Source of the DNA: Spirochaetota bacterium
GTDB taxonomy: Bacteria; Spirochaetota; UBA4802; JAFGDQ01
Assembly (NCBI GenBank): GCA_016932015.1
Contig: JAFGDQ010000019.1
Coordinates: 11,214-75,213 of the forward strand
Direction of reading: 5' to 3'
Length of the DNA stretch: 64,000 nucleotides
Shown here: piece after piece, positions 1 through 64,000 of the stretch
Numbering within the stretch: the first letter of the stretch is position 1
Layout of the letters: every line of letters starts with the position of its first letter
The notes under the pieces: model-generated
Seen by the model: only the letters and a program-made list of their open reading frames with translations
Databases searched by the model: none
Told to the model about the DNA's origin: nothing
Position numbers and translations under genes: made by a program

Positions 1-118
1 TTCCGCGGACTCATGTCAAGACTTGAGCAGGGTGAAAGACAGGTATGGATATGCAAATCGGAATTAATTGTATGAAGCACTATATTTTTTTCTCCGGAAC
101 ATGAGCGCGTAGCAAACT

Positions 119-463
119 TTATTTACTGCCGCTGATCCCCATTTCATATAACTTGCCTATCAGTTCAAAGGCAGGCAGTTTGCTTGATAATATAGTTACT
201 TTTTCTTCCTCCGCTTTTTTTATGGTAGCTTCTTCAGGTTCCTTGCCGTTTATCAGAATAATAGCGGAAAGGGACTTCATTACTGCTACAGCAACAATAT
301 TCTGATGCGACTGAAGCGTTATCCAGATATCTCCTGTGGATGCATTTCCCATAACATCGCTCAGCAGGTCGCTTGAATAACCTGATGTAATCTTGATATC
401 AAGATTACCAGCGCAGGTTTTTACGTCGAGATTGAGGTTATTAACTATTTCTTTTAATTCCAT
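119..463 (-). CDS. DRTGG-domain protein (regulatory module partner of CBS/GHKL proteins)
   Basis: 114 aa. ORF overlaps the downstream CBS-GHKL gene by 23 nt, so they are likely co-transcribed. Sequence pattern resembles DRTGG domains (ILINGKEP..., hydrophobic core). Confidence 0.4.
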   Translation of the reverse strand: MELKEIVNNLNLDVKTCAGNLDIKITSGYSSDLLSDVMGNASTGDIWITLQSHQNIVAVAVMKSLSAIILINGKEPEEATIKKAEEEKVTILSSKLPAFELIGKLYEMGISGSK

Positions 464-1373
464 TGTTATCCTCTGTACGTATTATTATTGTTAAAGTTGT
501 TCCTTTGCCCGGAGTGGAGTCGATTTCCATTTTATCGGAACATTTTTCAATATTGGTTAATCCCATTCCGGCTCCGAATCCCAGTTCCCGTATCCAGTCA
601 GAGGCAGTCGAGAATCCGGGCTGCATTGCTTTTTCAATATCTTCAATACCCGGGCCGGTATCCCTGGCTATACAAATTATCTGATCAGGAGTTATTGTGT
701 ATTCCATTGTTCCGCCATCAGCATGAAGAACTGCATTCATTTCAGCCTCATAGGAAGCTATTGCGAGTCTTTGAATAATACTCGAACGTATTCCAAGCCG
801 TTTCAAATTTCTCTTAATCTGAGTGGATGCTGATCCGGCATTCTCAATATCTTTTCCGATTACATTGTACCTGAGATTTATTTCCTTATAATCCGCATTA
901 ATATCTTCAAAAAAGTGGCTTGCTCTGTACTGGGGAATTTCATCCTCGCTGTTTTCAATTGCCAGCCTTTTAAGAAGTCCCTTAATAATTATTCCTTTTG
1001 TAACTATGCCGGCTAATTTGTTACTTTTATTCAGAACCGGGAATCTTCCGAAGCCGGATTCTTCAAAAATTTTTATTATATATACCAAAGGCTGGCTTGT
1101 GTAAAAACATGTGGGGTTTTTAGTCATTCGTTCCCCGACATAATAATTTTTACTGCCTTCATAAAGCCATCTGATAAGATCTTCAATACTTATAATGCCT
1201 ACCAGCTTCTCCCCATCAATAACAGGGGCGCCGGATATGTTGTGTTTTTTAAAAATTGTCAGTAATTCAGACATCCGGTTCTGCGGAGATACAGTAATTA
1301 CCTCTTTACGCATAACGTCGTCTATCCTCATTTCAAGCAGCAGTAACTGACGTTTTAAATCTATATCTTGCAT
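441..1373 (-). CDS. CBS-pair domain protein fused to GHKL (HATPase_c) anti-sigma-regulatory-factor-like Ser kinase domain
   Basis: N-terminal tandem CBS motifs (VMRKEVITVSP..., GAPVIDGEKLVGIISIEDL). C-terminal G-boxes of histidine-kinase-like ATPase (DTGPGIED, GFGAGMGL, GKGTTLTI). Confidence 0.6.
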   Translation of the reverse strand: MQDIDLKRQLLLLEMRIDDVMRKEVITVSPQNRMSELLTIFKKHNISGAPVIDGEKLVGIISIEDLIRWLYEGSKNYYVGERMTKNPTCFYTSQPLVYIIKIFEESGFGRFPVLNKSNKLAGIVTKGIIIKGLLKRLAIENSEDEIPQYRASHFFEDINADYKEINLRYNVIGKDIENAGSASTQIKRNLKRLGIRSSIIQRLAIASYEAEMNAVLHADGGTMEYTITPDQIICIARDTGPGIEDIEKAMQPGFSTASDWIRELGFGAGMGLTNIEKCSDKMEIDSTPGKGTTLTIIIRTEDNNGIKRNS

Positions 1374-1547
1374 TATAAGCCTTTTAACTGCAGAAATTAC
1401 GTATAGTTATTAAAAAAAGTATCAAAAATCCGGAATATATTTTAATTCGGGAAAAAACAGATGTTATGAAAAAATTTAATGCCGTATTATTGTTATCTTA
1501 TGAATTTTGATAAAATCAATACCGGAAAATTCAGGTGATTGCCGGAA

Positions 1548-1910
1548 TCAGCCGAGAATACAGGGTAATCCGTTTGAATATAATAATCCGCAGCTTTCAT
1601 ACATGCATTTATGCGTTAGTAAAAGCAGAATCTCTTCTTCTTTTGCAAGTTCCAGTACTTTTGTGTCAACATGCGGGCATTTATCGTTCTTAATTAATGC
1701 GACTGCTTTTATTCCGAAAACTGAAGCAGTATTAATTACCTGTGAATTGTTAAGGCCTGTCAATAAAAGATCCGGAACTCTGACCAAAGCAAGAATATTG
1801 CTCATAAGATCGCTGGCGGCAATGGAACGTATTTCCATCTCCATTTGCTGTTCATCCTGATAATAAAGAACCTCAGCTTCAAGTATTCTTTGAATATCTT
1901 TAATTTTCAT
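1548..1910 (-). CDS. DRTGG-domain protein
   Basis: 120 aa with a DLLLTG... core. Second DRTGG-type small protein in the same leftward module. Confidence 0.4.
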   Translation of the reverse strand: MKIKDIQRILEAEVLYYQDEQQMEMEIRSIAASDLMSNILALVRVPDLLLTGLNNSQVINTASVFGIKAVALIKNDKCPHVDTKVLELAKEEEILLLLTHKCMYESCGLLYSNGLPCILG

Positions 1911-2543
1911 TCAGGACTCTCCGGTAAAAGAATCGTCATCAGGACATTTGGATATATATGTTTTATAGTAATTCCGATTGAAAAAAATGATCAGAATTTT
2001 TAAAAGGAGATCTGATTTCATTTCTGTTTTTGCTGTATTTTAATTACAATAATTATTTTTTTTAAATCAAGTACTTTTATATAAACAAAAATAATAATTT
2101 GAAATATAATTATATTCCATTTAATTTCTGAAAAAGATGTAAAATCCGGGGAAGAAACTGTAAAATCAATCCTTTAATTTGTAAAAGCGGAAAAAAAATT
2201 GACAATAATAAAATTATCATGCTGGCTTTAACCAGGCTCAATAGAAAATCGGGAATCCATTCGTATTGCATGATGTAATAGGATGCTGCCTGGCGAATTT
2301 GCCTGAAATTTAGCAGGATGAACAAGCAAAAATCCGAACAAACAGCCAGCGTAAAAGGAAATAGCTATATATACTATAGCAGGTCTTCCAATTTTCCTTC
2401 GTGAAAATCATTTAATAGGAGTACATACAGGTACAGCCAGTTATGTTAGATGCGGAGGCAAAATTTGTATCCAATCTTGAAAAAAAACTGAATATATTAG
2501 TTTTAGAGTTTTAAAATATGGTATTATTAAGGAGGAAAATTAT

Positions 2544-2927
2544 ATGCCGAAATTAACTGTTGAAGATTTAAAAAAAATTAAGGAAAAGGTTCAGGCTACA
2601 ACAACTTTACGGGAAGGAAATCAGCGGGTTAAGATAACAGTTCATATGGGGACTTGCGGAATAACTGCAGGCGCAAGAGGAATAATGAATATTCTTTTAA
2701 GCGAAATAGAAAACCGGAATATATCCGATATAATTTTAACATCATCCGGTTGTGCAGGATTCTGCAGCCACGAACCAATGGCAACTGTTGAGGTCATAGG
2801 AGAAGCTCCTGTTAAATACATTGATTTAAATGAGGAAAAGATTCTGAGAATATTTGAAGAACATGTCTTGAATGGAAAAATCGTTGAGGAATATGCTTTA
2901 GCTATTGGCAGTGAGACTGCATATTAA
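2544..2927 (+). CDS. thioredoxin-like [2Fe-2S] ferredoxin (HydC/NuoE-like)
   Basis: 127 aa. Cys pairs HMGTCGITAG and SSGCAGFCSHEP are typical of thioredoxin-like 2Fe-2S ferredoxins. Strong RBS AAGGAGGA 8 nt upstream of the ATG. Confidence 0.6.
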   Translation: MPKLTVEDLKKIKEKVQATTTLREGNQRVKITVHMGTCGITAGARGIMNILLSEIENRNISDIILTSSGCAGFCSHEPMATVEVIGEAPVKYIDLNEEKILRIFEEHVLNGKIVEEYALAIGSETAY

Positions 2928-3011
2928 TATTATAAGAAATTTATTATCCGGTATTCAGCTCTTATAATTATCAGAGCTAAGATGCAGAGGAATATGCCGC
3001 TTTCCTACTGA

Positions 3012-3158
3012 AGCAATCAGCGGTACAAAAAAGAACCTCATATAATTGATCAGGAAGCCTGCATCAAATGCGGTCAGTATTACTCTTCGTGTAAATTTTC
3101 AGCTATTAAGGTTCAGAAATGTTTTAATAAAATATTTCTGCTGAACCGGATAATATAG
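3012..3158 (+). pseudogene. remnant of a 4Fe-4S ferredoxin / NuoF-HydB-like C-terminal domain (no start codon)
   Basis: Open frame without an ATG translates to ...YKKEPHIIDQEACIKCGQYYSSCKFSAIKV... This resembles the ID-x-E-x-C-I-x-C-G-x-C...CP ferredoxin motif, but the third Cys and the Pro are lost. It lies just 3' of the 2Fe-2S ferredoxin gene. Confidence 0.3.
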
Positions 3159-3181
3159 TGCTGTATAATAAAACAGCTGTT

Positions 3182-3463
3182 TTATTGAGCATTCATTAAG
3201 TAAATAACAACTGCAATTACGACAATAGCTGCTATTCCTATCATTAATGGAGCTTTACTTTTTTTTGCGTAAGAGCCTCCATTTTTGAATTTTGAACCTA
3301 AATCGGAAACCATAGGAGCATCGCGATTTGCAACAGGCCTGCCACATTTAGGGCAGTCCTGTGTCCATTCACTTACTTCTGCACCGCAGTGTACGCATTT
3401 TGATTTTACTGTCATTTTAATCCTCCAAAAAATATAAAAATCTTTGAGCTTTATCAAAATCAT
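3182..3463 (-). CDS. zinc-ribbon membrane protein
   Basis: 93 aa. CxxC...CxxC (CVHCGAEV...CPKCGRP) is followed by a C-terminal hydrophobic helix. Confidence 0.5.
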   Translation of the reverse strand: MILIKLKDFYIFWRIKMTVKSKCVHCGAEVSEWTQDCPKCGRPVANRDAPMVSDLGSKFKNGGSYAKKSKAPLMIGIAAIVVIAVVIYLMNAQ

Positions 3464-3811
3464 ACAAACGCGTCAATACTTTTTTGTTAAATTTTTCATA
3501 TAATAAATCGAATTTTGCCATAGTCAGAGTTTTTTGGAGATAAAAATACAATAATTAGAAAAAATATCCCAATATTTTATTTTCCAAAATAATATCAAAT
3601 AGTATTTTTTGAAAATATTACTGAGCTTTGATGAGATACAGGAAAATATTAATTAAAAATTAAATATAAAAAATTCTTGCAAAGTCATATTAAATAATTT
3701 AGATTGCCAGTAATTCTTACAAAGATATAAGTTATTTATACTTGATAATGTATAGTTAGAGTATTTTTAACAGCTGTAAGAAAGCATTTCTAATATTTTA
3801 AGAGGTTTGTT

Positions 3812-4024
3812 ATGTCAGAGCGTGAAACTGGTACTGTAAAATGGTTTAACAGTTCCAAAGGCTATGGATTCATTCAGCGTCAAGAGGGGGATGATATCTT
3901 TGTTCACTATAATGCAATTAATGGTGATGGATTCAGAACGCTGGAAGAAGGCCAGAAGGTTGAATTTGCTATAACTGAGACTGCTAAAGGTCTTCAGGCA
4001 GCAGATGTAAACAAAGTTGAATAA
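3812..4024 (+). CDS. cspA: cold-shock protein, CspA family
   Basis: 70 aa with the canonical RNP motifs KGYGFI and DIFVHY. The long AT-rich 5' leader (3464-3811) is typical of csp genes. Confidence 0.9.
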
Positions 4025-4397
4025 TTATCCTGTTTTAAGAAAGTATGCTTAAGTAAGTATTGCTTCATATTATTGCCTTTTAAACTGCTTTCCTTCCCGC
4101 TATTATTCTACCCAGTTATTTAAGTCAAGATTATACAGGATTCCAGTTTATCAGAAGAGTATGAATGTTGATTATGATGATATTTATTTATCATACTTTT
4201 TAAAGATCATTATAATGATCATCTATGCTGCATTAAACAGCAATAATACAGGATAAGACTTAAGAAAGCGGGCGTTATTTAAGATAAGGCAGGCTTAGGT
4301 GAAAACCAGGCTTGCCTTATCTTATTATAAGGTAGTTGTATGTTTTATTCTGTATTTTTTCCGCAATGTGGCACTTTGTTTTTTCAGAAAATAAAAA

Positions 4398-4420
4398 CCG
4401 GTTAAAATATACCGGCTTTT
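4398..4420. terminator. putative bidirectional intrinsic terminator between convergent cspA and por
   Basis: A-run, then 5-bp stem CCGGT/ACCGG with an 8-nt loop, then T-run (aaaaaCCGGTtaaaatatACCGGcttttatttt). It sits between the converging gene ends. Confidence 0.35.
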
Positions 4421-4453
4421 ATTTTATTGAAAATTTTATTTTAAGCTGTTTGT

Positions 4454-8023
<3,570 letters not shown>

Positions 8024-8345
8024 TTATTTAATTTATTTCCTGCCTTAAACCTGTAATATTCAAAACCGTTTATTTTTTGAGTATACTTGCCCCTTAGGCA
8101 TAATTTTTAAAATTTACCTTAAATACAACTTTGGGCTTGTATGGAAAATATCGATTCTTGATCCTAAACAACCGGATCAATACTGATGATTATAAAATGA
8201 GTATATCAGGCTAAAAGAAAAAAGTCAAAGTGTTTCTGTGACAAATTTTAAACACGGGTTATTAAAAGTCAAATAATTTTAGGAAATAATCATATTTGGA
8301 TATTTGGCAATATTTTTGTAAAAAAGGTGTGTTTATCAAAAAAAA

Positions 8346-8720
8346 TTATCTTATAATATCTTCTATCAATTCAATTTTTTCTTTTTCTACAGACACAAGG
8401 TCAAATCTGTATTGATAAGTTTTGGAAAAAAATTCCGGATGAGTCCTGAGGAAATGACGCGCAACTTTTTTAAGTGTATTTTTTTTTCGATTTGTAATAG
8501 AATAACGGGCTCCGCCAAAAGCTGATCCGCTTCTGCTTTTTACTTCAGCGAAAACAATAAGATTTTCTTTTTTTGCAATCAGGTCTATTTCACCTATTGT
8601 ACTGAACCGGAAATTTTTTGAAAGTATATCAAATCCTATAGATTCATAGAAGGTTCCGGCTTTATTTTCACCCTTATTGCCGAGTTCTTTTTTGTATTTT
8701 GTATTGATTCTATTGTACAT
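8346..8720 (-). CDS. yraN: YraN family (UPF0102) endonuclease
   Basis: 124 aa. The conserved ...GEIDLIA...FAEVKSRS... core is typical of YraN. Confidence 0.8.
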   Translation of the reverse strand: MYNRINTKYKKELGNKGENKAGTFYESIGFDILSKNFRFSTIGEIDLIAKKENLIVFAEVKSRSGSAFGGARYSITNRKKNTLKKVARHFLRTHPEFFSKTYQYRFDLVSVEKEKIELIEDIIR

Positions 8721-8737
8721 TAAAATGCGGGAAGATA

Positions 8738-10012
8738 TTAAAATACTTCAAGAAGATTAATTCCCGCTTCTTTCTCATCAAGAACCTTTGTAATGAAAAA
8801 GGAGGGCTCATCAGGAAGGCTTACAATCTTTGTTTCTTCAAATCTTTTTTTATTAGCGTCAAATATAAGCTTAATGATTGGGCGAAGAGGTTTGTCCGGT
8901 GCAGAGCCGATAACTATGCCTACACTTTTATCGTTAAGTGCTACTATTGAGCCAATTGGATAAACAGACATTTTTGACATGAAAACACGGAGAATAACAG
9001 GATCAAATTTGTTTGATCCCAGAGAGATAAGATGTTTCATTGCATGATAAAACAGCTGTTTTTTCTTATAGCTTCTGTTTACTATCTGGGCTTCATAACT
9101 GTCGGCAATTGATGCAATTCGCGCATATTCACTTATCATGTTTCCTTTAAGTCCTCGGGGATATCCTGTCCCGTCGAACTGTTCATGGTGCTGCAGCGTG
9201 ATATTTGCAACAGATTCCTTTATTTTCCCGAGTTCTCTTAAGGACCTGTAGCCGTGAATCGGATGAGTCTTGATAAGGTTGAATTCCTGTTCGGTAAGTG
9301 TTGACTGCTTGTGAGTAATATAGACGGGGATTTTTGCCATACCCGCGTCAATTAGTAATGTACCAAGCCCTAATTCCCGTAATTTTGCAGGCGGGTATTT
9401 AAGCCCGAAACCGATTAATAATGCATAAAAAGTTACATTGACTGAATGGAACATCAGATAATTTTTGCCTTCATCAAGGCCGTAGAGAAATAAAAAAATA
9501 TTGTGATTGTCTTTCATCAGGTCAATTATTTCTGACAGGGAAAGCTCAAGATCATCAGGCATAAAAGGTTCGCTGTTTTTAATTGCACTGTATACATCTC
9601 CGACAGCTTTACAGGCCTTTCTGTGAATTTCGATGAGACGTTTTCTGTTTTTCAGCAGATTATTGTAGCTGGAAATTATCTTTCTTGAGTCAAAAGCAGA
9701 AGATTCTTCAGCTCTTTTTACATATTGTATAATTTCTTCTTTTGTTGCTATTAATTTTCCTGCAGTCTCTATATCGCTGACTCCCCATTTCATCAGCTTT
9801 TTAATATCTTCTTCTTTAATAGTAATATTGGCACCAATAAAAATATTATTGCTGTCAATATAAACCGGTTTGTCGAATCTCATTCCGGGTTTTAATTCTT
9901 CAACTTGAATTTTTCGCATATAGGAAATACCTTCCAAAAAACAAACTGCAACAAGCTTTGCCGGATTTTTATCTGTTTCTTTATGATCTGTCATGTCTTC
10001 CGGCAGAAACAT
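8738..10012 (-). CDS. HD-GYP domain c-di-GMP phosphodiesterase-like protein
   Basis: HD motif (HHEQFDGTGYPRGLKG) with the GYP signature. N-terminal uncharacterised sensory region. Confidence 0.8.
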   Translation of the reverse strand: MFLPEDMTDHKETDKNPAKLVAVCFLEGISYMRKIQVEELKPGMRFDKPVYIDSNNIFIGANITIKEEDIKKLMKWGVSDIETAGKLIATKEEIIQYVKRAEESSAFDSRKIISSYNNLLKNRKRLIEIHRKACKAVGDVYSAIKNSEPFMPDDLELSLSEIIDLMKDNHNIFLFLYGLDEGKNYLMFHSVNVTFYALLIGFGLKYPPAKLRELGLGTLLIDAGMAKIPVYITHKQSTLTEQEFNLIKTHPIHGYRSLRELGKIKESVANITLQHHEQFDGTGYPRGLKGNMISEYARIASIADSYEAQIVNRSYKKKQLFYHAMKHLISLGSNKFDPVILRVFMSKMSVYPIGSIVALNDKSVGIVIGSAPDKPLRPIIKLIFDANKKRFEETKIVSLPDEPSFFITKVLDEKEAGINLLEVF

Positions 10013-10091
10013 GCATAAATAAGGAGAGCCGGATGAGTGTTCCTGTCTTCAGAACAGTAGTCATTTTCTGTAAGAAGACGTGTAAAGGCTG

Positions 10092-10379
10092 CTAACTTAA
10101 TCCCTGATAATTTTCCTGTAATTTTTTTTTAAATTTTATATTAACATTATAACAATAAGCAAGTACTTCGGAAATAATACCAAATAAGTTTTCCGGAATC
10201 TGGTCGCCGGGTTTTATCGACGACAATACTTCAACAAGATCTGAATTATTATATATTGTTATATTATTTTCTCGTGCAATTTTAAGTAAATTGTCAACAA
10301 GAATTCCTCTTGCTGCGGCCAGGATTTCCGGTACTCCTTTGTCCGGAGAGTATTGAAGAGCGATTGCTTTTTTCCCCAT
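10092..10379 (-). CDS. FlhB C-terminal domain paralog (YlqH/FhiA-like, EscU/YscU switch-domain family)
   Basis: 95 aa matching the cytoplasmic C-terminal domain of FlhB (…GVPEILA…G…A…IA…N…I…L…). Position after rnhB mirrors B. subtilis ylqH. Confidence 0.8.
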   Translation of the reverse strand: MGKKAIALQYSPDKGVPEILAAARGILVDNLLKIARENNITIYNNSDLVEVLSSIKPGDQIPENLFGIISEVLAYCYNVNIKFKKKLQENYQGLS

Positions 10380-10394
10380 ATTAATAACAGACTT

Positions 10395-11468
10395 TTATAC
10401 TTTTAAGTCTAATAGATAATTCTGATTTAAAGATGAAATAATTTCAATGATTTTTTCTATTACGCGGACTCTGTTATGAAAAAAAACATGAACATTTTTA
10501 TTATAATAGTTTTTAATTCCTGAATAAAGGTCTGTTATATTTTTTTCAAGAAAGAGGTTTATATCTTTTTCATCACTGCAGAAAGATATTATAAGATTTG
10601 AACCTTCATCTCTGATTATAATATCAAGTTCACCAAGATGTGATAAATTTAGTGATATAAAAATGTTATTTTTATTGAATATGTAGTCACAGACTTTAAA
10701 TTCTTTTTCATCAAAATAAATGATATTTCCGAATGGAGAATTTTTGAGACTTTCTGAAAGTAAAAGATCAAGAAGAGGCCGTATATCATCTGTATTCTTT
10801 TTGTCTGTGATATTATTTTTTAATGAATTCATAAACTCATTGACGGTTTTCGACAAATTATCCCTGTCAAACAATAATTTTGATTTATAAAGAAGGCTAA
10901 AATCAGGGAGTAATTTTGATAATATGTCTGTAATACGGAAAGCCGGTAAATCTTTGCCGTTAATCAGGCTGCTAATAAGCTGAAGATTGCTGTATTTGAC
11001 TCCTTTTGTCAGGAGCAGATTGAAAAGAGCGGCTGTTTTTCTGCTGTTGTTTCTGCTGTCTGTCAATCCGGATAATTTAAGCAGGGCAGCATTAAGAGCA
11101 AAAATACTGTGGATGCTTTTTAATTCCGATTTTAATGTGTACAGCTTTCCTTTGTCAATATCGCTGTTATTTAAAACTGTAAACCTGATAATTTCACCTA
11201 TTATTTCACTGTCTTTTGAAGCGGAAATTTTAAAATAAAAGGTATTATTTACTTTCCGCTGAAGTATAAGATGAAGATTTTTTGAACCAGGAACTCCCTG
11301 AAGAAATTCAGCTTTTAGCCGTTTGCCTCCTATATCCAGAACTGCATTTTTATCGTTTAATACATTTATTATTCTAACATTCAGACTGCTATTCTGCTGA
11401 AGGGTCCTGAGCAGATCCTTTGATAATAAATGTCCGGGTAATTTGATTTGACTTTTCTGGATCTTCAT
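10395..11468 (-). CDS. hypothetical protein, YlqG-like partner of the FlhB-C paralog (possible FliK-like hook-length/secretion-substrate protein)
   Basis: 357 aa, N/K/L-rich with no recognisable catalytic motif. Synteny (rnhB-X-FlhBc) matches the ylqG-ylqH pair of Firmicutes. Confidence 0.35.
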   Translation of the reverse strand: MKIQKSQIKLPGHLLSKDLLRTLQQNSSLNVRIINVLNDKNAVLDIGGKRLKAEFLQGVPGSKNLHLILQRKVNNTFYFKISASKDSEIIGEIIRFTVLNNSDIDKGKLYTLKSELKSIHSIFALNAALLKLSGLTDSRNNSRKTAALFNLLLTKGVKYSNLQLISSLINGKDLPAFRITDILSKLLPDFSLLYKSKLLFDRDNLSKTVNEFMNSLKNNITDKKNTDDIRPLLDLLLSESLKNSPFGNIIYFDEKEFKVCDYIFNKNNIFISLNLSHLGELDIIIRDEGSNLIISFCSDEKDINLFLEKNITDLYSGIKNYYNKNVHVFFHNRVRVIEKIIEIISSLNQNYLLDLKV

Positions 11469-11482
11469 TACAGAGAATTCCT

Positions 11483-12139
11483 TTATAAAATAGTTACTGA
11501 ATTATAAATCTGGCTTACAGGCTTGTATGTCTTTCTGTGAATTGCACTCGGGCCAATGGAATATATTGCATTAATATGTTCCTTTGTCCCGTAACCCATG
11601 TTTTTTGAGAAGGAATAACCCGGATATTCTTTATCAAATTCGGCCATCAGCCAGTCTCTGTTAACTTTTGCGAGAATGGAACCGGATGCAATTGAAAAGG
11701 ATTTCTGATCGCCCTTTATGATGGAATGATACGGGATGTCGAGGCTGAATCTGAAGTTGCCGTCTATAATAACAACATCAGGGACCGGAGTTGCTTTTTG
11801 AAGGAGCTGTTTTACAGCATATTCTGTCGCTGCATTAACATTCATTCTATCTACTGTTTCATGCGGTATAACGGCAAAGCCGCAGTATACAGCTGTCTTA
11901 TTAATCAGATGTAATGCTTCAATTCTTTTTTTCTGAGTAAGTTGTTTTGAGTCTTTAACATGAGCGGTAAGTTTTTCGGGAGGGTTTTGAATATGTGACT
12001 TGCTGTAGATTGCAAGACCGACAACCAGGGGGCCTGCAAGCGCCCCCCTGCCTGCTTCGTCAATTCCGGCGATAAAATTATAATTTTGTGCTAATAATTC
12101 CTTTTCAATATCAAATGAGATATTATCAGGCACAGACAA
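11483..12139 (-). CDS. rnhB: ribonuclease HII
   Basis: DEAGRG active-site motif (IAGIDEAGRGALAGPLVV). Confidence 0.9.
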   Translation of the reverse strand: MSVPDNISFDIEKELLAQNYNFIAGIDEAGRGALAGPLVVGLAIYSKSHIQNPPEKLTAHVKDSKQLTQKKRIEALHLINKTAVYCGFAVIPHETVDRMNVNAATEYAVKQLLQKATPVPDVVIIDGNFRFSLDIPYHSIIKGDQKSFSIASGSILAKVNRDWLMAEFDKEYPGYSFSKNMGYGTKEHINAIYSIGPSAIHRKTYKPVSQIYNSVTIL

Positions 12140-12141
12140 AT

Positions 12142-12606
12142 TTATTCACTCGTTTCTTCCGTTTTCGGTTCTTCAGCAATCTGGTCTGCTACAGGCTCAA
12201 CAGGCTGTTCCGGCTGTGCAGCAATAACATCAGCTTTATTTTTAGCCTTTTTTTCTGTTGAAATACGTCTTTCCTTGATTTTTGCTGATTTTCCTGTTCT
12301 TTCTCTAAGGTAATAAAGCTTTGCCCTGTTTGTTTTACCTTTTCTTATGACTTCAATTTTATCAATTCTTGGTGAAAAAACAGGGAAAACACGTTCAACG
12401 CCGATATCAAAAGATATTTTTCTGACAGTAAATGTTTTACTAATGCCTTTATTGTTTATTGCAATAACGATACCTTCATAAACCTGTATTCTTTCTCTGT
12501 TTCCTTCTACTATTTTATAATGAACTTTTACTGTATCACCAATTTCAAATTCTACTGCTCTTTCAAGAGGCATGATTCTTTTTTCTGTTGATTGTATAAT
12601 ATCCAT
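12142..12606 (-). CDS. rplS: 50S ribosomal protein L19 with a C-terminal acidic/lysine-rich extension
   Basis: N-terminal 115 aa are canonical L19, followed by a ~40-aa extension. Confidence 0.9.
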
Positions 12607-12609
12607 TTT

Positions 12610-13323
12610 TCACTCCTTTTTTTCCGTATCCCGGGAATTATTCTCTAAATATTTTTTATATAAATCAGGTCTGATTTTCCTGGTTTTATCTATTGCTTGC
12701 TGTAAACGCCATTCTCTGATTTTTTTATGATTACCACTTAAAAGTATATCAGGTACTGAATATCCATCAATTTCTGCAGGCCTCGTATACTGAGGATATT
12801 CAAGCAAATTATTTTCAAAACTTTCCTGCTCCAGGGAATCCGGATTGGACATAAACCCCGGAATATATCTCGAAATTGAATCAAGTATTACTAGTGCTGC
12901 GTATTCACCGCCGGAAACTATGTAGTCTCCGATAGAAATTTCATAATCGACATATCTGTCAATAACTCTTTGATCCAGTCCTTCGTAATGTCCGCAAATT
13001 ATGCAGATATCGTCCAGTTTGGAAAAATCCTTTACAATATCCTGATTATAAACCATTCCCGCAGGAGAAGTTAAAATAATTTTTGTATTATCTTTCCTGC
13101 CGGATTCGATTGCTCTGAAAAGCGGTTCCGGTTGAAGAACCATTCCTGTTCCGCCGCCGTAGGAATAATCATCACATCTGTGAAATTTGTCGGACGAAAA
13201 TTTTTTCAGATCAATAATTTCAACTTTTATTTTCAGGTCTCGAACAGCTCTCCCGAGAAGGCTGGATTGTAAAGGGCTTTCAAAAAAGTCAGGAAATAAC
13301 GTTATAATTTTGAATAATTTCAA
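12610..13323 (-). CDS. trmD: tRNA (guanine37-N1)-methyltransferase
   Basis: SPOUT-fold TrmD signature (IICGHYEGLDQRV, GGTGMV). Confidence 0.9.
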   Translation of the reverse strand: MKLFKIITLFPDFFESPLQSSLLGRAVRDLKIKVEIIDLKKFSSDKFHRCDDYSYGGGTGMVLQPEPLFRAIESGRKDNTKIILTSPAGMVYNQDIVKDFSKLDDICIICGHYEGLDQRVIDRYVDYEISIGDYIVSGGEYAALVILDSISRYIPGFMSNPDSLEQESFENNLLEYPQYTRPAEIDGYSVPDILLSGNHKKIREWRLQQAIDKTRKIRPDLYKKYLENNSRDTEKKE

Positions 13324-13373
13324 TTATTTCTTTAAGGCCTTTTAAAAAAATATCCCGTTTCATTAAATTATAT

Positions 13374-13904
13374 TCAGTCCAGCAGACCATCAATGGGTGT
13401 AATATCAATTCTTCCGCTGAAAATATTTTCCGTTTTAACCATTGAATGTATGAAAGGGACTAAGAATTCGTTTGTTTCTTCATCTTCGATGATGAGTACG
13501 CTGTTTTCTCCTGCTTCAATAATTTCCTTAACAAATCCGAAAAATTTATCCTTATAAAAGACCTGGCATCCTATAAGATCACTATGATAGAAAACATCGT
13601 CTCCGAGGTATTTTCTGGTTCTCTCTGCCTCATCTTTAGTAATGAATAACTCTGAACCGCACAGTTCCTCGGCAATGTCTCTGTTATCAATGCCGTCCAG
13701 TTTAATAAGCGAGTTTTTGCCGGCCTTTTCAATAAATTCGGTACATAAAAACTCTTTATAATCATCGCCAATCTTTATATACAAAGAATTTCCCGGTGTA
13801 AATCGCTCAATAATATCTGTTATTACTGTTATTTTCAGGCGTCCAGTGAGTCCATGTGCACCTGAAATCCGGGCAATTCTTAAAAACCGGGCACCTGCTT
13901 TCAA
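13374..13904 (-). CDS. rimM: 16S rRNA processing protein RimM
   Basis: G(A/L)HGLKGE motif (GAHGLTGRLKI). Position between the KH protein and trmD. Confidence 0.85.
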   Translation of the reverse strand: MKAGARFLRIARISGAHGLTGRLKITVITDIIERFTPGNSLYIKIGDDYKEFLCTEFIEKAGKNSLIKLDGIDNRDIAEELCGSELFITKDEAERTRKYLGDDVFYHSDLIGCQVFYKDKFFGFVKEIIEAGENSVLIIEDEETNEFLVPFIHSMVKTENIFSGRIDITPIDGLLD

Positions 13905-14137
13905 TCAAGAATTTCCAGCACTATCTTCTTGCCTAGTTTGGTAGCTGAAGCATTAAGTATAGTCCTGATTGCTCTCGCAATTCGGCCGTGTTTGCCAATA
14001 ACTTTACCAATATCCTCTTTTCTTACTTTAAGCTCGAGAATAGTGGACTTTTCACCTTCAACTTCATGAATTTCAACATCTTCCGGATTATCAACAAGAC
14101 ATTTAACCATATACTCTACAAGCTCTTTGAAATCCAT
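13901..14137 (-). CDS. KH-domain RNA-binding protein (YlqC/UPF0109)
   Basis: 78 aa with the GxxG KH loop (VIGKHGRIARAI). Conserved position between rpsP and rimM. Confidence 0.8.
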   Translation of the reverse strand: MDFKELVEYMVKCLVDNPEDVEIHEVEGEKSTILELKVRKEDIGKVIGKHGRIARAIRTILNASATKLGKKIVLEILD

Positions 14138-14421
14138 TAATTCGTACCTCCGGTAGAAGCCTTGCTGTCTTTGAATTTTTTCCAGATTCCTGCTTTTCTT
14201 AACAGTTTTTCAGTAGTTTCACTCGGGATTGCTCCTTTGCCGAGCCATTTCATTACGTTTTCTTCATTGATGTTGAACTGGTCTGATTTAGAGATTGGGT
14301 GATATTGACCCAAGTATTCGATAACATCTCCATCTCTTTTTTTTCTGCTGTCTACAGCAACTACCCTGTAATAGGGTCTTTTTTTAGTTCCCATCCGTTG
14401 TAACCGTATCTTAACCGACAC
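14137..14421 (-). CDS. rpsP: 30S ribosomal protein S16
   Basis: MSVKIRLQRMGTKKRPYYRVV is the canonical S16 N-terminus. Confidence 0.9.
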   Translation of the reverse strand: MSVKIRLQRMGTKKRPYYRVVAVDSRKKRDGDVIEYLGQYHPISKSDQFNINEENVMKWLGKGAIPSETTEKLLRKAGIWKKFKDSKASTGGTN

Positions 14422-14560
14422 CTCTAGTAACCTCCAGATAATTCGTCAAATAGCTGATTATTAAATAAGCCGTTTTTTTGTCAATAATTAAATTGACTGA
14501 TATTTTTTATGAGTTTTAATATTTAATTGAAACGTATATTTGAAAATTTTTAAAGAATTT

Positions 14561-15580
14561 TTAATCAAAATCATCCGCTTTAAGTATAATTACATCAATT
14601 ATTTTTTTATTAAACATTATATTAACTCTTGCATTGCCCCTTCTTTTAAAGATAAAATCAATTTTCCAGCCAGGTTTCATTATTCTGGAAAAGCGAATTC
14701 TTTTTGATTTGCTGTCTTCTATATATGCTTCATATAATCCCTGTTTTTCATTTTCGGGAATATTATATATGACTCTTTCGTATGAAGTGTATTGTTTTTC
14801 ATTTTCCTGATAATAATTAATTTTTAGTTTTACAGTTGCACCCTCGCTTAGAATCACGCCCGGATCCGGTTTTTGTGATTCGATGCGGCCGCTTTTGTTT
14901 TTTGAGTCTGTAATTACTATTTCTTCAGCGATATACAGGCCTTTTGAAAGCAGCAGGTCATAGCACAGTTCAATTGACTGTCTGGTGACTTTGGGCATTT
15001 TCATATCATTGTCAATATTGCCGGCTGAAACGAGCAGATTTATTTTTCTGTCAGGTGATATTTCCTCTCCAACTTCAGGGCTGTGATCGATAATAATATT
15101 TTCTGCGACTTTTGAGGGGGTATATGATATAATCCCTGTATCAAGTGAATATGATTTATCGTTATATGTAATATTCTTCAGTTTATTAAAAGCAAAAGGC
15201 AGTTTTGTTCCAATTAAATCCGGCATTGGCAGGTATATCCTGCTTCTGCTTACAGTTAGCTTGATTTTATGCCCTTCAATAACAATAGTGCCTTTCTCCG
15301 GTTGCTGTTTTAAAATTATTCCGTTGTCAATATCAAAAACATCATATAATTCAATTTCAGGAGTAAGCCCTTTGCGAACAAGACTGTTATAGACTTCTAT
15401 GAAACGCTTGCCGGTCACATATGGAACCTCGACCTCTTTGTCCGGTTTTGTCAGAAAAACAAGGACTAATGCTGAAATAAAGAGATATATTGACAGGCCA
15501 ATGAACAAAACCAATGCCAGCCGGCCGATAAAATTCAGATTTATTTTTCTCTTTTCTTTTTTTGTTAAATCCTGGTCCAT
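14561..15580 (-). CDS. membrane-anchored protein with three PASTA-like domains
   Basis: N-terminal TM helix, then three ~65-aa repeats with PASTA-like pattern (P.V.G...A...L...GL......V). Confidence 0.55.
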   Translation of the reverse strand: MDQDLTKKEKRKINLNFIGRLALVLFIGLSIYLFISALVLVFLTKPDKEVEVPYVTGKRFIEVYNSLVRKGLTPEIELYDVFDIDNGIILKQQPEKGTIVIEGHKIKLTVSRSRIYLPMPDLIGTKLPFAFNKLKNITYNDKSYSLDTGIISYTPSKVAENIIIDHSPEVGEEISPDRKINLLVSAGNIDNDMKMPKVTRQSIELCYDLLLSKGLYIAEEIVITDSKNKSGRIESQKPDPGVILSEGATVKLKINYYQENEKQYTSYERVIYNIPENEKQGLYEAYIEDSKSKRIRFSRIMKPGWKIDFIFKRRGNARVNIMFNKKIIDVIILKADDFD

Positions 15581-15799
15581 GTTAGCAACTCCTGCCGGTT
15601 AATGCCGGAAAACATTAAGCTGACAGTTTTTTATATAGGGTTTTTACTATATTGTAAATAATAAAAATTATAATAATTACTTTGATGGTAATTAAAATCA
15701 ATAGACATATCGATAAATTAATGTGAACATGTAAAGCAAATTAATGGAAAATATAAGTATAGCTGTTTTTTTTTACTTTATTAAAAATTTAAAATAGAA

Positions 15800-16918
15800 A
15801 TGATAAAAATCCTGTTAACATCTGATCTGCATTTGGGATTGGGGCTGGGCGGTGAAAAATCTCCTGTACCTTACTCTTCCAGATTGAAAACTTTAAAAAA
15901 ACTGGTCTATCTTGCGAAATCACATGACTTGTTTTTAATTGCAGGGGATTTCTTCCATAGAACAGGATTGAATCAGGAAACTCTGGATATTGTAAGAAAA
16001 GAATTTGAAGATCTCAGAAAAAGCGGAGTGGAAATAGTAATAACTAGCGGTGAACAGGAAATAGATAAGCAGGGGGAAAGTCCGGTCTTAAATGATCTTA
16101 ATGCCAGTAAAGTCTTTTTTGATTCCGAAAGGCTGATTCCATATAAGTATTCAAAAGAGAATCAGGATATATTTGTTTACGGCCTTCCTTCGAACAGCAA
16201 ATTAAATATATCAGATATTAAAAAGATATCCGGTAACGGATTCCATATAGGACTGTTTCATGCTGATTTTAATATCAGCAGAGATGAAAAAGATTCAGAA
16301 ATCATCAGAATAGGCAAGAAAGATATTATCTCTTCAAGTCTTGATTTTTACGCATTAGGCCATCATCATCAGTTTCAACTGTTTAAATCAAACGATCATT
16401 ATATAGGCGCGTATCCGGGCAGCCCGGAATCTGTAACTCTTGACGAGAAAGGCGAAAGATACGCATTGTCAATTACTGTAAAAGATGACGAGATTTTTCA
16501 GATTAAAAGACTGACTGTCAACACATCTTTTATTGAGCATCTGGCATTTGACTGTACAGACTCAGATAAGGAGGCACTTACAAGTGTTATTAAGGATGCT
16601 GATCCGGGCCAAAATAAGGTCTTAAAAATTATATTAACAGGTACAAGGAATTTCAGATTTAATATTAAAGAGATTACTGAAAAAAAATTACAGAGTATAT
16701 ACTTTGAGGATGAATCGATTCCGGGTATTTATCTTCTTATTGATGAATTTTCCCGGGATGAAACAATCAGAGGTGAATTTTTTAAAATCCTTAAGGAAAA
16801 AGAAGGAACAGATTTGTTTAAAAAAATGGATAATAAGATTCTGTCAAATGTTCTTGGTGAAATCATATATTCCGGAGCTTATACACTGGAGGATCTATGC
16901 AGTTACTGGAGTGCATAG
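15800..16918 (+). CDS. SbcD/Mre11-family metallophosphoesterase (YhaO-like)
   Basis: Phosphoesterase motifs TSDLHLG, AGDFFH and GHHH. 372 aa. Overlaps the next gene by 22 nt. Confidence 0.75.
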   Translation: MIKILLTSDLHLGLGLGGEKSPVPYSSRLKTLKKLVYLAKSHDLFLIAGDFFHRTGLNQETLDIVRKEFEDLRKSGVEIVITSGEQEIDKQGESPVLNDLNASKVFFDSERLIPYKYSKENQDIFVYGLPSNSKLNISDIKKISGNGFHIGLFHADFNISRDEKDSEIIRIGKKDIISSSLDFYALGHHHQFQLFKSNDHYIGAYPGSPESVTLDEKGERYALSITVKDDEIFQIKRLTVNTSFIEHLAFDCTDSDKEALTSVIKDADPGQNKVLKIILTGTRNFRFNIKEITEKKLQSIYFEDESIPGIYLLIDEFSRDETIRGEFFKILKEKEGTDLFKKMDNKILSNVLGEIIYSGAYTLEDLCSYWSA

Positions 16919-19071
16919 TTCAGAAACCCGGTTTGATTGAAAAGACCCTGAAGTTTGATAAAAGCGCTACAATTATATACGGGAAAAATGAATCAGGAAA
17001 AAGCCTTATTGCTAAAGCAATTATTGATACATTATGGGGACAGTTTTCAGGGCCTGTTTTATTGAATGGTGATATATGGGATGATTTTTATTTTGAGGTT
17101 TCATTCCTGAATTCACTTAAAAGATACAGATTCATAAAAGACCGGAAGGAATGCTTTTCAATTAATTCATCTGAAACAGATACCGCTGAAAATGAGAAGG
17201 AAATTTTAAGAAAGTTTTACAATTCCGATGATCTGAACAAGAGCGGAGTTTTGTCTTCTGATTTATTTTCTGAGATCAATGACAGTAATATTATAAATTT
17301 TTTTAAAAGAATTAATATCGATGCTTTCATGAATGTTTCATATCTTCCGGATTCTGTTGAAATTTTTAAAAATGGTACAATCAATTATAATATTTTCAGG
17401 AAAGTTGTTTTAAACGACAGCACCGGATTTTTTTCATTACATGAAAGCCTGTCCGGATCGTTTATTGAGGGCGAAGCAGAAAAAAATAATTCACTCCTGA
17501 CGGAAATAGCTGAACTGGAAAATGAGTTTAACAGCATAAAAACGAGAATTGATGTCTCGACGCTCAATATTTCCAGGTTTGAACGTATTAAGAAAGAAAA
17601 GATAAGACTTGAAAGTGAATTAAAAGATCTGGAATCTGAGCTTGGTAAAACAAGAGACCGGAAATCCGGACTTTTGTCTGTTCAGAATAATTTAAAAAAA
17701 ATGGATGAAATCAATTCCGCTATCAATGCAAAAAAACTGGAAAAGGAGATTGAACATCAGAAAAGAAATTCAATTATGGAAATGGAGGAGGAAATAAGGC
17801 GGCAGCATCCCCGGTTTTATAATTTTGAAGAAAGCAATATCAAAAATTTAAAGACCATACAGGAAACTTACAGAGAAGTCAGGGATATTTATGAAGATAT
17901 AGGAAATTTTTATCTCGAACAGAGCGAGAAAAAGAATAAAATAAAAAATATAATCCTGTTCATAAATGTTGTTTCAATATTACTGCTTGCCGGTGTCCTG
18001 GTGTTTAATTATATTTTCTTTGTTCCCTTTTTCAATGAATATAAATTCAGATTTATTATTGCCTTGTTGTCTCTTTCAATAGGCAGTTCGGCATTGTTCT
18101 TTTTGTTCGGAATTATTAATTTTTCTTCCGGAGATTTAAAGAATAAAATGAAAAAAAAATATAGTATTGAGAAAAAGCTAGAAGGCAGTTTGAAAAAAAA
18201 TAATATTATTCTTAATGAATATAAACTTGAGACAATTTATGAATATCTCGCAAAGTATTTTGAGGAGTACGGAGAGTATTCAATTAAACAGTCCGAGTTG
18301 ATGAAAATGAAGGATGCTTTCAAGGAGAATTTTTCCGGTAATGTGCTCGATGATGAACTTGAAAGGCTGAAAATAAATGAAAGCCTTGTCAAAGAAGAAA
18401 TTGATCATGATCTGAAATTGCTTAAGGGTATAAACAGGTCTGAACTTAATGCTGAAAATATTGGTAGAATTATTAATGAAAAGAACAGGAAAATAATTGA
18501 TATTAAAGAAAAGATCAGGCATACAAATAAGATAATATTACAAATAAACAAAGAGGAAAATGAAAGCATCAAGGGCTGTGATACAGCTTCTCTCTTAATC
18601 GAAAGGGATGAGATCTTAAAACGTTTAAATAAACTTGATTTATATAAAACTTCACTTGAATTTATTACAAATAATATTAAAGAGGCCATTATCAGAAAAG
18701 AGCAGAAGGAATTTCAAAGGCTTTTCGCAAAAGCTGCAGAAGTTTTTCATTTTTTGACTGATAATCAATATAAAGAAACCATTAATGACGGAACAATAGA
18801 GCAGATGATAAAAGGGACAACAGGCAGTGAATTATTGAATATTCCGGTTATTCATTTAATACTGCTTTCCATTAAACTTGCAGTTACAGATTTTTTTGCT
18901 GAACTGAAAATAAATCTTCCGTTTATACTTGATGAGCCTTTTCAGAATATGGATGAGAACAGGGTTTCAAGGTTTAAAGAGATACTGGATGAAAAGTCCG
19001 GTAAAAGACAGATTGTTATTTTTACCCGTAACAATATGTACAGAGACTGGGGCAGCTGTATTGAGTTATGA
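16897..19071 (+). CDS. SbcC/Rad50-like ATPase with internal transmembrane helices (YhaN-like)
   Basis: N-terminal Walker A (GKNESGKS), long coiled coils, C-terminal Walker B/D-loop (ILDEPFQNMDE). Two to three hydrophobic helices sit mid-protein (ILFINVVSILLLAGVLVF..., IIALLSLSIGSSALFFLFGII). Confidence 0.7.
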   Translation: MQLLECIVQKPGLIEKTLKFDKSATIIYGKNESGKSLIAKAIIDTLWGQFSGPVLLNGDIWDDFYFEVSFLNSLKRYRFIKDRKECFSINSSETDTAENEKEILRKFYNSDDLNKSGVLSSDLFSEINDSNIINFFKRINIDAFMNVSYLPDSVEIFKNGTINYNIFRKVVLNDSTGFFSLHESLSGSFIEGEAEKNNSLLTEIAELENEFNSIKTRIDVSTLNISRFERIKKEKIRLESELKDLESELGKTRDRKSGLLSVQNNLKKMDEINSAINAKKLEKEIEHQKRNSIMEMEEEIRRQHPRFYNFEESNIKNLKTIQETYREVRDIYEDIGNFYLEQSEKKNKIKNIILFINVVSILLLAGVLVFNYIFFVPFFNEYKFRFIIALLSLSIGSSALFFLFGIINFSSGDLKNKMKKKYSIEKKLEGSLKKNNIILNEYKLETIYEYLAKYFEEYGEYSIKQSELMKMKDAFKENFSGNVLDDELERLKINESLVKEEIDHDLKLLKGINRSELNAENIGRIINEKNRKIIDIKEKIRHTNKIILQINKEENESIKGCDTASLLIERDEILKRLNKLDLYKTSLEFITNNIKEAIIRKEQKEFQRLFAKAAEVFHFLTDNQYKETINDGTIEQMIKGTTGSELLNIPVIHLILLSIKLAVTDFFAELKINLPFILDEPFQNMDENRVSRFKEILDEKSGKRQIVIFTRNNMYRDWGSCIEL

Positions 19072-20060
19072 ACATGAACCGGAACGGCCAGCTTTCATTT
19101 TCTGATGATCCATTATTAATCGGGATCAATGAGGTATATCAACTGATTGAGGAGGGAAATTTCTCCGATACTATTGGAAAGCTTGATAAGCTGATGGACC
19201 TTAATCCGGATTATCCTGGGCTTGCAGAATGCTACAGGACTGCCAAATTCTGGGTAAACAGAAGTGGTGAGCTTTCAGGACTTGAGAAAGGCAGACAGAC
19301 AGCGGATTTCTTGATGCGTGAATGGGAAAGCTATAAAGATTACGCATCAAAAAATAATATGATTGATTCTACAGCTTATACTTGCGTAATGAAGAATATT
19401 TTTTTTAATGCATCCGAGCATTACAAGATTGCCTTTCAGACTCAGGAAAGCATAACGGATAATTTTGATTTGCTTGTAAATCTGGGCACATGCTTTCTTA
19501 TACTCGGTGAGTACAAACCTTCAATAGAAACACTGGAATATGCCAGAAGTTCAAACAGAAATGATGCTAAACTGAATTCTCTGCTTGGAGAGGCATATTT
19601 TCATATTGATGAAATATCAAGAGGCCTCCTGTTTTTTAAGGAGGCTTTTTTTATAAACCCGTCTGATATAGATTTGAATATACTGAAATCTGAACCTGTT
19701 CAGAGTCTGATTAGAGTTACTAAAGAAAGAAAACCTGAATGCAGAGATGTCAGAGAATGGATACCGGTTTTCGGATTTATTGAAGATATTTTTTATGCGA
19801 GAAGGAATATCAACAGTCAGCAGGTGGAAACAATTAAGCGCGAAATTTATTCACTTGAAAAAAATTGCCGGGATATGAGTAAAGAGAAAATTCCGGAGTC
19901 AAATATTGTTCCGAGATTAATTAATAAATATATATGGATGCTGGACTATTTCAGATTTCAGAACTATAACTATGAAAGCATTTCAGAGATCAGGAACAGG
20001 CTGGTCGTACTGGACAAAGATATTTTCGAAACATTTTTTAAAGAGAACGAAATCAAATAA
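19068..20060 (+). CDS. hypothetical helical-repeat (TPR-like) protein, third gene of the SbcCD-like operon
   Basis: 4-nt ATGA overlap with the upstream ATPase gene. 330 aa with no nuclease or ATPase motif seen. Confidence 0.4.
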   Translation: MNMNRNGQLSFSDDPLLIGINEVYQLIEEGNFSDTIGKLDKLMDLNPDYPGLAECYRTAKFWVNRSGELSGLEKGRQTADFLMREWESYKDYASKNNMIDSTAYTCVMKNIFFNASEHYKIAFQTQESITDNFDLLVNLGTCFLILGEYKPSIETLEYARSSNRNDAKLNSLLGEAYFHIDEISRGLLFFKEAFFINPSDIDLNILKSEPVQSLIRVTKERKPECRDVREWIPVFGFIEDIFYARRNINSQQVETIKREIYSLEKNCRDMSKEKIPESNIVPRLINKYIWMLDYFRFQNYNYESISEIRNRLVVLDKDIFETFFKENEIK

Positions 20061-20064
20061 CTTT

Positions 20065-23000
20065 TTATTTTCTGTCCAGAATTTCCCTTATTTTTGAAAG
20101 AAGCGAGTTCGTTTCAAGCGGTTTTTTAATAAAATCAAATTCTCTGTCTTTAATTCCTTTATCAAGAATAATATCACGTGTATATCCGCTCGTAAACAGT
20201 ACTTTAATATCAGGGTATTTTTTTATTATTTCATCATATACTTCCCTGCCGTTCTTATAGGGCATTACTGAATCTATAATAACAAGATCTACATTCGTGC
20301 TGGTGTTGAATTTTTGTATGGCGTCATGTCCGTCGATTGCTTCAATTATCTGATAGCCGTATTTTTCAAGTATTGTTTTTATGAGTAGCCTAACCTGATT
20401 ATTGTCTTCAGCTACCAGTATTTTTTCGCTGCCGCCAATTGATTTTCCCCTGTTGCCGGATATTTCTGTACCGGTCTCATGCCCTGAAACAGGAAAATAA
20501 ATATGAAAAGTCGTTCCCAATCCGGGTTCACTGTATACATTGATATGTCCGTTATGCTGGTTTACAATACCATAAACTGTGGAAAGTCCGAGTCCGGTTC
20601 CTTTGCCGACTTCCTTGGTTGTGAAGAAAGGATCAAACATGTGCTGCATTGTTTCACTGTCTATGCCTGAACCTGTGTCTGATACGGACATAAGGACGTA
20701 TTTCCCCGGTTTGCCGGAATCAGGAATGTCTACGTGATCAATGCCGGGTTCAACAATTCTGGTTTCAATTGTAAGGTTTCCGCCTTTTGTAATTGCGTCT
20801 CTTGCGTTTGTCGCAAGATTAAATAATATTTGATCAATCTGTGTGGCATCGCCCATGATGGATGTATCATCATCAGTCAGTTTTGTTTTAAAAATAATAT
20901 CTTCGGTCAGGAGGCGTCTGAGAAGAGTTTCTGTTTTTTGAATATGATTATTAAGATTTATATTATCGAGGCTTACTATTTTTTTTCTGCTGAAAGTGAG
21001 CAGGTTTTGTGTAAGTCCTGTTGCTTTTTCTGCTGAGGAGATAATCTGGTCAATGTAGGCCCGAAGAGGGCTGTTTTCATCAATTTCCATTTGCATCAGG
21101 TCAGCATATCCGGTCATAATGCTGAGTATATTATTAAAGTCATGCGCTATTCCGCCAACAAATGTTCCAAGAGCTTCCATTTTTTGAGCATGATTAAGCT
21201 GTATCTGCAGCTTTTCCTTTTCTTCATCAGCTTTTTTCCTGTTTGTTATATTTTCAGAAATTCCTTCATAGTGAATTATTTCACCGTTATTATTGCGAAC
21301 GGCCTGTGCGTTTGTTGATACCCATATTTTCGTGCCGTCTTTTCTGTAAAACTGATGCTCGAATCCGTCAATATGATCTTCCTGTGCCAGCGATTGAATA
21401 AATTTTGAATACTCGTCCGGATTAACAAAAAGCTGATCTTTTATGCTGGTTATATCTGCGATCAGTTCTTCACAATTATCATAACCGAGCATACCGGCAA
21501 ATGACGGATTTATACTGATGAATTTCCCCTGCGGGGTGCTCTGGAAAATACCTTCAACTGCTCTTTCAAAAATATTCCTGTATTTTTTTTCGCTGATTTT
21601 TAACGCTTCCTCCGCTGTTTTTCGTTCAGTAATATCCATGCCGAACGAAATAGTCCCTGTAACTCTATTTTTCGAGGTTACAGTGTTATTTCTCCATACT
21701 ATATATCTTTCCTCTTCATTTTTTGTTCTAATGTTATTTTCAAATCTGGCGGGAATTCCTCCTGTTGCGAGACGTTCAAATTCTTTTAATACTTCAGGGA
21801 AATTTTTTCTAGGCACAATAACATCAAACCAGCTTTTATTTGTTACTTCGTCCCTGGTATAGCCTGTGATTTCTTCTGCAGCTTTGTTGAAGATAATTAT
21901 TCTGCCTTCAAGGTCAAGGCCGACTACAATAGTATTTGCTGTTTCTATAAGATTCTCGGCGAATTCTTTTGCAGACTGCAGTGCTATTTCCGCGTTTTTT
22001 CTTTGAGTGATGTCGGAGATAAGGCTGTCGAAAGAAATCGGTTTATTGCTGCTGTCCCGCAGAACTACTGTTGAATTTCGAACCCATCTTATGCTGCCGT
22101 CTTTATGAATAATACGGTGCTCAATCGGATTCAGTTCTTCATTGTTCAGTATTCTCTGCCCGTGCGCTTCAATTATTTTTTTATCTTCCGGATATATCAT
22201 ATTTGTCCACAGATCGGGATTTTTATTCAATTCATCAGGCGTATATCCGGTTATTGAGAAGCATCCCGGACCGTGAGATGTACTTAGCAGTTCATTGCCC
22301 TTTACATTGAATGTGTATATGTAGTCAGTTGTTGATTCAACTAGATGTTTATAACGATCCTCACTTTGCAGCAGTGATTCCATGATTTTTTTCTGTTCTG
22401 TTATATCCGATTGCTGAAGAATAACATTTGTTAATTTTCCGTTTTTATCTTTAACCGGGAATATGGTAACATCAAGGATAATACTGACCCGGTTTTTTAA
22501 GGAAAGATGTTTTAGTAAAGCGGTATTATAGCTGATTTCAAAATTGACTGTATCGCCTTTTGAGAAAACACGTCTAACAAGCGGCATATTACCCTGCTCT
22601 TCAATAATGTTATCTTTCAATACATTATACTTTCCCAGCACCTCATTTTCCGAAATATTCATCAGGTTGAGCAGGGCATTGTTAATTCTGACAAGAGTAC
22701 CCTTGTCATCGGTAATGGAGATCGGGTTGGGGCTTTGGTCAATAAGGCTGTTCAGAAAAGAATCCGTTTTAAAAAGCGCATTTTCGTATTTCCTTAATTC
22801 CGTAATATCATTAAATGTCATGTAGACCTGGTCTGGTGATGACTCCCCAGGTTTAAACAAAGGAGTCGCATTAACAAGAATCCAGCGGTGTTTTTGTTCA
22901 CTGGGATGATAAAATCCCATGACCGTATTATTTACGGGCTTGCCTGTCCTCAAGGCTGTTATGGCGGGATGAGACTCTCCCGGAAAGACGGAACCGTCTT

Positions 23001-23211
23001 CATGTATGAATTTCCATTCAGAAGCATCGGAAGTAAGACCCTTCATTTCATCATGTGAACGACCGAGAATCTTTTCTGCAGCAGGATTGCACAAAATAAT
23101 AATTCCGTCTTTATCCTGATAGACAACTCCCAGAGGCATTGTTCTGTACAATACTTCATATTTGTCTTCAGGTTCTGAGATGGATTTGAATTCTTTAAAA
23201 TTTTCTGCCAT
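20065..23211 (-). CDS. multi-PAS hybrid sensor histidine kinase with C-terminal receiver domain
   Basis: Several PAS repeats. H-box (AHDFNNIL), N/G boxes (GTGLGLSTVYGIV). C-terminal REC domain (KILVAEDN...IIDSVMP...K). Confidence 0.85.
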   Translation of the reverse strand: MAENFKEFKSISEPEDKYEVLYRTMPLGVVYQDKDGIIILCNPAAEKILGRSHDEMKGLTSDASEWKFIHEDGSVFPGESHPAITALRTGKPVNNTVMGFYHPSEQKHRWILVNATPLFKPGESSPDQVYMTFNDITELRKYENALFKTDSFLNSLIDQSPNPISITDDKGTLVRINNALLNLMNISENEVLGKYNVLKDNIIEEQGNMPLVRRVFSKGDTVNFEISYNTALLKHLSLKNRVSIILDVTIFPVKDKNGKLTNVILQQSDITEQKKIMESLLQSEDRYKHLVESTTDYIYTFNVKGNELLSTSHGPGCFSITGYTPDELNKNPDLWTNMIYPEDKKIIEAHGQRILNNEELNPIEHRIIHKDGSIRWVRNSTVVLRDSSNKPISFDSLISDITQRKNAEIALQSAKEFAENLIETANTIVVGLDLEGRIIIFNKAAEEITGYTRDEVTNKSWFDVIVPRKNFPEVLKEFERLATGGIPARFENNIRTKNEEERYIVWRNNTVTSKNRVTGTISFGMDITERKTAEEALKISEKKYRNIFERAVEGIFQSTPQGKFISINPSFAGMLGYDNCEELIADITSIKDQLFVNPDEYSKFIQSLAQEDHIDGFEHQFYRKDGTKIWVSTNAQAVRNNNGEIIHYEGISENITNRKKADEEKEKLQIQLNHAQKMEALGTFVGGIAHDFNNILSIMTGYADLMQMEIDENSPLRAYIDQIISSAEKATGLTQNLLTFSRKKIVSLDNINLNNHIQKTETLLRRLLTEDIIFKTKLTDDDTSIMGDATQIDQILFNLATNARDAITKGGNLTIETRIVEPGIDHVDIPDSGKPGKYVLMSVSDTGSGIDSETMQHMFDPFFTTKEVGKGTGLGLSTVYGIVNQHNGHINVYSEPGLGTTFHIYFPVSGHETGTEISGNRGKSIGGSEKILVAEDNNQVRLLIKTILEKYGYQIIEAIDGHDAIQKFNTSTNVDLVIIDSVMPYKNGREVYDEIIKKYPDIKVLFTSGYTRDIILDKGIKDREFDFIKKPLETNSLLSKIREILDRK

Positions 23212-23596
23212 ATTCTTTACTGTAAAATATTTATTTTATGAAAAGCTTAAGATTGGAACAGAAGGAAAGCATGGGCATACATAAAATTATATTTGTAAAT
23301 TTTTATAAATCAAGATAAATTCATTGAATTGATATCGCGGTCAAAACTGTTTTAATACGTCATTAAATTTTTCATATAAAGGGAATTTTTATGTTTCATC
23401 AGCGACAGACGGAAAATGATTGACGAAGTTAAAATACCGGGGCATAATTTATTTAAATGAAAATCTTATTCTGTTAAGCGTATTCTCTTAATCAGCCGCA
23501 ATTAATCCTGTTTACTGTATTATTGCGTGGATTTTTTTGAAGCAAGAGTATTTGTTTACCTGGATAAGGTTAAAAAAATATGATCAGGGTTTTATT

Positions 23597-24775
23597 ATGA
23601 AATACAGAAAATTTGGAAAACTTGACTGGGAGGCATCTGTACTCGGATTTGGTGCAATGCGTCTGCCGGTATCCGGCGAAGTAATACTGCCGTTTAATCC
23701 TAATGTTGATGAACCTGAAGCCATTAAAATGATAAGGCATTCCGTTGACAGCGGAGTAAATTATATTGATACAGCTTTCCCGTATCACGCTGGAAAAAGT
23801 GAAGTGGTTGTAGGCAGGGCATTAAAAGACGGGTACAGAGAAAAAGTCAAAATAGCGACTAAACTGCCTCTGTTTATTGTTAATACAAAAGACGATCTTG
23901 ATAAAATATTCAATGAGCAGATGGAAAGACTGGATACGGAGTTTGTGGATTTTTATTTGATGCATGGTTTAAATAAGATGGCATGGTCAAAAGTTAAAGA
24001 TCTGAACATACTGGACTGGGCAGAGAAGAAGATGGGCGCAGGCCTGATTAAGCATCTGGGATTTTCCTTTCATGATGAATATGATGTTTTTAAAGGTATT
24101 GCAGACGGGTATGACAACTGGGCAATGTGCCAGATACAGTATAATTTTATGGATACTGAATATCAGGCAGGTACAAAAGGCCTGAAGTATGCTGCTGATA
24201 AAGGTATGGCTGTTGTAATAATGGAGCCTCTGAGAGGGGGCCTTCTGGTAAAAGCCCCCCCTGAATCAATAAAGAAGTTATGGGCAGATGCCGGGAAAAA
24301 AATGTCACCTGCTGAATGGGCGCTTTTGTGGATATGGAATCAGCCGGAAGTGTCTGTAGTTCTGAGCGGAATGAGTGAAATGAAGCAGGTTGAAGAAAAT
24401 TTATCCGCAGCCGACCGTGCTGAAACAGGTTTGCTGTCCGCTTCCGATCTTGAAGTTGTTAAAAAAGTAAAACAGGAATACAGAAAGCTGAGCAAGATAC
24501 CATGCACACGCTGTAATTACTGCATGCCGTGTCCGAATGGTGTAAGCATACCTACTGTTTTTGATCTTTACAATACTGCTTTCATGTATGATGATCCAGC
24601 TCCATCCAGGCTACAGTATGGATTTCTTCCTGAGGAGGTTCGTGCGGGAAGCTGTATTGAATGCGGACAATGCGAGGAAAAGTGTCCTCAGAATATTCCT
24701 ATTATGGGCTGGCTTAAAAAAGTTAATGACTTATTATATACGGAACCTATTGAAATTCCGGGTAGCAGTAAATAA
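23597..24775 (+). CDS. aldo/keto reductase with C-terminal Fe-S (ferredoxin-like) domain
   Basis: AKR core (GFGAMRL, IDTAF.Y, LMHG). C-terminal CxxCxxCP and CxxCxxCxxxCP motifs (CTRCNYCMPCP; CIECGQCEEKCP). The ATG at 23597 (MKYRKFG...) is preferred over the upstream in-frame ATG at 23537. Confidence 0.75.
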   Translation: MKYRKFGKLDWEASVLGFGAMRLPVSGEVILPFNPNVDEPEAIKMIRHSVDSGVNYIDTAFPYHAGKSEVVVGRALKDGYREKVKIATKLPLFIVNTKDDLDKIFNEQMERLDTEFVDFYLMHGLNKMAWSKVKDLNILDWAEKKMGAGLIKHLGFSFHDEYDVFKGIADGYDNWAMCQIQYNFMDTEYQAGTKGLKYAADKGMAVVIMEPLRGGLLVKAPPESIKKLWADAGKKMSPAEWALLWIWNQPEVSVVLSGMSEMKQVEENLSAADRAETGLLSASDLEVVKKVKQEYRKLSKIPCTRCNYCMPCPNGVSIPTVFDLYNTAFMYDDPAPSRLQYGFLPEEVRAGSCIECGQCEEKCPQNIPIMGWLKKVNDLLYTEPIEIPGSSK

Positions 24776-25427
24776 ATTAATGGATTTATGAGATATTTTT
24801 TTTATTTGTAATAAATCCGGTCTTCCGCAGTTTTACTATGGAAGATATTTTTTATTTTATTATCAGTTATTATTTTGCTTTTATTGCTTTGTTAAAAAAA
24901 TAATTTGTATTCTCAGATTATCCGGAAATACAAATTATTGCTTCTGTTGTTTTCTCCTGTTGTTTCAATCAATATGACCTATATATAATTTTAATCAGCA
25001 AAGAATAAGTCTTTGCTATTTGCAGTTTATTCCCATTATTAAAGACGGCACAAGTGAGGGGAATTCGAAAAAAATTGTAAAATGTTAGTTAACAATAATA
25101 ATATTTTACTTGTAAAATAAACAGTGTTTATAAATTATTAATATTATTTTTAGTAAAAAGTAACATTTTTTAAATATGACCGGGTTTATATTATGAAAAA
25201 ATAAAATCGCATTTTGGTTGCGGTATTTACTTTTCCGGAATGATATATTGGTTTTAACAATATTTAGCCGGAAAAATTTTTTATAGCATAATGGAAATAC
25301 GATTGTAATAAAATGTTATAATTAGTAGTTATTTCCAAAAGAATCAAGGCATTGATTTTATTTTGCAGCATACAATTAAATATTCTATATATATATTGTT
25401 TCCCTTAAAATTGCGGAGGATGCATTA

Positions 25428-26204
25428 ATGAAAAAAACAGCATATTTACTTATCCTTCTTCTGGCAACGGCTTTATACGCAGAAGATGATAAAAATTATC
25501 TTCTCAGAAAGAAGATACAGGAATCTAAACAGAAAATTGAAAGGCTTAATAAGCTTACAGAAGAAACAGATAAAAGAATAAAAGATTTATCTGAAAGCCA
25601 TGCAAAGAGAATAAAAAAGAGAACGTCAGACATCTCGGAATTAGGTTCTGAAATCAGGGTGCTTGAGAAGGAGCTCAGAAATGCAAAGCTGCAGAACAGT
25701 ACACTGAAAAATTCCGTAAAGGATTTTGAACTTCAGTTCGCGTCATACAGAAACAGCATTGAAAAGAACATGGAGAAATCAAGGCAGTCTATCAGGAATA
25801 ATATTCCATATAATATTGAGGAACGGAACACAAATATTTCCAAGCTTATTTCTGAAACGGAATTTGAAAGCATTACTCCTGAAGAAATATTCAACCGTTA
25901 CTATAATTTTCTTAACCGTGAACTGGCTACGGGGATGGACTCTGAGGTTTATTCCAAAGGCAATATCAAATACCTGAGAATAGGCTGGATACTGCTGTGC
26001 TATTCGGATGATCAGGGCAAGGAAGCGGGTATTTTAGTGAAAAAGAATAATAAATGGGAATGGAAAACGGATATTGATTTTTCAACAAGAAAAGCAATAA
26101 GAGATTCAATTAAGATGGTGGAAGGAAAGAAAGCACCTGATCTTATGGAGTTTCCTGTTCCGCTCTCCCTGCTTAAGGAAACTGCGAAAGGAGGCGTAAA
26201 ATGA
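25428..26204 (+). CDS. periplasmic coiled-coil protein, DUF3450-like (TonB-system associated)
   Basis: Signal peptide plus long coiled coil. First gene of a DUF3450-TtpC-ExbB-ExbD-TonB-TPR arrangement. Confidence 0.5.
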   Translation: MKKTAYLLILLLATALYAEDDKNYLLRKKIQESKQKIERLNKLTEETDKRIKDLSESHAKRIKKRTSDISELGSEIRVLEKELRNAKLQNSTLKNSVKDFELQFASYRNSIEKNMEKSRQSIRNNIPYNIEERNTNISKLISETEFESITPEEIFNRYYNFLNRELATGMDSEVYSKGNIKYLRIGWILLCYSDDQGKEAGILVKKNNKWEWKTDIDFSTRKAIRDSIKMVEGKKAPDLMEFPVPLSLLKETAKGGVK

Positions 26205-27634
26205 AAAAGCTGATTGTATGTTTAATAATATTGTTTTCTACACTTCCGTTATTCGCGGATGAGGAAGCTGACCTGAAAAGAGATTATGAAAAAATTGAGA
26301 AAGAACTTGAAATAGCTGAAACAGAATTCTGGAAAAAGAAATACGCACTGATCGAATTAAAGCAGAAGGTGAAAGAAGAAATTGGAGATCTTGAGACCGA
26401 CTACAATGAGCTGATAAAAAACCGCAGTGCGTTGAAAGAGGAAATTCTGAGCATTGAGGTTGATAATAAAAGCCTTGGTGAAAAGAAGGACAATTACAAT
26501 CTAAGGATTTCCGAGATCTATTCAATATATCTTAAGTCTCTGGATGAGCTGACTTTATTTGCAAAGAGGAACGGCCCGTTCACACAGCAGAAGGATTTAC
26601 TTATACTTCAGGATATAAGAAACGGCGTTGAGAAAAAACAGGGGATTATTAAAAGCGGAGAGGAGCTTATAGACTTTCTTAATTCAAAGATTGAAGATTC
26701 AAGAGAATGTACTGTCGTTCATTCAGATATTATTACTAAAGACAGGTCAGTGGAAAAAGGCAGGAAGCTCCGTCTCGGTTATATCTTTAACGGTTATGTT
26801 ACAGATTCCGGAAATCATGCGGGGATGGTACTGCGTACAGGTAAAATCACACAGAATGCTTTTGCATGGCATGAAGATTTGTCGTCATCTCAGGCGGATA
26901 TGATAAAAGATACGGTGTTTGGAATAAGCAGCAATAAGGAAATAGCTTTCCTGCCTCTTGACGTTATGCAGTCAAAGGCCGTAGGTAAGACGTATGCCAC
27001 AAAAGGATCTTTCATTAAAGAAATTGCGGAATGGTTTAAGTCCGGCGGTATTGTTATGTATGCTATTGTCTTTGTACTTGCATATGCGATTTTTATAATG
27101 ATAAACAGAATTATAGTATTCAGAAAAAACAGAGGCGATGCTTCATGTTTAATGGAATCTCTTCAGGATCTGATTGAGAAGAAGGATTTTGACGTTGCTG
27201 TTCAGCTTTGTGAATCAGAGAACAGCCCGCTTACGCGTCTGATGAAAGAAATTCTTAAAGACAGAAAACTGTCGCGTGAAGACGTGGAGCTTAAGATTCA
27301 GGAGATTATTCTACATGAGATTCCCGTAATTGAGAAGCATCTTCCCACCCTGAAGAGTCTCGGCGCCCTGGCTCCGCTTCTCGGGCTTCTGGGAACCGTA
27401 ACAGGAATGATTTCGCTTTTCGATGTTATTACCGTTTTCGGTACCGGCGATCCGAAGCTTCTGGCAGGAGGAATTGCAGAGGCTCTTGTTACAACAGAAT
27501 TCGGACTTATTGTTGCCATTCCGTCAGTGCTGTTTCACAGGGTACTTTTGAATTACGCGGAAAAGATAATAAACGATCTTGAAAGATTCAGCCTTACAGT
27601 TCTAAATACAGGCTGGAACAGCAAAAAGAATTAA
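26201..27634 (+). CDS. MotA/TolQ/ExbB family proton-channel protein with long N-terminal periplasmic coiled-coil (TtpC-like)
   Basis: Signal peptide, ~270-aa coiled-coil region, then a 3-TM ExbB core (LGLLGTVTGMI, GIAEALVTTEFGLIVAIP). Confidence 0.75.
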   Translation: MKKLIVCLIILFSTLPLFADEEADLKRDYEKIEKELEIAETEFWKKKYALIELKQKVKEEIGDLETDYNELIKNRSALKEEILSIEVDNKSLGEKKDNYNLRISEIYSIYLKSLDELTLFAKRNGPFTQQKDLLILQDIRNGVEKKQGIIKSGEELIDFLNSKIEDSRECTVVHSDIITKDRSVEKGRKLRLGYIFNGYVTDSGNHAGMVLRTGKITQNAFAWHEDLSSSQADMIKDTVFGISSNKEIAFLPLDVMQSKAVGKTYATKGSFIKEIAEWFKSGGIVMYAIVFVLAYAIFIMINRIIVFRKNRGDASCLMESLQDLIEKKDFDVAVQLCESENSPLTRLMKEILKDRKLSREDVELKIQEIILHEIPVIEKHLPTLKSLGALAPLLGLLGTVTGMISLFDVITVFGTGDPKLLAGGIAEALVTTEFGLIVAIPSVLFHRVLLNYAEKIINDLERFSLTVLNTGWNSKKN

Positions 27635-27635
27635 T

Positions 27636-28238
27636 ATGATAGATCAGATAATTGAAACATTTTTAAGAGCAGGCAATGTAATATATTTTATTTTTCTAAC
27701 CTCTGTTTATGCCTGGTTTTTAATCTTAAGGAAATATTTTCTAATCAGAAATGAATCCAGGCGCAGCAGTGATCTTTTCAGAAAGGTTTTTTCTTATCTA
27801 AGCAGAAAAGACACGTCAAAGCTTAAGCAGTATTTGCAGACGGAAGATAAAATAATTACAGAGTGTATAGACTCTGTCTCTGATTTGAAAGATAAAAATA
27901 ATGTTGAGAGCGCTATTGAGCAGAACAGGCTGTACTATTTCTCCCTGCTTGATAATAATGTAGGAACAATCAACACTCTTGCGGCAATTGCTCCTCTCCT
28001 GGGGCTTCTGGGAACTGTTACGGGAATGATGAAAACTTTCGCTATTATCAGGCTTTTCGGGTCAGCCAATCCCGCGCTGATGGCTGAGGGAATTTCCGAA
28101 GCTTTACTTACCACACAGGCAGGACTGATTGTCGCGTTTCCCATTGTGCTCGCAAATACGTTTTTGAAAAACAGGATAAGGGACCTGAAAGATAATTTTG
28201 AAAAGATTTTTATGAAGATGAGAGGCAATCATGTTTGA
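27636..28238 (+). CDS. exbB: ExbB/TolQ proton-channel protein
   Basis: LGLLGTVTGMM and GISEALLTTQAGLIVAFP motifs. 200 aa. Confidence 0.8.
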   Translation: MIDQIIETFLRAGNVIYFIFLTSVYAWFLILRKYFLIRNESRRSSDLFRKVFSYLSRKDTSKLKQYLQTEDKIITECIDSVSDLKDKNNVESAIEQNRLYYFSLLDNNVGTINTLAAIAPLLGLLGTVTGMMKTFAIIRLFGSANPALMAEGISEALLTTQAGLIVAFPIVLANTFLKNRIRDLKDNFEKIFMKMRGNHV

Positions 28239-28635
28239 TTTCATAAGAAAGAAAGAATCGGATTCCGAAGATATAAATATTTCCCCGCTGATAGATATGG
28301 TATTTATTCTTCTGATATTTTTTGTTGTTACTACGTCATTCTCAAGGGAAACCGGAGTTGAAGTTAACAAGCCCAAGGCTGCCTCATCTCAGACTCTTTC
28401 CCAGGAAAATATTATGATTGCGGTAACTTCGGAAGGCACTTTCCATATTCTTGAAAAGCAGGTGGATTTGAATCAGCTTTCAATGATTGTTAAGCGGCTC
28501 GCGAATGAGAATCCGGACAGGCAGGCTGTTGTTATGGTGGACCGGAACGCGAAAAGCGGTGATGTTGTTGATGTAATAGATGTATGCAATCTTTCAGGCG
28601 TAAAAAAAGTGAACATTGCAGCGATTAAGAAATGA
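28231..28635 (+). CDS. exbD: ExbD/TolR biopolymer transport protein
   Basis: 134 aa with an N-terminal single TM (INISPLIDMVFILLIFFVV), the typical ExbD topology. Confidence 0.8.
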   Translation: MFDFIRKKESDSEDINISPLIDMVFILLIFFVVTTSFSRETGVEVNKPKAASSQTLSQENIMIAVTSEGTFHILEKQVDLNQLSMIVKRLANENPDRQAVVMVDRNAKSGDVVDVIDVCNLSGVKKVNIAAIKK

Positions 28636-29258
28636 AAATAAATTTAAAAAATTACAACTATTTAAATTTCGCAAAATATATTATACTGGCTTTCGGAATA
28701 AGTGTTCTGCTTTTTCTTCTGCTTCCTGTATCTTATTATCTGTTTCATCAGGAGATTTATAAAATGATACAAAGCAAAAAGACATCTGCTGTTAAGGTTG
28801 AGACAATTAAGATTCAGGAAAAAAAGAAGGACATCAAACAGATTGAAAAGCGTGAGAAGACAAAGCTGATTAGACCGCGGACACAGCAGTTTACACGATT
28901 TAATCTTGATCTCTCCGTAATGTCAGGGGAAGGCGGCAGCGGCGGAGTGATGCAGTCCGGATTCGGTACTGTTATTGAAGAAGGCGAAGCTGATGTGCCG
29001 CCTATAAAGCGAATTTTTATTCCTCCGAAATACCCGTCTAGAGCAAGGGAGGAGGATGTTGAAGGTAAGGTCGTTGCCAAGCTCCTGATCGACGAAAACG
29101 GCGATGTTATTTCCGTCAGAATACTGAAGGAACCAAGACACTGGGGTTTCGGAAGCGCGGTAATTGAAGCAGCGCAGAAGTGGAAATTTGAACCGGCAAA
29201 ATTAAACAACCTGCCTGTAAAGGTCTGGGCAACTCAGGTGATAGAATTCAAGCTATGA
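28632..29258 (+). CDS. tonB: TonB-family energy transducer
   Basis: N-terminal TM, Lys/Glu-rich spacer, conserved C-terminal TonB fold (PPKYPSRAREEDVEGKVV...DENGDV). Confidence 0.7.
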   Translation: MKINLKNYNYLNFAKYIILAFGISVLLFLLLPVSYYLFHQEIYKMIQSKKTSAVKVETIKIQEKKKDIKQIEKREKTKLIRPRTQQFTRFNLDLSVMSGEGGSGGVMQSGFGTVIEEGEADVPPIKRIFIPPKYPSRAREEDVEGKVVAKLLIDENGDVISVRILKEPRHWGFGSAVIEAAQKWKFEPAKLNNLPVKVWATQVIEFKL

Positions 29259-30271
29259 AAAAATTACTTATTATCATAATAATATTTGTTTATGCAGGTG
29301 TAACCTTTGCTGAAGACATGGGTGTAGAGTATGTAAAGAGGGCAAACGCCGAATTCCAGAACAAGCGTTTCAGAAAGGCGCTGGAGATATATAACAAAGC
29401 TCTGAAATTCGATGTAAATAAGGCTCTTGTCTATTACAATATCGCGAATGTTTATTATCTTCTGAATCAGCCGTGGGAATCAATTGTATATTATCAGAAG
29501 GTAATTGATCTTGCACCGGATTTTATCAATTCATACCTGAATCTCGCAAAGATCCTGCACAAGATCAGGGAATATGATAAGGCTATTGCAATATTAAAGA
29601 AGGCTATTGAGGTTAAGCCTGACAATGAGGAATGCCTGCTTCTTATTGGCAGCTGCTACATGTCTCTTGAAGTCTTTCCTGAAGCCATATATAATTTTGA
29701 AAAAGCCAGGGAGCTTTATCCTTACAAGCTTACATCATATTACTTTCTGACTGAGGCATATCTTAACCTGAATGATTATGAATCAGCTATTGCACAGATG
29801 GAGCAGGCTGCCGACATATCCCAGGACACGCAGATACTTTCATATCTCGGAGATCTGTATCAGGCTAATGGTAACTATGACAAGGCAATCAATACATTTG
29901 AAAATATAATTGATGTGAAAAAGAAAGACGAGGCTGCCTATTACAGGCTTGCCGAATCATACCTTGCCAATGACCAGAAATTTATGGCTATTGATACTCT
30001 TCAGAGAGCGATTGAAAATATTCCGGAATATATTGATGCTTATATTTTACTTGGAAATATTTATTTTGATAATTCATTTTATGAGGACGCTGAAAAGGTA
30101 TTTTTTAAAGCCGCAGGTATTAATTCTCAAAAAGTAAGGGTTTATATTAAGAACCTTGCTATCACTTATTATAATGAAAAGGATGAAGATAAGCTCCGCT
30201 CTCTTTATATGAAAGCCCTTAAAATTGACCCTTCACTTGCAGGTATTATGAGAGAGCTTATAAAAATATAG
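29255..30271 (+). CDS. TPR-repeat protein (TonB-cluster associated)
   Basis: Signal peptide plus at least 7 TPR-like repeats (W-LG-Y...A...F..A....P). Confidence 0.75.
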   Translation: MKKLLIIIIIFVYAGVTFAEDMGVEYVKRANAEFQNKRFRKALEIYNKALKFDVNKALVYYNIANVYYLLNQPWESIVYYQKVIDLAPDFINSYLNLAKILHKIREYDKAIAILKKAIEVKPDNEECLLLIGSCYMSLEVFPEAIYNFEKARELYPYKLTSYYFLTEAYLNLNDYESAIAQMEQAADISQDTQILSYLGDLYQANGNYDKAINTFENIIDVKKKDEAAYYRLAESYLANDQKFMAIDTLQRAIENIPEYIDAYILLGNIYFDNSFYEDAEKVFFKAAGINSQKVRVYIKNLAITYYNEKDEDKLRSLYMKALKIDPSLAGIMRELIKI

Positions 30272-30393
30272 ATTTTTTCTTCCTTTTGTACCCTCTCCCG
30301 GTTGATTTAAATTACTTTACTTTTTAATTCCACTCTGCTATATCTTGAAGTTTAAAAATTTTAGATTTTTTAAACTATATTCGGGAGTTATCA

Positions 30394-31152
30394 ATGAAAA
30401 ACAGAATATTATGTGCACTGCTGTTTATTGCACTTATTTCCTTTGCCGGCTGTAATGCCAGGCAGTATTTACTTACTGATTTTGTAAATCTGGACAAATC
30501 TTATGTTCCTGCGCTTTTCCTGACGAATAAAGAAAAGTCTGATCCTTCAAAGAAAGCTGTCGGAAGGCTGATAACAGAATGGGTTTCCTTTAAAGGAAAA
30601 TATTATGATTTTAATAAGGATGATGAGCAATGGAGCAGGGATTTTGACACTGTTGAACAAAGCATAAGGGCCGCGGAAAAGATTGTCTCTTCTAACGGAG
30701 ACCTTATTGAAGCTTATGAAATTCTTAAGAATGTAAGGCATACTTTTATTAAAACAAGAAGAAGGAATAATATTGAATATTACATCGATTATCTGACCGA
30801 TTTTCATAGTCCGATGGATCATATTACAGCACAGGTTATGGGAAAAAAACCTGAAGCGCTTACAGGTAAAAATATTGATGAAATAAAAGAGGCTTTGCCT
30901 GAGGCAAAAAGACTTTGGGAAGCATTAAAAAATGCTGAATTTGATGAAGACCTGTTCGTTTTTAACAAAGATAAAGTTAAAGAGATGCAGAAGCTTGTTC
31001 TGGCAGTGACTAAGAATCTGGAAGAACTGGAAAGCGCGGTTAAAAGCAAACCGGATAAAGCCAAGATAATAGAACTATCGTTAAGTACGGGAGAAAGTTT
31101 TTCTTTTTTCTTTATGCTGTTCGGTAATTTTCACGGACTTGGAAAGATATAA
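30394..31152 (+). CDS. lipoprotein of unknown function
   Basis: Lipobox ISFAGC at residues 15-20. Confidence 0.5.
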   Translation: MKNRILCALLFIALISFAGCNARQYLLTDFVNLDKSYVPALFLTNKEKSDPSKKAVGRLITEWVSFKGKYYDFNKDDEQWSRDFDTVEQSIRAAEKIVSSNGDLIEAYEILKNVRHTFIKTRRRNNIEYYIDYLTDFHSPMDHITAQVMGKKPEALTGKNIDEIKEALPEAKRLWEALKNAEFDEDLFVFNKDKVKEMQKLVLAVTKNLEELESAVKSKPDKAKIIELSLSTGESFSFFFMLFGNFHGLGKI

Positions 31153-31263
31153 ATCAAATCATTTTTGAAATACGGACGGACGTTTTCGGTTCAGTTGTTT
31201 TATGAATAAGAGAGATAAGTCTTCAGGCGGACTATTTGATAATATGTTTTCTATGGAAAAAAT

Positions 31264-31336
31264 CTGCCCGGCCAGGGCTCGAACCTGGAGACTTCTGATC
31301 CAGAGTCAGACGTGATGCCAATTTCACCACCGAGCA
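31264..31336 (-). tRNA. tRNA-Gln (anticodon CUG)
   Basis: Folded by hand into a 73-nt cloverleaf. U1-A72 acceptor pair and G73 discriminator (Gln identity). D-loop GG, T-loop TTCGAGC, anticodon loop CU-CUG-GA. No encoded CCA. Confidence 0.75.
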
Positions 31337-31476
31337 AATATTTGAATAAATATATTAGGCTAAATATTAAAGAGTATAATTTTTGTCAAGTATATATGAT
31401 TTTCAGGGAAAGAATTCATAATATTTGAAAAAATTGATAACACAAAATTATCATTATAAAAATCATAAAGATAATT

Positions 31477-32289
31477 TTAAATATTAAACGAGGACGGCCT
31501 TGCTATCTGGTATTTATTGAAAAGCATCTCTGTTCTGGTTACTATGTCTGTCTGGAAATCTTTTTCATACTGAACATCAAGCACATATGCTTTTGCTGTT
31601 AATTTTACAGCTATACGCTCCGCGAATGCTGTCTCTGCAAGGACGATTTTAACGGGTTTTTTAAGAAACACAAATTTGCTGGTAACAACTACCTCATACA
31701 GCAGCTCTTTGGCTTTTGCAATATCAGCGTTAAGCCCTACATGGAAGTCTGTAACTACCATCATGTGAAGAGCACCGGCGTTTCCGCTGCTTACGATATC
31801 AGTAAAAAATTTTGAGTTCGGTATTGTAACGATGTCGTCACTAAGCGTATTGATTCTGACAGCTCTTAATCCAATAGAGATTATTTCCCCGTAAACATCA
31901 TTGAATTTTACCCTGTCGCCTACCTGGAAGGGCCTGTCAAAAAGCAGTACAATTCCTGCAAACAGCGACCCTACAAGGTCTTTTAGCGAAAAACCAATGG
32001 CGACAGCTGCACTTCCTCCGAGTGCAAAAAGCAGTTCTTTCGGCGGGTCAAGAATAACATAAAATAGACTGATGCAGCCGGTAATATAAAGAAAGAATGT
32101 AATAATAGTCACAATTTGCAGTATTTGCAAACGATGGTGATGAAATTTAACCTGCAGACGGGAACCCAGTTTCTGAATGAGTTTTACTATACCTACAAGA
32201 ATAGCAAGTGAAATCACCAGAAGAAATATTCTGTCGAGTTGTATCAGATTTGAAAAATCCTGAAGAGGCTCGATATATTCAGTTGACAT
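31477..32289 (-). CDS. small-conductance mechanosensitive channel (MscS family)
   Basis: 3 TM helices plus a conserved MscS beta-domain (FQVGDRVKFNDVYGEIISIGLRAVRINTLSDDIVTIPNS). Confidence 0.8.
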   Translation of the reverse strand: MSTEYIEPLQDFSNLIQLDRIFLLVISLAILVGIVKLIQKLGSRLQVKFHHHRLQILQIVTIITFFLYITGCISLFYVILDPPKELLFALGGSAAVAIGFSLKDLVGSLFAGIVLLFDRPFQVGDRVKFNDVYGEIISIGLRAVRINTLSDDIVTIPNSKFFTDIVSSGNAGALHMMVVTDFHVGLNADIAKAKELLYEVVVTSKFVFLKKPVKIVLAETAFAERIAVKLTAKAYVLDVQYEKDFQTDIVTRTEMLFNKYQIARPSSFNI

Positions 32290-35200
32290 AGAGTAAATTC
32301 CTTTGTTTCAGATAGTTTACGACGATACTATGACAGGCGGGATTGATTCTGTATCTTCCGTTTTCATCTCTGTACAGAAAGTCGCGTTCAATGCCTATTT
32401 TCAGCGCATATTTTACTATTCCCCTGGGAAAGTCTGTTGTATTTACCAGCTCGGAGCTTGTTATGTTTTCATGTTTTATGATTGACGCATAAATAAAGAA
32501 AGCATCGTTCTGAATATTTTTGAATATATCTGTTTCCGGATCATGCGGGAGTCCCACAACCAGAATATTATTTTTAGGGATAAGGCATGTCAGCCACATA
32601 TAAATAGCAGCTCTTGGATTTCCTTCTGACTGTTCCCATAAAAGTCTGAAAAATCGCTTTTCAATATTGTCCGATGATTCCAGTTCGGAAGACCTTAAAG
32701 TGGCTGAAATAACATTGTCATATCTCAATTTTACATCAGCTGTTACATTTCGTGAATTTATAAGTTTCCTTATGTCTTCCTCATTCCACGGACACATCTC
32801 AATTACATTGCGGAAATATCTGTTCTGGAAAAATACGCCTTCAAGAAAAATCCAGGAGTGAATATTAAAGGAAGCACATATAAACAGATTGTTAAGCCTG
32901 AGGTTAATCAGTTTCACAAGGGTTTTATAACCTGCGAAGCCGCCTACTTCTGAAATAAAAAAGTTATGCGCGTCGTCCAGAAATAATATTGTTCTTGCTG
33001 CATGATTATCCCATTCAATAAGCGACTCAATGTTATTGTTCAGGTTTGTATCAAGCAATTCTTCAAAAAACCGCACTATACCTTCTCCGGTTGTAATTTT
33101 GGGAGGTACAGTCTTTTTTATTATTACTGTCTCCGGATATTCAGAGGATATTTTTACTGAAAGCTGTTCAAAGAGGGATGACTTTCCAATTCCTTTTTCA
33201 CCGTATACCGCGAGACTTATCTCCTCGGTGTTATAATTTATCCATTCTTTAATAATAGTGTAGGCGGTGTTAAAGTCATCAGTATGCGGGTAAATCCATA
33301 TTTCCCTGTTTTTAGGGACACCAAGTGAAAAAAGATTCCTGTACTCCTCAGGTAAGGTGTCAATATCGGTTACCTGGATTTCGGCACCGGCGGCTTCCAT
33401 TTGCCTTCTTAAAATACGTGCGATTGTTTTTTTTGCGAGTTCAAGTTCAAATAAATGTTTTTTTAAGTAGGTAATAATTCTTGTAATTGCAAGGAATATC
33501 AGCAGCGGTAAAATTGTGATTATGGCTGCAGGGCCTTTTGATATTTTTACAATCTTCTGCACAGACGCTAATTTAAAACTGTTTTCGAATGATGTCAGAA
33601 TTTCATTTTTCCACATAATTGCTGTTAAAAGCAGTATCAGAAATGCAGTATAATAAAAAATTTCCCCGGCAATATAATATATATACGCTTTTCCTGCTGA
33701 TCCCTCAACAGCATATAGAACAAGAACTGCGATCAGGAAAAAAAGCCCGATAATTTTACCTGTTTTTTTAATTTTGTTATCATATTTTGATAATGAATAT
33801 ATACTGCTTCTGATGATAATTTTTTTGAATGATCTGTCAAACAGAGTCATTAGAATACGGTATATTATCAGTATCCTGAAATACGGGATTATTTCGGTTA
33901 ACTCATGAATATAGGTATTCTGTATAAAAGAATCAATTATTGTTATGGAGAAATAAATAATTATATACGGCAGGTACGGATTTATATGCGTTAAAAGCTG
34001 TGAAAATTTGATTTTTAATCCGGAAAGTTTTTTAGCATAGATAAGATTGCGCCTGAAATTTTCTATTTGTTTAAGCAGTCTTTTTATCGAGTAGAATAAA
34101 AAGAACGGCACACATATGATTAGAAGAATTAAAAACAGTGATTTTGCAAGATTGAAAAAGCCCGGAAGGCCGGAAGTGAATCCAATCTTGATGTTCTCCC
34201 AGCGGTTAATAAAGAATATGAGTGCACGGTATGGTATTATTTTTATTTCTCTTAAAATATCGGAAAAGAATTGATTATTATATTTTAATATTTCAGAATT
34301 TAATGATCCTTTGTTTTTTGCCTCCATTAATAATAAAAAATATTTTGAACGGATATTGCCTGCATCTTTGATCAGATTGTAATGATATTGTATATACTGC
34401 AGCTGTTTGTCTTTAATGTTAAAGTTTGCAATTTGATTAAGCCTGAGAATTTTTTCGTACAATTCAGCGTACTTTTTTCCCTGGTCCGGTGCTGCGGTCT
34501 CTGCGTCCGGAGAAATTCTGTCCGGGATTGTTATGCCGTCCTTATAGCTGATTCCTGTTGATATGTTTTCTGCCCTGATGCCGAGATCAACAATTTCCCT
34601 CCATAGCGAAATTACCTTTGAGTATTCTTTTTGAACTGCATCGTATGATCCGAAAGTGCTAAGCAGGAGCAGGGAATTGTTGAGTTTATCATTTAAGTTT
34701 TTGAAGTGCAGATATTTTTTTTCATAATGCTGCGCAATATCAATAATTCTGAATGAGAGCCTGATTCTTGTCTTTTCAAGCGCAATTATCCGGTCGTTCA
34801 GAACCCTGACGGACCGGTGAGCGGCAGGCTGCCTGGCGGTAATGCTTTTTATGGATTCTACCGCGTCGTACTGATCAGTTAAAGCATCTTTCTGTTCCTT
34901 TCTTAACTGATCAATTATTGTGTCCGATTTTGATATCTGATTGGTAAAATTAATAAGGACTTTTCTCTGTTCAGGCGAAAGGGTAAGTAAATGGCTTTCC
35001 AGTTTTAATATATCGTGATGAAGTGATTGCAGTTTATTGAACAGAGAATCGAAATCTGATTTTCTGTCCGCACATTGAGGGTATTCTTTTTTAAAAACAA
35101 GATCCGGATTATTTTGTATTGCTTCAAAATAATTCTCTACAGCTTTTTCATTATCTATATCAAAACTGAAATATTTACCTGTGTCAAATTTCCCTGTAAA

Positions 35201-35386
35201 AGTTCCGTGAAGTAGGCTGTCGAGCTCCTGTTTTTTTATTTCATACTCTTCAATTCTTGTCCTGAGAAGGTCCTCAATGATTTTTTTATCACATAATTCA
35301 TCCGGTTCTGCTGAAAGGACGGAATTCAGCGGCATAAAAATGAATAGTATAGAAATTATAATTTTTACTGCTTTTAGCGGTTTCAT
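32279..35386 (-). CDS. large membrane protein: signal peptide + periplasmic coiled-coil domain + ~6 TM helices + cytoplasmic P-loop NTPase domain
   Basis: 1035 aa. Walker A (GEKGIGKSSL) and Walker B (ILFLDDAH) lie in the C-terminal third. The N-terminal two-thirds are architecturally like the periplasmic/TM region of MscK-type channels, but no MscS core is present. 11-nt overlap with the downstream MscS gene. Confidence 0.55.
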   Translation of the reverse strand: MKPLKAVKIIISILFIFMPLNSVLSAEPDELCDKKIIEDLLRTRIEEYEIKKQELDSLLHGTFTGKFDTGKYFSFDIDNEKAVENYFEAIQNNPDLVFKKEYPQCADRKSDFDSLFNKLQSLHHDILKLESHLLTLSPEQRKVLINFTNQISKSDTIIDQLRKEQKDALTDQYDAVESIKSITARQPAAHRSVRVLNDRIIALEKTRIRLSFRIIDIAQHYEKKYLHFKNLNDKLNNSLLLLSTFGSYDAVQKEYSKVISLWREIVDLGIRAENISTGISYKDGITIPDRISPDAETAAPDQGKKYAELYEKILRLNQIANFNIKDKQLQYIQYHYNLIKDAGNIRSKYFLLLMEAKNKGSLNSEILKYNNQFFSDILREIKIIPYRALIFFINRWENIKIGFTSGLPGFFNLAKSLFLILLIICVPFFLFYSIKRLLKQIENFRRNLIYAKKLSGLKIKFSQLLTHINPYLPYIIIYFSITIIDSFIQNTYIHELTEIIPYFRILIIYRILMTLFDRSFKKIIIRSSIYSLSKYDNKIKKTGKIIGLFFLIAVLVLYAVEGSAGKAYIYYIAGEIFYYTAFLILLLTAIMWKNEILTSFENSFKLASVQKIVKISKGPAAIITILPLLIFLAITRIITYLKKHLFELELAKKTIARILRRQMEAAGAEIQVTDIDTLPEEYRNLFSLGVPKNREIWIYPHTDDFNTAYTIIKEWINYNTEEISLAVYGEKGIGKSSLFEQLSVKISSEYPETVIIKKTVPPKITTGEGIVRFFEELLDTNLNNNIESLIEWDNHAARTILFLDDAHNFFISEVGGFAGYKTLVKLINLRLNNLFICASFNIHSWIFLEGVFFQNRYFRNVIEMCPWNEEDIRKLINSRNVTADVKLRYDNVISATLRSSELESSDNIEKRFFRLLWEQSEGNPRAAIYMWLTCLIPKNNILVVGLPHDPETDIFKNIQNDAFFIYASIIKHENITSSELVNTTDFPRGIVKYALKIGIERDFLYRDENGRYRINPACHSIVVNYLKQRNLLYVN

Positions 35387-35510
35387 TTAATTTTTATATT
35401 ACGTAAATGGTAAAATAATCACTATATAATTTAACCGTAATATTATAAATATCAATCTATTTTTTTATGAGAGTCTTCTGAATTCTATTTTAAGGGGAAG
35501 GATGTGAATC

Positions 35511-35546
35511 ATGAAAATTCCGAAAAATCCTGCCAGCTGCTTATAA
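35511..35546 (+). other. candidate leader micro-ORF (MKIPKNPASCL) upstream of membrane-protein gene
   Basis: Good RBS (AAGGGGAAGGA, 8 nt) before the ATG. The ORF overlaps the left arm of an alternative hairpin system that ends in an intrinsic terminator. Confidence 0.25.
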
Positions 35547-35558
35547 GAAAGGCAGGCC

Positions 35559-35583
35559 AGGAGCCCGTCCATACTCCTTTTTT
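35559..35583 (+). terminator. intrinsic terminator in the leader of the 35703 gene (candidate attenuator)
   Basis: AGGAG/CTCCT stem, 10-nt loop, then TTTTTT. The preceding CCTGCC (35529-35534) can pair with either GGCAGG (35551-35556) or CCAGGA (35557-35562). The second pairing overlaps the terminator's left arm. Confidence 0.4.
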
Positions 35584-35702
35584 AAGTATCTTTAATATTT
35601 TATTAGACTAAAAAGGAAAGCACTTAAAATTGCGCTTGATCAAATAGAATTCTTAAAGGAAACAGACATAAATAACGATTTTAATTCCGGAGTTAACAAA
35701 TA

Positions 35703-37010
35703 ATGGCAGTAATTGATTTTATTTTCAGCATACCTTTTATTCTCAGGGTGGTACTTACACTTTTCTTTATACTTGTGATAAACAGGCTCACGAAAAATCT
35801 GCTGATATCCATTGGAGCCGGGACTATAATAATAGCTTTATGGTCTGGACGCTCATTTGCGGACATTTGGTCTATAGCTTTTAACAGGCTTATTTCAGGC
35901 AATATTCTGTTTCTTGTAGTGATTTTATTTGAGGTTATATGGCTGAGTACACTTATGTCAAAAAACGGGATTATAAGTGACCTCGTAACAAGCGTCAGGG
36001 GCATGTCCTCAAACAAAGCCGCAATGGCTCTTCTGCCTGCGTTCATCGGGCTTCTGCCCATGCCCGGCGGTGCGATTTTTTCAGCGCCTCTTGTTGATAG
36101 CGTAGACGAGGACAAGGTGCTTGATCCTCTGCATAAAGTACAGATTAATTACTGGTTCAGACATATCTGGGAATTCTGGTGGCCGCTGTATCCTGCTGTC
36201 CTCCTGGCTCTTGATATTACCGGGCTTCCGATAACCAGATTTATGCTTTATCAGGCCCCGTTATGGCTGTTTATGATGCTGACCGGATATATTTTTCTTT
36301 TAAGAAAAGTAAATATCCGGGAAAAGTCCTCTACAGAATCCGCTTATAGCAAAAAGAAATTTTTGCTGTCGATTCTGCCGGTAATCATAATAATATTCAC
36401 GTATGCAGTCTGCCGGATATTTTTTCCGTTTCTGATTGAATTCAATAAATATATTCCTATGTGCATCGGAGTATTTGTTGCTGTTATTTTTGCCCAGATT
36501 TATAAGCCTCAGGGCTCTGAGGTTTGGCGTAAAATAGTGCTGAATAAAACAACATTTAATCTGGTTGTAATTGTAGTGCTGATTATGATTTACGGATCAT
36601 TTATCGATTCTCCGCTGTCCGACGGCACATACATAATGTCACATATGAGAGTGGAGCTGGGCCGCTGGGGTATTCCTTTGTTCATAATAATAATGATACT
36701 TCCGTTTATAAGCGGAATGGTTACAGGTATTGCAGTCGGTTTCGTTGGTGCAAGCTTCCCGATCATTATGAGTCTTCTAGGACCTAATCCGGAAGTATGG
36801 CAGATCGCGACATCAATGGTTCTCGGATACGGTTTCGGATATCTCGGCATGATACTTTCTCCTGTGCATATATGCCTGATCGTAACCAACAGGCATTTCA
36901 ATACTGAAGTCGAGAAAAGCATAACCAGGCTGATTAGGCCGGTTGCCTTTATGATGGTTTGTGTTCTGCTCGTTTATTTTGCAATGCGCATGCTGCATGG
37001 CGGTGTCTGA
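35703..37010 (+). CDS. polytopic inner-membrane protein (~12 TM), putative permease
   Basis: Hydrophobicity pattern throughout. No soluble domains. Confidence 0.5.
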   Translation: MAVIDFIFSIPFILRVVLTLFFILVINRLTKNLLISIGAGTIIIALWSGRSFADIWSIAFNRLISGNILFLVVILFEVIWLSTLMSKNGIISDLVTSVRGMSSNKAAMALLPAFIGLLPMPGGAIFSAPLVDSVDEDKVLDPLHKVQINYWFRHIWEFWWPLYPAVLLALDITGLPITRFMLYQAPLWLFMMLTGYIFLLRKVNIREKSSTESAYSKKKFLLSILPVIIIIFTYAVCRIFFPFLIEFNKYIPMCIGVFVAVIFAQIYKPQGSEVWRKIVLNKTTFNLVVIVVLIMIYGSFIDSPLSDGTYIMSHMRVELGRWGIPLFIIIMILPFISGMVTGIAVGFVGASFPIIMSLLGPNPEVWQIATSMVLGYGFGYLGMILSPVHICLIVTNRHFNTEVEKSITRLIRPVAFMMVCVLLVYFAMRMLHGGV

Positions 37011-37197
37011 TTTAGTTTGAATTTCTTTTTTGAGATAACTTCTTATGATACTGATGTTTAGGATTTTCCCTGAATTTCAGTATCTTCGTATAATATATAC
37101 ATGTGCTTCTTCCATATTGGCTGCGCGTATTAGTCCGTTATAATTCCTGACATATAGAGGAAAAAGATTTGAAGAATATTCCAAGAAGAAGATCCTG

Positions 37198-37434
37198 ATG
37201 ATTCTCGTAGATACTTCGGTATGGATTGATCATTTAAGGAAAAAAGATCAAAAATTATTTGAGCTGCTGCATAACGGAGAGGTTTGTACTCATCCATTGG
37301 TAACTGGTGAAATTGCCCGCGGTAATTTAAAGAACAGGACTGAGATTATTGAATTATTAAAAGCATTACCGGAGTTACAGACTGCGATGGATGATGAGAT
37401 TCTTCATTTTATTGTTATTGCGGATGGAATTTGA
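37198..37434 (+). pseudogene. truncated VapC-type PIN-domain toxin, orphan (no antitoxin ORF seen)
   Basis: MILVDTSVWIDHLR...HPLVTGEIARGNL matches the first half of a VapC PIN domain (first acidic residue plus the GE motif). It ends at 78 aa, before the third and fourth acidic catalytic residues. Confidence 0.5.
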
Positions 37435-37692
37435 AAAAATAACACTGAAATCTGATGAATTAAAAGATGAAACACATTCGCATAAAATTAATTCGGGATA
37501 TCAATAATACCGGCTGGAAAGTGAAAAAATTATAATGAAATGCCGCCAGTTATAAAGTTATTAAACATTGGTTCATAAAAAATAAATGGTTGCCAAATAT
37601 AAAATGCTTCCTGAATATATTTTAATTTATATTTTTAATTTTTATTATATAAAAGTATATAATTATCCCTTTATTACCAGGAGGAATTACCA

Positions 37693-38409
37693 TTGAGATT
37701 TAAACGAATACTACTAACTTTTTTCGTTGGAGCAATTATTGTAAGCTGCGGCTCTCCAAAATCGGAACTGGACAAATCATGCATGGCAAATAAGGAGATT
37801 AAAAATTTTCTGCTGAATGCGGATGAAAAGACGGGCTCATCCGGGCAGATTATTATAATTACCAGCTCAAGCGATAATCCGGAATACGTGAATTTATATA
37901 CTGTAGAAAAGAATAACGGAACATGGCATGAGAAATTTGGAAAGATAAAGGCGACAATAGGTAAAAACGGATTTGCGGACAAAGGAATGAAGAAAGAAGG
38001 CGACGGCAAAACTCCGTCAGGAGTTTTTAAGCTTGGAACAGCTTTCGGATATAGTGAGAAAATCAATACAAAACTTCCTTACAGGCAGTCTACGGAAAAT
38101 GATTTCTGGATTGATGATGTAAACTCGGATAAATATAATACATGGGTAAGCGGAAAGCCTGAAGCAAAATCTTTTGAAAGAATGAAAAGAAAAGATCATT
38201 TATATAAATACGGTATTGTCGTTGAGTACAATACTGATCCTGTGGTGAAAGGAAAGGGAAGCGCAATCTTTCTGCATGTATGGAGAGCCCCCGGTAAAAA
38301 AACTGCAGGATGCGCTGCAATGGATGAAAACGATATTTTGAAAATTCTGGAGTGGCTCGATCCTGAAAAAGAACCATTGGTCATGATGGGGAATTCATTG
38401 AAAGTATAA
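37693..38409 (+). CDS. L,D-transpeptidase (YkuD fold) lipoprotein
   Basis: Lipobox (IVSC). Catalytic motif ...GSAIFLHVW....TAGCAAM (His...Cys). Confidence 0.8.
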   Translation: MRFKRILLTFFVGAIIVSCGSPKSELDKSCMANKEIKNFLLNADEKTGSSGQIIIITSSSDNPEYVNLYTVEKNNGTWHEKFGKIKATIGKNGFADKGMKKEGDGKTPSGVFKLGTAFGYSEKINTKLPYRQSTENDFWIDDVNSDKYNTWVSGKPEAKSFERMKRKDHLYKYGIVVEYNTDPVVKGKGSAIFLHVWRAPGKKTAGCAAMDENDILKILEWLDPEKEPLVMMGNSLKV

Positions 38410-38498
38410 TTATCATTTTTTTTCATCTGCACACAATAGATGTAATTATTAACAAAATTATCTTACTATTAAGGTAGAATAACCAGACAAGGAGCTAT

Positions 38499-39827
38499 GT
38501 GATGAAACATATCACAATTATTTTTGCTTTTTTACTTTTTTTAACTTCAGGGATAAGCAGTTTATCCGCAGCTGATAAAACAGTTAAACTGGTTGCCCAG
38601 GGCGAGAAGTTTCCCGAGGTTGAGCTGATTGTCAATGTAAGGGACAAGGCATCAGGTACAGGTGTATACGGCTTGGCCAAATCCGGTTTTCAGATTCTGG
38701 AAGGCGGCAGTAAACAGGAGATAACCTCCTTTGTCCCGAAAGGCGAAGGCAAGGTTGACGCTATAGACATTGTTTTTGTTTTTGATGAAACAGGAAGCAT
38801 GCAGGATGAGATCAATGCTGTCCGTGATAATTCAATGCTGTTCGCTGATATCCTTAAAGCGTCTAATATGGATTACAGGGTTGCACTTGTAACCTTCAGT
38901 GACAAGGTTGAGAAGGTAAAGGATTTTACAAAAAATATTGATGAGTTCAAATCATGGCTTTCCGCAATAAGGGCATACGGCGGAGGGGATGATCCTGAAA
39001 ATGATCTTGATGCAATTGCAAGAGCAATGGAATTGAAATTCAGAAGCGGCGCGAAAGTTGTGTTTATATTAATTACAGACGCTCCTTATCATCAGGGTGA
39101 TTCCGTAACAAAGAGATATATGCTTCCTCTTGCAAAGAAACTTAAACTCGAAGATATTAAAGTTTATCCGATTGCCATAAAGCTTGATCAGTATATCTGG
39201 ATGGCGAGGGAAACAGGCGGACAGTATTTTGATATTCTCGGGGATTTCTCGTCAATGATCGAGGAGATCGCTACTGTACTTACAGCGCAGTATACAATAA
39301 AGTACGTACCTTCAAATTCCTCTTTTGATAATACATGGCGCAGTGTTGAAGTAAAGATTGACGGAATCGGATCTGCAAAAAATAAATATAAGTCAGCTTC
39401 AAATATTGTTGCCTCTTCACAGCTGATTGAAAAGTACAGGCCTTCAGACGCATATAAACCGGCCAATATCGCGGACGGGAACAAGCTAACAGCATGGAGC
39501 GAAGGAGAGAGCGGAAATGGTATTGGCGAATGGATCCGGTTCGGTTTTGATACGCCCAAAAATTTAAAGGCGATTAAAATCATCGCGGGTTATACGAAGA
39601 CTGATAGGATTTATAAGGCAAATAACCGCGTTAAAAAACTGAAGATAATTTTTTCCAACGGCAAATCGCAGACTGCTGAGTTAAAGGATGTACAGGATTT
39701 TCAGCGTATACTTATTGACAGAGACACTCCTACAAAATTTGTAAAGCTTGAAATTATGGATGTTTACCGCGGAGCGAAGTACAAAGATACATGTATCTCA
39801 GAAGTCGAGTTTGAATATAAGGACTAA
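38499..39827 (+). CDS. secreted von Willebrand factor A protein with C-terminal discoidin/F5-8-type-C-like domain
   Basis: Signal peptide. MIDAS motif DETGSM...(T)...D in the vWA core. C-terminal ...NIADGNKLTAWSEG....GEWIRFGF... jelly-roll pattern. Confidence 0.7.
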   Translation: MMKHITIIFAFLLFLTSGISSLSAADKTVKLVAQGEKFPEVELIVNVRDKASGTGVYGLAKSGFQILEGGSKQEITSFVPKGEGKVDAIDIVFVFDETGSMQDEINAVRDNSMLFADILKASNMDYRVALVTFSDKVEKVKDFTKNIDEFKSWLSAIRAYGGGDDPENDLDAIARAMELKFRSGAKVVFILITDAPYHQGDSVTKRYMLPLAKKLKLEDIKVYPIAIKLDQYIWMARETGGQYFDILGDFSSMIEEIATVLTAQYTIKYVPSNSSFDNTWRSVEVKIDGIGSAKNKYKSASNIVASSQLIEKYRPSDAYKPANIADGNKLTAWSEGESGNGIGEWIRFGFDTPKNLKAIKIIAGYTKTDRIYKANNRVKKLKIIFSNGKSQTAELKDVQDFQRILIDRDTPTKFVKLEIMDVYRGAKYKDTCISEVEFEYKD

Positions 39828-39842
39828 GCAGGCTGCAATTAG

Positions 39843-40526
39843 ATGAAGATAAATTATTTTAAATTATTAATTCTAAGCGCTGCAGTTTTTTCTTTTTCAG
39901 TAGTTCTTTCAGCTGATGAAAAACCGGTTATTGAAAAGGAATTACTTGAGAAAGGGCTTGTGGATATTCAGTCAATTGATGCATCCATCAAAGTTGATCT
40001 GAAGTATTCATCTAAAGATAATTTTCTGGGAGAGGACGCATACGGGGATATGGCTAACTGCTATCTTGTCAAAGAGGTCGCAATAAAACTCGCTGATGCG
40101 CAGAAAATACTCGGGAAAATTCATCCGGGATACAGCCTTATTGTCTATGACGGGGTTCGCCCCCGCCGTATACAGTACAGGATGTGGGAGATTGTAAAGG
40201 GAACGGACAAGCAGAAGTATGTGGCTGATCCGAAGTCCGGTTCAATTCATAATTACGGCTGTGCTGTTGATCTTTCCATTCTAGATGAGAACGGAAAGGT
40301 GCTGGATATGGGCACGGAATTTGACTATTTCGGAGACCTGGCTCAGCCCCGTTATGAAGTCAAATTTCTGAAAGAAGGAAAACTGACTCAGAAGCAGGTC
40401 GATAACAGAAAACTGCTGCGCAAGGTAATGGAGCAGGCAGGTTTCGGATGGATACTGAGTGAATGGTGGCATTTTAACGGGTACCAGAAAAAGTATGTCA
40501 AAGAGCATTACAGGATTATTGAATAA
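39843..40526 (+). CDS. secreted M15-family D-Ala-D-Ala dipeptidase (VanX-like)
   Basis: Signal peptide. Zinc-binding/catalytic pattern (SIHNYGCAVDLS, EWWHF). Confidence 0.75.
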   Translation: MKINYFKLLILSAAVFSFSVVLSADEKPVIEKELLEKGLVDIQSIDASIKVDLKYSSKDNFLGEDAYGDMANCYLVKEVAIKLADAQKILGKIHPGYSLIVYDGVRPRRIQYRMWEIVKGTDKQKYVADPKSGSIHNYGCAVDLSILDENGKVLDMGTEFDYFGDLAQPRYEVKFLKEGKLTQKQVDNRKLLRKVMEQAGFGWILSEWWHFNGYQKKYVKEHYRIIE

Positions 40527-41533
40527 TGAAGAAGGTTATATTTATCAGTCTGATTGCTTTTATTGTTTTTCTTAAAGTTCCCGCTTTCAGTCAGGATATA
40601 GAGACTAATCATGAACAGGATTCGCAAACTCGATCTGAAACGGAAAGATCTTTCAGATTCAGTGTAGAGGCCGGCCTGGAAGCTAATTACGGTTACACAT
40701 TATACCAGATAGGCGGGTTGATCAAAGAACCTGACGGGTCGGAATACAGGGTATGGTTCCCGCTTAGCGAGCTGAAATTTCCTCTGGATGTGTTTATGCT
40801 TTCTCTTGATTTAAACGGGGAATTCTTCACTAAGTATTTTCTGCATGCAAATGTAAAAACAAATATTACAAATCACGCAGGAAAAATGGAGGATTCCGAC
40901 TGGGGAGTTCTTTCAGGAGATCCTGACTCACTTGAAATATATTCGGAAAGCGATGCCAGACTTGAAGCATTAATTCTTGATACTGACTTTCAGGTTAAAG
41001 TTTTCAGCAGGTCAATAATTACATTACTCGCCGGAGCCGGATTTCTGTTTGAGAACTTTCAGTTTGATGTAAGTAATGTTAATCAGACTTCCGTTAATCC
41101 ATCGTATACCGGATATGCGGCAGGTAAGGTTCTGACTTATGAGATTGATTATTATATTCCGTATCTGAAAATTACTCCATGTTTTGAAATCACTGAGAAA
41201 ATAAAAATTATGCATAGCTTCGCAATCTCTCCCTATGTGATTGCAAAAGATGTTGATGATCATCTGCTGAGATATAAGGAGTCAAAAGGCGATGCACGGG
41301 GAATGGCTTTTATTACTTCCTTAAAGTCAGAGTTTAAATTAAGCTCGTCAGTTAATCTGAATATAACTTTAAATTATAAATACATCACTGCCGAAGGGAC
41401 TCAAAGTCAGTACCAGTACAGAGAGTATTATAACGGCGAAGAGACTGTACCGGTTGGTCCTATCGGGGAAATTGAAAATAAAATTAAAAGTTCCCGGTAT
41501 TCGGCTGAAGTAAAAGCAGGTGTTGTTTTTTAA
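40526..41533 (+). CDS. putative outer-membrane beta-barrel protein
   Basis: Signal peptide, alternating amphipathic beta-strand pattern, C-terminal ...KAGVVF ending in Phe. Start overlaps the upstream stop (TAATG). Confidence 0.45.
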   Translation: MKKVIFISLIAFIVFLKVPAFSQDIETNHEQDSQTRSETERSFRFSVEAGLEANYGYTLYQIGGLIKEPDGSEYRVWFPLSELKFPLDVFMLSLDLNGEFFTKYFLHANVKTNITNHAGKMEDSDWGVLSGDPDSLEIYSESDARLEALILDTDFQVKVFSRSIITLLAGAGFLFENFQFDVSNVNQTSVNPSYTGYAAGKVLTYEIDYYIPYLKITPCFEITEKIKIMHSFAISPYVIAKDVDDHLLRYKESKGDARGMAFITSLKSEFKLSSSVNLNITLNYKYITAEGTQSQYQYREYYNGEETVPVGPIGEIENKIKSSRYSAEVKAGVVF

Positions 41534-41543
41534 GCCGGAAAAA

Positions 41544-42416
41544 TTAATTCATTACAACAATTAAAAAAGCCCCGGCTATCATGACAGCTGTTGCAACTGC
41601 CCGTGTAAACAGGTCCGTATCCCTGAATAATCTTCCGCCTATGACAATAGCAAAAAAGACCGACAATCTTTTAACAGACAGCACAAGAGCAACGTTACCG
41701 AGCTTTACGGCTTCAATCTGGCACAGCCTGTAGATTATTGTAAAAACAGCAACAATTGCAATCATTTTCCCTGTTCCGGAAAGAACGCTTCTTACCTGAC
41801 TGTGCCTGCTGCCTGAAACAAGATAGACTGCGGTAAATATTAATGCCAGAAACAAATGCTGGAAAAATACGAATGCCAGAGGCTGCATTGCGAGTCTTCC
41901 AACAAGAAGCTTGTCAATAACAGATGTTGTGCTGTAAAGTGCGATAGCACCTAACAGGTACAAATGCGCTTTGCCCGAAGCTTTGAACGGGCTGGCCCAG
42001 TTTCGTATTTTACCGGTCTGAAGCAGATATGTACCTGCGAGAAGCATTATCATTCCTCCGATCTCAAAATGTGTAAGCCGCTCTTCAAGGAAAAAAAATG
42101 AAGCGAGTGCTACTATTCCCGGGGTCAGTACCATCAATGGAAGTGAATTGCTTATTTCGAGAGCTTTCAGTCCTCTCATTACAAGATAAAACGCAAAAGC
42201 GCCTATAATTGATTTTAGAAATAAAACAAGAAGGGGTAAAGAAGAGACTGAGCCTATATCGAAGAAAAATAAAAGAGGCAATGAAAGTACGAGATTAAAT
42301 ACAGCAAGCACTGTTGAAAATTCAATCGCTGTAACTGAAAACAGGGATTTTTTTTCATATATAGCTGCAGCTGCCGAAAAAGCGGCTGAAATAAGTGCAA
42401 GTATCCACCAGTTCAT
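41544..42416 (-). CDS. EamA/DMT-superfamily transporter
   Basis: 10 TM helices in two EamA-like halves. Confidence 0.75.
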   Translation of the reverse strand: MNWWILALISAAFSAAAAIYEKKSLFSVTAIEFSTVLAVFNLVLSLPLLFFFDIGSVSSLPLLVLFLKSIIGAFAFYLVMRGLKALEISNSLPLMVLTPGIVALASFFFLEERLTHFEIGGMIMLLAGTYLLQTGKIRNWASPFKASGKAHLYLLGAIALYSTTSVIDKLLVGRLAMQPLAFVFFQHLFLALIFTAVYLVSGSRHSQVRSVLSGTGKMIAIVAVFTIIYRLCQIEAVKLGNVALVLSVKRLSVFFAIVIGGRLFRDTDLFTRAVATAVMIAGAFLIVVMN

Positions 42417-42722
42417 AAAAGTTCCATAAGAATTCGTTTTAGTAAAAATTTCTGATAAATGTACAAATTCCCGGATAATTATTTTTTGTAAATAAAAATA
42501 AATAATTGTTATTCCGTTCTTTGTTATTGCTCAGTACTAAAAAATCAGATTGAAATATTTTTTCAGGCATATACATTGAATACAGAATAATGTTTTGTAT
42601 GTCGAAAATAATAACTGGTGAACAAATAAATCTAATTTGCTACCCATGAGATTAAGATAAGAAGATTTTTTTAGCGTAGGTATTTTAAACCCTGTTTAGT
42701 CCCGGGTCAGATTAAAGAGGAA

Positions 42723-43151
42723 TTGGATATGCCTGTTAAACATAAAAATATAAAAGATGATACCGGTATTATAATAACAGGTTCCGGGCCTGTTACTGAT
42801 GAGGAATTTATCAGCGAGATGAAAAAGATTCTGACTATGGATAGAGAGAGATTAAAGAAATACAGGTTCTCGATTATTGACTGGACAAAAATATCTAAAC
42901 CGGAAATTTCCATAAAAGCAATTGAGCTGGTAGGGAAATATTGTGAGTCTGCCGCAATAGCCAATCCGGATCTGATTGTTGCAACAGTAGCGGATAAAGA
43001 TATTATGTACGGTTTTTCCAGAATCGGCCACACATTGATGAATAAAACAGGTTGGGAAGACAGGATCTTCCGCAGCAGGAAAGACGCGGAAAACTGGATA
43101 AAGGAAAGGCTCAGAGAAAAGTACGGGATTGATGGTTTGACATTTGGATGA
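42723..43151 (+). CDS. hypothetical cytoplasmic protein
   Basis: 142 aa with no recognisable motif. Confidence 0.35.
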   Translation: MDMPVKHKNIKDDTGIIITGSGPVTDEEFISEMKKILTMDRERLKKYRFSIIDWTKISKPEISIKAIELVGKYCESAAIANPDLIVATVADKDIMYGFSRIGHTLMNKTGWEDRIFRSRKDAENWIKERLREKYGIDGLTFG

Positions 43152-43233
43152 AAAAAAATTACATTGACTTATTGATTTTTAATTTTATGTTAGCTGCAGT
43201 CCTGAATGTCCATTTTTTAATATTTATTAATAA

Positions 43234-44406
43234 ATGAGGAGTATTATGAATCCGGATAGAAAAACACGATTCAATATTATATTTATTCTTTTTATGATTT
43301 TGACGGTTCCCGCATTACTGTCCGCAAAGACAGTCGCCTTTATCGGCGTACAGAATCTTTCTCTGAACTCTGAATATGATTACCTGGCAGCCTTTACGGA
43401 GGGAGTCATTCTTTTTGATTTATCGGGATTAAAAGATATAACACTAGTTGAAAGAACAAGGCTTGAAAAAATACTGAATGAGCAGCAGCTTCATCTTGCA
43501 GGCCTGACTGAAAAAGAGCAGGAGAAAAAATCAATTGAGGTCGGACGTCTGCTGGCAGCTGACAGTCTTGTTTCAGTGGACTATACTCTTGTTGGCGGAG
43601 AGGTCGCTTTCACTTCGCGGGTTGTAGATACATCAAAAGGATCTGTACAGGTTGTGACTTCACGCGGCACACTGGAAAATGATATTCATATACTTTCTGA
43701 GGGTCTGGCAAGAATTCTTACAGGGAAAAATTATTCATTTGTTAATGAGGCAGAAAAAAGAAGCCTGCTTACTATGCGTGATATCGTGCCCGGAACAATT
43801 TCTCTTTACTGCAATCTGCAGCATGCGGAGATTAAGCTGAATGACAAGTTTGCAGGGTATACAACAGGAAATCTTTATACTCCTTTGACAATACCGGATA
43901 TTGATCCCGGTACTTATAATATGAAGATCAGTCTTTCAAAAGATTTCGGTGTAATAAAACTTCCCGAATTTATTTTTTCGGATTGGCAGGAGAAAGTTAC
44001 TGTAAAGCCGGGAAGAATAACAATTCAGAAAGCTGTTATAAGGCATTTTAATGATATGATATACAATTATGCTGAACTTTTTGATGAAGACTATGAACTG
44101 ACTGAAAAGGATCCTGAGCTGAAAAGCAGTAAAAGTATATCCTTTACAGACAGAACAGGCAAAGAGATCCAAATGGATTTAAATATATCTGCTAACCGGA
44201 CAGCGGCAGGCCCGAATATAATCTGCATGCTTGTATATGAAGGTAAAAATAATAAACTGGAAATTACTGAAAAAGATTCAAGGAAAGACATGGCCGTTGG
44301 TAAGGTAAAATTAAAATTTGATCTTCGTTCACATCGTGACAACAGCGACAGGTTTAATATCAGAATAATCAGAACTGATATTTATCAGGGTATGCACAGA
44401 CAATAA
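43234..44406 (+). CDS. secreted CsgG/FlgO-like domain protein with PEGA domain
   Basis: N-terminal region has the CsgG-like pattern (ERTRLEKILNEQQL...GRLLAADSLVS). A central PEGA-like motif follows (AEIKLNDKFAGYT). Confidence 0.5.
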   Translation: MRSIMNPDRKTRFNIIFILFMILTVPALLSAKTVAFIGVQNLSLNSEYDYLAAFTEGVILFDLSGLKDITLVERTRLEKILNEQQLHLAGLTEKEQEKKSIEVGRLLAADSLVSVDYTLVGGEVAFTSRVVDTSKGSVQVVTSRGTLENDIHILSEGLARILTGKNYSFVNEAEKRSLLTMRDIVPGTISLYCNLQHAEIKLNDKFAGYTTGNLYTPLTIPDIDPGTYNMKISLSKDFGVIKLPEFIFSDWQEKVTVKPGRITIQKAVIRHFNDMIYNYAELFDEDYELTEKDPELKSSKSISFTDRTGKEIQMDLNISANRTAAGPNIICMLVYEGKNNKLEITEKDSRKDMAVGKVKLKFDLRSHRDNSDRFNIRIIRTDIYQGMHRQ

Positions 44407-44451
44407 TTAGATGTAAATATAGTATTATTTTTGCAGAATAGCCTGAAAAAA

Positions 44452-45903
44452 TCAGGCTATTTTTTTTACCGGAGAAATTTTATAGGACCTGAAAGTACGC
44501 GCCCGCACACATCCTTTGAAAACTCCTGCCTGATAGAAAATATGTTCTGATAAATAAAACAAAAGAAAAGAAGGATAATTAAGTTCTGGTTTCCTAACTG
44601 CATAGTCCACAGAAGAACAGAGCAGTATCATAAATAAAGCAAGCAGCCACACGGGAAAATAAAAAATTCCGATAAGCAGTAAAGCAGTCAGATAATATCT
44701 TATTAAATGAAATGACAGATAATAAAATAATGAGAAGTAGCTTCGAATTATTGAAAAGAATATTTTTTCCGGTTTTATCCCGCGGTACATGCGGCACATT
44801 CTGAAAATTTTTATTATGCTTTCAGTTAGGTAGCATCCTGCTGAAATCAGAAGCGGAAGAAATGACAGGGAAATGATGCTGACGCAGATTCCGAGAAAAG
44901 CTATGGAGCTTAAAACAGGAGCAGGAAGTATCTTCTTTTTGTTTTTATGAAGAGAGTATAGCACAGCTTCGGATGTCCCGTAATCAGCTCGTCTTTTCAG
45001 CATTTGCAGCAGGGCATTTCTATGCTTGTGCCTGACGGCACCGTGCGGTGCGTAAAGAAGTCTGTATCCTTTTTGCCGCATTCTCCAGCAGAAGTCCACA
45101 TCTTCCCCTACGTGCAGATTTTCGTTTATTCCTCCTGTATCATTGTATACTTTTTTTCTGACAAGGAGATTGCAAGTGGGCACATAAAACGTGTTGTCAT
45201 TATTTCCGCTGAGCTGAAGGTGCTTTCCCATATTAAGCGACGACATGGCACATTCGTAGCGGTCAAGGCCGGACGATTTGTAATATCCGTCAACAAAACC
45301 GCCTGCTGCTCCAACATCCTTCCATTGAAAGTAGGCAGTCAGCTCCTTAAGCCATGTTTTTGAAGCAACACAGTCGCTGTCAAGAAAAGCAAGAATGGTT
45401 CCTTTTGCTTTCTTAGCTCCAATATTACGGCAACAGGACTGGCCGCGGTTTATTTTATTTCTGATGATTTTAACTGGAAATTTTTCTGCAACATCTTCTG
45501 ATCCGTCCGTTGAACCGTCATCAATAACAATAACTTCGAGTTTATTTTTCGGATAGTCCTGGGCGAATACGGAATTCAGGCATTCTTTGAGCTCCCGTTT
45601 ACGGTCTTTACTGGGAATGATAACAGAAACAGAAGGGAGCTTCTCTGCCGGCCTGGCTTGTTTTATTTCAAGCATGCCCTTATTGCTGAAGTAGCTGCAT
45701 ATTTTGAAAACATGTTCTTCACTGGTACCCGCTGATTTTGCAATATCTTTAATAAGCGTTTTACCGTTGCATAATTTCATTATTTCTACAACTCGCTCGT
45801 TGATTTTTATAATTTTCAGCGGAATTTCGGAGATTACAAGGTAAGCGTCCCCTGATTTTTTAAAGCGGATTTTATTTCTTAATTTGTATAGAAGAGGAAT
45901 CAA
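44452..45903 (-). CDS. family-2 glycosyltransferase with N-terminal PqqD-like (RRE) domain and C-terminal TM helices; candidate MftF-like tailoring enzyme
   Basis: Residues ~10-85 show a PqqD-like pattern (INERVVEIMKLCNGKTLIKDIA....SEEHVFKICSYFSNKGMLE). GT2 core (VSVIIPSKDR...VIVIDDGSTDGS, DSDC). Last gene of the mftA-like operon. Confidence 0.7.
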   Translation of the reverse strand: MIPLLYKLRNKIRFKKSGDAYLVISEIPLKIIKINERVVEIMKLCNGKTLIKDIAKSAGTSEEHVFKICSYFSNKGMLEIKQARPAEKLPSVSVIIPSKDRKRELKECLNSVFAQDYPKNKLEVIVIDDGSTDGSEDVAEKFPVKIIRNKINRGQSCCRNIGAKKAKGTILAFLDSDCVASKTWLKELTAYFQWKDVGAAGGFVDGYYKSSGLDRYECAMSSLNMGKHLQLSGNNDNTFYVPTCNLLVRKKVYNDTGGINENLHVGEDVDFCWRMRQKGYRLLYAPHGAVRHKHRNALLQMLKRRADYGTSEAVLYSLHKNKKKILPAPVLSSIAFLGICVSIISLSFLPLLISAGCYLTESIIKIFRMCRMYRGIKPEKIFFSIIRSYFSLFYYLSFHLIRYYLTALLLIGIFYFPVWLLALFMILLCSSVDYAVRKPELNYPSFLLFYLSEHIFYQAGVFKGCVRARTFRSYKISPVKKIA

Positions 45904-45957
45904 TATTAAGCTGACCTGTAAGTAATTAAAATAAGCAGTAAAGATAAAAATAAAATT

Positions 45958-47094
45958 TTAAAAATATTTATCAAGCCCCATATGCTGATGAAGTGATAAA
46001 AAGTTTTTTCCCCCGGATTTAAACATGATTTTAAGATAATGAAATCCTTCAAAAGGAAGAGCGTATCTTTCGAGGCCAGGCTCTGTACATGAAATGCATT
46101 CTTTAAATTTACCGGATTGTTTCCTGAAATTTTTCGCGGTTTTTGATGTAAGTATTTCCTTAAGAGGGCTATTTTTAAAATTGCCGAGATTTGCTTTTAT
46201 AAGCGGACAGGAAAAAATGTCGCCTGTACTTCTTATAAAATAATAATTAAATCCTGCAGAGCATGGTTTTTTAACTTTTTTATTTTTGAAAAAATTGACC
46301 AGCATGTCTTTATGATAGCTCCACAAAAAACGGGGGCTTGCATAGAAACCGATCATTTTGCTTATATCGTTTTCACTGAAGATTAAATTATTTTCAAGGT
46401 CGGTGTTATTGTATCTGTTTTTTGTTATAATGCATGGAGATATGATAGTGAAAAGATTATTCCTTTCCGCGTATTCCATTATGCTGTCAAGCTCGTTAAT
46501 GTTTACAGGCAGTATTGTGGTTTTTAATCCGATTATCAGGTTGCCATATTTTTTTCTTGCCTTGATCGCGCCCTGAATTGTTGTGTTCAGTTTATCCCAT
46601 CCGTTTTTAAAATTTCTGATTTTGTTATGAATTTCTCCTATAGCGTCCATTGCAAAAACAATAATAAGATCAAGCTTATTCTCTTCCATTACCGGAAGTA
46701 TTTCATCAAGTACAGGCAGTATTGTATCAGTGAGAAATCCATTTGAGGTAATTGCAATAGATTTCAGTTTTTTCAGATTACTGCTTTTGAGTTCGCAGAT
46801 ATTTCCAAGAAGCTCAGGAAGATCATTTCTGATAAAAGGTTCGCCGCCTGTAATATCGAGTTCTTTCAGATTCTTCAATTCACGAGCTGAAAGCAGGTTT
46901 ATCCATTCTTTCACAGAACACTCGGGATTGTCATGAGGGGTTTTCCAGATATTGCACATAATGCATCTGGCAATACAGCGCTGTGTAATTTCAAGGCTGA
47001 GAATTTCAGTGGCAGGGGAAATTCCTGTTAATTTATAAAAACGATACTTAATCCCTTTTAGAATAAGCTTCAGGGTTATAAATAAAATGTTCAT
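45958..47094 (-). CDS. radical SAM / SPASM-domain protein (second maturase-like enzyme in the cluster)
   Basis: CxxxCxxC (CIARCIMC), GGEP motif, C-terminal Cys-rich SPASM-like region (CSAGFNYYFIRSTGDIFSCP...CISC). Confidence 0.8.
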   Translation of the reverse strand: MNILFITLKLILKGIKYRFYKLTGISPATEILSLEITQRCIARCIMCNIWKTPHDNPECSVKEWINLLSARELKNLKELDITGGEPFIRNDLPELLGNICELKSSNLKKLKSIAITSNGFLTDTILPVLDEILPVMEENKLDLIIVFAMDAIGEIHNKIRNFKNGWDKLNTTIQGAIKARKKYGNLIIGLKTTILPVNINELDSIMEYAERNNLFTIISPCIITKNRYNNTDLENNLIFSENDISKMIGFYASPRFLWSYHKDMLVNFFKNKKVKKPCSAGFNYYFIRSTGDIFSCPLIKANLGNFKNSPLKEILTSKTAKNFRKQSGKFKECISCTEPGLERYALPFEGFHYLKIMFKSGGKNFLSLHQHMGLDKYF

Positions 47095-47153
47095 TAAGAA
47101 TAATAGTAAAGAATGGATTTAATATTTATCAATAACGGTTTGTTCCAAGTATT

Positions 47154-48206
47154 CTATGATGCTATCCCGGCGGATTCATTCTGCGACAGATACTCCTGAA
47201 AAGAAAGCATGCATTCAGGGTCTGATTGATTAAGTGATTTCGTTAAAAAATATGCGACAGCAGGACAGCCCCCGTGGCATATATTGAATCTCGGGCATGT
47301 TTCACAGGCTTCTACCCGTATGTTTCTGATCATGTTAAACACGGGAGCATTATTCCATACAGATTCAAATGAATCCCTTCCTGCCCGGCCAGAAATGAAA
47401 AAATCATCCTGAAGAAAGGCACAAGGGTATATTTTGCCGTCAGGTGAAACGCTGCAGGTCATTCTTGCGGCTCCGCACATATTAAGCGCAAGATCGCGCC
47501 TGTCCTGCGCTGTAATTGAAAAGAAGGAATCGCCTGTCAGTACATCCCTGTGAGAGCTTAAGAATTCAGAAAGCTCCGCAAGCTGTTCTTTGCTTAAATG
47601 ATATTCTTCCCATACTTTTTTGGCGTTTCCTGAAGGACGAAACCGCGATAGTCTTGTCTTCGCTTCGTAACGTCTGCCGAGTTCATAGAGATCAAGGATT
47701 TCTCTGAAATTTATTGCTGTTACCACTGTATTAATGCTTAAATTAGGGAATGAATGGTTAACAAGATGTTCAATTCCTTTAATTATTCTGTCAAAGGAGC
47801 CCTTTCCTCTGATACGGTCATTTGTTTCTGCAGCGGCTCCGTCAAGGCTTACCTGAATATAAAGGAGGTCCATGGCTGTTAGTTTTTTAGCGAGTGAGTC
47901 ATTAAGAGTTGTACCGTTTGTACTCACGCATGTTGTGATCCCCTTTTTGTGAGTATAGTTAAGAATGTCAATGAAATCCTCTCTTAAAAACGGTTCACCC
48001 CCGCCGAAATTAATTTGAAACACGCTCATTCTGTAAAGTTCATCAATGAATGAACAGCATTGTTCAAAGCTGAGTTCATCGTCACAGTGTTTGATGGTTT
48101 CTGCGGAAAGACAGTGGCTGCAGTGAAGATTGCATTTTTTTGTAATCTCCCATGTTAGATTCACAGGTGCGCTGAGCAGGTCTTTATATGCTGCTTCGTA
48201 CTTCAA
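47154..48206 (-). CDS. mftC: MftC-like radical SAM / SPASM peptide maturase
   Basis: N-terminus LTWEITKKCNLHCSHCLS closely matches the MftC signature (LTWELT..CNL.C.HCLS). SPASM cysteines (CGAARMTCSVSPDGKIYPC...CETCPRFNICHGGC). Overlaps the MftB-like gene by 23 nt. Confidence 0.8.
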   Translation of the reverse strand: MKYEAAYKDLLSAPVNLTWEITKKCNLHCSHCLSAETIKHCDDELSFEQCCSFIDELYRMSVFQINFGGGEPFLREDFIDILNYTHKKGITTCVSTNGTTLNDSLAKKLTAMDLLYIQVSLDGAAAETNDRIRGKGSFDRIIKGIEHLVNHSFPNLSINTVVTAINFREILDLYELGRRYEAKTRLSRFRPSGNAKKVWEEYHLSKEQLAELSEFLSSHRDVLTGDSFFSITAQDRRDLALNMCGAARMTCSVSPDGKIYPCAFLQDDFFISGRAGRDSFESVWNNAPVFNMIRNIRVEACETCPRFNICHGGCPAVAYFLTKSLNQSDPECMLSFQEYLSQNESAGIAS

Positions 48207-48489
48207 GGATAAGCCCCTTTTTAATTAATGTTTTCAGCAGTCTTTTTATTCTTTCTATGTCATAGCTGTTTTTGCAATGATGTTTAAGAAAGTATTGTTT
48301 CGAATCTATCGATCCGTTCGAATCTATCGATTCGTTCGAATCAATTGATTCGATAGTAAGGAAGCTGCCGGATTTGATAAAAGTCAGATTCGTATCTTTA
48401 CTGTTGTAAAGTAAAAGGCCGAATTTTTCCGGCCTGGCTCTCACGCCGGGTGAGAGCCGGTAAAATGTATTGCCGTCTAAAATATTCAC
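48184..48489 (-). CDS. mftB: MftB-like PqqD-family RiPP recognition element (peptide chaperone)
   Basis: 101 aa. FYRLSPGVRARPEKFGLLLYNSKDTNLTFIKS matches the MftB pattern (L.P.V.LR.E.FG.L.Y......L.F). GTG start 3 nt after the precursor stop. Confidence 0.7.
   Translation of the reverse strand: MNILDGNTFYRLSPGVRARPEKFGLLLYNSKDTNLTFIKSGSFLTIESIDSNESIDSNGSIDSKQYFLKHHCKNSYDIERIKRLLKTLIKKGLILEVRSSI
48295..48354. repeat. imperfect 18-nt tandem repeat x3 inside mftB-like gene (encodes (E/G)SIDSN x3)
   Basis: cgaatctatcgatccgtt / cgaatctatcgattcgtt / cgaatcaattgattcgat read directly. In-frame 6-aa repeats. Confidence 0.6.
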
Positions 48490-48491
48490 TT

Positions 48492-48620
48492 TTAATAAAC
48501 TCCGCAGATTCCGTCAACTGCGAGATCTTCTACCTCAATTTCTTCAAGAATATCTGTTTTTTCGTTTTTTACTTCCTCTTCATCCTTGATTTCTTTGTCT
48601 TTCATTAAAACAGTTTTCAT
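48492..48620 (-). CDS. mftA: mycofactocin-precursor-like peptide (MftA-like), 42 aa: MKTVLMKDKEIKDEEEVKNEKTDILEEIEVEDLAVDGICGVY
   Basis: Not in the ORF track (<60 aa). Found by translating the minus strand. RBS AGAGGA is 8 nt upstream of the ATG. Acidic leader. C-terminal VDGICGVY-stop matches the IDGMCGVY core of MftA. The MftB-like gene follows immediately. Confidence 0.75.
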   Translation of the reverse strand: MKTVLMKDKEIKDEEEVKNEKTDILEEIEVEDLAVDGICGVY

Positions 48621-48710
48621 TTTGATGTTCCTCTTTAATAAAATATTTTTTAATTATTAGTGATAAAACCGGTAAAATAATTTTCAGAATATTTTTCTGG
48701 AAATTATTTA

Positions 48711-49817
48711 TTAAAATTCACAAACCCAGCGTCCATGTATTTTATGTTCACGCATTGCGTCATGAACAGACTGCAGCTCTTCAAGTTTAAATTTTTTAGT
48801 GATCAGCTTATCCAGATCAATATATCTTTTATCCATAACAAGGTCGGCAAAAGCCGGGATATCGGTATGTACATGAACATGTCCGTACATTACGCCTATT
48901 ATATCTTTAGCATGGAGCGGAGTAAAAATAATCTGTAACTGAGCTTTCTTTGATGCGTCCTGAAGTCCGATTTGTATCTGCTTGCCTCCGATTCCAAGAG
49001 CCCAGTAAATCTGTTCAATCGCACCCACATCTCCGCTCGCTTCAAACGCATAATCAACTCCGCCTCCGCTCAGTTCCTGAACAATCGGTATAGGGTCCTG
49101 CTTGCTGCTGTCAATAAAATGAGTAGCTCCGAATTCCTTGGCTATGGCTTCCTTGCTGCCCTCTATGTCAACAGCTATTATCGGTTTTGCTCCTGCTAAT
49201 TTTGCTCCCTGAAGGACATTCAGCCCAATGCCGCCAATACCCCATACGGCAACACTGTCGCCGGGTTTTACATTCGCGGTGTTAATTACAGCGCCTAATC
49301 CGGTGGGAACGCAGCAGCCGAGCAATGCAGCCTGATCCAGCGGGAAATCCTCTCTTAATTTTATGGCGCCGGATTCCGGAATTACAAGATATTCGGCGAA
49401 ACCTGAAACGAATACTGAATGGTACAGTGGCTTCCCGTTAGCGTCTGTAAGTCTTGATGTGCCGTCAAGCAGTGAACCGGCTTCGATAAAATTCCGGTAT
49501 TCGGGACAGATGTATTCGTTTCCCTTTACGCATTGCTTGCATCTTCCGCATGACACAGCCCAGCAGGCTACAACATGATCTCCTTTTTTTATTCTTTTTA
49601 CACCGGGGCCTACATCGACAACAACGCCCGAGGCCTCGTGACCTGTTACGAACGGGATCGGGAATAACTGGCCACTTTCTACAGCTGAAAAATCGGAATG
49701 ACAATACCCGCAATAATGTGTTTTTACAAGAACTTCATTTTCTTTAGGCGGCGCAAGATTTACTTCCTCAATTGTAATAACTTTCGGTTCTCTGACAACC
49801 GCAGCTTTCATTTTCAT
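48711..49817 (-). CDS. zinc-dependent alcohol dehydrogenase (MDR family), candidate nicotinoprotein/mycofactocin-coupled dehydrogenase
   Basis: GYCHSD...G and GHEASGVV catalytic-Zn motifs. Structural Zn CGRCKQCVKGNEYIC. Rossmann motif VWGIGGIGL. The ATG at 49817 with RBS AGGAGG is preferred over the GTG at 49823. Confidence 0.85.
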   Translation of the reverse strand: MKMKAAVVREPKVITIEEVNLAPPKENEVLVKTHYCGYCHSDFSAVESGQLFPIPFVTGHEASGVVVDVGPGVKRIKKGDHVVACWAVSCGRCKQCVKGNEYICPEYRNFIEAGSLLDGTSRLTDANGKPLYHSVFVSGFAEYLVIPESGAIKLREDFPLDQAALLGCCVPTGLGAVINTANVKPGDSVAVWGIGGIGLNVLQGAKLAGAKPIIAVDIEGSKEAIAKEFGATHFIDSSKQDPIPIVQELSGGGVDYAFEASGDVGAIEQIYWALGIGGKQIQIGLQDASKKAQLQIIFTPLHAKDIIGVMYGHVHVHTDIPAFADLVMDKRYIDLDKLITKKFKLEELQSVHDAMREHKIHGRWVCEF

Positions 49818-49853
49818 AAACACCCTCCTGAAATCCTTATGTCAAATTTTAAT

Positions 49854-49876
49854 TCCGCGTTTTATTATACCGCGGA
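49854..49876. promoter_or_regulatory. palindromic operator TCCGCG-N11-CGCGGA bracketing a TATAAT (-10, minus strand) upstream of the ADH-mftABC operon
   Basis: GC-rich 6-bp inverted arms in an AT-rich spacer read directly. TATAAT (rc of 49864-49869) lies between the arms, ~40 nt upstream of the ADH start. Confidence 0.35.
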
Positions 49877-50241
49877 CAAGATTTTACTGAAGTGAAGATA
49901 AATATTGATAATGTTAACTAATACCCTAAAGCTTAAAATAACGTACTAAAAGAAGTCTGAATATATCACTTCTGACAATTCACCAGATATTAAAAAAGGT
50001 GAGGTATATTATCACACATGAAAATATTGAATATTAATATCTCATATATGAATAGTTTATTTTACATATCGCTTTCAGCGCATTAAGAAATAACGCAGTT
50101 GAAGTAAGGCAGGAGTATAGGAATCAGCAAGAACTGTAATGCGCAGGAAATGTATTTTTATATGAAATCTGATGTTCCTGCCTAACATAATAGTTACATT
50201 GGAAAAAAAATAAAAATAAGTCAAATGATTTTCTGATTTGC

Positions 50242-50268
50242 TTGACAATTATGTAACTTAAATATTAT
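50242..50268 (+). promoter_or_regulatory. sigma-70-like promoter (TTGACA -35; TATTAT -10, 15-nt spacer) for the OYE-Etf-cytochrome gene set
   Basis: Perfect TTGACA at 50242-50247 and TATTAT at 50263-50268. The spacer is short, so confidence is low. Confidence 0.3.
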
Positions 50269-50281
50269 CGTAGAATTAATT

Positions 50282-50305
50282 ACTGTAGAAAATACTATTA
50301 CAGTA
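50282..50305. promoter_or_regulatory. inverted repeat TACTGTA-N10-TACAGTA (candidate repressor operator) between promoter and 50392 start
   Basis: Perfect 7-bp inverted arms read directly, ~15 nt downstream of the -10. Confidence 0.4.
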
Positions 50306-50391
50306 TTGCCTTTTTTCTTCACGTTATTTACTTAGGGGTTTCTGCCCTGTCCATTTCCGGGTAGACTAAATTTAAAAAAAAGAATACAGCC

Positions 50392-52338
50392 ATGTCGGAT
50401 AACTTTTTGAGTCCACTGAGCATAGGCAGTATTACTCTGCCTAACCGTGTCTGTTTTCCCGCTCATAGAACAAATTTCTCCGTAAGGGGACGTTTAACCG
50501 ATCAACATATTGCCTACTATTCAAGAAGAGCCCGCGGGAAATGTGGAATGATTATTCTCGGTGAAATCTGCATTCATCCTGATGACAGACCATGGGAATC
50601 CATGATTGAAATATTTAATACTGAAGCAGTTAGGGACTTCCGCAGGATCACAGATGCAGTACATCAATACGGAACATTGATGCTGGCCCAGCTTAACCAT
50701 CACGGATTCCAGAGCAGCGGCAGCATTACAAGAAAAGCCATATGGGGTCCTTCGGCTAATGCTGATATCGTTTTCGGCGAAACATCAAAGCCGATGGAAA
50801 CAGAGGATTTTGAAACAGTAATTAAGGCTTTCTCAGACGCGGCCCTGATCGCGCGTGAAAGCGGATTTGACGGAATTGAAATAGACATCGGGCAGGAATC
50901 TCTGCTCAGACAGTTCCTTTCCCCTTTAACCAATTTCCGCCGGGATGAATACGGCGGAAGTGTTGAAAACAGAATAAAGTTTCCTCTTGATGTATTAAAA
51001 GCAGTTAGAAAAGCTATCGGCAATGATTTCACTGTAGGCGTCAGGCTGTGCGCTGATGAAAAATTCTGGGGAGCAATTACTCTTGAAGATTCAGTACAGT
51101 TTGCTGAAAGGTTTGTCAGCAACGGAAAGGCTGACTTTATTAATGTAACAGTCGGCACTTATTACAGCCTGCATATGTTTATGGCTTCAATGCATGTGCC
51201 ACCCGGGTTTGCTCTTGATGCTGCTGAAGGAATAAAAAAATCCGTAAGCGTTCCTGTAATCGCCTGCCATCAGATAACCACTCCGCAAATGGTGAATGAA
51301 ATTATTGAAAAAGAGCAGGCTGATGCAGCAGGTATGGTGCGCAGTCTCATTTGTGACCCTGATTTCACGTTAAAGGCTATGGAAGGAAGAGCTGATGATA
51401 TTCGCTACTGCGTCAGGGATAATAAAGGATGTATTGGAAGAGTCAACAATAAAAGAAAAATAGAATGCATCCAGAACCCTGAGGTGGGAAGGGAGGAATA
51501 CTATTCAAATTATCCTTTTGCTGCTGAGATAAAAAAACGTGTTATGGTTATCGGTGCCGGTCCTGCTGGAATGGAAGCGGCAATTACAGCAGCAGAGAAA
51601 GGACATGATGTTATTATTTATGAAAAAGAGGATACAGTAGGCGGACAGATAAACCTGATCAAAAAAAGGCCCAGGCGCCAGGGCATGGGCGGAGTAATAA
51701 ATTATCTGCAGAGAAATATTGAAAGACTTGAGATTCCTGTTAAGACAGGTATAGAAGTTAATTCATCGGTAGTTTCGGAGCATAACCCTGATGTTGTTAT
51801 AGTAGCGACAGGATCATTTCCCGCGGCAAAGCCTGTACCCGGAGATTATCAGGCTCCTGATGTTCTTACGGTAAATCAGGTTCTCGGCAGTGCGTTTAGC
51901 ACAGGCGAAAAGATACTTTTTATAGATGAGAACGGCAATCATCATTCGATATCAACGGTTGAGTTTCTCGCTGACCAGGGAAAGAAAGTGGATATGATCA
52001 CCAGCGATCTTTTTATCGGGGTCGAGCTTTCTCCGCTTGGCGACCTTTCCATGTCAAGACAGCGTCTGCTTCAGAGCGGAGTTACGTTTAAAACTGATCT
52101 GATGGTTGATGAAATTCAGGGGAAGCGTGTTGTCGCAAGGGATATGTACACGAACAAACCGGTAATATTCGATGATTATGATACAATCATACTTGATATG
52201 GGGAATGTTCCATGCGATGGAATTTATAAAGAGCTTAAGGGAAAAGTAAAAGAGCTTTATCGCGCCGGTGACTGTGTTGCGCCCAGGGGAATTGACATGG
52301 CAATTCTTGAAGGCCGTAAAGCAGGAGAGAGAATATGA
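50392..52338 (+). CDS. OYE-like FMN oxidoreductase fused to FAD/NAD(P)-binding domain (2,4-dienoyl-CoA reductase / enoate reductase family); Fe-S motif degenerate
   Basis: TIM-barrel OYE motifs (HRTN, GFDGIEI, R...YGGS). C-terminal GAGPAG Rossmann motif. The Cys cluster reads C-x6-C-x11-C (CVRDNKGCIGRVNNKRKIEC), so the second Cys of the usual CxxC is missing. Confidence 0.8.
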   Translation: MSDNFLSPLSIGSITLPNRVCFPAHRTNFSVRGRLTDQHIAYYSRRARGKCGMIILGEICIHPDDRPWESMIEIFNTEAVRDFRRITDAVHQYGTLMLAQLNHHGFQSSGSITRKAIWGPSANADIVFGETSKPMETEDFETVIKAFSDAALIARESGFDGIEIDIGQESLLRQFLSPLTNFRRDEYGGSVENRIKFPLDVLKAVRKAIGNDFTVGVRLCADEKFWGAITLEDSVQFAERFVSNGKADFINVTVGTYYSLHMFMASMHVPPGFALDAAEGIKKSVSVPVIACHQITTPQMVNEIIEKEQADAAGMVRSLICDPDFTLKAMEGRADDIRYCVRDNKGCIGRVNNKRKIECIQNPEVGREEYYSNYPFAAEIKKRVMVIGAGPAGMEAAITAAEKGHDVIIYEKEDTVGGQINLIKKRPRRQGMGGVINYLQRNIERLEIPVKTGIEVNSSVVSEHNPDVVIVATGSFPAAKPVPGDYQAPDVLTVNQVLGSAFSTGEKILFIDENGNHHSISTVEFLADQGKKVDMITSDLFIGVELSPLGDLSMSRQRLLQSGVTFKTDLMVDEIQGKRVVARDMYTNKPVIFDDYDTIILDMGNVPCDGIYKELKGKVKELYRAGDCVAPRGIDMAILEGRKAGERI

Positions 52339-54293
52339 GTGAGTACAAATATCTTTTTTCTCCTTTAAAGATAGGCTCAGCAGTTGTGCCGAACCGTATT
52401 CACTTTGCAGCGCATATGACAAATTTCGGGGAGGCCCAGAAAGTAAGCGAAAGGCATATTGCCTATTACAGGGAGCGCGCAAGAGGCGGTTGCGGTCTTA
52501 TCACTACTGAAGAACTTACGGTTCATCCAACAGACCATGCGTATGAAAAACTTGTGGACGCTTTTAAGCCGGAAGTAATCCCGGGATTCAGGGCGCTTAC
52601 TGATGAAATACATAAATTTGATACAAAAATTTTCGCACAGCTGAATCATAATGGTACACAGGCAGACAGCAGTATATCAAGAATTCCTTTATGGGGACCG
52701 TCCACCTGCGCCGATCCAATGTTCAGGGAAACCTGCAAGGAAATGGAGATTGAGGATATAAAGGAATGCATTGAGTATTATGCGATCAGCGCGCTACATG
52801 CTGTTGAAGGAGGGTTTGACGGTATTGAGCTGCAGTTCGGGCACAGTTCTCTTATAAGGCAGTTCCTGTCTCCTGCAACGAATTTTCGCAAGGATGAATA
52901 CGGCGGAAGTTTTGAGAACAGGCTTCGTTTTGCCGTTGAAGTAATTGAGGCTGTCAGGAAAACGGCAGGCCCTGACTTTACTCTCGGCGTGCGGCTGAAT
53001 GCTGATGAAATGCATCCCAGAGGCGGGATTACTCTGGATGATGCAAAGCTGATCGCCACAGCTTTTGAAAAAACGAATAATATTGATTTTATGGACCTGA
53101 GCCTTGGAACTTTCTATAATCTTTTTCTTGTTGAAGGCTCAATGCATACACCTCTTGCCTATACGGTCCCGCTTTCCGCGGCAATACGCTCAGCTGTTCA
53201 GGTTCCGGTTTTCTGCACAAACCGTATAAATGACCCGCATCTTGCCGAGAGTATTCTTGAAAACGGCCAGGCTGATATGATCGGAATGGTCCGCGCTCTT
53301 ATCTGCGATCCTGAACTGCCTAATAAAGCCAGGGAAGACAGAGCTGAGGATATTCGTTACTGCATAGCATGCAATCAGGGATGTATAGCGCGTATGGGGC
53401 TTGGTCATTCGCTCGGCTGTCTTCAGAATCCTGCAGTAGGGGATGAGAAAAATCTCGGAGCCGGTACACTGAAATCCTGCGAAGAACCGAAAAAAGTCGT
53501 GATAATAGGAGCAGGTCCTGCTGGTCTTGAAGCCGCGAGAACTGCTGCATTAAGAAAGCATAATGTGATTATTTTTGAAAAAAATTCCGAGCCGGGTGGA
53601 CAGAATATTACAGCAGGCAAACCAGCGGGCAGACAGGAAATAACAGGTGTTACAAGGTGGCTGCTTAGCCAGGTAAATAAACTGGATATTGATATGCGTC
53701 TCAATACAGAGGCGGACGTTGAAATGATTTTGAAAGAGAATCCTGATGCTGTTGTAATCGCGACCGGTTCTGTGCCTAAAGAGAGGCCTTTTCCAGGGGA
53801 CTATTCTTTTCCCGATGTGGTAAATACTCAGCAGATACTCAACAAGGAGGTTGAAGCAGGTGATAAGGTACTGCTTGTTGATCTTGAAGGCCATCATCAG
53901 GGGGCCGGAACTGCTGAATTTCTTGCTGATTATGGAAAACAGGTTCACATCATTACATCGTCATTATTTGCTGGTGGTGCTCTCGGGCCGCTTCAGGATC
54001 TGTTTCTTGCAAGAAAGCGCCTTGCTGCAAAAGAGATCACTTTTACTCCGGATATAGCAGTTCTTGAAATTCAGCAGAAGGTGGCCAAGGGTCTTAGCGT
54101 TTATTCAAATGAGATGATAGATTTTGATGAATTTGACACAATAGTTTTATGTGCAGGAAATGTTTCGGATGACAGACTTTACTTTGACCTTAAGGGCAGA
54201 GTTAAGGAGCTTTACAGAATCGGCGACTGTGTTGCCCCGAGAAAAACCGATATGGCCATACTGGAAGGCCACCGTATTGGAAGAATGTTATGA
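52335..54293 (+). CDS. OYE-like FMN oxidoreductase fused to FAD/NAD(P)-binding domain with intact 4Fe-4S motif (2,4-dienoyl-CoA reductase / enoate reductase family)
   Basis: Same architecture as the upstream paralog, but with a complete CIACNQGCIARMGLGHSLGC motif (C-x2-C-x3-C-x10-C). 4-nt overlap with the upstream gene. Confidence 0.8.
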   Translation: MSEYKYLFSPLKIGSAVVPNRIHFAAHMTNFGEAQKVSERHIAYYRERARGGCGLITTEELTVHPTDHAYEKLVDAFKPEVIPGFRALTDEIHKFDTKIFAQLNHNGTQADSSISRIPLWGPSTCADPMFRETCKEMEIEDIKECIEYYAISALHAVEGGFDGIELQFGHSSLIRQFLSPATNFRKDEYGGSFENRLRFAVEVIEAVRKTAGPDFTLGVRLNADEMHPRGGITLDDAKLIATAFEKTNNIDFMDLSLGTFYNLFLVEGSMHTPLAYTVPLSAAIRSAVQVPVFCTNRINDPHLAESILENGQADMIGMVRALICDPELPNKAREDRAEDIRYCIACNQGCIARMGLGHSLGCLQNPAVGDEKNLGAGTLKSCEEPKKVVIIGAGPAGLEAARTAALRKHNVIIFEKNSEPGGQNITAGKPAGRQEITGVTRWLLSQVNKLDIDMRLNTEADVEMILKENPDAVVIATGSVPKERPFPGDYSFPDVVNTQQILNKEVEAGDKVLLVDLEGHHQGAGTAEFLADYGKQVHIITSSLFAGGALGPLQDLFLARKRLAAKEITFTPDIAVLEIQQKVAKGLSVYSNEMIDFDEFDTIVLCAGNVSDDRLYFDLKGRVKELYRIGDCVAPRKTDMAILEGHRIGRML

Positions 54294-55324
54294 GTTCAGA
54301 TAAAATGAACATATGGATTCTTGTAAACCACAGGCAGGGTACTGTTGAAAAGGAGACTTACGGACTTGCTGCCGAGGCACAGAGGCTGTTAACAATGTCG
54401 AAACAGAATTCCGAAGAATATTGTTCCGATGGCAAAATTACAGCTGTAGCGCTTGGAGCAGGGCTTGATGCTGAACTTAAACAGCTGGGTGCATACGGAA
54501 TTAACAGTGTTGTTTATGCTGAAGGGCAGGAGCTGGCAAGATATAACGGGGAATTATTTGCAGAAGTCCTTCTGAAACTGTATGAAAAATATAAGCCTGC
54601 CTGCATACTAATGGATCATAATACGGAAACATCGGATCTTGCACCCAGGCTTGCTTCATTGATGAATACATCCATCGTTACAAGAGTTATAGATTTTACT
54701 ATCAGCATTAACCGGGAAATTGCAGCTACCCGGCCTGTAAGCAGCGGGTATCTGTTTGAAAAATTTAAACTGGAGCGCACATCCTGTCCGGTTATCACAT
54801 TATTACCAAATGTATTAAATGAAACTGAAGCCGCAGAAAACCGGAATATTGAAATCATAAATGAGAAAATAGATCCCGGCACTTTTAATTTAAAAACAAA
54901 GGTTACAGAAATAATGGAAGCTGCACCGGAGGATCTTGAAATTGATGAAGCCGAAATAGTTATTTCAGGTGGCCGGGGTGTAGGCAAAGAGGAGTCTTTA
55001 GATATTATTACCAGGCTGGCAAAGTCTTTGAAAGGCTCTGTCGGAGGAACAAGGCCGATTATTGACTGGCAGCTGCTTCCTTTTGAGCGTCAGATCGGGC
55101 AGACTGGAAAGGTGATATCCCCCAGGCTTTTATTCGCGTGCGGTATTTCAGGAGCAAATGAATATACTACAGGCATGGAAAAATCCCGCCTTGTCGTCGC
55201 AATAAATACTGATCCCGGAGCCCGCATATTCAAGTTTGCTGATTTGTCTGTTATAGGTGATGTACACGAAGTATTACCCCGGGTGATAGAAAAAATAGAG
55301 GAAAGGGGGATATGGAATTTATAA
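54290..55324 (+). CDS. etfA: electron transfer flavoprotein alpha subunit (EtfA-like)
   Basis: FAD-binding C-terminal domain motifs (VISGGRGVG, IAINTDPGARIF). Confidence 0.8.
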   Translation: MSSDKMNIWILVNHRQGTVEKETYGLAAEAQRLLTMSKQNSEEYCSDGKITAVALGAGLDAELKQLGAYGINSVVYAEGQELARYNGELFAEVLLKLYEKYKPACILMDHNTETSDLAPRLASLMNTSIVTRVIDFTISINREIAATRPVSSGYLFEKFKLERTSCPVITLLPNVLNETEAAENRNIEIINEKIDPGTFNLKTKVTEIMEAAPEDLEIDEAEIVISGGRGVGKEESLDIITRLAKSLKGSVGGTRPIIDWQLLPFERQIGQTGKVISPRLLFACGISGANEYTTGMEKSRLVVAINTDPGARIFKFADLSVIGDVHEVLPRVIEKIEERGIWNL

Positions 55325-55933
55325 ATGAAATTAAGTAATTTAATATTCTTTACTTTGTTTTTGCTTTTACCATTGGCTGTTCAGGCTTCTTATTTTCCTG
55401 AGGACTGCATTGCATGCCATGCGGCAAAAGATGGCGACAGCAGTCTTCAGATTCCTTTACAGGAATTTAACGAATCAGCTCACGGCAGAAATGTGACATG
55501 CACAGATTGCCATAATAGTGTTTTGAATGAAGAGCACATGACTGACGGAGCACATGCTGTTGACTGCAGTCAATGTCATCCCGTGGAATCCGGAGCAACG
55601 GATTATTTTTCTTTTCTTCCTTCTCTGCGTGTTAAATGGCATTTAAAAGGAGACTTTAGCGGAAATTACAACAAAAAAAACTGTATCGGATGCCATCAGG
55701 GTAAAGCTTCTCACGGTAAGGAAGGGGCTGTAGATAAACAGAACTGCTATGTATGCCATATGAAAATAAAAGATAATTCAGTAATCGCGAATATTCATCC
55801 TGTAGCAGATCAGAAAAAACAGCCGCTGATTTTTGCATCAGCTGTTATTTATCAGATATTGATTGTTGTTATATTATTAAGTTTAACAGGTTTTATTTTT
55901 AAAAAGATACTCGGGGAAAAAAAGGGTAAGTAA
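55325..55933 (+). CDS. pentahaem c-type cytochrome with C-terminal membrane anchor
   Basis: Signal peptide. Five CxxCH motifs (CIACH, CTDCH, CSQCH, CIGCH, CYVCH). C-terminal hydrophobic helix. Confidence 0.8.
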   Translation: MKLSNLIFFTLFLLLPLAVQASYFPEDCIACHAAKDGDSSLQIPLQEFNESAHGRNVTCTDCHNSVLNEEHMTDGAHAVDCSQCHPVESGATDYFSFLPSLRVKWHLKGDFSGNYNKKNCIGCHQGKASHGKEGAVDKQNCYVCHMKIKDNSVIANIHPVADQKKQPLIFASAVIYQILIVVILLSLTGFIFKKILGEKKGK

Positions 55934-55935
55934 AA

Positions 55936-57837
55936 TTGTTATCCTCATTTGATATTCTATTAACAGTAATCGCTTTATTTATAATGCTTGCAGGTATTTT
56001 CAGGCACAGGTCTGTCTGGAAAGCAGGCAGGGAGGAGTCCCGTTCAGGAAGTTGGGCAGGTCTTATAAAATATATTTTCGAGCATGGTAAGATACTGAAA
56101 AAAAGGGGCAGGGGGATAGCACATTTTTTTGTGTTTTACGGATTTTTTCTTCCCTTGGTTGTTATAATACTGGCACAGTTTAATTTCGAGATTGGCATTA
56201 TTCCTTCAGGAATTGTCTCTCTGCTGCTGGACATCATTGGGACTTTATTCCTGACAGGAATTGTCATTCTTTTAATAAGACGTATTGTTTCTCAGGATTC
56301 AGAGGGTCCGTTAAGGACAATTTTCCCGATGATTATATTGTGCGTTATAATAATAACCGGCTTTCTTGCTGAAGGAGCCCGGCTCGGCATTTCAGGAACA
56401 GAAACAGTATGGGCATCACCTGTGGGCTGGATTTTTTCCGTATTTGTCCCTGCTTCGCCATCCTTTATGCAGATAATAATACGCGTACATTTCTATGCTG
56501 TTTTACTGTTTTTAGCGCTGCTGCCGTTTAATTTTGCAAAACATATTATTGCCTCTTCGCTTAATGTTTATTTTAAAAGAAAAAATCCGCGCGGTGAATT
56601 AAATAAAGCTTATTTAACAGACGATTCCGCAGGAGCGGCTATTGTCAGAGATTTTACATGGAAACAGCTGCTTGATGCAGAGGCTTGCGTGTCATGCGGA
56701 AGATGTGAAGAAAATTGTCCCGCATTTATTTCAGGAAAGCCGTTGTCTCCAAGGAAGATCATCAGAGATATATACAATCTGATGTATCTTTCAAACGGTG
56801 AAAAAATATCATCAAATATGCTGGAGAGTACAATCAGCAATGACGAGATCTGGTCATGCACAGCATGCATGGCCTGTGTAGAGCACTGCCCTGTATACGC
56901 GGAGCCGATGGACAAGATCATTGACATGCGCCGCCATCAGGTTATGTGCAAAGGGCAGCTTCCTGCTGAAGCAGTACCCATGATACGCAATCTTGAGATA
57001 TTCGGCGATGTACAGGGCAAAGGCGCTGCTCACAGAATGGACTGGGCCATGAGTCCTGATCTTGAATTTGCTAATGCTGAAAATGCTGATGCTGATATTC
57101 TGTTATGGCCGGGATGTTCGGGCGCGTTTCATCCGAGATATCAGGAAGTGCTGAAAGCTATGGTAAAGATACTGAACACAGCACGAATCAGGTTCAGCAC
57201 ATTAGGCAAAGATGAATTATGTTGTGGAGATCCTGCAAGACGCCTTGGAAATGAAAGTCTTTTTCTCGAACTGGCCGGGAAAAATATCAGCAGTTTCAGG
57301 AAGAACAATATTAAAAAGATTCTTACTCTTTGCCCGCATTGTTTTAATACTTTAAAGAATGAATATCCTGGAGTTGAAAAAGAATTATTTAATAAATCAA
57401 AAGAAAATATTGAAGTTGTGCATGCTTCTGAATATATAATGGAATTGATTAAAGTAAAACGTATAGTCCCGAAATATCCGCTAAAGAAAAATATTGCTTT
57501 TCAGGACCCGTGTTATCTGGGGCGGGTAAATGGAATTTATAATGAACCGAGAGAAGTAATTTCAAGCATACCGGGAACCGCCTTAAAAGAACTTGATCAC
57601 AACAGGGAAACCGGATTCTGCTGCGGAGGCGGCGGAGGCGGAATGTGGATGCACGAGCATTCCGGTAAACGAATGAACGTTATAAGGGCGGAGGAAGTTG
57701 CAGAAGCTGACCCTGAGGTTTTGTGTACAGCGTGTCCGTATTGTCTGACAATGCTTGAAGACGGGCTTAGTTCTCTGGAGTCGGAAAAAGAGACGAAGGT
57801 GCTTGATATTGTTGAGATTATTGCAGGGGCGATATGA
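55936..57837 (+). CDS. membrane-bound HdrD/DsrK-like iron-sulfur oxidoreductase (N-terminal 5-6 TM domain + 2x[4Fe-4S] + two CCG domains)
   Basis: TTG start after RBS AAGGGTAAG. Ferredoxin motifs CVSCGRCEENCP and CTACMACVEHCP. CCG-domain cysteines (CPGCSG...CCGDP; CPHC...CCGGGGGG...CTACPYC). Resembles fused HdrE/DsrM-HdrD/DsrK modules. Confidence 0.75.
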   Translation: MLSSFDILLTVIALFIMLAGIFRHRSVWKAGREESRSGSWAGLIKYIFEHGKILKKRGRGIAHFFVFYGFFLPLVVIILAQFNFEIGIIPSGIVSLLLDIIGTLFLTGIVILLIRRIVSQDSEGPLRTIFPMIILCVIIITGFLAEGARLGISGTETVWASPVGWIFSVFVPASPSFMQIIIRVHFYAVLLFLALLPFNFAKHIIASSLNVYFKRKNPRGELNKAYLTDDSAGAAIVRDFTWKQLLDAEACVSCGRCEENCPAFISGKPLSPRKIIRDIYNLMYLSNGEKISSNMLESTISNDEIWSCTACMACVEHCPVYAEPMDKIIDMRRHQVMCKGQLPAEAVPMIRNLEIFGDVQGKGAAHRMDWAMSPDLEFANAENADADILLWPGCSGAFHPRYQEVLKAMVKILNTARIRFSTLGKDELCCGDPARRLGNESLFLELAGKNISSFRKNNIKKILTLCPHCFNTLKNEYPGVEKELFNKSKENIEVVHASEYIMELIKVKRIVPKYPLKKNIAFQDPCYLGRVNGIYNEPREVISSIPGTALKELDHNRETGFCCGGGGGGMWMHEHSGKRMNVIRAEEVAEADPEVLCTACPYCLTMLEDGLSSLESEKETKVLDIVEIIAGAI

Positions 57838-57871
57838 CCCCTATCCCCTCGCCATGCTACATATAGCGTTT

Positions 57872-57914
57872 CTCCTTTCCCCTTGGCAAAGGGAAAGGGT
57901 AGAAGCTTGTTTTT
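57872..57914 (+). terminator. GC-rich hairpin (CCTTTCCCCTT/AAGGGAAAGGG) followed by T-run; putative terminator after the HdrD-like gene
   Basis: Read directly. A second similar hairpin (57963-57985) and a GGCCgaaGGCC hairpin (57987-57997) follow. Confidence 0.3.
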
Positions 57915-58332
57915 ATCTGGTGTCAAATGTAATTATAGGATATTTTTTAAATATATTTTTCCTTCCCCTTTTCAAGGAGAAGGTGGCCGAAGGCCGGAAG
58001 GGGTTGAGTCAGCAAACAATGTCCAAAATATTCAATAGACACTCTGAACTTGAAAAACGAAGAATTTTAAGAGCAAAGCAGACAAATGCGGGAAAATTAA
58101 TCTGGAATAAGTAAAGAAGACGAAGCATAAACGGATACAAATTCAGAAGACAATACAGCATAGGCCCTTACATTGCCGACTTCTATTGTCCGGAAGTAAA
58201 GCTTACAATAGGAGTAGATGGCAGTGTGCATGATTCAATAGGGATAAATATACCGCGATTTAAAAATAATGAAATAGAAAACAACATTGATGCTGTTATA
58301 GATAAGATAGAAAAGCAGTTAGAGAGGCTTTC

Positions 58333-59190
58333 ATGAAAATAATTGTTTGCGTAAAGCAGATATATCATACATACGCAAGAACCGGCACTGACCCGGATAA
58401 GATGTTTATTGCGCCTGAGGACACAGTCGCAAGAATCAATCCTTATGATGAAGCAGCACTTGAAACTGCTCTGTGTTTTAAAGATTTAGATCCGGAAACT
58501 GAAATTACACTTTTAACACTTGGTCCTCTTATTGCAGAAAGTGGGCTTAGAAGATGCCTTGCAATGGGCGCTGATAACCTTGTTCAAATAGATGCAGAAA
58601 GACAGTTGGATTCAAAAAATAAGTCTGAATACATGGCAAAAGCTGTAGAGGAGATCGGAGCTGATATTGTTTTATGCGGGAAAGAGTCTCTTGATACGCA
58701 GAACGGACAGGTGGGAGCTTTTCTTGCCCGTATTCTGAATGTTCCATTTGTTTCAGTAGTGCTTGAATTCAGGTTGAAAAGCAATAATATAGAAGTTATA
58801 AGATCAGCCGGACGCGGTGTGCGTGAAAGAATTGAGTGTCCGGTTCCTGTTGTTTTAAGCGTGGACATGGGGCAGAAAGAACCGCGACTGCCCACATATA
58901 TGTCTAAAAAGAAAGCTGAGTTTTTCCAGATACAAACGTTATCATATTATGATAGTGAAATGAATAAGCAAAAAGTATCCCATGATGTTTTTCCTCCAAG
59001 GCCAAGGCCGAAAAAAGCAGCTGCTCCTGACAGTTCACTTGATCCGTATAACCGTATTGATTTTCTATTAACAGGAACCAGGGTTGAGAAAAAAGGAGCA
59101 GTACTCAGAGGTGATGCTGAAGTTCTGGCTGACGGCATTGTTTCTTTTCTTGATGAGCATGGATTCCTGAATGCGGAAAAGGCTGAATAG
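58333..59190 (+). CDS. etfB: electron transfer flavoprotein beta subunit (EtfB-like)
   Basis: MKIIVCVKQ... N-terminus and overall EtfB pattern. Confidence 0.8.
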   Translation: MKIIVCVKQIYHTYARTGTDPDKMFIAPEDTVARINPYDEAALETALCFKDLDPETEITLLTLGPLIAESGLRRCLAMGADNLVQIDAERQLDSKNKSEYMAKAVEEIGADIVLCGKESLDTQNGQVGAFLARILNVPFVSVVLEFRLKSNNIEVIRSAGRGVRERIECPVPVVLSVDMGQKEPRLPTYMSKKKAEFFQIQTLSYYDSEMNKQKVSHDVFPPRPRPKKAAAPDSSLDPYNRIDFLLTGTRVEKKGAVLRGDAEVLADGIVSFLDEHGFLNAEKAE

Positions 59191-59205
59191 ATAAATGTTT
59201 CTGAT

Positions 59206-60303
59206 ATGAGTGTGCCAATTTCATCAGCAGAACTTCTTAACAAGATTAGAGAAGCAGGTCTCGAAGCTCCGGAAACATTAACTTTAATGATAACCGGGAA
59301 ATGTAATTTAACCTGTCTTCATTGCCTTCTGAACTGCAGAGAAAATAATTCTTCACCTGTACCTGCCGATGTTGTAAAAAGAATGATAAAGGAATTTTTG
59401 GATATTTCAGGAAAATCAATATGGTTTACAGGCGGTGAACCGCTTACGCGGTCTGACTGGTTTGAGATTCTTGAATTTGCTATGCAGTACGAATTTGAAG
59501 AAGTAGGCCTGCAGACCAATGCTATGCTTATGACTGAAGAGGACCTTCACAGACTGCAGACATTGCCTTTGAATAAGCTGAGTCTGCAGATAAGCCTGGA
59601 CGGTGTTTCTGCAATAACGCATAATGCGCTGAGAGGTGAAGGCAGCTTCGATATTGTAATGAAGGTGCTGAAAATGCTTTCATCTACTGATCTTGCCTGT
59701 AGAACTGCAGTCGCTTTTACTGAGATGCGTCACAATTATCATGAACTTCCTGATGCTGTTTATCTGGTAAACAATTTAGGGCTGTCCCGCCTTGTAAGCG
59801 GTACAGTCGTGAGATCAGGCAAATGTACACAGTACGGCTGGATAGAACTTCCTGCTGCACCGCAGGTCAATGATCTGCTTGATAAATACAATAATGATAC
59901 ATCTTTTCATGATGCATATGAGCAGTCAGGAAATATTTCAGCAATAGAATGGTTTAAGGGAAAGGACAGGAAGACTGACAAACTCTGCACCTGCATGAGT
60001 ACTCCGTTTATAAATTCAGAAGGTGAATTGTTTCCCTGTATAATGTATCTCGACAAATCATTTGCAGAAGGAAACATTCATGAGATTTCACTTGCTGAGG
60101 CAATACTTAACGGGCTTTCAAAATGGAAAGAACTCCCGCTGACAGCTGATAGGCGAAGTAATCTTCCTGAATGCAGGGAATGCCCCGGGCATGACCATTG
60201 CAAGGGAGGCTGTGTCGGGAGAGCTGCTGTTGTTAACGGAACTCCGATGTCTGTCGAAGACCGCTGCGCTTTAAGAAAAATTGTTTATAACTGGAAAGAT
60301 TAA
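59206..60303 (+). CDS. radical SAM / SPASM-domain protein (third in window)
   Basis: CxxxCxxC (CNLTCLHC), GGEP. SPASM cysteines (CTCMS...GELFPC...CRECPGHDHCKGGC). Confidence 0.8.
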   Translation: MSVPISSAELLNKIREAGLEAPETLTLMITGKCNLTCLHCLLNCRENNSSPVPADVVKRMIKEFLDISGKSIWFTGGEPLTRSDWFEILEFAMQYEFEEVGLQTNAMLMTEEDLHRLQTLPLNKLSLQISLDGVSAITHNALRGEGSFDIVMKVLKMLSSTDLACRTAVAFTEMRHNYHELPDAVYLVNNLGLSRLVSGTVVRSGKCTQYGWIELPAAPQVNDLLDKYNNDTSFHDAYEQSGNISAIEWFKGKDRKTDKLCTCMSTPFINSEGELFPCIMYLDKSFAEGNIHEISLAEAILNGLSKWKELPLTADRRSNLPECRECPGHDHCKGGCVGRAAVVNGTPMSVEDRCALRKIVYNWKD

Positions 60304-60457
60304 GAGCATTTATAAAACAGGAAATCATGTCATTTATACCTCTTTTTTTTCACAGGAAATTTTTTAAAAAAGATAAAACACTCTTTACAATATAATTATT
60401 ATATTCATTTAAAGAAAATAATTTGATATATACAGATGTTTGAAGAGGATTTTAATA

Positions 60458-60739
60458 ATGTTTAAAACCAGAATTCATATATACGGCCTTCCAAAGGATA
60501 TTTCAGATTTACGTGAGATTGAAGTTGAACTTAATGATGGTGCGGGAATGAATGAAGTCGTAAGTGCGATGAGAGAAAAGATCCCGGCACTCGAAGGGTC
60601 TGTAATCCTGGAAGGTGAGAACAGGCTGGCCGAATATTACAAATTCAACATAAACGGCCATTTTTATTTCGACGGAATGGAATTTGAGTTGAATGAAGGT
60701 GACCGGATCGCGCTTCTTATGCCTATGCCGGGAGGTTAG
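60458..60739 (+). CDS. MoaD/ThiS-like ubiquitin-fold protein ending in Gly-Gly
   Basis: 93 aa from the ATG at 60458 (RBS AGAGGA). The track ORF uses an upstream TTG. C-terminus ...ELNEGDRIALLMPMPGG-stop is comparable to the MoaD ...DGDEVAFFPPVTGG-stop. No cysteines. Confidence 0.45.
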   Translation: MFKTRIHIYGLPKDISDLREIEVELNDGAGMNEVVSAMREKIPALEGSVILEGENRLAEYYKFNINGHFYFDGMEFELNEGDRIALLMPMPGG

Positions 60740-60774
60740 TCCTTTAATTCTGATAAATAATAAGAGGTAATGTT

Positions 60775-61539
60775 ATGGGAGTGATGGACAATAAAGTATG
60801 TATTATTACAGGAGGCGCGGGTAGCATTGGGGTTGCAAGTGCAGGGCTTCTCTTAAAAGAAGGCGCAAGGGTTATGCTGGTTGATAATAGCCGGGATAAT
60901 TTAAATAAAGCTGCTGATGATCTTAAGGAATATGGCGATTCAGTCGCGTCAGTAAAAGCTGATGTATCAGATACGGAACAGACAATCGGCTACATAAATC
61001 AAACGGTTGAAAAGTGGGAAAAGATAGATGTTCTTTTCAGCAATGCCGGAATTCATGGTGCCAATAAGCCGGTAACGGAATTTCCGGAAGATGTATTTGA
61101 CGAAGTAATTAAAGTAAATGTCAGGTCTTCATTTCTCGCCTGCAAATACGGCATTCCTCAGATGCATGACGGAGGCAGCATTATTATAACTTCAAGCATT
61201 GTCGGTGTAAAGGGAGCTCCCGGAGTTATTGCCTATACAACTTCAAAACATGCGCTTGTAGGACTAATGCGCAGTGTTGCACTGGAGGTCACATCAAGAA
61301 ATATCCGTGTTAATCTATTATGCCCGGGCCCGGTTAACAATAGCTTTCAGGCGGATGTTGAAACTGATGCGGGCAGGGAAACGGGTACTGATGCAACAGC
61401 AATGTTTAATTCCATGATCCCGTTAAAGCGTCATGCAAGGCCTGAAGAAATAGCAGGCACTGTGCTTTTTCTTGCATCTGATCAGAGCAGTTTTTCAACG
61501 GGAAGCATTTTTATGGCTGACGGAGGACTTAATGCCTGA
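60775..61539 (+). CDS. short-chain dehydrogenase/reductase (SDR)
   Basis: TGGAGSIG cofactor motif, NAG, catalytic S...YxxxK (YTTSKHA). Confidence 0.85.
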   Translation: MGVMDNKVCIITGGAGSIGVASAGLLLKEGARVMLVDNSRDNLNKAADDLKEYGDSVASVKADVSDTEQTIGYINQTVEKWEKIDVLFSNAGIHGANKPVTEFPEDVFDEVIKVNVRSSFLACKYGIPQMHDGGSIIITSSIVGVKGAPGVIAYTTSKHALVGLMRSVALEVTSRNIRVNLLCPGPVNNSFQADVETDAGRETGTDATAMFNSMIPLKRHARPEEIAGTVLFLASDQSSFSTGSIFMADGGLNA

Positions 61540-61554
61540 GGTGTTGTTTTTAAT

Positions 61555-62115
61555 ATGATCAGGGATTTTCTGGAAAAACGGGCCGGCACATGGCATGAAC
61601 ATAATATTCCTGAATATGACGGGAAAATATTATATGATATTATTGTTGAGAATAATTACACGCGTATTCTGGAAATAGGTACGTCCAGCGGGCATTCCGG
61701 AATATGGATGGCATGGGCGCTCAGCAAAACGAACGGCAGGTTAATTACCATTGAAATCAACGAAGGACGCTATCAGAAAGCTGTCTCAAATTTTAGGGAA
61801 GCAGGAGTTTCGGATATTATTGATGCAATATCCGGGAATGCCCATAATATTCTGGATGAACTTGAAGGCCCGTTTGATTTGATTTTCTGTGATGCGGATA
61901 AAGATTTTTATAAACAGTATTTCACTGATCTTTATCCCAGACTTGTAAAAGGAGGATGTTATACTGCGCATAATGTTTACGATACATCCCCAAAAAGGCA
62001 GTTTAAAAGCAACGGTATTACGGAATTTTATCAATATGTAAAGAGTCTTGACTATATGGAAACGACTCTTGACGAAAGCGCAGGCGGCCTTTCCATAAGC
62101 TATAAGAAATACTAA
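61555..62115 (+). CDS. class I SAM-dependent O-methyltransferase (catechol/caffeoyl-CoA OMT-like, family 3)
   Basis: ILEIGTSSG motif I and overall YrrM/OMT-3 pattern. Confidence 0.7.
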   Translation: MIRDFLEKRAGTWHEHNIPEYDGKILYDIIVENNYTRILEIGTSSGHSGIWMAWALSKTNGRLITIEINEGRYQKAVSNFREAGVSDIIDAISGNAHNILDELEGPFDLIFCDADKDFYKQYFTDLYPRLVKGGCYTAHNVYDTSPKRQFKSNGITEFYQYVKSLDYMETTLDESAGGLSISYKKY

Positions 62116-62208
62116 TACTCTGTTTCAGGGATCTGATTATTTTAGCTATGATGTTTCCATAAAAATCAGTCAAAATGAGTAATTTGATAAAAAAGCTATG
62201 CAGGATTT

Positions 62209-63741
62209 TTAATAATATTTTTTGAAATCAATTCCGAGTTTTTTTATTTTATAATTCAGAATTCTTTTAGTCGTACCAAGAAGATTTGCCGCTTTTGAAA
62301 TATTCCCTTTTGTCAGCTTCAGATGGTCAATAATAATTTCCTTAACGAACATGTCAGTCATTTCCTCAAGATTCCCGGACATTCCGTTTTTTTCCGGTTC
62401 TTCTGCTATTTGAAGTGATGGTGGAAGGTGATAGCTTCTGATTACATCACCGTCAGCAAGGATCACTGCCCGCTCGATTGAGTTTTCCAGCTCTCTTACA
62501 TTTCCGGGCCAGTGATAACTCATCAGCATATCTATTGCTTCACTGCTGATTCTTTTTACATCCTTTCCTATCTTTTGGGAATATTTTTCAAGAAAGTAGT
62601 CAGATAAAAGCATGATATCGGTTTTTCGCTCTCTTAACGGAGGGGCATAAATAGGAAAAACATTCAGCCTGTAATACAGGTCAGCTCTGAATTCATTATT
62701 CCGGATTTTTTCTTCAAGATTCTGATGAGTTGCAGCAAGAATTCTTACGTTTAAAGGGATTGTTTTATTGCCGCCAACCCTTTCGATTGTTTTTTCCTGA
62801 ATGACCCGCAGCAGATGAACCTGCAGTTGGGGATTAAGGTCACCGATTTCATCAAGGAAAATAGTGCCTTCATTGGCAAGTTCAAATTTGCCTTTTTTTT
62901 GGGATACCGCGCCTGTAAAAGATCCCTTTTCATGTCCGAAAAGTTCGCTTTCAATTAAGCTTTGTGATAATGCTGCAATATTTACTCTTATAAACGATTT
63001 ATCTTTTCTTTTGCTGTTATAATGAATAGCTTCGGCAATCAGTTCCTTTCCTGTTCCGCTTTCACCTGTAATCAGTACTGTTGAGTCCGTTTCCGCAACC
63101 AGTATTACTTTTTCATTGATAGCTCTGATTATATGGGAATTGCCGATCATGGATCCGGGAGATTTGCCGGCATTAAGTTTTATTTTAAGTAATTTATTCT
63201 CTTCGCGCAGATGATTCTCTGTCTGCAGCATTTCTCTTCTGTTATTGACAGCATGTGCCACCATAACAGAAACCATGGACAGCATTTCAACTTCTTCCTT
63301 AAAAGAGTCATTTTTGTCTTTAACCAGATCTATTGAAATTGTGCCCAGGGTTTCACCGGATATTTTTACAGGTACACAAATGAAAGCAATGTTATGACCC
63401 GGATCAAGCATTCTGGCTCCTGTGCGGTTCAGAAATTTCGGTTCTTCAAAAATAGACGGCACAATTACTGGTTCGCCGCTTGATATTACAGAACCTATTA
63501 TTCCCTCTCCTGATTTATATATGCCTTTTACGATCTGATCTTTGGAATAGCCGTATGAAACATCTATGTGGATCTCGTCGGATTCTTCGATATAAATATT
63601 AATCATGCCCCTTTCTACGGGGAAATATTTGGCAAGAAGTTCAAGAACAGTTTTTAAAAGAATGTTCATGTCCTTGATTGAAAAGAAAAGCTTCCCAATT
63701 TCACCTATAAGCTCGGTATGTTTGCTGTTTGTAATTTTCAT
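62209..63741 (-). CDS. sigma-54-dependent transcriptional activator with N-terminal GAF domain (NifA/AcoR-like)
   Basis: GAF region, AAA+ sigma-54 interaction domain ([29 protein letters not shown]), C-terminal Fis-type HTH. Confidence 0.9.
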
Positions 63742-64000
63742 AAAATGCTGTATAATTATAAGTTTTGTAATACTACGATAAAATCAATCTGAAAAAAAGT
63801 ATAATATAATTTAAAGAATAAATTGATTTTCTGTGTTTTTTTTAAGCATGTAATTTTTGTAAATATATTTATCCGGGAATCTTGTCTGTTTAAAAAAATA
63901 AATACTGTTGGGAATTAAATATGATGATAATTTATACTGCCTGAAAAAAAAGAGTCCTCGGAAACCGCGTCCCTGTGAACGCGGCTTCCAAGGAGGTAGT

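What the first reader, a model, noticed from the sequence alone, without database searches (positions are those of the whole stretch)
31477..35386. Membrane P-loop NTPase with MscK-like periplasmic/TM architecture, translationally coupled to a stand-alone MscS channel
The 1035-aa protein has a signal peptide, a ~350-aa periplasmic coiled-coil domain and ~6 TM helices. That layout is like the N-terminal two-thirds of MscK/KefA. Where MscK carries its MscS pore domain, this protein has a cytoplasmic Walker A/B NTPase domain (GEKGIGKSSL / ILFLDDAH). The MscS pore is encoded separately in the next gene, overlapping by 11 nt. This looks like a split MscK in which an ATPase has been inserted. An NTP-regulated mechanosensitive channel assembly is not something I recognise as described.
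Basis: inference. Interest (0 to 1): 0.55.

Follow-up and report, generated by a model that had tools for sequence, protein, structure and literature searches.

The report
Membrane AAA+ ATPase paired with MscS channel
A large envelope-spanning ATPase gene and a small mechanosensitive-channel gene overlap here and are always found together in about 150 other bacterial loci, which points to an undescribed ATPase-partnered pressure-release channel; the proposed kinship with MscK does not hold up.

Summary
Both ORFs are real. The large one is 32279-35386(-), 1035 aa. The MscS-family one is 31477-32289(-), 270 aa. They overlap by 11 nt.

The large protein has a signal peptide, an all-helical periplasmic domain of about 385 aa with a conserved Cys pair, 4-6 hydrophobic helices, and a cytoplasmic AAA+ ATPase with a lid and winged helix. 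The best fold matches of the ATPase part are Orc1/Cdc6.

The pairing is obligate in both directions:
- Starting from the ATPase, 79 of 79 genome loci with downstream sequence carry the MscS gene next.
- Starting from the MscS, 65 of 65 metagenome loci with upstream sequence carry the ATPase.
- 112 of 128 junctions overlap by 4-14 nt.
- The pairing persists in a subfamily whose N-terminus is instead a Na+/H+ exchanger domain, followed by MscS, TrkH and TrkA.

The "split MscK" homology is not supported by HMM, hhalign, Pfam/NCBIfam or Foldseek. The resemblance is one of layout only.

Public annotations say only "AAA family ATPase", and I found no paper on the pair. My best reading is a dedicated channel complex in which an envelope-sensing nucleotide switch controls a private MscS pore. 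That step is inferred, not shown. I rate it a new variant of a known kind.

The parts
32279..35386 (-). Gene for the 1035-aa envelope-spanning AAA+ ATPase (stop codon 32279-32281)
   Evidence: ORF. Identical to NCBI 'hypothetical protein JW864_02995, Spirochaetes bacterium'. 1982 relatives found. AF2 model has pLDDT 86.5.
35309..35386 (-). Residues 1-26: signal peptide or signal anchor (MKPLKAVK + hydrophobic core + NSVLSA)
   Evidence: Hydropathy peak at residues 6-24. The peak is conserved in the family. pLDDT is low at residues 18-30. Cleavage has not been tested.
34157..35308 (-). Residues 27-410: all-helical periplasmic domain. Contains near-invariant Cys32/Cys105, invariant W262, R346, E380 and P385, and a juxtamembrane amphipathic helix at 371-404
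   Evidence: DSSP of the models. Conservation. No significant fold neighbour; the best, non-significant, are the TorS and PilJ sensor bundles. Encoded as a separate ORF in Pseudobacteriovorax.
33437..34156 (-). Residues 411-650: membrane domain. Strong TM helices at 407-450 and 621-647, moderate at 532-564 and 568-591, marginal at 456-488 and 500-526
   Evidence: Hydropathy and insertion-energy estimates for the window protein and the family. Helices from the AF2 models. The parity of spans is unresolved.
32552..33271 (-). Residues 706-945: AAA+ NTPase core plus lid. Walker A GEKGIGKS 729-736 (33179-33202), Walker B ILFLDDAH 800-807 (32966-32989), sensor-1 N841, R879-H880, and a GNPR sensor-2-like motif at 922-925 (32612-32623)
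   Evidence: Pfam AAA_22 matches 46 of 46 family members at E<=1, best 6.3e-15; the window copy scores 23.6 bits, below the cut-off of 27. Foldseek top hits are Orc1/Cdc6 2qby_A at 5e-7, plus 1fnn and 2v1u. Invariant G732, G734, K735, D804. Motif positions.
32282..32551 (-). Residues 946-1035: C-terminal winged-helix domain. Invariant H972 (K/R-H-E-N), conserved GRYR wing at 1010-1013, conserved C-terminal KNFIY-like tail
   Evidence: Secondary structure runs H960-972, H977-984, H988-1000, E1004-1006, E1012-1014, H1016-1028. Alignments to Orc1/Cdc6 and NLRs are about 370-570 columns long, longer than the AAA+ core alone. Conservation.
32279..32289 (-). 11-nt overlap of the ATPase stop codon with the MscS start codon (ATGTCAACTGA)
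   Evidence: Read from the sequence. The same arrangement is found in 112 of 128 related loci: 8 nt in 83, 11 nt in 25, 14 nt in 3, 4 nt in 1.
31477..32289 (-). Gene for the 270-aa MscS-family channel. TM1 residues 21-39, TM2 61-80, pore helix TM3 86-127 (31909-32034), beta domain 128-180, C-terminal alpha/beta domain 181-270
   Evidence: Pfam PF00924 at 1.5e-20. PDB MscS 3t9n at 2e-13, also YnaI and MscK 7uw5. Alignment with E. coli MscS and 75 partners. Clade alignment A4.
35387..35702 (.). Intergenic region shared with the divergent DUF401 gene; probable promoter region of the two-gene operon
   Evidence: Flanking genes are on the opposite strand on both sides. Weak sigma-70-like matches on the - strand at 35455-35426. 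These are consensus matches only.

Best explanation
The two genes form a dedicated two-component channel system.

The small gene makes a complete MscS-type pore. By family precedent it is a heptamer, with a hydrophobic gate and a cytoplasmic vestibule.

The large gene makes its private partner. This protein spans the envelope. It has a helical periplasmic domain that is probably disulfide-stabilised, a multi-helix membrane domain, and a cytoplasmic Orc1/Cdc6-like AAA+ module with a lid and a winged helix. The Walker B motif is hhhhDD, which is typical of switch-type rather than motor-type AAA+/STAND proteins.

I propose the following. The two proteins are made in near-equal amounts through translational coupling and assemble in the membrane. 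The partner's membrane helices contact the unusually conserved TM1-TM2 loop and TM2 of the channel. The nucleotide state of the AAA+ module (ATP versus ADP, and its oligomeric state), set partly by a signal received in the periplasm, controls when the MscS pore can open, or whether it is active at all. The system would then be a conditional release valve for osmotic or ion homeostasis.

Shown here: the domain anatomy, the fold classes, and the obligate, overlapping and phylogenetically broad gene pairing.

Inferred: physical contact, the direction of control, nucleotide dependence, and the physiological role.
For: 1. Pairing from the ATPase side. In 81 loci, 75 have a close homologue of the window MscS directly downstream on the same strand (phmmer E 1e-78 to 1e-99). 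The other four with room have it too and were missed only because the longest-ORF start or a frameshift misplaced the junction. Two loci end too early to tell.

2. Pairing from the MscS side. 65 of 65 metagenome loci with at least 300 bp upstream carry the ATPase-WHD gene directly upstream.

3. The stop/start overlap is conserved in 112 of 128 junctions.

4. No third conserved neighbour exists, so this is a two-gene module.

5. The link is independent of the N-terminal module. A subfamily carries a Na_H_Exchanger domain, a long coiled coil and the same ATPase-WHD. It is again followed by MscS, then TrkH and TrkA, in two contigs that are 65-70% identical. A 1138-aa form (P0088) and a short or split form (P0151) also keep the downstream MscS. 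So does the split arrangement in Pseudobacteriovorax.

6. The channel partner is much more conserved than the ATPase protein: median 51% identity to the window copy against about 27%. The conservation includes the TM1-TM2 loop and TM2, with invariant R53, Q58, T61, F65, Y68, G71 and P82. That is what a protein-protein interface within the membrane would predict.

7. The channel looks functional. It has a canonical TM3/RPF segment and beta domain. The residues at the two E. coli gate positions are hydrophobic (V and F).

8. The ATPase is intact. Walker A Lys735 and Walker B Asp804 are invariant, and N841, R879 and the GNPR motif are conserved. Its fold matches Orc1/Cdc6, ORC subunits, plant NLRs and TnsC heptamers.

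9. The context is ordinary chromosome, not a mobile or defence context. No PADLOC hit reaches significance. No relative was found in viral contigs.
Against: - There is no direct evidence of contact. No fused (Rosetta-stone) protein appears among the 120 MscS homologues listed or the 150 ATPase homologues listed. No complex prediction could be run.
- The direction of control is a guess.
- The winged helix has a conserved basic wing (GRYR), which would equally suit DNA binding.
- The membrane topology does not yet close. Four or six spans would put the ATPase on the wrong side of the membrane.
- The window protein's own AAA_22 score is below Pfam's cut-off.
- Operon linkage can also reflect a shared pathway without a complex.
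Confidence: 0.5

Rival explanations
1. Assembly or placement factor. The AAA+ membrane protein is needed only to insert, oligomerise or position the MscS heptamer, for example at a particular envelope site read by the periplasmic domain. This would resemble the way the membrane AAA_22 ATPase ExeA/GspA helps assemble the type II secretin. It would not regulate gating afterwards.
For: The ATPase belongs to the AAA_22-like group. By my own knowledge, that group includes ExeA/GspA, a membrane-anchored ATPase with a periplasmic domain. The obligate pairing and translational coupling fit a dedicated chaperone equally well.
Against: Other MscS-family channels assemble without helpers (established knowledge). 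The near 1:1 arrangement suggested by the overlap is more typical of stoichiometric subunits than of a catalytic helper. The strong conservation of the channel's TM2 suggests a lasting interface.
Confidence: 0.15
2. Signalling in the other direction. The channel, or membrane tension or ion flux through it, is the input. The AAA+ winged-helix module is the output, for instance a membrane-tethered DNA-binding or effector-recruiting switch.
For: The closest folds are Orc1/Cdc6 initiators, which bind DNA through the same C-terminal winged helix. The wing motif GRYR and part of the recognition helix are conserved.
Against: No conserved target gene or third component lies nearby. The variant subfamily sits among ion transporters (CPA fusion, TrkH/TrkA), not regulator targets. 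Tethering through several membrane helices plus a large periplasmic domain is unusual for a DNA-binding AAA+ protein.
Confidence: 0.12
3. Conflict (defence) system. A STAND-like sensor NTPase activates a membrane channel effector that depolarises or drains the cell on infection or attack.
For: Sub-threshold hits to nSTAND6, nSTAND3, NACHT and NB-ARC occur in 13-19 of 46 family members. Plant NLRs appear among the fold matches. Three members give weak hits to an NCBIfam anti-phage P-loop model.
Against: PADLOC gave only two hits, both non-significant (E 0.008-0.015). No relatives were found in viral contigs. Window neighbours are housekeeping genes. There are no recurrent defence neighbours in 81 loci. 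The protein lacks the C-terminal sensor repeats that define STAND proteins, since it ends after the WHD. The module is widely present across Bdellovibrionota lineages, which looks like vertical inheritance.
Confidence: 0.07
4. Split MscK. The large protein descends from the N-terminal two-thirds of an MscK/MscM-type channel, whose pore part has become a separate gene and which then acquired an ATPase.
For: The gross layout is the same: a signal peptide, a long helical periplasmic domain and several TM helices, with an MscS pore domain following in the operon. The window MscS matches the pore part of MscK at 7e-12, but it matches plain MscS and YnaI as well or better.
Against: - Family HMM against E. 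coli MscK scores -29 bits.
- hhalign probability is 0.4%.
- The NCBIfam MscK and MscM models do not hit the large protein.
- No MscK N-terminal Pfam family is detected.
- Foldseek with a confident N-terminal model gives no hit at E<=1e-3, and no MscK or MscM among the 50 matches listed.
- By my own knowledge, MscK has an even number (8) of helices before its pore domain and so ends outside. This protein must end inside.
- The pairing persists with a completely different N-terminus.
Confidence: 0.05
5. Co-transcribed but functionally independent genes.
For: Operons can join unrelated membrane proteins. No interaction data exist.
Against: Strict reciprocity holds in about 144 loci across several phyla. 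The junction overlap is conserved. Every other neighbour is lost while the pair is kept.
Confidence: 0.05

Closest known systems
MscS-family small-conductance mechanosensitive channels (E. coli MscS/YggB, T. tengcongensis MscS, YnaI)
   Same: The 270-aa protein has the three-TM layout and a Gly/Ala-rich TM3 pore helix followed by RPF. It also has the beta domain (Pfam PF00924) and a C-terminal alpha/beta domain, and is of similar length.
   Different: It is only 16% identical to E. coli MscS. It belongs to a tight clade (40-62% identity to the window copy) with its own signature motifs: KFPSRRLLILQIVT in the TM1-TM2 loop and TM2, KD at the TM3 kink, and SGNxGALDMM. In the 65 clade loci with readable upstream sequence, the channel gene always sits behind an AAA+ membrane protein gene.
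MscK (KefA) and MscM (YjeP), the large MscS paralogues of E. coli
   Same: The pair taken together has the same overall layout: signal peptide, long helical periplasmic domain, extra TM helices, then an MscS pore. MscK gating depends on an extra input, external K+ (established knowledge).
   Different: No sequence, profile or fold similarity to the N-terminal parts was detected. The system is two polypeptides rather than one. A cytoplasmic AAA+-WHD module is present that MscK lacks. The required TM parity also differs.
Orc1/Cdc6 replication initiators and the wider AAA_22 / initiator-clamp-loader AAA+ group (DnaA, TnsC, MuB, TniB, ExeA/GspA)
   Same: The domain order is AAA+ core, lid, then C-terminal winged helix. 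Walker A is GxxGxGKS and Walker B is hhhhDD, with a sensor-1 Asn. There is a 'DIxxLIxxRH' helix and a 'GNPRxAxxLW' motif. From my memory of the family these resemble the Cdc6 motifs 'ELxxILxxR' and 'GDxRxAxxLL'. The best Foldseek hits are 2qby_A, 7tji_I, 7jgr_A, 2v1u_A and 1fnn_A.
   Different: This protein is anchored in the membrane behind a large periplasmic domain and linked to a channel gene rather than to replication or transposition genes. No sequence-level hit to any solved initiator was found. No curated NCBIfam or Pfam family covers it.
STAND NTPases (NB-ARC, NACHT, nSTAND families)
   Same: It has the NTPase-lid-WHD order and a DD-type Walker B. Sub-threshold Pfam hits occur in a third or more of family members. 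NLR resistosomes appear among the fold matches.
   Different: There is no C-terminal repeat or sensor domain, because the protein ends at the WHD. Instead the putative sensor is N-terminal and periplasmic. It has no defence context.
Nucleotide-regulated cation transport regulators (TrkA/KtrA RCK-KTN domains on TrkH/KtrB; Kef systems)
   Same: The concept is shared: a cytoplasmic nucleotide-binding module attached to, or encoded next to, an ion pathway. The variant subfamily is fused to a CPA-type exchanger domain and sits next to trkH-trkA.
   Different: The fold is unrelated (AAA+ rather than Rossmann-type RCK). This is an analogy of logic only, and is untested here.

Membership tests
MscS family (270-aa protein) | MS_channel beta-domain profile match above the curated threshold | tested here: met
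   PF00924 scores 73.5 bits against a cut-off of 20.2, E 1.5e-20.
MscS family (270-aa protein) | Pore-lining TM3 (Gly/Ala-rich TM3a, kink, TM3b ending in RPF) preceded by two TM helices | tested here: met
   The alignment with E. coli MscS reads LLFALGGSAAVAIGFSLKDLVGSLFAGIVLLFDRPF. The residues at the E. coli gate positions L105 and L109 are V and F. TM1 is at 21-39 and TM2 at 61-80.
MscS family (270-aa protein) | Heptameric assembly and tension-gated conductance | not testable with these tools
   Needs purification or cryo-EM, and patch clamp.
MscK/MscM-type large channels (1035-aa protein as their N-terminal part) | Sequence or profile similarity to the MscK/MscM periplasmic and extra-TM regions | tested here: not met
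   NCBIfam NF008438 (MscK) and NF008180 (MscM) do not hit the large protein at E<=1. Family HMM against E. coli MscK scores -29 bits. hhalign probability is 0.4%. No MscK N-terminal Pfam family appears for the window protein or among the top 25 families of 46 members.
MscK/MscM-type large channels (1035-aa protein as their N-terminal part) | Fold similarity to solved MscK (7uw5/7ux1) or MscM structures | tested here: not met
   The model of residues 1-660 (pLDDT 88.2, pTM 0.79) gave no Foldseek hits at E<=1e-3 against PDB. MscK and MscM are not among the 50 matches listed. Caveat: helical membrane bundles are hard for Foldseek, and the periplasmic part of MscK may be poorly modelled in the deposited entries.
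MscK/MscM-type large channels (1035-aa protein as their N-terminal part) | Pore domain covalently joined to the N-terminal module | tested here: not met
   The pore is a separate ORF here and in all related loci examined. No fusion is seen among the homologues listed.
AAA+ ATPases of the AAA_22 / Orc1-Cdc6-like group | Walker A GxxxxGK[ST] and Walker B hhhhD[DE], conserved in the family | tested here: met
   GEKGIGKS at 729-736 and ILFLDDAH at 800-807. G732, G734, K735 and D804 are invariant in 50 sequences.
AAA+ ATPases of the AAA_22 / Orc1-Cdc6-like group | Profile match to PF13401 (AAA_22) above the gathering score | tested here: inconclusive
   The window protein scores 23.6 bits, below the cut-off of 27. 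All 46 family members scanned match AAA_22 at E<=1, best 6.3e-15, and several exceed the cut-off, for example P0124 at 47.9 bits.
AAA+ ATPases of the AAA_22 / Orc1-Cdc6-like group | alpha/beta core plus helical lid plus C-terminal winged helix fold | tested here: met
   Foldseek against PDB gives 2qby_A at 5.2e-7 (TM-score 0.54 normalised to the target), plus 7tji_I, 7jgr_A, 2v1u_A and 1fnn_A. Seventy matches have E<=1e-3, and all 50 that were listed are P-loop NTPases: AAA+ proteins and STAND/NLR proteins.
AAA+ ATPases of the AAA_22 / Orc1-Cdc6-like group | ATP binding and hydrolysis, and nucleotide-dependent oligomerisation | not testable with these tools
   Needs biochemistry.
STAND NTPases | NTPase-lid-WHD followed by a C-terminal sensor or repeat domain | tested here: not met
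   The protein ends 90 residues after the lid, at the WHD. NB-ARC, NACHT and nSTAND hits are all sub-threshold and occur in 13-19 of 46 members.
Known anti-phage defence systems | Match to a PADLOC model, or phage or defence-island context | tested here: not met
   PADLOC gave nothing significant: E 0.008-0.015 for the large protein and no hits for the small one. No relatives in viral contigs. Neighbours are housekeeping genes.

The most novel reading that the evidence does not exclude
The AAA+ modules form a nucleotide-dependent ring, plausibly sevenfold to match the MscS heptamer. The ring docks on or around the channel, so that opening of a mechanosensitive pore needs a second input as well as tension: an energy signal (ATP/ADP) and/or a periplasmic signal. 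This would be the first ATPase-gated member of the mechanosensitive channel superfamily, and a new job for an Orc1/Cdc6-like switch.
Probability: 0.3. Interest if true: 0.8.

Novelty: new variant of a known kind. Interest (0 to 1): 0.62.

Why it matters
MscS-type channels are textbook examples of proteins gated directly by membrane tension. Their known modulators are fused domains (the MscK periplasmic domain, cyclic-nucleotide domains, EF hands). A separate, obligately co-encoded AAA+ partner would add a new control layer, making solute release depend on nucleotide state or an envelope signal.

It would also give the initiator-type AAA+ fold a membrane-transport role.

The module is common. 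The ATPase protein has about 2000 clusters at 50% identity (phmmer hits at E<=0.001, so some may share only the ATPase domain), and the channel clade has at least 2467 clusters at 90% identity. It is prominent in predatory Bdellovibrionota and in iron- and sulfur-oxidising Betaproteobacteria, yet it is annotated only as "AAA family ATPase" plus "mechanosensitive ion channel".

It can be tested directly with standard MscS assays in E. coli channel-deletion strains.

Tried and rejected
1. The word-indexed protein search with the large protein found only itself and one distant relative. With the ATPase-domain alignment it found only 7. The family became visible only in the exhaustive HMMER search.

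2. The MscK relationship was tested five ways and rejected.

3. Sequence searches of both halves of the large protein against PDB returned only P-loop or coiled-coil noise.

4. NCBIfam has no curated family for it. The best match is the sub-threshold 'Sll1717 P-loop ATPase' model, hit by 11 of 14 members.

5. A defence or phage origin was considered and set aside.

6. I looked for a conserved third gene and found none.

7. I looked for natural ATPase-MscS fusions among the listed hits and found none. Only the best 120 and 150 hits were visible, so this is weak negative evidence.

8. I looked for a clean cultured model. In Sulfuricella denitrificans skB26 the upstream gene appears as four fragments in the assembly seen. 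Pseudobacteriovorax antillogorgiicola has a natural split into three ORFs. Bacteriovorax sp. BSW11_IV has an intact pair (L029).

9. Seven literature searches found nothing on the pairing. The one Bdellovibrionota paper that mentions mscS only reports its enrichment in marine genomes (PMC8067016).

10. The promoter and terminator scan is uninformative in this AT-rich region.

11. The TM topology could not be closed from sequence alone.

Full report
**Observation**

The window holds two overlapping ORFs on the minus strand. The large one is 32279..35386, 1035 aa. The small one is 31477..32289, 270 aa. The ATG of the small ORF lies 11 nt before the end of the large one (…CTCT**ATG**TCAAC**TGA**…). 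On both sides the neighbours are on the opposite strand: a DUF401 membrane protein upstream and an unassigned 252-aa ORF downstream. The pair therefore stands alone as a two-gene unit. Both products exist verbatim in NCBI for a Spirochaetes MAG, named "hypothetical protein" and "mechanosensitive ion channel".

**The small protein**

It is a bona fide MscS-family channel.
- It matches Pfam PF00924 at 73.5 bits against a cut-off of 20.2.
- It matches several NCBIfam MscS, MscK and MscM models through their pore parts.
- It matches solved MscS (3t9n, 2e-13), YnaI and the pore part of MscK (7uw5, 7e-12).

Aligned with E. coli MscS (fetched), it has two outer TM helices. It also has the Gly/Ala-rich TM3a, a kink, and TM3b ending in RPF, followed by the beta and alpha/beta domains. 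The residues at the two E. coli gate positions are hydrophobic (V and F). Overall identity to E. coli MscS is only 16%.

**The large protein**

Hydropathy and a confident AlphaFold2 model built on 50 homologues (pLDDT 86.5) give this layout:
- an N-terminal signal-like segment, residues 6-24
- an all-helical domain, residues ~27-410, with very long helices
- hydrophobic helices between residues 407 and 647
- a linker
- an alpha/beta P-loop domain from about residue 720
- a helical lid
- a C-terminal winged helix, residues 946-1035

Walker A is GEKGIGKS at 729-736, and Walker B is ILFLDDAH at 800-807. G732, G734, K735 and D804 are invariant across the family, as are W262, R346, E380 and P385 on the periplasmic side. 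Cys105 is near-invariant in both full-length alignments, and Cys32 in the 50-sequence one, as expected for a periplasmic disulfide.

Foldseek of the whole model against PDB returns Orc1/Cdc6 initiators first: 2qby_A at 5e-7, then 7tji_I, 7jgr_A, 2v1u_A and 1fnn_A. ORC subunits, plant NLRs, RuvB, RFC, TnsC heptamers, DnaA and MuB follow.

At sequence level the window protein reaches only a sub-threshold AAA_22 score of 23.6 bits against a cut-off of 27. All 46 family members scanned match AAA_22 at E<=1 (best 6.3e-15), and several exceed the cut-off. No curated NCBIfam model covers it, and no PADLOC model reaches significance.

From my own knowledge of the family, two motifs resemble the Cdc6 motifs "ELxxILxxR" and "GDxRxAxxLL" (sensor 2). 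They are "DIxxLIxxRH" and "GNPRxAxxLW". The DD-type Walker B is typical of switch-like AAA+/STAND proteins. This is a reading of motifs, not a test.

**Is it a family?**

The word-indexed search saw almost nothing. The exhaustive HMMER search found 1982 cluster representatives at E<=1e-3, 1220 at E<=1e-10 and 384 at E<=1e-30. Many are full length (about 1000-1080 aa) at 23-39% identity.

A pattern scan of one genome per species returned 104 relatives. The 80 loci kept are mostly Bdellovibrionota: Bdellovibrio, Bacteriovorax, Halobacteriovorax, Oligoflexia and Pseudobdellovibrionaceae. Others are Gallionella, Sideroxydans, Thiobacillus, Chromatiaceae and Deferrimicrobiaceae.

**The gene pair is obligate**

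- *From the ATPase side.* In the 81 loci then held, 75 have a close homologue of the window MscS (phmmer E 1e-78 to 1e-99) directly downstream on the same strand. Four more have it too. They were scored as non-adjacent only because the longest-ORF start reaches upstream or the gene is frameshifted. Two loci end before the position.
- *From the MscS side.* A metagenome scan with an alignment of the partner channels returned 80 loci at 40-62% identity. In all 65 with at least 300 bp upstream, the ATPase-WHD gene lies directly upstream on the same strand.
- *The junction.* Of 128 junctions that could be read, 83 overlap by 8 nt, 25 by 11 nt, 3 by 14 nt and 1 by 4 nt. Most of the rest are within 14 nt.
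- *No third gene.* Clustering every other ORF in the 81 loci found no further conserved neighbour.
- *Relative conservation.* The channel partner is far better conserved than the ATPase protein, at a median 51% identity to the window copy against about 27%. This includes the TM1-TM2 loop and TM2, which carry seven invariant residues. I read that as a sign of a protein contact within the membrane. This is an inference.

**The link does not depend on the N-terminal module**

- The one distant hit of the first search (P0002, 1496 aa) has a Na+/H+ exchanger domain, about 700 residues of coiled coil, and then the same ATPase-WHD. Its gene is followed by an MscS gene, then trkH and trkA.
- A second contig carries the same arrangement at 65-70% identity.
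- A 1138-aa form (P0088) and a 476-aa form (P0151) are each followed by an overlapping MscS gene.
- In Pseudobacteriovorax antillogorgiicola the periplasmic domain is a separate 294-aa ORF. It overlaps the 641-aa membrane-ATPase ORF by 4 nt, and MscS follows. The same split appears in an independent assembly.

The invariant core is therefore the membrane-tethered ATPase-WHD plus MscS.

**The MscK idea**

- The family HMM against MscK scores -29 bits, and BLASTP finds nothing below E=1.
- hhalign of the 46-sequence profile against MscK gives a probability of 0.4%.
- The NCBIfam MscK and MscM models do not hit the large protein.
- No MscK N-terminal Pfam family appears for the window protein, or among the 25 most frequent families over 46 members.
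- A separate, confident model of residues 1-660 (pLDDT 88.2, pTM 0.79) has no PDB neighbour at E<=1e-3. Its best, non-significant, neighbours are the TorS and PilJ periplasmic sensor bundles and BAR domains. MscK and MscM are not among the 50 matches listed.

Topology also differs. By my own knowledge MscK has eight helices before its pore part and so ends outside, whereas this protein must end inside. The resemblance is one of layout. Homology is not supported, although fold search on helical membrane bundles is not very sensitive.

**Unresolved: topology**

Two helices are strongly hydrophobic (407-450 and 621-647), two are moderate (532-564 and 568-591) and two are marginal (456-488 and 500-526). 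The last of these carries a conserved Arg.

The split Pseudobacteriovorax protein and the K/R-rich loop after TM1 fix TM1 as running from outside to inside. An even number of further spans is then needed, but the sequence suggests three or five. One helix must be interfacial or re-entrant. The model coordinates, which the tools do not expose, or reporter fusions would settle this.

**Mechanism**

*Shown:* the anatomy, the fold classes, intact catalytic motifs, a complete channel, and an obligate, overlapping, phylogenetically broad two-gene module in ordinary chromosomal context. It has no phage or defence signal.

*Inferred:* the two proteins form a complex, and the AAA+ switch, informed by the periplasmic domain, controls gating or activity of its private MscS pore. 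The placement of the variant subfamily among K+ and cation transporters points to ion or osmotic homeostasis.

I put 0.5 on this reading. Five rivals remain, with the confidence I give each:
- an assembly-only factor, analogous to ExeA (0.15)
- reverse signalling to a DNA-binding winged helix (0.12)
- a conflict system (0.07)
- a true split MscK (0.05)
- mere co-transcription (0.05)

**Novelty**

Public names for family members are only "AAA family ATPase", "hypothetical protein" and "mechanosensitive ion channel". Seven full-text searches found no paper on the pairing.

Both parts belong to known kinds, but their obligate partnership is not described. I rate it a new variant of a known kind, with interest 0.62. 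The most novel reading not excluded is an ATPase-gated mechanosensitive channel with matched ring symmetry (probability about 0.3).

Noticed in passing
L166:4120-7740 (Pseudobacteriovorax antillogorgiicola SLZT01000002.1); also L167: Here the family protein is naturally split. A 294-aa ORF matches the periplasmic domain (family HMM positions 149-390, E 1e-29). It overlaps a 641-aa membrane-AAA+-WHD ORF by 4 nt, and the MscS gene follows with a 14-nt overlap. The same split is seen in an independent assembly.
   Followed up: partly
L001:6760-15993 and L168:1-6759: A variant subfamily has a Na_H_Exchanger domain, about 700 aa of coiled coil, and the same ATPase-WHD. It is followed by a longer MscS (344-346 aa, with a signal peptide and an N-terminal extension), then TrkH and TrkA. 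In L001 a second stand-alone Na_H_Exchanger gene lies just upstream.
   Followed up: partly
L169:2746-7833 (Sulfuricella denitrificans skB26, AP013066.1): The partner MscS is present, but the upstream large gene is called as four fragments (70, 683, 96 and 212 aa). A neighbouring ammonium transporter is also split, which suggests frameshift errors in this assembly version or pseudogenes. A second MscS gene (315 aa) follows the first.
   Followed up: no
window 26201-30271 (+): A TonB-type energy-transduction cluster. It has an unusually long ExbB (477 aa: signal peptide, about 300 aa of coiled-coil N-terminal extension, then MotA_ExbB). A second ExbB (200 aa), ExbD, TonB_C and a 338-aa TPR-like protein follow, all with overlapping or abutting ORFs.
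   Followed up: partly
window 37693-40526 (+): A run of cell-wall-related genes: a YkuD L,D-transpeptidase, a secreted VWA protein with a C-terminal NADase_transloc / F5_8 type C domain (442 aa), and a VanX-like M15 D-Ala-D-Ala dipeptidase.
   Followed up: no
window 20065-23211 (-): A 1048-aa hybrid histidine kinase with several PAS domains, HisKA, HATPase_c and a receiver domain.
   Followed up: no
window 30394-31152 (+): A 252-aa ORF with a lipoprotein-like N-terminus (…ISFAGC) and no Pfam match, convergent with the MscS gene.
   Followed up: no
L055 ('Sulfitobacter sp.' MAG) and L066 ('Flavobacteriaceae' MAG): Both carry the pair. L055 has gene coordinates nearly identical to the Halobacteriovorax locus L036. 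The taxonomic labels therefore probably reflect binning contamination rather than real occurrence in those taxa.
   Followed up: no
window 32282-32300 and the C-termini of family members: The last residues of the large protein (consensus KNFIYxx, with near-invariant N1030 and invariant L1026) are conserved. They are encoded by the DNA immediately upstream of, and overlapping, the MscS start. The conservation may therefore partly reflect ribosome-binding or coupling constraints rather than protein function.
   Followed up: no

Follow-up and report, generated by a model that had tools for sequence, protein, structure and literature searches.

The canonical mycofactocin system, known from Mycobacterium, comprises MftABCDEF(G) (Haft 2011, PMC3023750; pathway summary PMC11778925), and the locus described here, from an uncultured spirochaete, raises the question of what kind of system its mycofactocin-type operon belongs to when neither MftD nor MftE is encoded in it. 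In the window, the 64-kb stretch of DNA that was analysed, six ORFs, all on the minus strand at 44452-49823, were confirmed, and ORF coordinates bore out both the co-directional arrangement and the 23-nt overlap of mftB and mftC given in an earlier note on this DNA. The mftA stop codon and the mftB GTG lie two bases apart; the remaining intergenic gaps measure 90, 59 and 54 nt. The operon ends within the window, with a convergent gene (43234-44406) on one side and a divergent gene starting at 50392 on the other, and the suggestion that mftD and mftE might follow just beyond the window in the same operon is thus inapplicable. Curated HMM cut-offs upheld the assignment as a mycofactocin-type locus with mftA, mftB, mftC, a glycosyltransferase gene and a leading Zn-dependent alcohol dehydrogenase (ADH) gene; as scores exceed these cut-offs (for MftC, E 1e-101), the family identities are far beyond chance. 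The operon probably forms half of a ‘variant-type’ mycofactocin system, a form occurring in strict anaerobes, and this reading includes the roles proposed below for an accessory radical-SAM enzyme and a flavoenzyme–ETF module.

The first gene encodes the Zn-ADH (48711..49817, minus strand; Pfam ADH_N and ADH_zinc_N), the likely client dehydrogenase. The ORF spans 48711-49823, although the likelier start is the ATG at 49817, downstream of AGGAGG; public assemblies call a 368-aa form. As in canonical systems, an ADH of the NDMA-ADH lineage adjoins the mft genes; it is 37-38% identical to the NDMA-ADHs adjoining mft in Thermomicrobium roseum, and at least 26 related loci likewise have a homologue (47-60% identity) as the first gene of the operon. 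Against TIGR03989 (NDMA-dependent ADH), the best NCBIfam match, the protein scores 302 bits, below the cut-off of 440, and of the nicotinoprotein-type Zn-ADH proposed previously the Zn-ADH and its leading position stand while the mycofactocin-linked family is not reached.

The 42-aa precursor peptide MftA (48492..48620, minus strand) passes the NCBIfam HMM for the ‘variant-type mycofactocin precursor’ (NF040489, 39.6 bits, cut-off 30) and also the general model (TIGR03969, 25.5 bits, cut-off 25), and the former label agrees with the earlier idea of a mycofactocin-like cofactor variant. MftA ends in AVDGICGVY (ILEEIEVEDLAVDGICGVY), a C-terminal motif common to nearly all related loci, and the longer motif ILEEIE[VI]E[DE]L[AT]VDGICGVY occurs in nearly all of 80 loci in which MftC is at least 50% identical. 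The leader motif is EIEVEDLAVDGIC, compared with EEVSIDGMC in canonical precursors. The RRE-type chaperone MftB (48184..48489, minus strand, GTG start; TIGR03967, 52.2 bits, cut-off 33) contains an insertion of three ESIDSN units encoded by a tandem repeat of three 18-nt units (48299-48352). The radical-SAM/SPASM maturase MftC (47154..48206, minus strand; TIGR03962, 340 bits, cut-off 265), named ‘mycofactocin radical SAM maturase’ in GenBank, has the radical-SAM cysteines 25/29/32 and seven SPASM cysteines, all invariant across the clade. Its identity to annotated canonical MftCs is 41-44%, compared with at least 50% within its own clade.

The last gene (44452..45903, minus strand) encodes a glycosyltransferase with an N-terminal RRE-like domain, a GT2 core and a C-terminal membrane region, which scores 348.5 bits against TIGR03965 (cut-off 280) over profile positions 3-462 of 467, is 25-33% identical to canonical MftF proteins and carries the name MftF in GenBank (MBN2038989.1). 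The PqqD-like N-terminus noted earlier is real (hhalign against MftB: probability 87%, E 3.7e-6), but is a normal component of the MftF family model. On its sequence, this ‘RRE-fused glycosyltransferase’ is an ordinary full-length MftF and not a replacement part and, being canonical down to its N-terminal domain, is no stand-in for MftD or MftE.

The claim that the operon lacks MftD and MftE was confirmed and extends to the whole 64-kb window, in which no relative of FMN_dh/MftD or creatininase/MftE was found by HMM and tblastn searches. The proposed gene-order comparison with related genomes was carried out on the 80 loci defined above, and tblastn detected no MftD, MftE or MftG within ±10 kb of MftC in any of them; as a control, MftD seeds find one another across phyla, as do MftE seeds. 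Annotated MftG and MftM seeds gave no tblastn match in the window or any related locus. The absence of MftD, MftE and MftG near MftC is therefore a trait of the whole clade, and MftD and MftE were already described as not universal (Haft 2011, PMC3023750). Unbiased ORF clustering of the 80 loci recovered MftC (70 loci), MftF (56), a FadH/OYE-family flavoenzyme (OYE, 47), ETF alpha (46), ETF beta (43), a FixC-like protein (41), MftB (33) and ADH (26), and no peptidase or FMN_dh family. OYE directly follows MftC in 23 of 44 loci. Other genomes carry the gene set as one co-directional operon, for example ADH-A-B-C-OYE-ETF-FixCX-ETF-rSAM2-MftF in locus L002.

In the window the corresponding partner genes lie on the plus strand at 50392-62115, so that the earlier note, which ended at the minus-strand operon, covered half of the system. 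The divergent operons are separated by a 574-bp AT-rich spacer (49818..50391) which has no Rfam match, contains no sigma-54 promoter match above chance and is not conserved among related loci. Two paralogous OYE proteins are encoded first, with FMN, 4Fe-4S and FAD/NAD domains (Pfam Oxidored_FMN and Pyr_redox_2) in paralogue 1 (50392..52338), which scores 771 bits against TIGR03997, slightly under the cut-off of 793. The second, OYE2 (52335..54293), scores 872 bits and is named mycofactocin system FadH/OYE family oxidoreductase 2 in GenBank (MBN2038996.1). Genes for ETF alpha (54290..55324; Pfam ETF and ETF_alpha; NF038209 mft_etfA, 129 bits, cut-off 240) and ETF beta (58333..59190; Pfam ETF; TIGR04503 mft_etfB, 88 bits, cut-off 200, aligned to profile position 289 of 290) follow, both scoring under the curated cut-offs, a difference from variant-type systems as the models define them. 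A stand-alone ORF of 61 aa that lies upstream of MftF in L004 shares 59% identity with the conserved C-terminal tail of ETF beta. Between the ETF genes, and where other variant-type loci have FixC/FixX, lie genes for a small multihaem c-type cytochrome (55325..55933; c3/NrfH-like, with a signal/anchor sequence and weak matches to Pfam Cytochrom_CIII and NrfH), found in the corresponding position in L009, L048, L056, L065 and L146, and for a membrane Fe-S protein with CCG domains (55936..57837; Pfam Fer4 and CCG; HdrD/DsrK/TmcB-like). The latter matches the NCBIfam models TfrB, LdhH, TmcB, DsrK and HmcF, all under cut-off, and is likely the link to the quinone pool. Further downstream are an SDR oxidoreductase (60775..61539; generic SDR matches), which scores 170 bits against the mycofactocin-coupled family TIGR03971 (cut-off 300) and is possibly a second client dehydrogenase, and a class I SAM-dependent O-methyltransferase (61555..62115; Pfam Methyltransf_3) with no relation to MftM.

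The conservation of OYE and ETF raises the possibility, tentative at best, that they replace both MftD and MftE by dehydrogenating the C-alpha–N bond of the MftC-modified residue, in the way that trimethylamine dehydrogenase acts on amines; hydrolysis of the resulting N-acyl imine would then yield a keto-lactam core and an amidated leader with neither oxygen nor a peptidase. No genes outside the Mft set are more conserved than OYE and ETF, OYE is often placed directly after MftC, the hosts are anaerobic and, with two paralogues in the window, one could serve biosynthesis and the other recycling. OYE2 is, moreover, homologous to trimethylamine and histamine dehydrogenases. It shares the three-domain architecture of trimethylamine dehydrogenase (FMN, 4Fe-4S, ADP/FAD; PDB 1DJN, 1O94; E 1e-65), and each is paired with an ETF. 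Trimethylamine dehydrogenase passes electrons to ETF, and PDB 1O94/1O95 are structures of the complex of the two. The solved structures nearest to OYE2, however, are naphthoyl-CoA reductase and FadH, which are ene-reductases rather than amine dehydrogenases, with trimethylamine and histamine dehydrogenases behind them, and the proposal is purely inferred. It is also opposed by the sub-clade L067-L087, where OYE and ETF are absent near mft and MftD and MftE are absent too, which indicates that OYE/ETF is no universal substitute, and by the Haloterrigena plasmid discussed below, which has MftE alongside an ETF/FixCX module.

The remaining gene of the minus-strand operon encodes rSAM2 (45958..47094; Pfam Radical_SAM and SPASM), which reaches no NCBIfam family at cut-off (best 52.7 bits). 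Described earlier as a second radical-SAM/SPASM enzyme, it does match both Pfam families, but beyond cysteines 40/44/47 only four C-terminal cysteines are conserved (C278, C296, C333 and C336), so that it is twitch-like with a single auxiliary cluster and does not have a full seven-cysteine SPASM domain. The AF2 model (pLDDT 93) matches only generic SPASM/twitch folds, among them the tailoring enzymes SkfB, BlsE, BtrN, DesII and anSME (Foldseek E 1e-12 to 1e-7, TM 0.43-0.60), which likewise have a single four-cysteine auxiliary cluster site; unlike these, to which it is just 11-18% identical, rSAM2 has its own C-terminal motif (CTEPGLERYALPFEGF) and MftF as gene partner. Among the informative metagenome loci, 21 of 29 have rSAM2 next to an MftF-like glycosyltransferase, with two gene orders represented, compared with only 4 of 44 MftF loci in related genomes, which suggests an accessory partner of MftF. 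The proposal that rSAM2 and the glycosyltransferase substitute for MftD and MftE was not supported: with MftF adjacency in 4 of 44 loci and MftD and MftE missing from all 80, rSAM2 is no general substitute.

Two further plus-strand genes may be considered with rSAM2. A third radical-SAM enzyme, rSAM3 (59206..60303), has a full SPASM domain and is distantly MftC-like (best NCBIfam TIGR03962, 121 bits, cut-off 265; 26% identical to the MftC of the window); its homologues (43-46% identity) neighbour rSAM2 and MftF in L004 and follow ETF beta in L056, and one is present in 13 of 80 rSAM2 loci. A MoaD/SAMP-like small protein (60440..60739; TIGR01687, 37.5 bits, cut-off 49.5) ends in Gly-Gly (MPMPGG). 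All three proteins are outside every curated model. It is unlikely, although conceivable, that rSAM2, and rSAM3 with the MoaD-like protein, are unrelated to the peptide, being mere neighbours that mature another metallo-cofactor or enzyme such as a W or Mo cofactor. Homologues of rSAM2 in L006/L007 (54-55% identity) lack a nearby MftF and adjoin flavodoxin, MoaE, XdhC and molybdopterin oxidoreductase genes, others adjoin MoaA with ThiS/ThiF-like genes (L004, L121, L155), rSAM2 has no RRE, and rSAM2 and rSAM3 weakly match the tungsten-cofactor radical-SAM maturase family (48 and 75 bits). These scores are far under the cut-off of 380, and both the recurrent pairing with MftF-like glycosyltransferases and the position of rSAM2 within the mft operon, 59 and 54 nt from its neighbours, argue for a role in the mft system.

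Compared with known systems, the CGVY precursor, MftB, MftC and MftF pass the family cut-offs as in canonical loci, while MftD, MftE, MftG, MftM and MftR are absent and FadH/OYE, ETF and extra radical-SAM genes are present. ‘Variant-type’ systems are defined only by NCBIfam/TIGRFAM models (NF040489 for the precursor, TIGR03996/TIGR03997 for FadH/OYE, TIGR04503 and NF038209 for ETF), and a literature search found no paper characterising such a system. A complete genome, that of Ca. Formimonas warabiya DCMF (L017), carries a locus of the same type. MftA and OYE2 pass these cut-offs and the gene content matches that of the 80 related loci, although the window differs from other variant-type loci in its split into two divergent operons and in having rSAM2-MftF directly behind MftC. 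Incomplete loci occur elsewhere, as annotated plasmid records show. On plasmid pHTUR01 of Haloterrigena turkmenica, mftE-A-B2-C-F precedes genes for ETF, FixC/FixX and an FAD oxidoreductase; its MftA ends in IDGICGVY and mftD is missing. T. roseum has no mftE nearby. Each of the two retains one of MftD and MftE, whereas the window has neither.

There is a small chance that the pathway is standard, with mftD and mftE elsewhere in the genome, an ordinary glycosylated mycofactocin as product and the extra genes as bystanders. The invariant CGVY end and the pass under the general MftA model fit this, and scattered mft genes do occur: in T. roseum mftD lies apart from, and opposite to, mftABCF. Against it are the survey of 80 genomes, in which OYE and ETF are the conserved neighbours instead, the separation of the MftC clade from canonical MftCs, and the NCBI ‘exception’ model, which was built to separate variant precursors from true MftA. 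That the product is a secreted or antimicrobial RiPP rather than a redox cofactor is hardly credible. A precursor, an RRE protein, radical-SAM enzymes and a glycosyltransferase do make up a generic RiPP toolkit, but the conserved set has no transporter, immunity gene or leader peptidase, dehydrogenases, flavoenzymes and ETF are regularly encoded alongside, and the core, an invariant Val-Tyr, is that of a known cofactor.

The variant-type mycofactocin reading is supported by GenBank, where several of these genes are already named as mycofactocin genes, and by the kinship of OYE2 with trimethylamine dehydrogenase. Counting against it are the sub-clade L067-L087 with neither OYE and ETF nor MftD and MftE near mft, the sub-cut-off scores of the ETF subunits and ADH in mycofactocin-associated families, the rSAM2 homologues (54% identity) beside flavodoxin and Moco genes away from MftF, and the fold matches of rSAM2, which suggest no particular substrate.

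The variant type has already been flagged by curators and is widespread in anaerobes. In such a system MftB would present MftA to MftC. Since neither the CGVY end nor any cluster ligand has been lost, MftC is expected to decarboxylate the C-terminal Tyr and cross-link it to Val as in mycobacteria. MftF would glycosylate the product, and rSAM2, in a subset of systems only, may be a tailoring enzyme working with MftF on the sugar or the aglycone. The ADH, perhaps with the SDR, would take the cofactor as electron acceptor. The FadH/OYE–ETF–cytochrome/CCG module would shuttle electrons between cofactor and membrane, as MftG does in mycobacteria, and may also provide an oxygen-independent oxidation, standing in for MftD.

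The six genes that the earlier note had read as a divergent mycofactocin-like operon were found where it placed them, co-directional on the minus strand (44452-49823), and encode a Zn-dependent alcohol dehydrogenase (ADH), MftA, MftB, MftC, a second radical-SAM enzyme (rSAM2; 45958-47094) and a glycosyltransferase (MftF). The packing is as tight as described, with mftC overlapping mftB by 23 nt and other gaps of 90, 59 and 54 nt, except that the GTG of mftB follows the mftA stop after 2 nt and not 3. The more likely start of the ADH is the ATG at 49817, which has AGGAGG ahead of it and gives a protein of 368 amino acid residues, the same product as in the public assemblies.

Gene identities were scored by the NCBIfam curated cut-offs. 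MftA, a 42-residue peptide with the C-terminus ICGVY, passes both the general precursor model TIGR03969 (25.5 bits; cut-off 25) and the exception model NF040489, named "variant-type mycofactocin precursor" (39.6 bits; cut-off 30). MftB (TIGR03967; 52.2 bits, cut-off 33) and the radical-SAM/SPASM maturase MftC (TIGR03962; 340 bits, cut-off 265) also pass, and the ligands of the three Fe-S clusters of MftC, the CxxxCxxC motif and seven SPASM cysteines, are invariant. The glycosyltransferase scores 348.5 bits with the MftF model TIGR03965 (cut-off 280) and aligns with profile positions 3-462 of 467. With MftA, MftB, MftC and MftF all above their cut-offs, the locus is a genuine mycofactocin-type locus and the core of the original reading was right; its idea of a mycofactocin-like variant agrees with the NF040489 match. 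The ADH had been taken for a nicotinoprotein, and its top family is indeed that of the NDMA-dependent ADHs (TIGR03989), yet its 302 bits lie below the cut-off of 440. In the GenBank annotation of the same Spirochaetota MAG (assembly with proteins MBN2038989-MBN2039002), MftC, MftF and the flavoenzyme OYE2 (see below) are already labelled accordingly, while both extra radical-SAM proteins are merely called "radical SAM protein".

The fusion of an RRE domain to the glycosyltransferase, presented as a special part of the locus, turned out to be ordinary, as the protein is a full-length MftF and the N-terminal domain is standard in that family. The Pfam scan gave only weak winged-helix matches for this N-terminus and listed PqqD neither for it nor for MftB, so a profile-profile comparison was used. 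An alignment of 51 MftF N-termini matched the MftB alignment over 79 columns (hhalign probability 87%, E 3.7e-6). The RRE-like domain is a normal constituent of MftF and no added fusion. Within mftB, an 18-nt unit occurs three times (48299-48352) and encodes ESIDSN/ESIDSN/GSIDSK; this repeat is inserted into the chaperone and absent from its relatives (MftB is 101 residues long in the window and 84 in the related locus L002).

Beyond a 574-bp divergent spacer lies a second operon, on the plus strand. It opens with two FadH/OYE flavoenzyme paralogues, OYE1 (50392-52338; 771 bits with TIGR03997, cut-off 793) and OYE2 (52335-54293; 872 bits, passing as mycofactocin system FadH/OYE family oxidoreductase 2). 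These are followed by ETF alpha (NF038209; 129 bits, cut-off 240), a small c-type cytochrome, an HdrD/DsrK/TmcB-type membrane CCG/Fe-S protein, ETF beta (TIGR04503; 88 bits, cut-off 200), which has the C-terminal tail of its family, a third radical-SAM enzyme, whose SPASM motif is complete (rSAM3; 59206-60303; best match MftC, 121 bits), a MoaD/SAMP-like protein with a Gly-Gly end, an SDR and a methyltransferase. The 495-nt gap between the CCG gene and ETF beta (57838-58332) holds no convincing ORF or Rfam match and is not conserved in related loci. The ETF beta tail (approximately the last 44 residues, 59047-59178, YNRIDFLLTGTRVEKKGAVLRGDAEVLADGIVSFLDEHGFL) shares 59% identity with a stand-alone ORF upstream of MftF in locus L004 (7129-7314), and similar ORFs are found in L123 and L124; judged from these sequences, the tail or small ORF appears to be a conserved module of small size.

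Next to the plus-strand operon is the gene of a sigma-54-dependent activator whose N-terminus is GAF-like (62209-63741, minus strand). Partial matches to it, covering 56-66% of the query at 38-45% identity, occur close to mft or rSAM2 genes in several other loci, including L067, L069, L073, L140, L143 and L149. Matches to the sigma-54 promoter (TGGCAC-N5-TTGCW, up to two mismatches) numbered 23 where 26.6 were expected, and the divergent spacer contained none. A simple scan for terminators and promoters yielded nothing exceeding shuffled controls; no riboswitch was found, Rfam over the whole window returning one tRNA only, and no conservation of the intergenic regions was seen in related loci.

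The comparison with related genomes that the earlier note had called for was carried out with an MftC alignment, which found, among species-representative genomes, 80 loci whose MftC is at least 50% identical; canonical MftCs reach only 41-44% identity. These loci come from Syntrophorhabdales, many Desulfobacterota, Gaiellales/Thermoleophilia, Dehalococcoidia, Peptococcaceae, Acidobacteriota, Goldiibacteriota and one Leptospirales MAG. A closed genome that carries this type of locus is that of Ca. Formimonas warabiya DCMF (NZ_CP017634, locus L017), and carriers in culture include Pelotomaculum and Formimonas. Nearly all of these loci encode the precursor motif ILEEIE[VI]E[DE]L[AT]VDGICGVY, and the MftA of the window has this clade motif (ILEEIEVEDLAVDGICGVY). 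Unbiased clustering of ORFs gave MftC, MftF, OYE, ETF alpha, ETF beta, a FixC-like protein, MftB, ADH and FixX as the conserved families. Among the 44 well-covered loci, the gene directly after MftC encodes OYE in 23 and MftF in 18, and several genomes carry the full set as a single co-directional operon, as in L002 (ADH-A-B-C-OYE-ETF-FixCX-ETF-rSAM2-MftF). The OYE and ETF genes are syntenic with mft, and the window holds the same system as these single-operon relatives, divided in two by rearrangement.

The claim that MftD and MftE are missing from the locus stood up to every search. Pfam annotation or scanning of essentially every plausibly sized gene in the window found neither an FMN_dh domain (MftD; TIGR03966/PF01070) nor a creatininase domain (MftE; TIGR03964/PF02633), and neither a peptidase nor an FMN_dh family was among the conserved ORF clusters of the 80 loci. 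The tblastn seeds were annotated MftD (n = 3), MftE (n = 2), MftG and MftM proteins taken from Mycolicibacterium, Tsukamurella, Thermomicrobium and Haloterrigena plasmid records. Run against the window and all loci fetched, they matched neither the window nor any related locus; the MftD seeds did retrieve one another across phyla, as did the MftE seeds. It had been considered that the two genes might lie just past the window in the same operon, which would make the locus a standard one. The operon is bounded on both sides within the window, by a convergent gene (43234-44406) and the divergent gene starting at 50392, so no more operon genes can lie past the window edge. MftD, MftE and MftG are missing near MftC throughout the clade, with none of them within ±10 kb of MftC in the 80 related genomes. 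Two proteins of the window, an M15 dipeptidase (39843-40526) and an omptin-like protein (40526-41533), were rejected as substitutes for MftE, as both have a signal-peptide-like N-terminus and related loci have no conserved peptidase family. Together with an L,D-transpeptidase, this D-Ala-D-Ala dipeptidase and omptin-like outer-membrane protein neighbour a secreted protein (38499-39827) with VWA and "NADase_transloc" F5/8 type C domains.

Set against known systems, the window has the MftA, MftB, MftC and MftF of canonical MftABCDEF and differs from it in MftD and MftE. It matches the variant-type mycofactocin system defined in NCBIfam, with an NF040489 precursor and a TIGR03997 oxidoreductase (OYE2), while its ETF subunits are present below the cut-offs of the variant-type ETF families. 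Literature searches found no publication on the variant type, or on mycofactocin with ETF and anaerobes; the variant type is known solely as curated HMM names. A locus on the archaeal plasmid pHTUR01 of Haloterrigena turkmenica (5608-14918) is intermediate: it has the order mftE-A-B2-C-F with ETF, FixC/FixX and an FAD oxidoreductase, is without mftD, and its MftA ends in IDGICGVY like the variant type.

A sub-clade from Desulfobacteraceae and Syntrophobacteraceae (L067-L087; e.g. L079 9980-15600 and L084 1130-8330) has an MftA ending in DGICGIY, such that Ile-Tyr replaces Val-Tyr. The gene order there is SDR-MftA-MftB-MftC-MftF, followed by three genes read from sequence as LarE-, LarB- and LarC-like (nickel-pincer cofactor synthesis).

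The second radical-SAM/SPASM enzyme of the earlier note is present as an extra radical-SAM protein, though not as a full SPASM enzyme. No curated NCBIfam family is reached by rSAM2 (top score 52.7 bits); both rSAM2 and rSAM3 represent uncurated families. The rSAM2 protein matches Pfam SPASM at 41 bits and lacks the seven-cysteine, two-cluster motif; across 32 aligned homologues, conservation after the radical-SAM core is limited to four cysteines (C278, C296, C333 and C336), which indicates one twitch-like auxiliary cluster. Metagenomes contain more than 100 homologues at >50% identity, and a scan with the rSAM2 alignment gave 80 loci, 29 of which have at least 1.5 kb on either side. An MftF-like glycosyltransferase adjoins rSAM2 in 21 of the 29, either upstream (14 loci, sometimes with a member of the rSAM3 family in between) or immediately downstream (7 loci), and ETF beta lies just upstream of rSAM2 in 18. 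Where it lies upstream, the glycosyltransferase qualifies as a true MftF (359 bits; cut-off 280). The pairing is one of rSAM2 with MftF. Conversely, of the 44 genome loci in which MftF is complete, only 4 place rSAM2 beside it. This asymmetry is the pattern expected if rSAM2 were an optional partner of MftF with a tailoring function, and rSAM2 is an accessory enzyme in a subset of variant systems. A minority of its homologues adjoin flavodoxin and Moco genes; in the MAG of one of these (L007), a different contig carries a variant mft locus (L016). The AF2 model of rSAM2 (pLDDT 93) matches many SPASM/twitch enzymes in the PDB by Foldseek, with TM of about 0.5-0.6, and is about equally like SkfB, BlsE, SuiB, MoaA, CteB, viperin, EpeE, PqqE, anSME, DesII and BtrN. 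As peptide- and sugar-modifying enzymes score similarly, no substrate can be inferred from the fold.

Locus L004 (4941-13295; the same as L104) encodes a true MftF with rSAM3-like and rSAM2-like proteins, but MftA, MftB and MftC are all absent within 7 kb. On the upstream side stand Pup-ligase genes, a B12-type radical-SAM methyltransferase and a 61-residue ORF; MoaA, a ThiS/MoaD-like gene and ThiF come downstream.

The absence of MftD and MftE, the glycosyltransferase domain and the extra radical-SAM enzyme carry less weight than the earlier note gave them, the first being an already known, clade-wide trait.

Since the CGVY end of MftA and all Fe-S ligands of MftC are conserved, MftC would perform the known Val-Tyr decarboxylation and cyclisation. 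Its product would be glycosylated by MftF, and rSAM2 may act on a substrate or product of MftF; the ADH and SDR would be client dehydrogenases. The chain of OYE, ETF and cytochrome/CCG protein could move electrons between the cofactor and the membrane, a role like that of MftG. More speculatively, one OYE might bring about the oxidative release of the keto-lactam without O2, a role suggested by the homology of OYE2 to trimethylamine and histamine dehydrogenases and also to FadH and naphthoyl-CoA reductase. The L067-L087 sub-clade, which has no OYE or ETF near mft and is also without MftD and MftE, speaks against such a release as the general route. It is conceivable, though we think it rather unlikely, that the mycofactocin-like cofactor of anaerobes is chemically distinct and arises by an O2-independent route, in which a TMADH-like FadH/OYE with ETF replaces MftD and possibly MftE, rSAM2 (with MftF) and rSAM3 (with the MoaD-like sulfur carrier) add modifications unknown in mycobacteria, and ETF with the cytochrome/CCG complex wires nicotinoprotein dehydrogenases to the membrane.

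The GC content of the window is low (about 0.32-0.46), at 0.40-0.46 across the mycofactocin/OYE/ETF region (50000-62000) versus 0.32-0.39 in most of the rest (1-36000); this difference is consistent with horizontal transfer. Elsewhere the window contains ordinary housekeeping genes (4454-7999, 25428-30271 and 31264-31336), namely a 1181-residue pyruvate:ferredoxin oxidoreductase, an ExbB/ExbD/TonB cluster with a TPR protein and one tRNA gene.

To our knowledge, mycofactocin has been worked out in aerobic actinobacteria only. In the actinobacterial pathway MftE excises the core, the flavoenzyme MftD makes the redox centre and MftG re-oxidises the cofactor. About 25% of MftC-encoding genomes are without MftG, and how they cope was left open by the authors of the MftG study (PMC11778925). 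The window belongs to a large clade, spread over several anaerobic phyla, that is without MftD, MftE and MftG and instead retains FadH/OYE flavoenzymes and ETF, with additional radical-SAM enzymes in some cases. It is not unique in this and is one well-assembled example, much of it already labelled in GenBank. Solving one such system would explain the synthesis and recycling of a peptide-derived redox cofactor without O2, and might reveal a new cofactor structure.

Follow-up and report, generated by a model that had tools for sequence, protein, structure and literature searches.

The variant-type precursor gene

A short open reading frame (ORF) lies directly in front of an mftB-like gene in the window (the whole 64-kb stretch of a Spirochaetota metagenome-assembled genome, MAG, that was analysed), and raises two questions: whether it encodes the precursor peptide of mycofactocin, and whether the genes around it suffice to complete a cofactor of this type. 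The coordinates and translation given in the first-pass annotation match the DNA exactly: 48492-48620 on the minus strand is an ATG ORF of 42 amino acids, MKTVLMKDKEIKDEEEVKNEKTDILEEIEVEDLAVDGICGVY, closed by TAA. In the peptide, an acidic leader is followed by ILEEIEVEDLAVDGICGVY, a conserved stretch, and by a Val-Tyr core at the C-terminus, which reads ...VDGICGVY and thus ends in Gly-Val-Tyr, with the TAA codon directly after Tyr. The good ribosome-binding site reported for the ORF is also present, as AAGAGGAA with its GAGG 9 nt before the ATG.

Two curated models recognize the peptide, in agreement with its earlier description as an MftA-type precursor. It scores 39.6 bits (E 4.7e-10, cut-off 30) against NF040489, the variant-type mycofactocin precursor, and 25.5 bits against TIGR03969 (MftA), where the cut-off of 25 is passed marginally, by 0.5 bit. 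The score against Pfam PF23709 (17.5 bits, E 0.0047) lies below the gathering score of 27; this model appears to be tuned to canonical MftA sequences. "Variant-type" is an NCBI subtype name, and denotes the core ...VDGICGVY instead of ...IDGMCGVY. The latter had been chosen correctly as the canonical ending for comparison: among four annotated MftA sequences, it terminates all three bacterial ones, while that of Haloterrigena ends in ...IDGICGVY.

The products of mftB, mftC and mftF (Table 1) all score above the equivalog cut-offs of their families, so that the model search proposed in the first-pass annotation for the peptide and its MftB and MftC neighbours gives matches throughout. MftB aligns with Tsukamurella MftB (BLASTP E 1e-08) over the RPExFG region. 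In MftC, the CX3CX2C motif and the SPASM cysteines are retained in an alignment with annotated MftCs of Mycolicibacterium, Tsukamurella, Thermomicrobium, and Haloterrigena. A gap of 2 nt separates the mftA stop from the GTG start of mftB, and the mftB and mftC ORFs overlap by 23 nt; mftA, mftB, and mftC are therefore translationally coupled. As judged from sequence, 48492-48620 is most probably (probability about 0.88) mftA, the variant-type precursor gene of a mycofactocin-type redox cofactor, heading an mftA-mftB-mftC-rSAM2-mftF operon.

Table 1. Genes and signals of the mycofactocin region in the window
Feature	Coordinates	Strand	Evidence
mftF, mycofactocin glycosyltransferase, final operon gene	44452..45903	-	TIGR03965 348.5 bits, cut-off 280
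rSAM2, second radical SAM/SPASM gene, between mftC and mftF	45958..47094	-	best NCBIfam match 52.7 bits, no equivalog
mftC, radical SAM/SPASM maturase	47154..48206	-	TIGR03962 340.2 bits, cut-off 265
mftB, peptide chaperone, GTG start	48184..48489	-	TIGR03967 52.2 bits, cut-off 33; RPEKFGLL motif
mftA, variant-type mycofactocin precursor, 42 aa	48492..48620	-	translation, NF040489, TIGR03969, GenBank identity
Shine-Dalgarno-like AAGAGGAA	48628..48635	-	GAGG core 48633-48630, 5' of mftA ATG
Zn-dependent alcohol dehydrogenase (Zn-ADH), directly upstream of mftA	48711..49823	-	best match TIGR03989 (NDMA-dependent ADH), 302 bits, below cut-off 440
OYE2a, FadH/OYE-family FMN/Fe-S/FAD oxidoreductase	50392-52338	+	TIGR03997 771.4 bits, just under cut-off 793.15
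OYE2b, FadH/OYE-family FMN/Fe-S/FAD oxidoreductase	52335-54293	+	TIGR03997 872.0 bits, above cut-off 793.15
EtfA	54290-55324	+	ETF domain; NF038209 (mft_etfA) 128.9 bits, below cut-off 240
Membrane-anchored pentaheme cytochrome c	55325-55933	+	Cytochrom_CIII; five CxxCH, signal peptide, C-terminal TM segment
NarI-like membrane domain fused to HdrD-like Fe-S/CCG protein	55936-57837	+	CCG x2, Fer4, weak Nitrate_red_gam
EtfB	58333-59190	+	ETF domain; TIGR04503 (mft_etfB) 88.2 bits, below cut-off 200
rSAM3, third radical SAM/SPASM gene	59206-60303	+	best match MftC model, just 120.8 bits vs cut-off 265
MoaD/ThiS-like protein, GG end	60440-60739	+	domain search
SDR	60775-61539	+	TIGR03971 169.7 bits, below cut-off 300
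Methyltransf_3 O-methyltransferase	61555-62115	+	domain search

The identification is right, yet already known at the annotation level, through curated NCBI models and a GenBank entry. MBN2038993.1, "MAG: mycofactocin precursor [Spirochaetes bacterium]" (37 aa), is identical to the peptide from its second Met, and the 177,418-bp MAG contig that carries it also encodes an identical rSAM2 protein and an identical MftC, the latter named "mycofactocin radical SAM maturase" by NCBI. Gene calling on the Logan assembly of the metagenome SRR13394437 likewise returned the 42-aa form. Together with the dedicated model NF040489, these entries contradict the earlier view that the gene is unannotated and would be missed by standard annotation. 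Of the two starts, the first ATG (42 aa) is the better supported candidate compared with the GenBank start (37 aa), because the Shine-Dalgarno sequence stands before it, because Leu stands in place of the second Met in P0003, the closest homologue, and because a related locus (L061) also encodes the 42-aa form. Since curated NCBI models and GenBank already cover mftA, the family it belongs to and the adjoining genes, the finding of mftA itself adds little; the biological interest lies in the incomplete pathway, not in the existence of the ORF.

Conservation and host range of the variant peptide

A protein search yields 70 database peptides with the near-invariant C-terminus (I/V)xEEIEVEDLAVDGICGVY, several of which carry the JGI or NCBI product name "mycofactocin precursor" or "variant-type mycofactocin precursor". 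With each GTDB species represented by a single genome, a further search yields 44 loci with the variant core, all of them from MAGs. DGICGVY ends the peptide in 44/44 loci, and VDGICGVY in all except L048, which has IDGICGVY. The C-terminal region of 19 residues is thus near-invariant in both sets, across several phyla. In comparisons of the window with 47 distinct core DNA sequences from homologous loci, 528 synonymous and 88 non-synonymous codon changes fall in the last 19 codons, and 217 and 1, respectively, in the last eight, with the reservation that these loci were retrieved by the peptide patterns EEIEVEDL and VDGICGVY, so that protein-level conservation is partly built in.

It is very improbable that 48492-48620 is a chance or non-functional ORF, or that it encodes a RiPP serving some purpose other than that of a cofactor, for instance as an antimicrobial. 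The shortness of the ORF and the sub-threshold PF23709 score would fit such readings, whereas the NF040489 E value, the position exactly upstream of mftB and mftC, and the large excess of synonymous over non-synonymous changes argue against chance. An antimicrobial role fits poorly with the constant neighbours, which are dehydrogenases and electron-transfer proteins; transporters, immunity genes, and proteases are absent.

The hosts of the 44 loci comprise Thermoleophilia, Gaiellales, other Actinomycetota, Syntrophorhabdales, several families of Desulfobacterota, Acidobacteriota, Goldiibacteriota, and a Desulfocucumis (Firmicutes); none is a member of Spirochaetota. Among the best 120 relatives of MftC, the label Spirochaetes occurs on the exact match only, and the next sequence is 74% identical. 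Of the earlier remark that the host is unusual, one part stands: a Spirochaetota host of a variant-type locus appears to be rare. An anaerobic diderm host is not unusual, as many such lineages carry the variant peptide, and the accompanying statement that mycofactocin loci are found almost exclusively in Actinobacteria proves overstated. Mycofactocin had already been listed in Pelotomaculum, Desulfotomaculum, Geobacter, Chloroflexi, and Haloterrigena, i.e., in strict anaerobes and an archaeon (Haft 2011, PMC3023750). TolQ/ExbB and TonB genes in the window, as well as the signal peptide of the pentaheme cytochrome, fit a diderm organism.

The GC content is 0.409 over 44452-61539 vs 0.361 over 1-41500. 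Because of this difference and the high cross-phylum identities, horizontal acquisition of the gene set by the Spirochaetota MAG is suggested; arrival by horizontal transfer is also possible because the closest named relatives of the gene set are in Desulfobacterota.

Organization of the locus and its relatives

In the usual variant-type locus, the order is dehydrogenase-mftA-mftB-mftC-OYE_2-EtfA-FixC-FixX-EtfB-mftF; most loci have a Zn-ADH at the dehydrogenase position, the others an SDR or Fe-ADH. The loci covered by the NCBIfam variant-type models (NF040489 with TIGR03997, NF038209, and TIGR04503), from MAGs of Thermoleophilia, Gaiellales, Syntrophorhabdales, Desulfobacterota, and Acidobacteriota, share with the window the 19-residue MftA C-terminus, the dehydrogenase-mftA-mftB-mftC order, OYE_2, ETF, and mftF, and likewise lack MftD and MftE. 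Most of them have one OYE_2, as well as FixC/FixX between EtfA and EtfB, on the same strand. The window departs from this plan: ZnADH-mftA-mftB-mftC-rSAM2-mftF occupies the minus strand, while OYE2a-OYE2b-EtfA-cytochrome c-NarI/HdrD-EtfB runs divergently on the plus strand, with two OYE_2 paralogues in tandem, the pentaheme cytochrome c and NarI/HdrD fusion in the place of FixC/FixX, and ETF subunits that score below the mft-ETF cut-offs. Among the related loci, only L061 and three of Desulfobacterota type (L046, L049, and L056) share the cytochrome/HdrD arrangement. L061 is the locus closest to that of the window (73% identity for MftC, 81% for ZnADH, and 81% for OYE2b); in L046 and L049, OYE2b is 72-73% identical.

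The family to which rSAM2 belongs is large, with at least 1418 proteins that are each labelled just "radical SAM protein". Its homologues stand beside mftF in L040, L053, and L056, after mftF in L038, and directly 3' of a second mftA copy in L046. L054 has a homologue together with an MftF-like glycosyltransferase, an rSAM3-like gene, MoaA, ThiS, and ThiF, and L055 has one near Mo-cofactor genes and without mft genes. As a general rule, rSAM2 was rejected as a dedicated second mycofactocin maturase: two of four sampled contexts (L054 and L055) are without mftA, mftB, and mftC, and L061 is without rSAM2. Gene context thus points to rSAM2 as an accessory gene, not a defining component.

An incomplete route to the active cofactor

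The early steps of the pathway can be outlined by analogy with mycobacteria, and it is by this route that we infer the chemistry. MftB would bind MftA at the conserved acidic region of the peptide and hand it on to MftC. By homology, MftC is predicted to catalyze the oxidative decarboxylation of the C-terminal Tyr42 (-46 Da) and the Val-Tyr C-C cyclization, in which Val41 C-beta would be joined to the former Tyr C-alpha, giving a lactam; MftF would add glucose units later, mycofactocin being characterized by a beta-1,4-glucan decoration. In mycobacteria, MftE frees the cyclized Val-Tyr unit (AHDP), MftD oxidatively deaminates AHDP to the redox-active premycofactocin, and MftG re-oxidizes the mycofactocin cofactor, feeding respiration (PMC9679996, PMC11778925).

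MftD, MftE, MftG, MftR, and MftM have no tblastn match (E<=1e-3; queries: three MftD sequences, two MftE sequences, and MftG, MftR, and MftM from annotated plasmid loci) in the 64-kb window or within ~10 kb of ~56 related loci (977 kb). Consistently, none of the 40 scanned window ORFs matches the NCBIfam models of MftE (TIGR03964) or MftD (TIGR03966), and FMN_dh and creatininase domains are missing from the Pfam tables of L005-L007, L053, and L056. Instead of MftG, MftR, and MftM, the neighbourhood holds a sigma-54 activator and the Methyltransf_3 O-methyltransferase. The window and the examined related loci thus encode an incomplete route to the active cofactor, and the absence of MftD and MftE had gone unnoticed in the first-pass annotation. 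Core release (the MftE step) and amine oxidation to the keto-amide (the MftD step) must fall either to proteins encoded in another part of the genome or to different enzymes.

An ordinary, glycosylated mycofactocin as in mycobacteria, with mftD and mftE lying beyond the window in another part of the genome, is a plausible though rather doubtful solution. The Val-Tyr core, MftB, MftC, and MftF are all present, the view covers 64 kb of the genome, and cluster make-up is known to vary: Thermomicrobium has mftD without an adjacent mftE, and Haloterrigena has mftE without mftD. However, canonical loci usually cluster mftD and mftE, whereas not one of the ~56 variant-type loci has a homologue of either nearby. 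Nor do the loci have another gene family in common, FixC excepted; a conserved replacement peptidase or FMN dehydrogenase was sought by clustering the unassigned ORFs of related loci, and these candidates were rejected, FixC alone being broadly conserved. Fe-ADH and aldehyde:ferredoxin oxidoreductase recur in subsets of the related loci.

Flavoenzymes, electron transfer, and a possible distinct cofactor

A Zn-ADH homologue lies immediately upstream of the variant mftA in most related loci, and the enzyme is likely to be a cofactor-dependent partner, as suggested by this context. For both Zn-ADH and SDR of the window, mycofactocin-coupled models are the best or a high-ranking match, yet the proteins fall outside the curated clades TIGR03989 and TIGR03971. 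TIGR03997, which matches the OYE2a/OYE2b pair, represents the "mycofactocin system FadH/OYE family oxidoreductase 2". The closest solved structures of OYE_2 are 2-naphthoyl-CoA reductase, FadH, and trimethylamine dehydrogenase (TMADH), and the family also holds histamine dehydrogenase. The natural electron acceptor of TMADH is ETF. Given these relatives, the OYE_2 proteins could serve as an amine-oxidizing substitute for MftD; a simpler option is that they could exchange electrons between the cofactor and ETF, as an analogue of MftG. The cofactor would probably shuttle electrons between the adjacent Zn-ADH and the divergently encoded OYE flavoenzymes, ETF, pentaheme cytochrome c, and NarI/HdrD-like protein; the direction of this flow, too, we infer.

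The alternative to mycobacterial-type mycofactocin is a distinct cofactor, matured after MftC independently of MftD and MftE in a way suited to anaerobes: for instance, a FadH/OYE/TMADH flavoenzyme might oxidize the amine and pass electrons to ETF, the extra radical SAM enzymes might introduce further modifications, or the peptide might stay uncleaved. This is a reasonable possibility at somewhat less than even odds. The loss of MftD/MftE and the gain of OYE_2/ETF are consistent across loci, Haloterrigena also lacks MftD and has the same OYE/ETF/FixCX genes, the OYE_2 family includes amine-oxidizing trimethylamine and histamine dehydrogenases as well as ene-reductases, rSAM2 and rSAM3 recur with mftF-like genes, and the hosts belong to anaerobic lineages. 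The reading is drawn from gene context, however, and a dedicated ETF chain suits a high-flux redox partner (the MftG analogue) better than a biosynthetic step; moreover, rSAM2 is missing from the closest locus and present outside mft contexts.

The reaction of MftD requires oxygen. A more detailed and tentative version of the distinct-cofactor reading holds that variant-type systems might mature the MftC product without MftE and MftD in an oxygen-independent manner, possibly via a flavoenzyme of the FadH/OYE/TMADH family and ETF, and possibly with further radical SAM modification, and that the cofactor would then be joined via ETF, the pentaheme cytochrome c, and the NarI/HdrD-like protein to anaerobic membrane electron transport. 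If this version holds, the product would be a chemically or functionally distinct "anaerobic mycofactocin".

Comparison with known systems

To our knowledge, all mycofactocin biochemistry derives from aerobic Actinobacteria. The canonical system of Mycobacteriales (MftA-MftG, MftR, and MftM), as found in M. smegmatis and on a Tsukamurella tyrosinosolvens plasmid (L059), shares with the window the short acidic precursor ending in CGVY, MftB, MftC, MftF, and an adjacent alcohol dehydrogenase. It differs in the core (IDGMCGVY vs VDGICGVY), and the window MftC is just 40-41% identical to the two aligned Mycobacteriales MftCs (L057 and L059). Unlike the canonical locus, that of the window is without MftD, MftE, MftG, MftR, and MftM, and has extra radical SAM enzymes; OYE_2, ETF, cytochrome c, and the HdrD-like protein stand where MftG of Mycobacteriales would connect to respiration. 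The window host also differs from Mycobacteriales in being an anaerobic, diderm organism, represented by a low-GC MAG.

A closer parallel is provided by the Haloterrigena turkmenica pHTUR01 locus (L060), which has, like the window, an MftA ending in DGICGVY, MftC, MftF, an OYE-like oxidoreductase, EtfA, and EtfB, the latter two accompanied by FixC and ferredoxin; MftD is absent from the 21-kb stretch examined, as it is from the window. In contrast to the window, L060 has MftE, an MftB2-type chaperone, a different leader upstream of the core, and an archaeal host.

The biosynthesis of PQQ (PqqA peptide, PqqD chaperone, and the radical SAM/SPASM enzyme PqqE) follows the same logic: a SPASM radical SAM enzyme, working with an RRE-type chaperone, introduces a C-C cross-link into a small peptide that is later turned into a redox cofactor. 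Among solved structures, that of PqqE (PDB ID: 6c8v, E 1.2e-20) lies nearest to the window MftC, whose score against the PqqE model (143 bits) is below the cut-off of 381. PQQ differs from mycofactocin in its precursor (with a Glu/Tyr cross-link), its downstream enzymes, and its product.

Variant-type systems were until now known through NCBIfam models only. The literature searched holds no experimental work on them, and nothing beyond Haft 2011 was found on variant-type, ETF/FixC-linked or non-actinobacterial anaerobic mycofactocin; nor does any paper in it tie mycofactocin to the host lineages recovered in the present scan. The importance of the locus lies in a sharply conserved precursor variant that is widespread in uncultured anaerobes, and whose examined loci lack MftD/MftE and have FadH/OYE flavoenzymes and ETF instead. 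Knowing how the cofactor is completed and which partners it serves would widen the notion of mycofactocin from an actinobacterial cofactor of alcohol metabolism to a broader anaerobic electron carrier.

Minor features of the region

A scan for sigma-54 promoters (TGGCAC-N5-TTGCW, at most two mismatches) yields 23 matches vs 26.6 expected, with none in the relevant intergenic regions, and the counts of sigma-70 promoters and terminators over 44000-50600 do not exceed the shuffle expectation, which leaves them uninformative. Rfam and tRNA scans return tRNA-Gln only, which is unrelated to the mft locus. The mftB gene holds an in-frame repeat insertion of 18 nt x3 at 48299-48352. A sigma-54 activator is encoded nearby, at 62209-63741.

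Electron-transfer genes

In most variant-type loci, FixC and FixX are encoded between EtfA and EtfB, whereas the window has, in the same position, genes for a pentaheme cytochrome c and for a NarI-like/HdrD-like fusion protein (see the table). As these two proteins occupy the FixC/FixX position, their presence suggests a connection to membrane or periplasmic electron transport. The C-terminal tail of the window EtfB (58333-59190; residues 239-282) shows 59% identity to a free-standing 59-aa ORF in another related locus (L054:7135-7314), which adjoins an MftF-like glycosyltransferase on a Desulfobacterales contig.

The OYE_2 proteins, both in the window (OYE2a and OYE2b, 50392-54293, plus strand) and in related loci, carry the Fe-S motif C-x2-C-x3-C-x11-C. 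Its second ligand position is occupied by Asp in OYE2a (YCVRDNKGC) and, likewise, in many single-copy OYE_2 proteins of related loci (CIADNQGC), whereas OYE2b has Cys there; judging by these residues, the ligation of the cluster may therefore differ among OYE_2 proteins.

Features in and around the mycofactocin region of the window
Feature	Position	Strand	Remark
TolQ/ExbB-TonB gene cluster	26201-29258	+	unrelated to the mycofactocin locus
tRNA-Gln(CTG)	31263-31337	-	unrelated to the mycofactocin locus
VWA protein with NADase-type glycan-binding domain	38499-39827	+	unrelated to the mycofactocin locus
rSAM2, radical SAM/SPASM	45958-47094	-	between mftC and mftF; without a curated family
Membrane-anchored pentaheme cytochrome c and NarI-like/HdrD-like fusion	55325-57837	+	between EtfA and EtfB
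rSAM3, the third radical SAM/SPASM gene, and MoaD/ThiS-like gene	59206-60739	+	rSAM3 first, then MoaD/ThiS-like protein
Sigma-54-dependent activator, NifA/NorR-like	62209-63741	-	flanking the mycofactocin cluster

Origin and regulation of the region

The mycofactocin and electron-transfer region (44452-61539) has a GC content of 0.409, compared with 0.361 in the housekeeping part (1-41500), and OYE2b shares 72-81% identity with proteins of the closest locus (L061) and of Desulfobacterales and Desulfocicer MAGs. Together, the GC difference and these identities are consistent with horizontal acquisition of the region. Activators similar to the sigma-54-dependent one are located upstream in the related loci L039, L044, L045, L046, and L051; a motif search of the window found no convincing -24/-12 promoter.

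Additional radical SAM/SPASM genes

Homologs of rSAM2 are paired with mftF-like glycosyltransferases in several loci, and also occur near Mo/W-cofactor genes in places devoid of any mft genes. The best match of rSAM3 is MftC, at just 120.8 bits, and the MoaD/ThiS-like protein encoded 3' of it terminates in Gly-Gly. The L054 cluster combines an MftF-like glycosyltransferase and an rSAM3-like gene with rSAM2, MoaA, ThiS, and ThiF.

Precursor copies, dehydrogenases, and the mftB repeat

Related loci also contain 'orphan' variant mftA copies (L003:10001-10129, L046:10064-10126, and L049:5021-5086), with mftB and mftC absent within ~10 kb. The copy in L003 adjoins a Zn-ADH and an aldehyde:ferredoxin oxidoreductase, while those in the Desulfobacterota-type L046 and L049 are located immediately 5' of rSAM2 or OYE_2 genes; the orphans may constitute additional precursor copies beside cofactor-using enzymes.

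In the Desulfobacterota-type loci L039, L044, L045, L046, L048, and L051, the dehydrogenase neighbor is an Fe-ADH and, where placed, lies just upstream of mftA. The one representative examined, from L039, contains the motif GNPKDHEV, similar to the TSNPKDYEVH hot spot tied to mycofactocin-dependent Fe-ADHs (Haft 2011, PMC3023750).

The mftB gene of the window holds three in-frame copies of an 18-nt unit (48299-48352), each encoding (E/G)SIDSN; owing to this repeat, the protein is 101 aa long, versus 81 aa in L061.

Follow-up and report, generated by a model that had tools for sequence, protein, structure and literature searches.

The mycofactocin (mft) operon of a Spirochaetota genome lies beside a divergent island of redox genes, which raises the question of whether the island serves the cofactor and by what route electrons would then pass between mycofactocin and the membrane. 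We analyzed a 64-kb window (64,000 nucleotides of contig JAFGDQ010000019.1) containing both units. Six genes of the island most likely connect mycofactocin to the respiratory membrane in anaerobes that lack MftD and MftG. The more specific reading, that their products form a mycofactocin-dedicated electron chain running from a dehydrogenase to the membrane and replacing both of these enzymes, we consider about an even call.

All ten components that the initial annotation had named in positions 50392-62115 are present (Table 1), and its description of content and plus strand is borne out, but its count of twelve genes is wrong, as there are ten intact genes and one decayed DUF559 pseudogene. 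The latter, which accounts for the 495-nt gap 5' of etfB, is interrupted by a stop in frame and has lost an internal segment relative to the intact protein of locus L001 and is no part of the machinery; an ORF at 57755-58114 was also rejected as a gene. The six-gene core (50392-59190) has the order OYEa-OYEb-EtfA-cytochrome c-FeS-EtfB, with junctions of -4, -4, 0, and +2 nt that suggest translational coupling. The island does diverge from the ADH-mft operon, at 568 nt (not 570) when measured to the ADH start codon, and is bounded on the far side by a GAF sigma-54 activator, as had been proposed. This activator is a possible candidate regulator of the island; similar proteins are found near mft clusters in about 9 loci, and no -24/-12 sigma-54 promoter was found upstream of 50392 with up to two mismatches allowed.

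Table 1. Features of the mycofactocin operon, the redox island and its far boundary (positions in the window)
Feature	Position	Strand	Basis
mftF glycosyltransferase	44452..45903	-	TIGR03965, 348 bits (cut-off 280)
rSAM2, uncharacterized radical SAM/SPASM protein	45958..47094	-	Radical_SAM + SPASM
mftC radical SAM maturase	47154..48206	-	TIGR03962, 340 bits (cut-off 265)
mftB chaperone	48184..48489	-	TIGR03967, 52 bits (cut-off 33)
mftA precursor peptide, 42 aa, ...VDGICGVY	48492..48620	-	ORF translation
Zn-dependent alcohol dehydrogenase (ADH), first gene of mft operon	48711..49823	-	ADH_N + ADH_zinc_N
OYEa, FadH/OYE-family FMN-[Fe-S]-FAD flavoenzyme, OYE_1 type	50392..52338	+	Pfam Oxidored_FMN 209 bits + Pyr_redox_2
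OYEb, mycofactocin system FadH/OYE family oxidoreductase 2	52335..54293	+	Oxidored_FMN 220 bits; TIGR03997, 872 bits (cut-off 793)
EtfA, large ETF subunit, FAD-binding	54290..55324	+	Pfam ETF_alpha 100 bits + ETF 82 bits
Pentahaem cytochrome c, periplasmic, 202 aa	55325..55933	+	5 CxxCH, signal peptide, C-terminal TM anchor
Membrane Fe-S protein, predicted EtfD/EMO type, 633 aa	55936..57837	+	5 TM NarI-like, 2x[4Fe-4S], 2xCCG
Decayed DUF559-family pseudogene + short hairpins	57838..58332	+	Frame translation matches intact DUF559 protein of L001
EtfB, small ETF subunit	58333..59190	+	Pfam ETF 91 bits
rSAM3, third radical SAM/SPASM enzyme, MftC paralog	59206..60303	+	Radical_SAM + SPASM
ThiS/MoaD-fold protein, C-terminal PGG	60440..60739	+	Pfam ThiS 25 bits; TIGR01687, 37.5 bits (cut-off 49.5)
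Classical SDR	60775..61539	+	adh_short_C2 208 bits
Class I SAM-dependent O-methyltransferase	61555..62115	+	Methyltransf_3, Pfam 73 bits
GAF-AAA+ sigma-54 activator (NifA-like)	62209..63741	-	Sigma54_activat 236 bits, GAF, HTH_8

The neighboring operon, initially called mycofactocin-like, is a true mft system, as MftA ends in GVY, in a C-terminal motif that recurs in related loci, and MftB, MftC, and MftF exceed the curated cut-offs. The best NCBIfam match of the ADH, whose homologs lie 5' of mftA in many loci, is the NDMA-dependent ADH model TIGR03989 (302 bits versus a cut-off of 440). The rSAM2 protein matches no curated family (best NCBIfam score, 53 bits); its homologs (45-55% identity) adjoin mftF in 33 loci and are a constant neighbor in anaerobe-type clusters. 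No match to MftD, MftE, or MftG was found by tblastn in 2.1 Mb (the window plus 165 loci), and the absence of mftE, together with one or two extra radical SAM enzymes, suggests that the cofactor made here may differ from mycobacterial mycofactocin, a point that weighs against the preferred electron chain.

Relatives of the module were gathered starting from the FeS protein, and counts are limited to loci with enough flank. The order EtfA-Cyt-FeS-EtfB was found in 66 genomic loci by this search, both OYE genes in 46 of the 47 related loci with enough upstream flank, and mft genes at 50 of 54 loci, so that the co-occurrence in other genomes on which the initial annotation had staked its proposal is indeed observed. 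The usual order is mftA-mftB-mftC-OYEa-OYEb-etfA-cyt-FeS-etfB-(rSAM3)-mftF-rSAM2, with the six genes mostly inside the mft operon, which ties the core functionally to the mft genes, and its recurrence in dozens of independent genomes is far beyond chance. Distant FeS homologs (at most 37% identity) belong to classical EtfB-EtfA-FeS clusters, from which OYE and mft genes are absent. Four six-gene loci (L011, L028, L031, and L056) have no mft gene in reach, an observation at odds with an electron chain dedicated to mycofactocin. They would fit a generic catabolic redox unit that happens to be next to the mft operon here, as would the divergence of the two units in the window, which are not co-transcribed, and the different closest relatives of its MftC and its six-gene module, which make the locus a mosaic. 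We find such an absence of any functional link barely credible given the 50 linked loci with the module mostly inside the operon, the match of OYEb to a curated mycofactocin-system model, and the homologous modules in mft clusters of Actinomycetota and Halobacteria; synteny has already refuted it, as far as synteny can refute.

These homologous modules came from several sources. In a metagenomic search based on MftC, an OYE gene lies directly 3' of mftC in 24 of 45 loci, and 22 loci contain FixC and FixX, located between etfA and etfB wherever inspected in detail. Streptomyces plasmids have, by RefSeq annotation, the order mftABC-OYE_1-OYE_2-mft_etfA-FAD oxidoreductase-4Fe4S protein-mft_etfB-(SDR)-mftF-mftE, and the Haloterrigena and Halolamina clusters are analogous. 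The slot between etfA and etfB is thus filled in Streptomyces, haloarchaea, and metagenomes by FixC and FixX, another ETF:quinone oxidoreductase, and two unrelated ETF:quinone oxidoreductases interchange in one slot. The initial annotation did not recognize a described operon here. This needs qualifying, since the link of OYE and ETF proteins to mycofactocin is already in NCBIfam, in the models for mycofactocin system FadH/OYE oxidoreductases 1 and 2 (TIGR03996/TIGR03997) and mycofactocin-associated ETF alpha and beta (NF038209/TIGR04503), and GenBank already names the OYEb of the window accordingly. We found no description of the version with cytochrome c and an EtfD-like protein in the literature searched. 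The module is of a known but uncharacterized kind, and this variant is new.

The best NCBIfam match of rSAM3 is MftC (121 bits versus 265), and its homologs adjoin etfB or mftF in 25 loci, making it a recurrent accessory of this cluster type. The ThiS/MoaD-fold protein and the O-methyltransferase have no homolog in any related locus and are window specific, and homologs of the SDR are sporadic and weak, so that neither the MoaD-like protein nor the SDR belongs to the core. All four genes are present as first described, but the last three are not conserved partners. The initial annotation had also pointed to SDRs as the classical mycofactocin-dependent enzymes; this SDR falls short of the mycofactocin-coupled SDR model TIGR03971 (170 versus 300 bits) and is not of that type.

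The OYE pair, noted earlier without any role, is the best-conserved part of the module. Identity to OYEb is 74-85% among its best 120 homologs, nearly all of which have 652 aa, versus 46-54% for MftC and 34-41% for MftF. OYEb contains FMN, [4Fe-4S], and FAD/ADP domains without an NAD(P)H motif, and its best PDB matches are the reductase NCR (6qkg), then FadH (1ps9), and trimethylamine dehydrogenase (TMADH; 1djn). OYEa, slightly below the TIGR03997 cut-off (771 versus 793 bits), has an active-site G-Q-x-S motif and a CxxDxxxCx11C cluster motif in which the second Cys is replaced by Asp in 49 of 50 orthologs. Both the cluster motif and the FAD GxGxxG are kept in the OYE proteins, while the GxGxxG of the FadH NADPH site is absent from OYEa, from 51/52 and 50/50 orthologs in the two OYE sets, and likewise from TMADH. 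The pair is likely the cofactor-contacting enzyme.

The ETF subunits are less typical, with EtfA scoring 129 against NF038209 (cut-off, 240) and EtfB 88 against TIGR04503 (cut-off, 200), and both are equally distant from FixAB-type mft ETFs and generic EMO-linked ETFs, or further from the former. Scores below the curated cut-offs do not favor an electron chain dedicated to mycofactocin. The closest PDB structures are 5ol2, 7koe, and 6fah for EtfA and chains 4kpu_B and 6fah_B for EtfB, and the closest solved ETFs (these and 7qh2) are bifurcating. This could point to a two-FAD ETF of the FixAB/Bcd-Etf type that couples a two-electron donor, NADH or mycofactocinol, to quinone, through the EtfD-like protein or FixCX, with the Fe-S/FAD arm of the OYE proteins leading to an acceptor of low potential, all the more as sister modules use FixC/FixX, the partners of bifurcating FixAB, and NCR-like OYE enzymes operate at low potential. 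Nevertheless, PDB proximity is only a heuristic, the cluster has no ferredoxin or flavodoxin partner, and the EtfB stretch that we take to be the second-FAD/AMP site reads DTQNGQVG where 4kpu_B and 6fah_B have DGDTAQVG, presumably departing from the canonical AMP-site sequence as well. Bifurcation or confurcation therefore appears very improbable.

The membrane protein had been labeled HdrD/DsrMK-like; it is a membrane CCG Fe-S protein, but EtfD/EMO-like fits better. Its Pfam domains are two CCG, Fer4, and a weak Nitrate_red_gam, it matches Mycobacterium smegmatis EtfD (PDB 9OJN) with an E value of 5.7e-96, and its His63, His185, and His203 are conserved in 25/25 sequences and His50 in 22/25. 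By homology we assign it to the EtfD/EMO family of ETF:menaquinone oxidoreductases. EtfD connects ETF to menaquinone (PMC13083937), as does the EMO of Syntrophus (PMC8805022), and this relationship, along with FixC/FixX in the same slot elsewhere, supports the route from Etf through the membrane Fe-S protein to quinone that was first suggested. The cytochrome c, with hydrophobic segments at residues 1-25 and 165-198, gives weak c3/c7/NrfH matches (Pfam, NCBIfam); its orthologs have 7 haems in 54 cases and 5 in 8, and fusions of cytochrome and FeS protein occur naturally in relatives.

Electrons might also run in the opposite direction, with menaquinol or periplasmic cytochromes as their source (oxidation of H2 or formate) and the cytochrome and EtfD-like protein as their path to ETF. 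The OYE proteins would then be terminal reductases, either of mycofactocinone, which would supply reduced cofactor, or of a substrate of the enoate-, dienoyl-, or aryl-CoA type. EMO-type enzymes are bidirectional in syntrophs (PMC8805022), OYEb finds the reductase NCR first and FadH second in the PDB, and a Tmc-like layout, seen in partial NCBIfam matches to TmcB, HmcF, and DsrK, is the usual one for conduits that carry electrons inward in sulfate reducers. We regard this as improbable, because a reductase unrelated to mycofactocin leaves unexplained both the position between mftC and mftF, in archaea and bacteria alike, and the exclusion of mftD and mftG, the homologous FixCX module occurs in aerobic Streptomyces and haloarchaea, and the usual neighbors are alcohol dehydrogenases, which produce reduced cofactor.

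MftD is the pre-mycofactocin synthase that converts AHDP to the keto form. Clusters that carry the module have neither mftD nor mftG, and clusters with mftD have no module, as in the type I clusters of Tsukamurella and Streptomyces NBC_00080 (mftD and mftG). Published lists of organisms with MftC but no MftG include Desulfonema limicola, S. yangpuensis, Haloterrigena, Halolamina, and Saccharopolyspora; the first four have the full module, while the documented part in Saccharopolyspora is the TIGR03997 OYE gene alone. The presence of TIGR03997 in mftD-less clusters has been remarked on in one paper. In mycobacteria, MftG oxidizes mycofactocinol and passes the electrons to the respiratory chain (eLife 2025, PMC11778925), so that the statement in the initial annotation that the re-oxidation route is unsettled is outdated for them and holds for MftG-less organisms, such as the module carrier D. 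limicola. Two side observations do not suit an electron chain: Thermomicrobium roseum, which carries mftD and lacks both mftG and a local module, agrees better with a pure MftD substitute than with recycling, and some mft clusters, those of the L146 type, show no mftD, mftE, mftG, or module within 10 kb.

Exclusion from module-bearing clusters is no less strict for mftD than for mftG, which makes a role in maturation, as a substitute for MftD, compete with recycling. The OYE pair, ETF, and ETF:quinone oxidoreductase could replace MftD without oxygen, converting AHDP to premycofactocin by oxidative deamination with electrons going to quinone, and take no part in cofactor turnover. The module occupies the position of mftD, between mftC and mftF/mftE, the two never co-occur, T. 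roseum fits, and methylmycofactocin is produced in Saccharopolyspora, which has TIGR03997 and no mftD (PMC11162802, PMC9679996), a finding that also speaks for the electron chain. Moreover, the nearest characterized relatives include the amine dehydrogenases TMADH and histamine dehydrogenase. On the other hand, a respiratory-scale chain of six proteins with a multihaem cytochrome is too much for a step performed once per molecule, conservation of OYEb far exceeds that of the biosynthetic enzymes, MftG is missing too from genomes with the module, where some way of re-oxidation would still be required, and some clusters have neither mftD nor the module. OYEb also lacks the amine-oxidation residues of TMADH, a loss that likewise does not favor an electron chain modeled on that enzyme. 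On balance, a role in maturation only seems unlikely.

For the preferred electron chain, we infer what the OYE pair acts on, which way electrons flow, and what the cytochrome does as follows. OYEa and OYEb would form a heteromeric FadH/TMADH-like pair with FMN, an Fe-S cluster, and an FAD/ADP domain but no NAD(P)H site, which would oxidize C3, the redox carbon in the pyrrolidinone core of mycofactocin, acting on mycofactocinol in each catalytic turnover and perhaps also once on the amine precursor AHDP during maturation. Electrons would leave FMN by way of the Fe-S cluster and enter the dedicated ETF, as in TMADH, whose electron acceptor is ETF, and then travel through the CCG clusters, two [4Fe-4S] clusters, and b haems of the EtfD/EMO-type protein to menaquinone. 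The pentahaem cytochrome c, anchored beside this protein, may offer a second exit to the periplasmic cytochrome pool. The module would thereby stand in for the two flavoenzymes of mycobacteria, MftD and the mycofactocin dehydrogenase MftG.

Tasks equivalent to those of MftG and MftD are proposed for a module of complementary genomic distribution, although folds and cofactors are unrelated: MftG is a GMC FAD enzyme and MftD an FMN enzyme of the alpha-hydroxyacid-oxidase type, while the module combines FMN-FeS-FAD enzymes of the OYE/FadH kind with ETF and a membrane complex. With TMADH and histamine dehydrogenase, the OYE pair shares the superfamily (225 bits to 1djn), the FMN TIM barrel, the [4Fe-4S] motif (CxxCxxxCx11C), an ADP/FAD-type domain that lacks any NAD(P)H site, the His of the xHS motif (retained in OYEb), and ETF, here as its genomic partner. 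It differs in being two paralogous subunits instead of a homodimer, in the Asp that replaces one cluster Cys in OYEa, and in OYEb having Met at the Cys30 position, which leaves no Cys for 6-S-cysteinyl FMN, and Glu at the Tyr60 position, the aromatic substrate bowl being gone.

Like mycobacterial EtfD (Rv0338c, 9OJN) and the ETF:methylmenaquinone oxidoreductase EMO of Syntrophus aciditrophicus, the FeS protein has five TM helices with b haem ligands, two [4Fe-4S] and two CCG domains, and a gene adjoining ETF genes, whereas this gene lies between etfA and etfB, the protein is paired with (in some relatives fused to) a periplasmic cytochrome c of 5-7 haems and would be fed by OYE-type enzymes instead of acyl-CoA dehydrogenases, and the long disordered C terminus of EtfD is missing (633 versus 1042 aa). 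The combination of periplasmic multihaem cytochrome, NarI-like b-type membrane domain, and cytoplasmic CCG protein resembles the Tmc/Hmc/DsrMKJOP complexes of sulfate reducers, Tmc above all, but the subunits score far below the NCBIfam cut-offs (TmcB 77/735, DsrK 61/400, HmcF 55/750, and NrfH 27/134). As in FixABCX, ETF and its quinone oxidoreductase share one operon, but FixC and FixX are absent from the window. Finally, the type II mft clusters of Streptomyces, Saccharopolyspora, and haloarchaea share the logic and the order of mftABC, OYE_1 and OYE_2 types (OYEb passing TIGR03997 and OYEa having the OYE_1 G-Q-x-S motif), etfA, an ETF:quinone oxidoreductase, etfB, and mftF, as well as the absence of both mftD and mftG. 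Window-type clusters differ from them in the multihaem cytochrome c and EtfD/EMO-type protein that fill the FixC/FixX slot, in ETFs below the curated mft_etf cut-offs, in having one or two extra radical SAM genes and no mftE, and in their anaerobic hosts (Desulfobacterota and a Spirochaetes MAG), and in the window itself the module is a separate divergent unit.

Open reading frames, together with Pfam and NCBIfam scans, place ten co-directional plus-strand genes at 50392-62115 (table below), not the twelve of the initial annotation. The junctions among the first five are -4, -4, 0 and +2 nt. The gap of 495 nt 5' of etfB is occupied by the decayed remains of a DUF559 gene, which is interrupted by an in-frame stop and has lost about 25 aa internally, together with two short hairpins. 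An ORF at 57755-58114 was rejected as a gene, as it has no family match, overlaps the Fe-S protein gene by 83 nt and is a portion of this decayed gene, and no convincing small ORF was found in the gap between rSAM3 and the MoaD-like gene. L001, the closest related operon, has an intact DUF559 gene (L001 8779-9129) at another junction, between etfA and the cytochrome gene, which suggests repeated insertion of a small gene into the operon. An Rfam search of 44000-64000 for structured RNA returned nothing at E<=0.1. The G+C content of the island (0.40-0.46) is slightly above that of most of the window (mostly 0.32-0.40). Beyond the island, an aldo/keto reductase with a fused 4Fe-4S dicluster domain is encoded at 23537-24775, a single-chain pyruvate:ferredoxin oxidoreductase at 4454-7999, and a DUF3450-ExbB-ExbB-ExbD-TonB-TPR gene cluster at 25428-30271; two large ORFs, at 16897-19071 (724 aa) and 32279-35386 (1035 aa), match no Pfam family.

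Features of the redox island and the adjoining mycofactocin operon, with positions in the window
Feature	Position	Strand	Description
rSAM2	45958-47094	-	radical SAM enzyme
MftA	48492-48620	-	42 aa
Zn-ADH	48711-49823	-	Zn-type alcohol dehydrogenase
Sigma-70-like site	50242-50271		upstream of the island
OYEa	50392-52338	+	FadH/OYE-type flavoenzyme
OYEb	52335-54293	+	FadH/OYE-type flavoenzyme
EtfA	54290-55324	+	
Cytochrome c	55325-55933	+	202 aa
Membrane Fe-S protein	55936-57837	+	633 aa
DUF559 remnant	57838-58332		between the Fe-S protein gene and etfB
EtfB	58333-59190	+	
rSAM3	59206-60303	+	radical SAM/SPASM enzyme
MoaD-like protein	60440-60739	+	ThiS/MoaD fold, GG C-terminus
SDR	60775-61539	+	
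OMT	61555-62115	+	Methyltransf_3 O-methyltransferase

The far boundary of the island is a GAF-AAA+-HTH sigma-54 activator. Sigma-54 control through this adjacent gene was dropped as evidence, as the -24/-12 element TGGCAC-N5-TTGC had no match with up to two mismatches in 49824-50391, upstream of the island, and its matches across the window were at chance level (40 found versus 39.9 expected). The only promoter candidate upstream of the island was the sigma-70-like site.

The last three genes, counted at first among the partners of the redox genes, lie outside the conserved unit, since homologs of the MoaD-like protein and the OMT were present in none of 85 related loci and matches to the SDR were sporadic and weak. 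The SDR scores 170 bits with the mycofactocin-coupled SDR model TIGR03971, under the cut-off of 300; for comparison, a true mycofactocin-coupled SDR (NF040490) in the related locus L146 reaches 543 bits. The MoaD-like protein, which ends in PGG, passes the Pfam ThiS threshold (25 versus 22.5) and falls short of TIGR01687 (37.5 versus 49.5) and SAMP1 (36.9 versus 60). We were unable to identify an E1-like or MoeB-like partner for it in the window.

The neighboring minus-strand operon is a true mycofactocin system, with the order Zn-ADH, MftA, MftB, MftC, rSAM2 and MftF. MftA has the C-terminus VDGICGVY, and MftB (TIGR03967, 52 versus a cut-off of 33), MftC (TIGR03962, 340 versus 265) and MftF (TIGR03965, 348 versus 280) all exceed their family cut-offs. 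The best family for the Zn-ADH, homologs of which recurrently adjoin mftA in related loci, is the NDMA-dependent (nicotinoprotein) alcohol dehydrogenase TIGR03989, at 302 bits and under the cut-off of 440. No FMN_dh, creatininase or GMC domain, as would be expected for MftD, MftE and MftG, was found within the 64-kb window. rSAM2, a radical SAM/SPASM protein located between mftC and mftF, belongs to no curated family (best NCBIfam match, 53 bits) and is a constant neighbor of mftF in the anaerobe-type, mftE-less clusters (33 related loci), and rSAM3 homologs recur in 25 loci. The absence of mftE together with these extra radical SAM enzymes indicates that the cofactor may differ from mycobacterial mycofactocin. 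The locus looks mosaic, as its MftC (47154-48206, minus strand) is 55-70% identical to that of the best-matching metagenome loci (L086-L111), several of which are of the FixCX type described below, and 46-54% identical to that of the Desulfobacterota clusters (L004-L071) with the same cytochrome/EtfD-type module.

The six genes from OYEa to EtfB (hereafter, the module) are conserved as a unit within such clusters. Homologs of the Fe-S protein number in the thousands, and five neighborhoods examined at 52-62% identity all contain OYE-OYE-EtfA-cytochrome-FeS-EtfB, with mycofactocin genes beside or around them. In a wider scan starting from the Fe-S protein, with one genome per species (80 loci) and the window proteins mapped by tblastn, its gene adjoins etfA and etfB in all loci, and the split order EtfA-cytochrome-FeS-EtfB was found in 66. 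Both OYE genes were present in 46 of the 47 loci with enough upstream sequence, and at least one mft gene in 50 of the 54 with enough flank. The usual order is mftA-mftB-mftC-OYEa-OYEb-etfA-cyt-FeS-etfB-(rSAM3)-mftF-rSAM2, often with the Zn-ADH in front. Among the hosts are Desulfobacterales, Desulfatiglandales, Syntrophobacterales, Desulfomonilaceae and Desulfarculaceae, with Desulfonema limicola and Desulfosarcina variabilis as examples, and also a second Spirochaetia MAG. Distant Fe-S homologs (up to 37% identity) are found in the classical order EtfB-EtfA-FeS without OYE or mft genes. The module is thus very probably dedicated to the mycofactocin system. In several of the distant clusters (L070, L072, L075, L076, L082, L084 and L066) a heptahaem cytochrome c gene adjoins, in most cases following and in a Gemmatimonadota genome preceding the cluster, so the pairing of a cytochrome with an EMO-like protein is wider than mycofactocin clusters. 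Genes for aldehyde:ferredoxin oxidoreductase (AOR) and for alcohol dehydrogenases of the Fe or Zn type also recur beside anaerobe-type mft clusters (L004 19744-21816, L005 539-2383, L097 18099-19811 and L146 15392-17185), as would fit a pathway from alcohol to acid that centers on the cofactor.

The membrane Fe-S protein is a single polypeptide in which five hydrophobic helices precede two CCG domains and two of ferredoxin type. Filing it as an HdrD/DsrK/TmcB/HmcF-type protein, in line with its earlier HdrD-like label, had to be abandoned, since only the common CCG and Fer4 domains match these models (DsrK, 61 against a required 400; TmcB, 77 against 735; HmcF, 55 against 750; TfrB, 171 against 385). 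It is instead homologous over its full-length range (E=5.7e-96) to PDB 9OJN, the cryo-EM structure of Mycobacterium smegmatis EtfD, which connects ETF to menaquinone and combines five transmembrane helices, two [4Fe-4S] domains and two CCG domains with a menaquinone site and a b haem (PMC13083937). The Syntrophus EMO, a di-haem/Fe-S ETF:methylmenaquinone oxidoreductase, works in both directions (PMC8805022), and the window protein has the EtfD/EMO architecture of five helices, two [4Fe-4S] domains and two CCG domains. Among the putative b haem ligands in TM2 and TM5, His63, His185 and His203 occur in all 25 sequences and His50 in 22 of them; the 18-residue spacing of the histidines in TM5 resembles that of NarI. 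In the cytochrome, a script detected five CxxCH motifs, along with a signal peptide and an anchor helix at the C-terminus; its orthologs have seven haems in 54 cases and five in 8, the window protein being one of the latter. Natural fusions of 806-852 aa (P0020, P0029 and P0113) carry a multihaem cytochrome c at the N-terminus of an EtfD-like Fe-S protein, with five CxxCH motifs in P0113 and seven in P0020, the two fusions counted. Such fusions argue that the cytochrome and the Fe-S protein belong to a single complex, in which the haems c face the periplasm.

The slot between etfA and etfB can be occupied by other genes. In a metagenome scan starting from MftC, the OYE_2 gene lies directly 3' of mftC in 24 of 45 loci, and two that were inspected in detail (L097 and L101) have FixC-like and FixX-like genes between etfA and etfB. 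FixC/FixX homologs were found in 22 of the loci retrieved with MftC and in none of those retrieved with the Fe-S protein. According to RefSeq annotation, plasmids of Streptomyces sp. NBC_00334 and S. yangpuensis have the order mftA-mftB-mftC-OYE_1-OYE_2-mft_etfA-FAD oxidoreductase-4Fe4S protein-mft_etfB-(SDR)-mftF-mftE, and those of Haloterrigena turkmenica and Halolamina an analogous gene set. The alternation of two unrelated ETF:quinone oxidoreductases in one operon slot suggests that the window ETF talks to the quinone pool and is the strongest argument at the sequence level for this link. We consider it likely that the module ends in an ETF:quinone oxidoreductase.

The ETF itself is divergent. 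EtfA scores 129 with NF038209 (mycofactocin-associated ETF alpha), under the cut-off of 240, and EtfB 88 with TIGR04503 (the beta counterpart), under 200. Its identity is 28-30% to FixAB-type mft ETFs and 31-35% to generic EMO-linked ETFs, figures too close together to point to descent from the FixAB-type mft ETFs. The closest ETFs with solved structures in the PDB are bifurcating, and electron bifurcation is a possible function of the module; EtfB nevertheless has DTQNGQVG where the bifurcating 4kpu_B and 6fah_B have DGDTAQVG, a stretch that we take to be the second FAD site, and its sequence is presumably also unlike the canonical ETF consensus.

The OYE pair occupies the start of the module. 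OYEb, already named 'mycofactocin system FadH/OYE family oxidoreductase 2' in GenBank, exceeds the cut-off of TIGR03997 (872 versus 793.15 bits), and its best matches are 2-naphthoyl-CoA reductase, FadH, trimethylamine dehydrogenase (TMADH) and histamine dehydrogenase. It retains the CxxCxxxCx11C cluster motif and the first dinucleotide fold and, like TMADH, lacks GxGxxG at the FadH NADPH site. OYEa falls just short of TIGR03997 (771 bits) and well under the cut-off of TIGR03996, FadH/OYE oxidoreductase 1 (373 versus 627.9). By its G-Q-x-S active-site motif, where OYE_2-type proteins have G/S-H-S-S, and its upstream position, OYEa is analogous to Streptomyces OYE_1, though not a curated TIGR03996 member. 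Its orthologs have Asp for the second [4Fe-4S] Cys in 49 of 50 cases (around CVRDNKGC in the window), which points to a conserved, non-standard Fe-S site. The single OYE_2 of one FixCX-type cluster (L097 11073-13031) likewise has Asp. OYEb is 74-85% identical across orders, versus 46-54% for MftC; the top 120 matches of a large protein search were all of the Desulfobacterota type, and the actinobacterial OYE_2 proteins were reached via annotated plasmids. Being the most conserved component, with no pyridine-nucleotide site and with a family precedent for donation to ETF, the OYE pair is the likely cofactor-acting enzyme, and we lean toward its acting on the mycofactocin cofactor.

In mycobacteria, MftD finishes the redox centre of the cofactor, in oxidative chemistry that uses oxygen, and MftG passes electrons to respiration. 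Clusters with mftD and mftG and without the module (type I) are found on plasmids of Tsukamurella, Streptomyces sp. NBC_00080 and M. chubuense (disrupted), and clusters with the module lack both genes (type II). Queried with tblastn using MftD, MftE and MftG from type I plasmid records, the 2.1 Mb of the window and 165 loci gave no homolog. About a quarter of genomes with mftC lack mftG (311 versus 235), and those listed with MftC and without MftG include Desulfonema limicola, Geotalea uraniireducens, Geobacter pickeringii, Desulfofarcimen acetoxidans, Saccharopolyspora spp., S. yangpuensis, Haloterrigena, Halolamina and Frankia (PMC11778925). In BGCFlow, 17 Saccharopolyspora clusters lack mftD and have a TIGR03997 gene 'with unknown function'; S. 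erythraea nonetheless makes methylmycofactocin (PMC11162802, PMC9679996). In Thermomicrobium roseum, mftD is present and both mftG and a local module are missing. The locus L146 (8236-17185) has the NF040490 SDR, mftA, mftC and mftF, with neither mftD, mftE and mftG nor the OYE/ETF module within 10 kb, and L144, L150 and L159 are of the same type. In L146, the one locus whose downstream genes were examined, the cluster is followed by the nickel-pincer cofactor genes larE-larB-larC and by a gene resembling aldehyde:ferredoxin oxidoreductase, and a sigma-54 activator lies about 8 kb upstream.

As the module is absent where mftD is present, and mftG was found in none of the module-bearing clusters or listed genomes, the simplest reading is that the module replaces both. 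It would then oxidize C3 of the pyrrolidinone, acting on the amine during maturation and on the alcohol during turnover. The initial annotation had suggested the island as a candidate route for recycling the reduced cofactor. Such a catabolic flux is favored by the size of the chain and, in this variant, by its multihaem cytochrome. Maturation is favored by the strictness with which mftD is excluded, by the Saccharopolyspora clusters and by T. roseum; the sequence data fit both roles. With a premycofactocin midpoint potential of about -255 mV (cited in PMC8406134), transfer to menaquinone would be exergonic; reverse flow, as in the two-way EMO, is also possible. Chemical routes to premycofactocinol (PMFTH2) and PMFT are in the literature (PMC9679996). 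Returning to replacement of both MftD and MftG, a tentative and rather doubtful extension is that the six genes in Desulfobacterota and some spirochaetes encode one supercomplex, composed of an OYE_1/OYE_2 heterodimer, ETF, the EtfD-like di-haem Fe-S protein and its own 5-7 haem cytochrome c, that might serve both as an anaerobic pre-mycofactocin synthase and as a mycofactocinol:menaquinone/cytochrome c oxidoreductase. If so, it would be an unrecognized respiratory entry point, through which electrons from nicotinoprotein alcohol dehydrogenases would cross the membrane and enter the electron transport network of sulfate or metal reducers.

That OYE_2 and ETF are tied to mycofactocin is already reflected in curated databases and, in part, in one paper. 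In the literature searched, no paper joins ETF with mycofactocin or gives the module genes a function, TIGR03997 is mentioned only in BGCFlow, and we did not find the Desulfobacterota/spirochaete variant (cytochrome c plus an EtfD/EMO-type complex for FixCX), the type I/type II split by both mftD and mftG, or the OYE_1-type Cys-to-Asp change. The module offers a testable answer to how the cofactor is made without MftD and recycled in anaerobes. If the multihaem cytochrome of the window is functional, the module would directly link alcohol oxidation with the cytochrome network of sulfate and metal reducers, and the two uncharacterized radical SAM families and the conserved Cys-to-Asp site are targets for enzymology. 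To our knowledge, mycofactocin biology has been worked out almost wholly in mycobacteria. The clusters without mftD and mftG form a large and phylogenetically wide group (Actinomycetota, Halobacteria, Desulfobacterota and one Spirochaetes MAG), and in place of these genes they have flavoenzymes of the OYE type along with a dedicated ETF and its ETF:quinone oxidoreductase.
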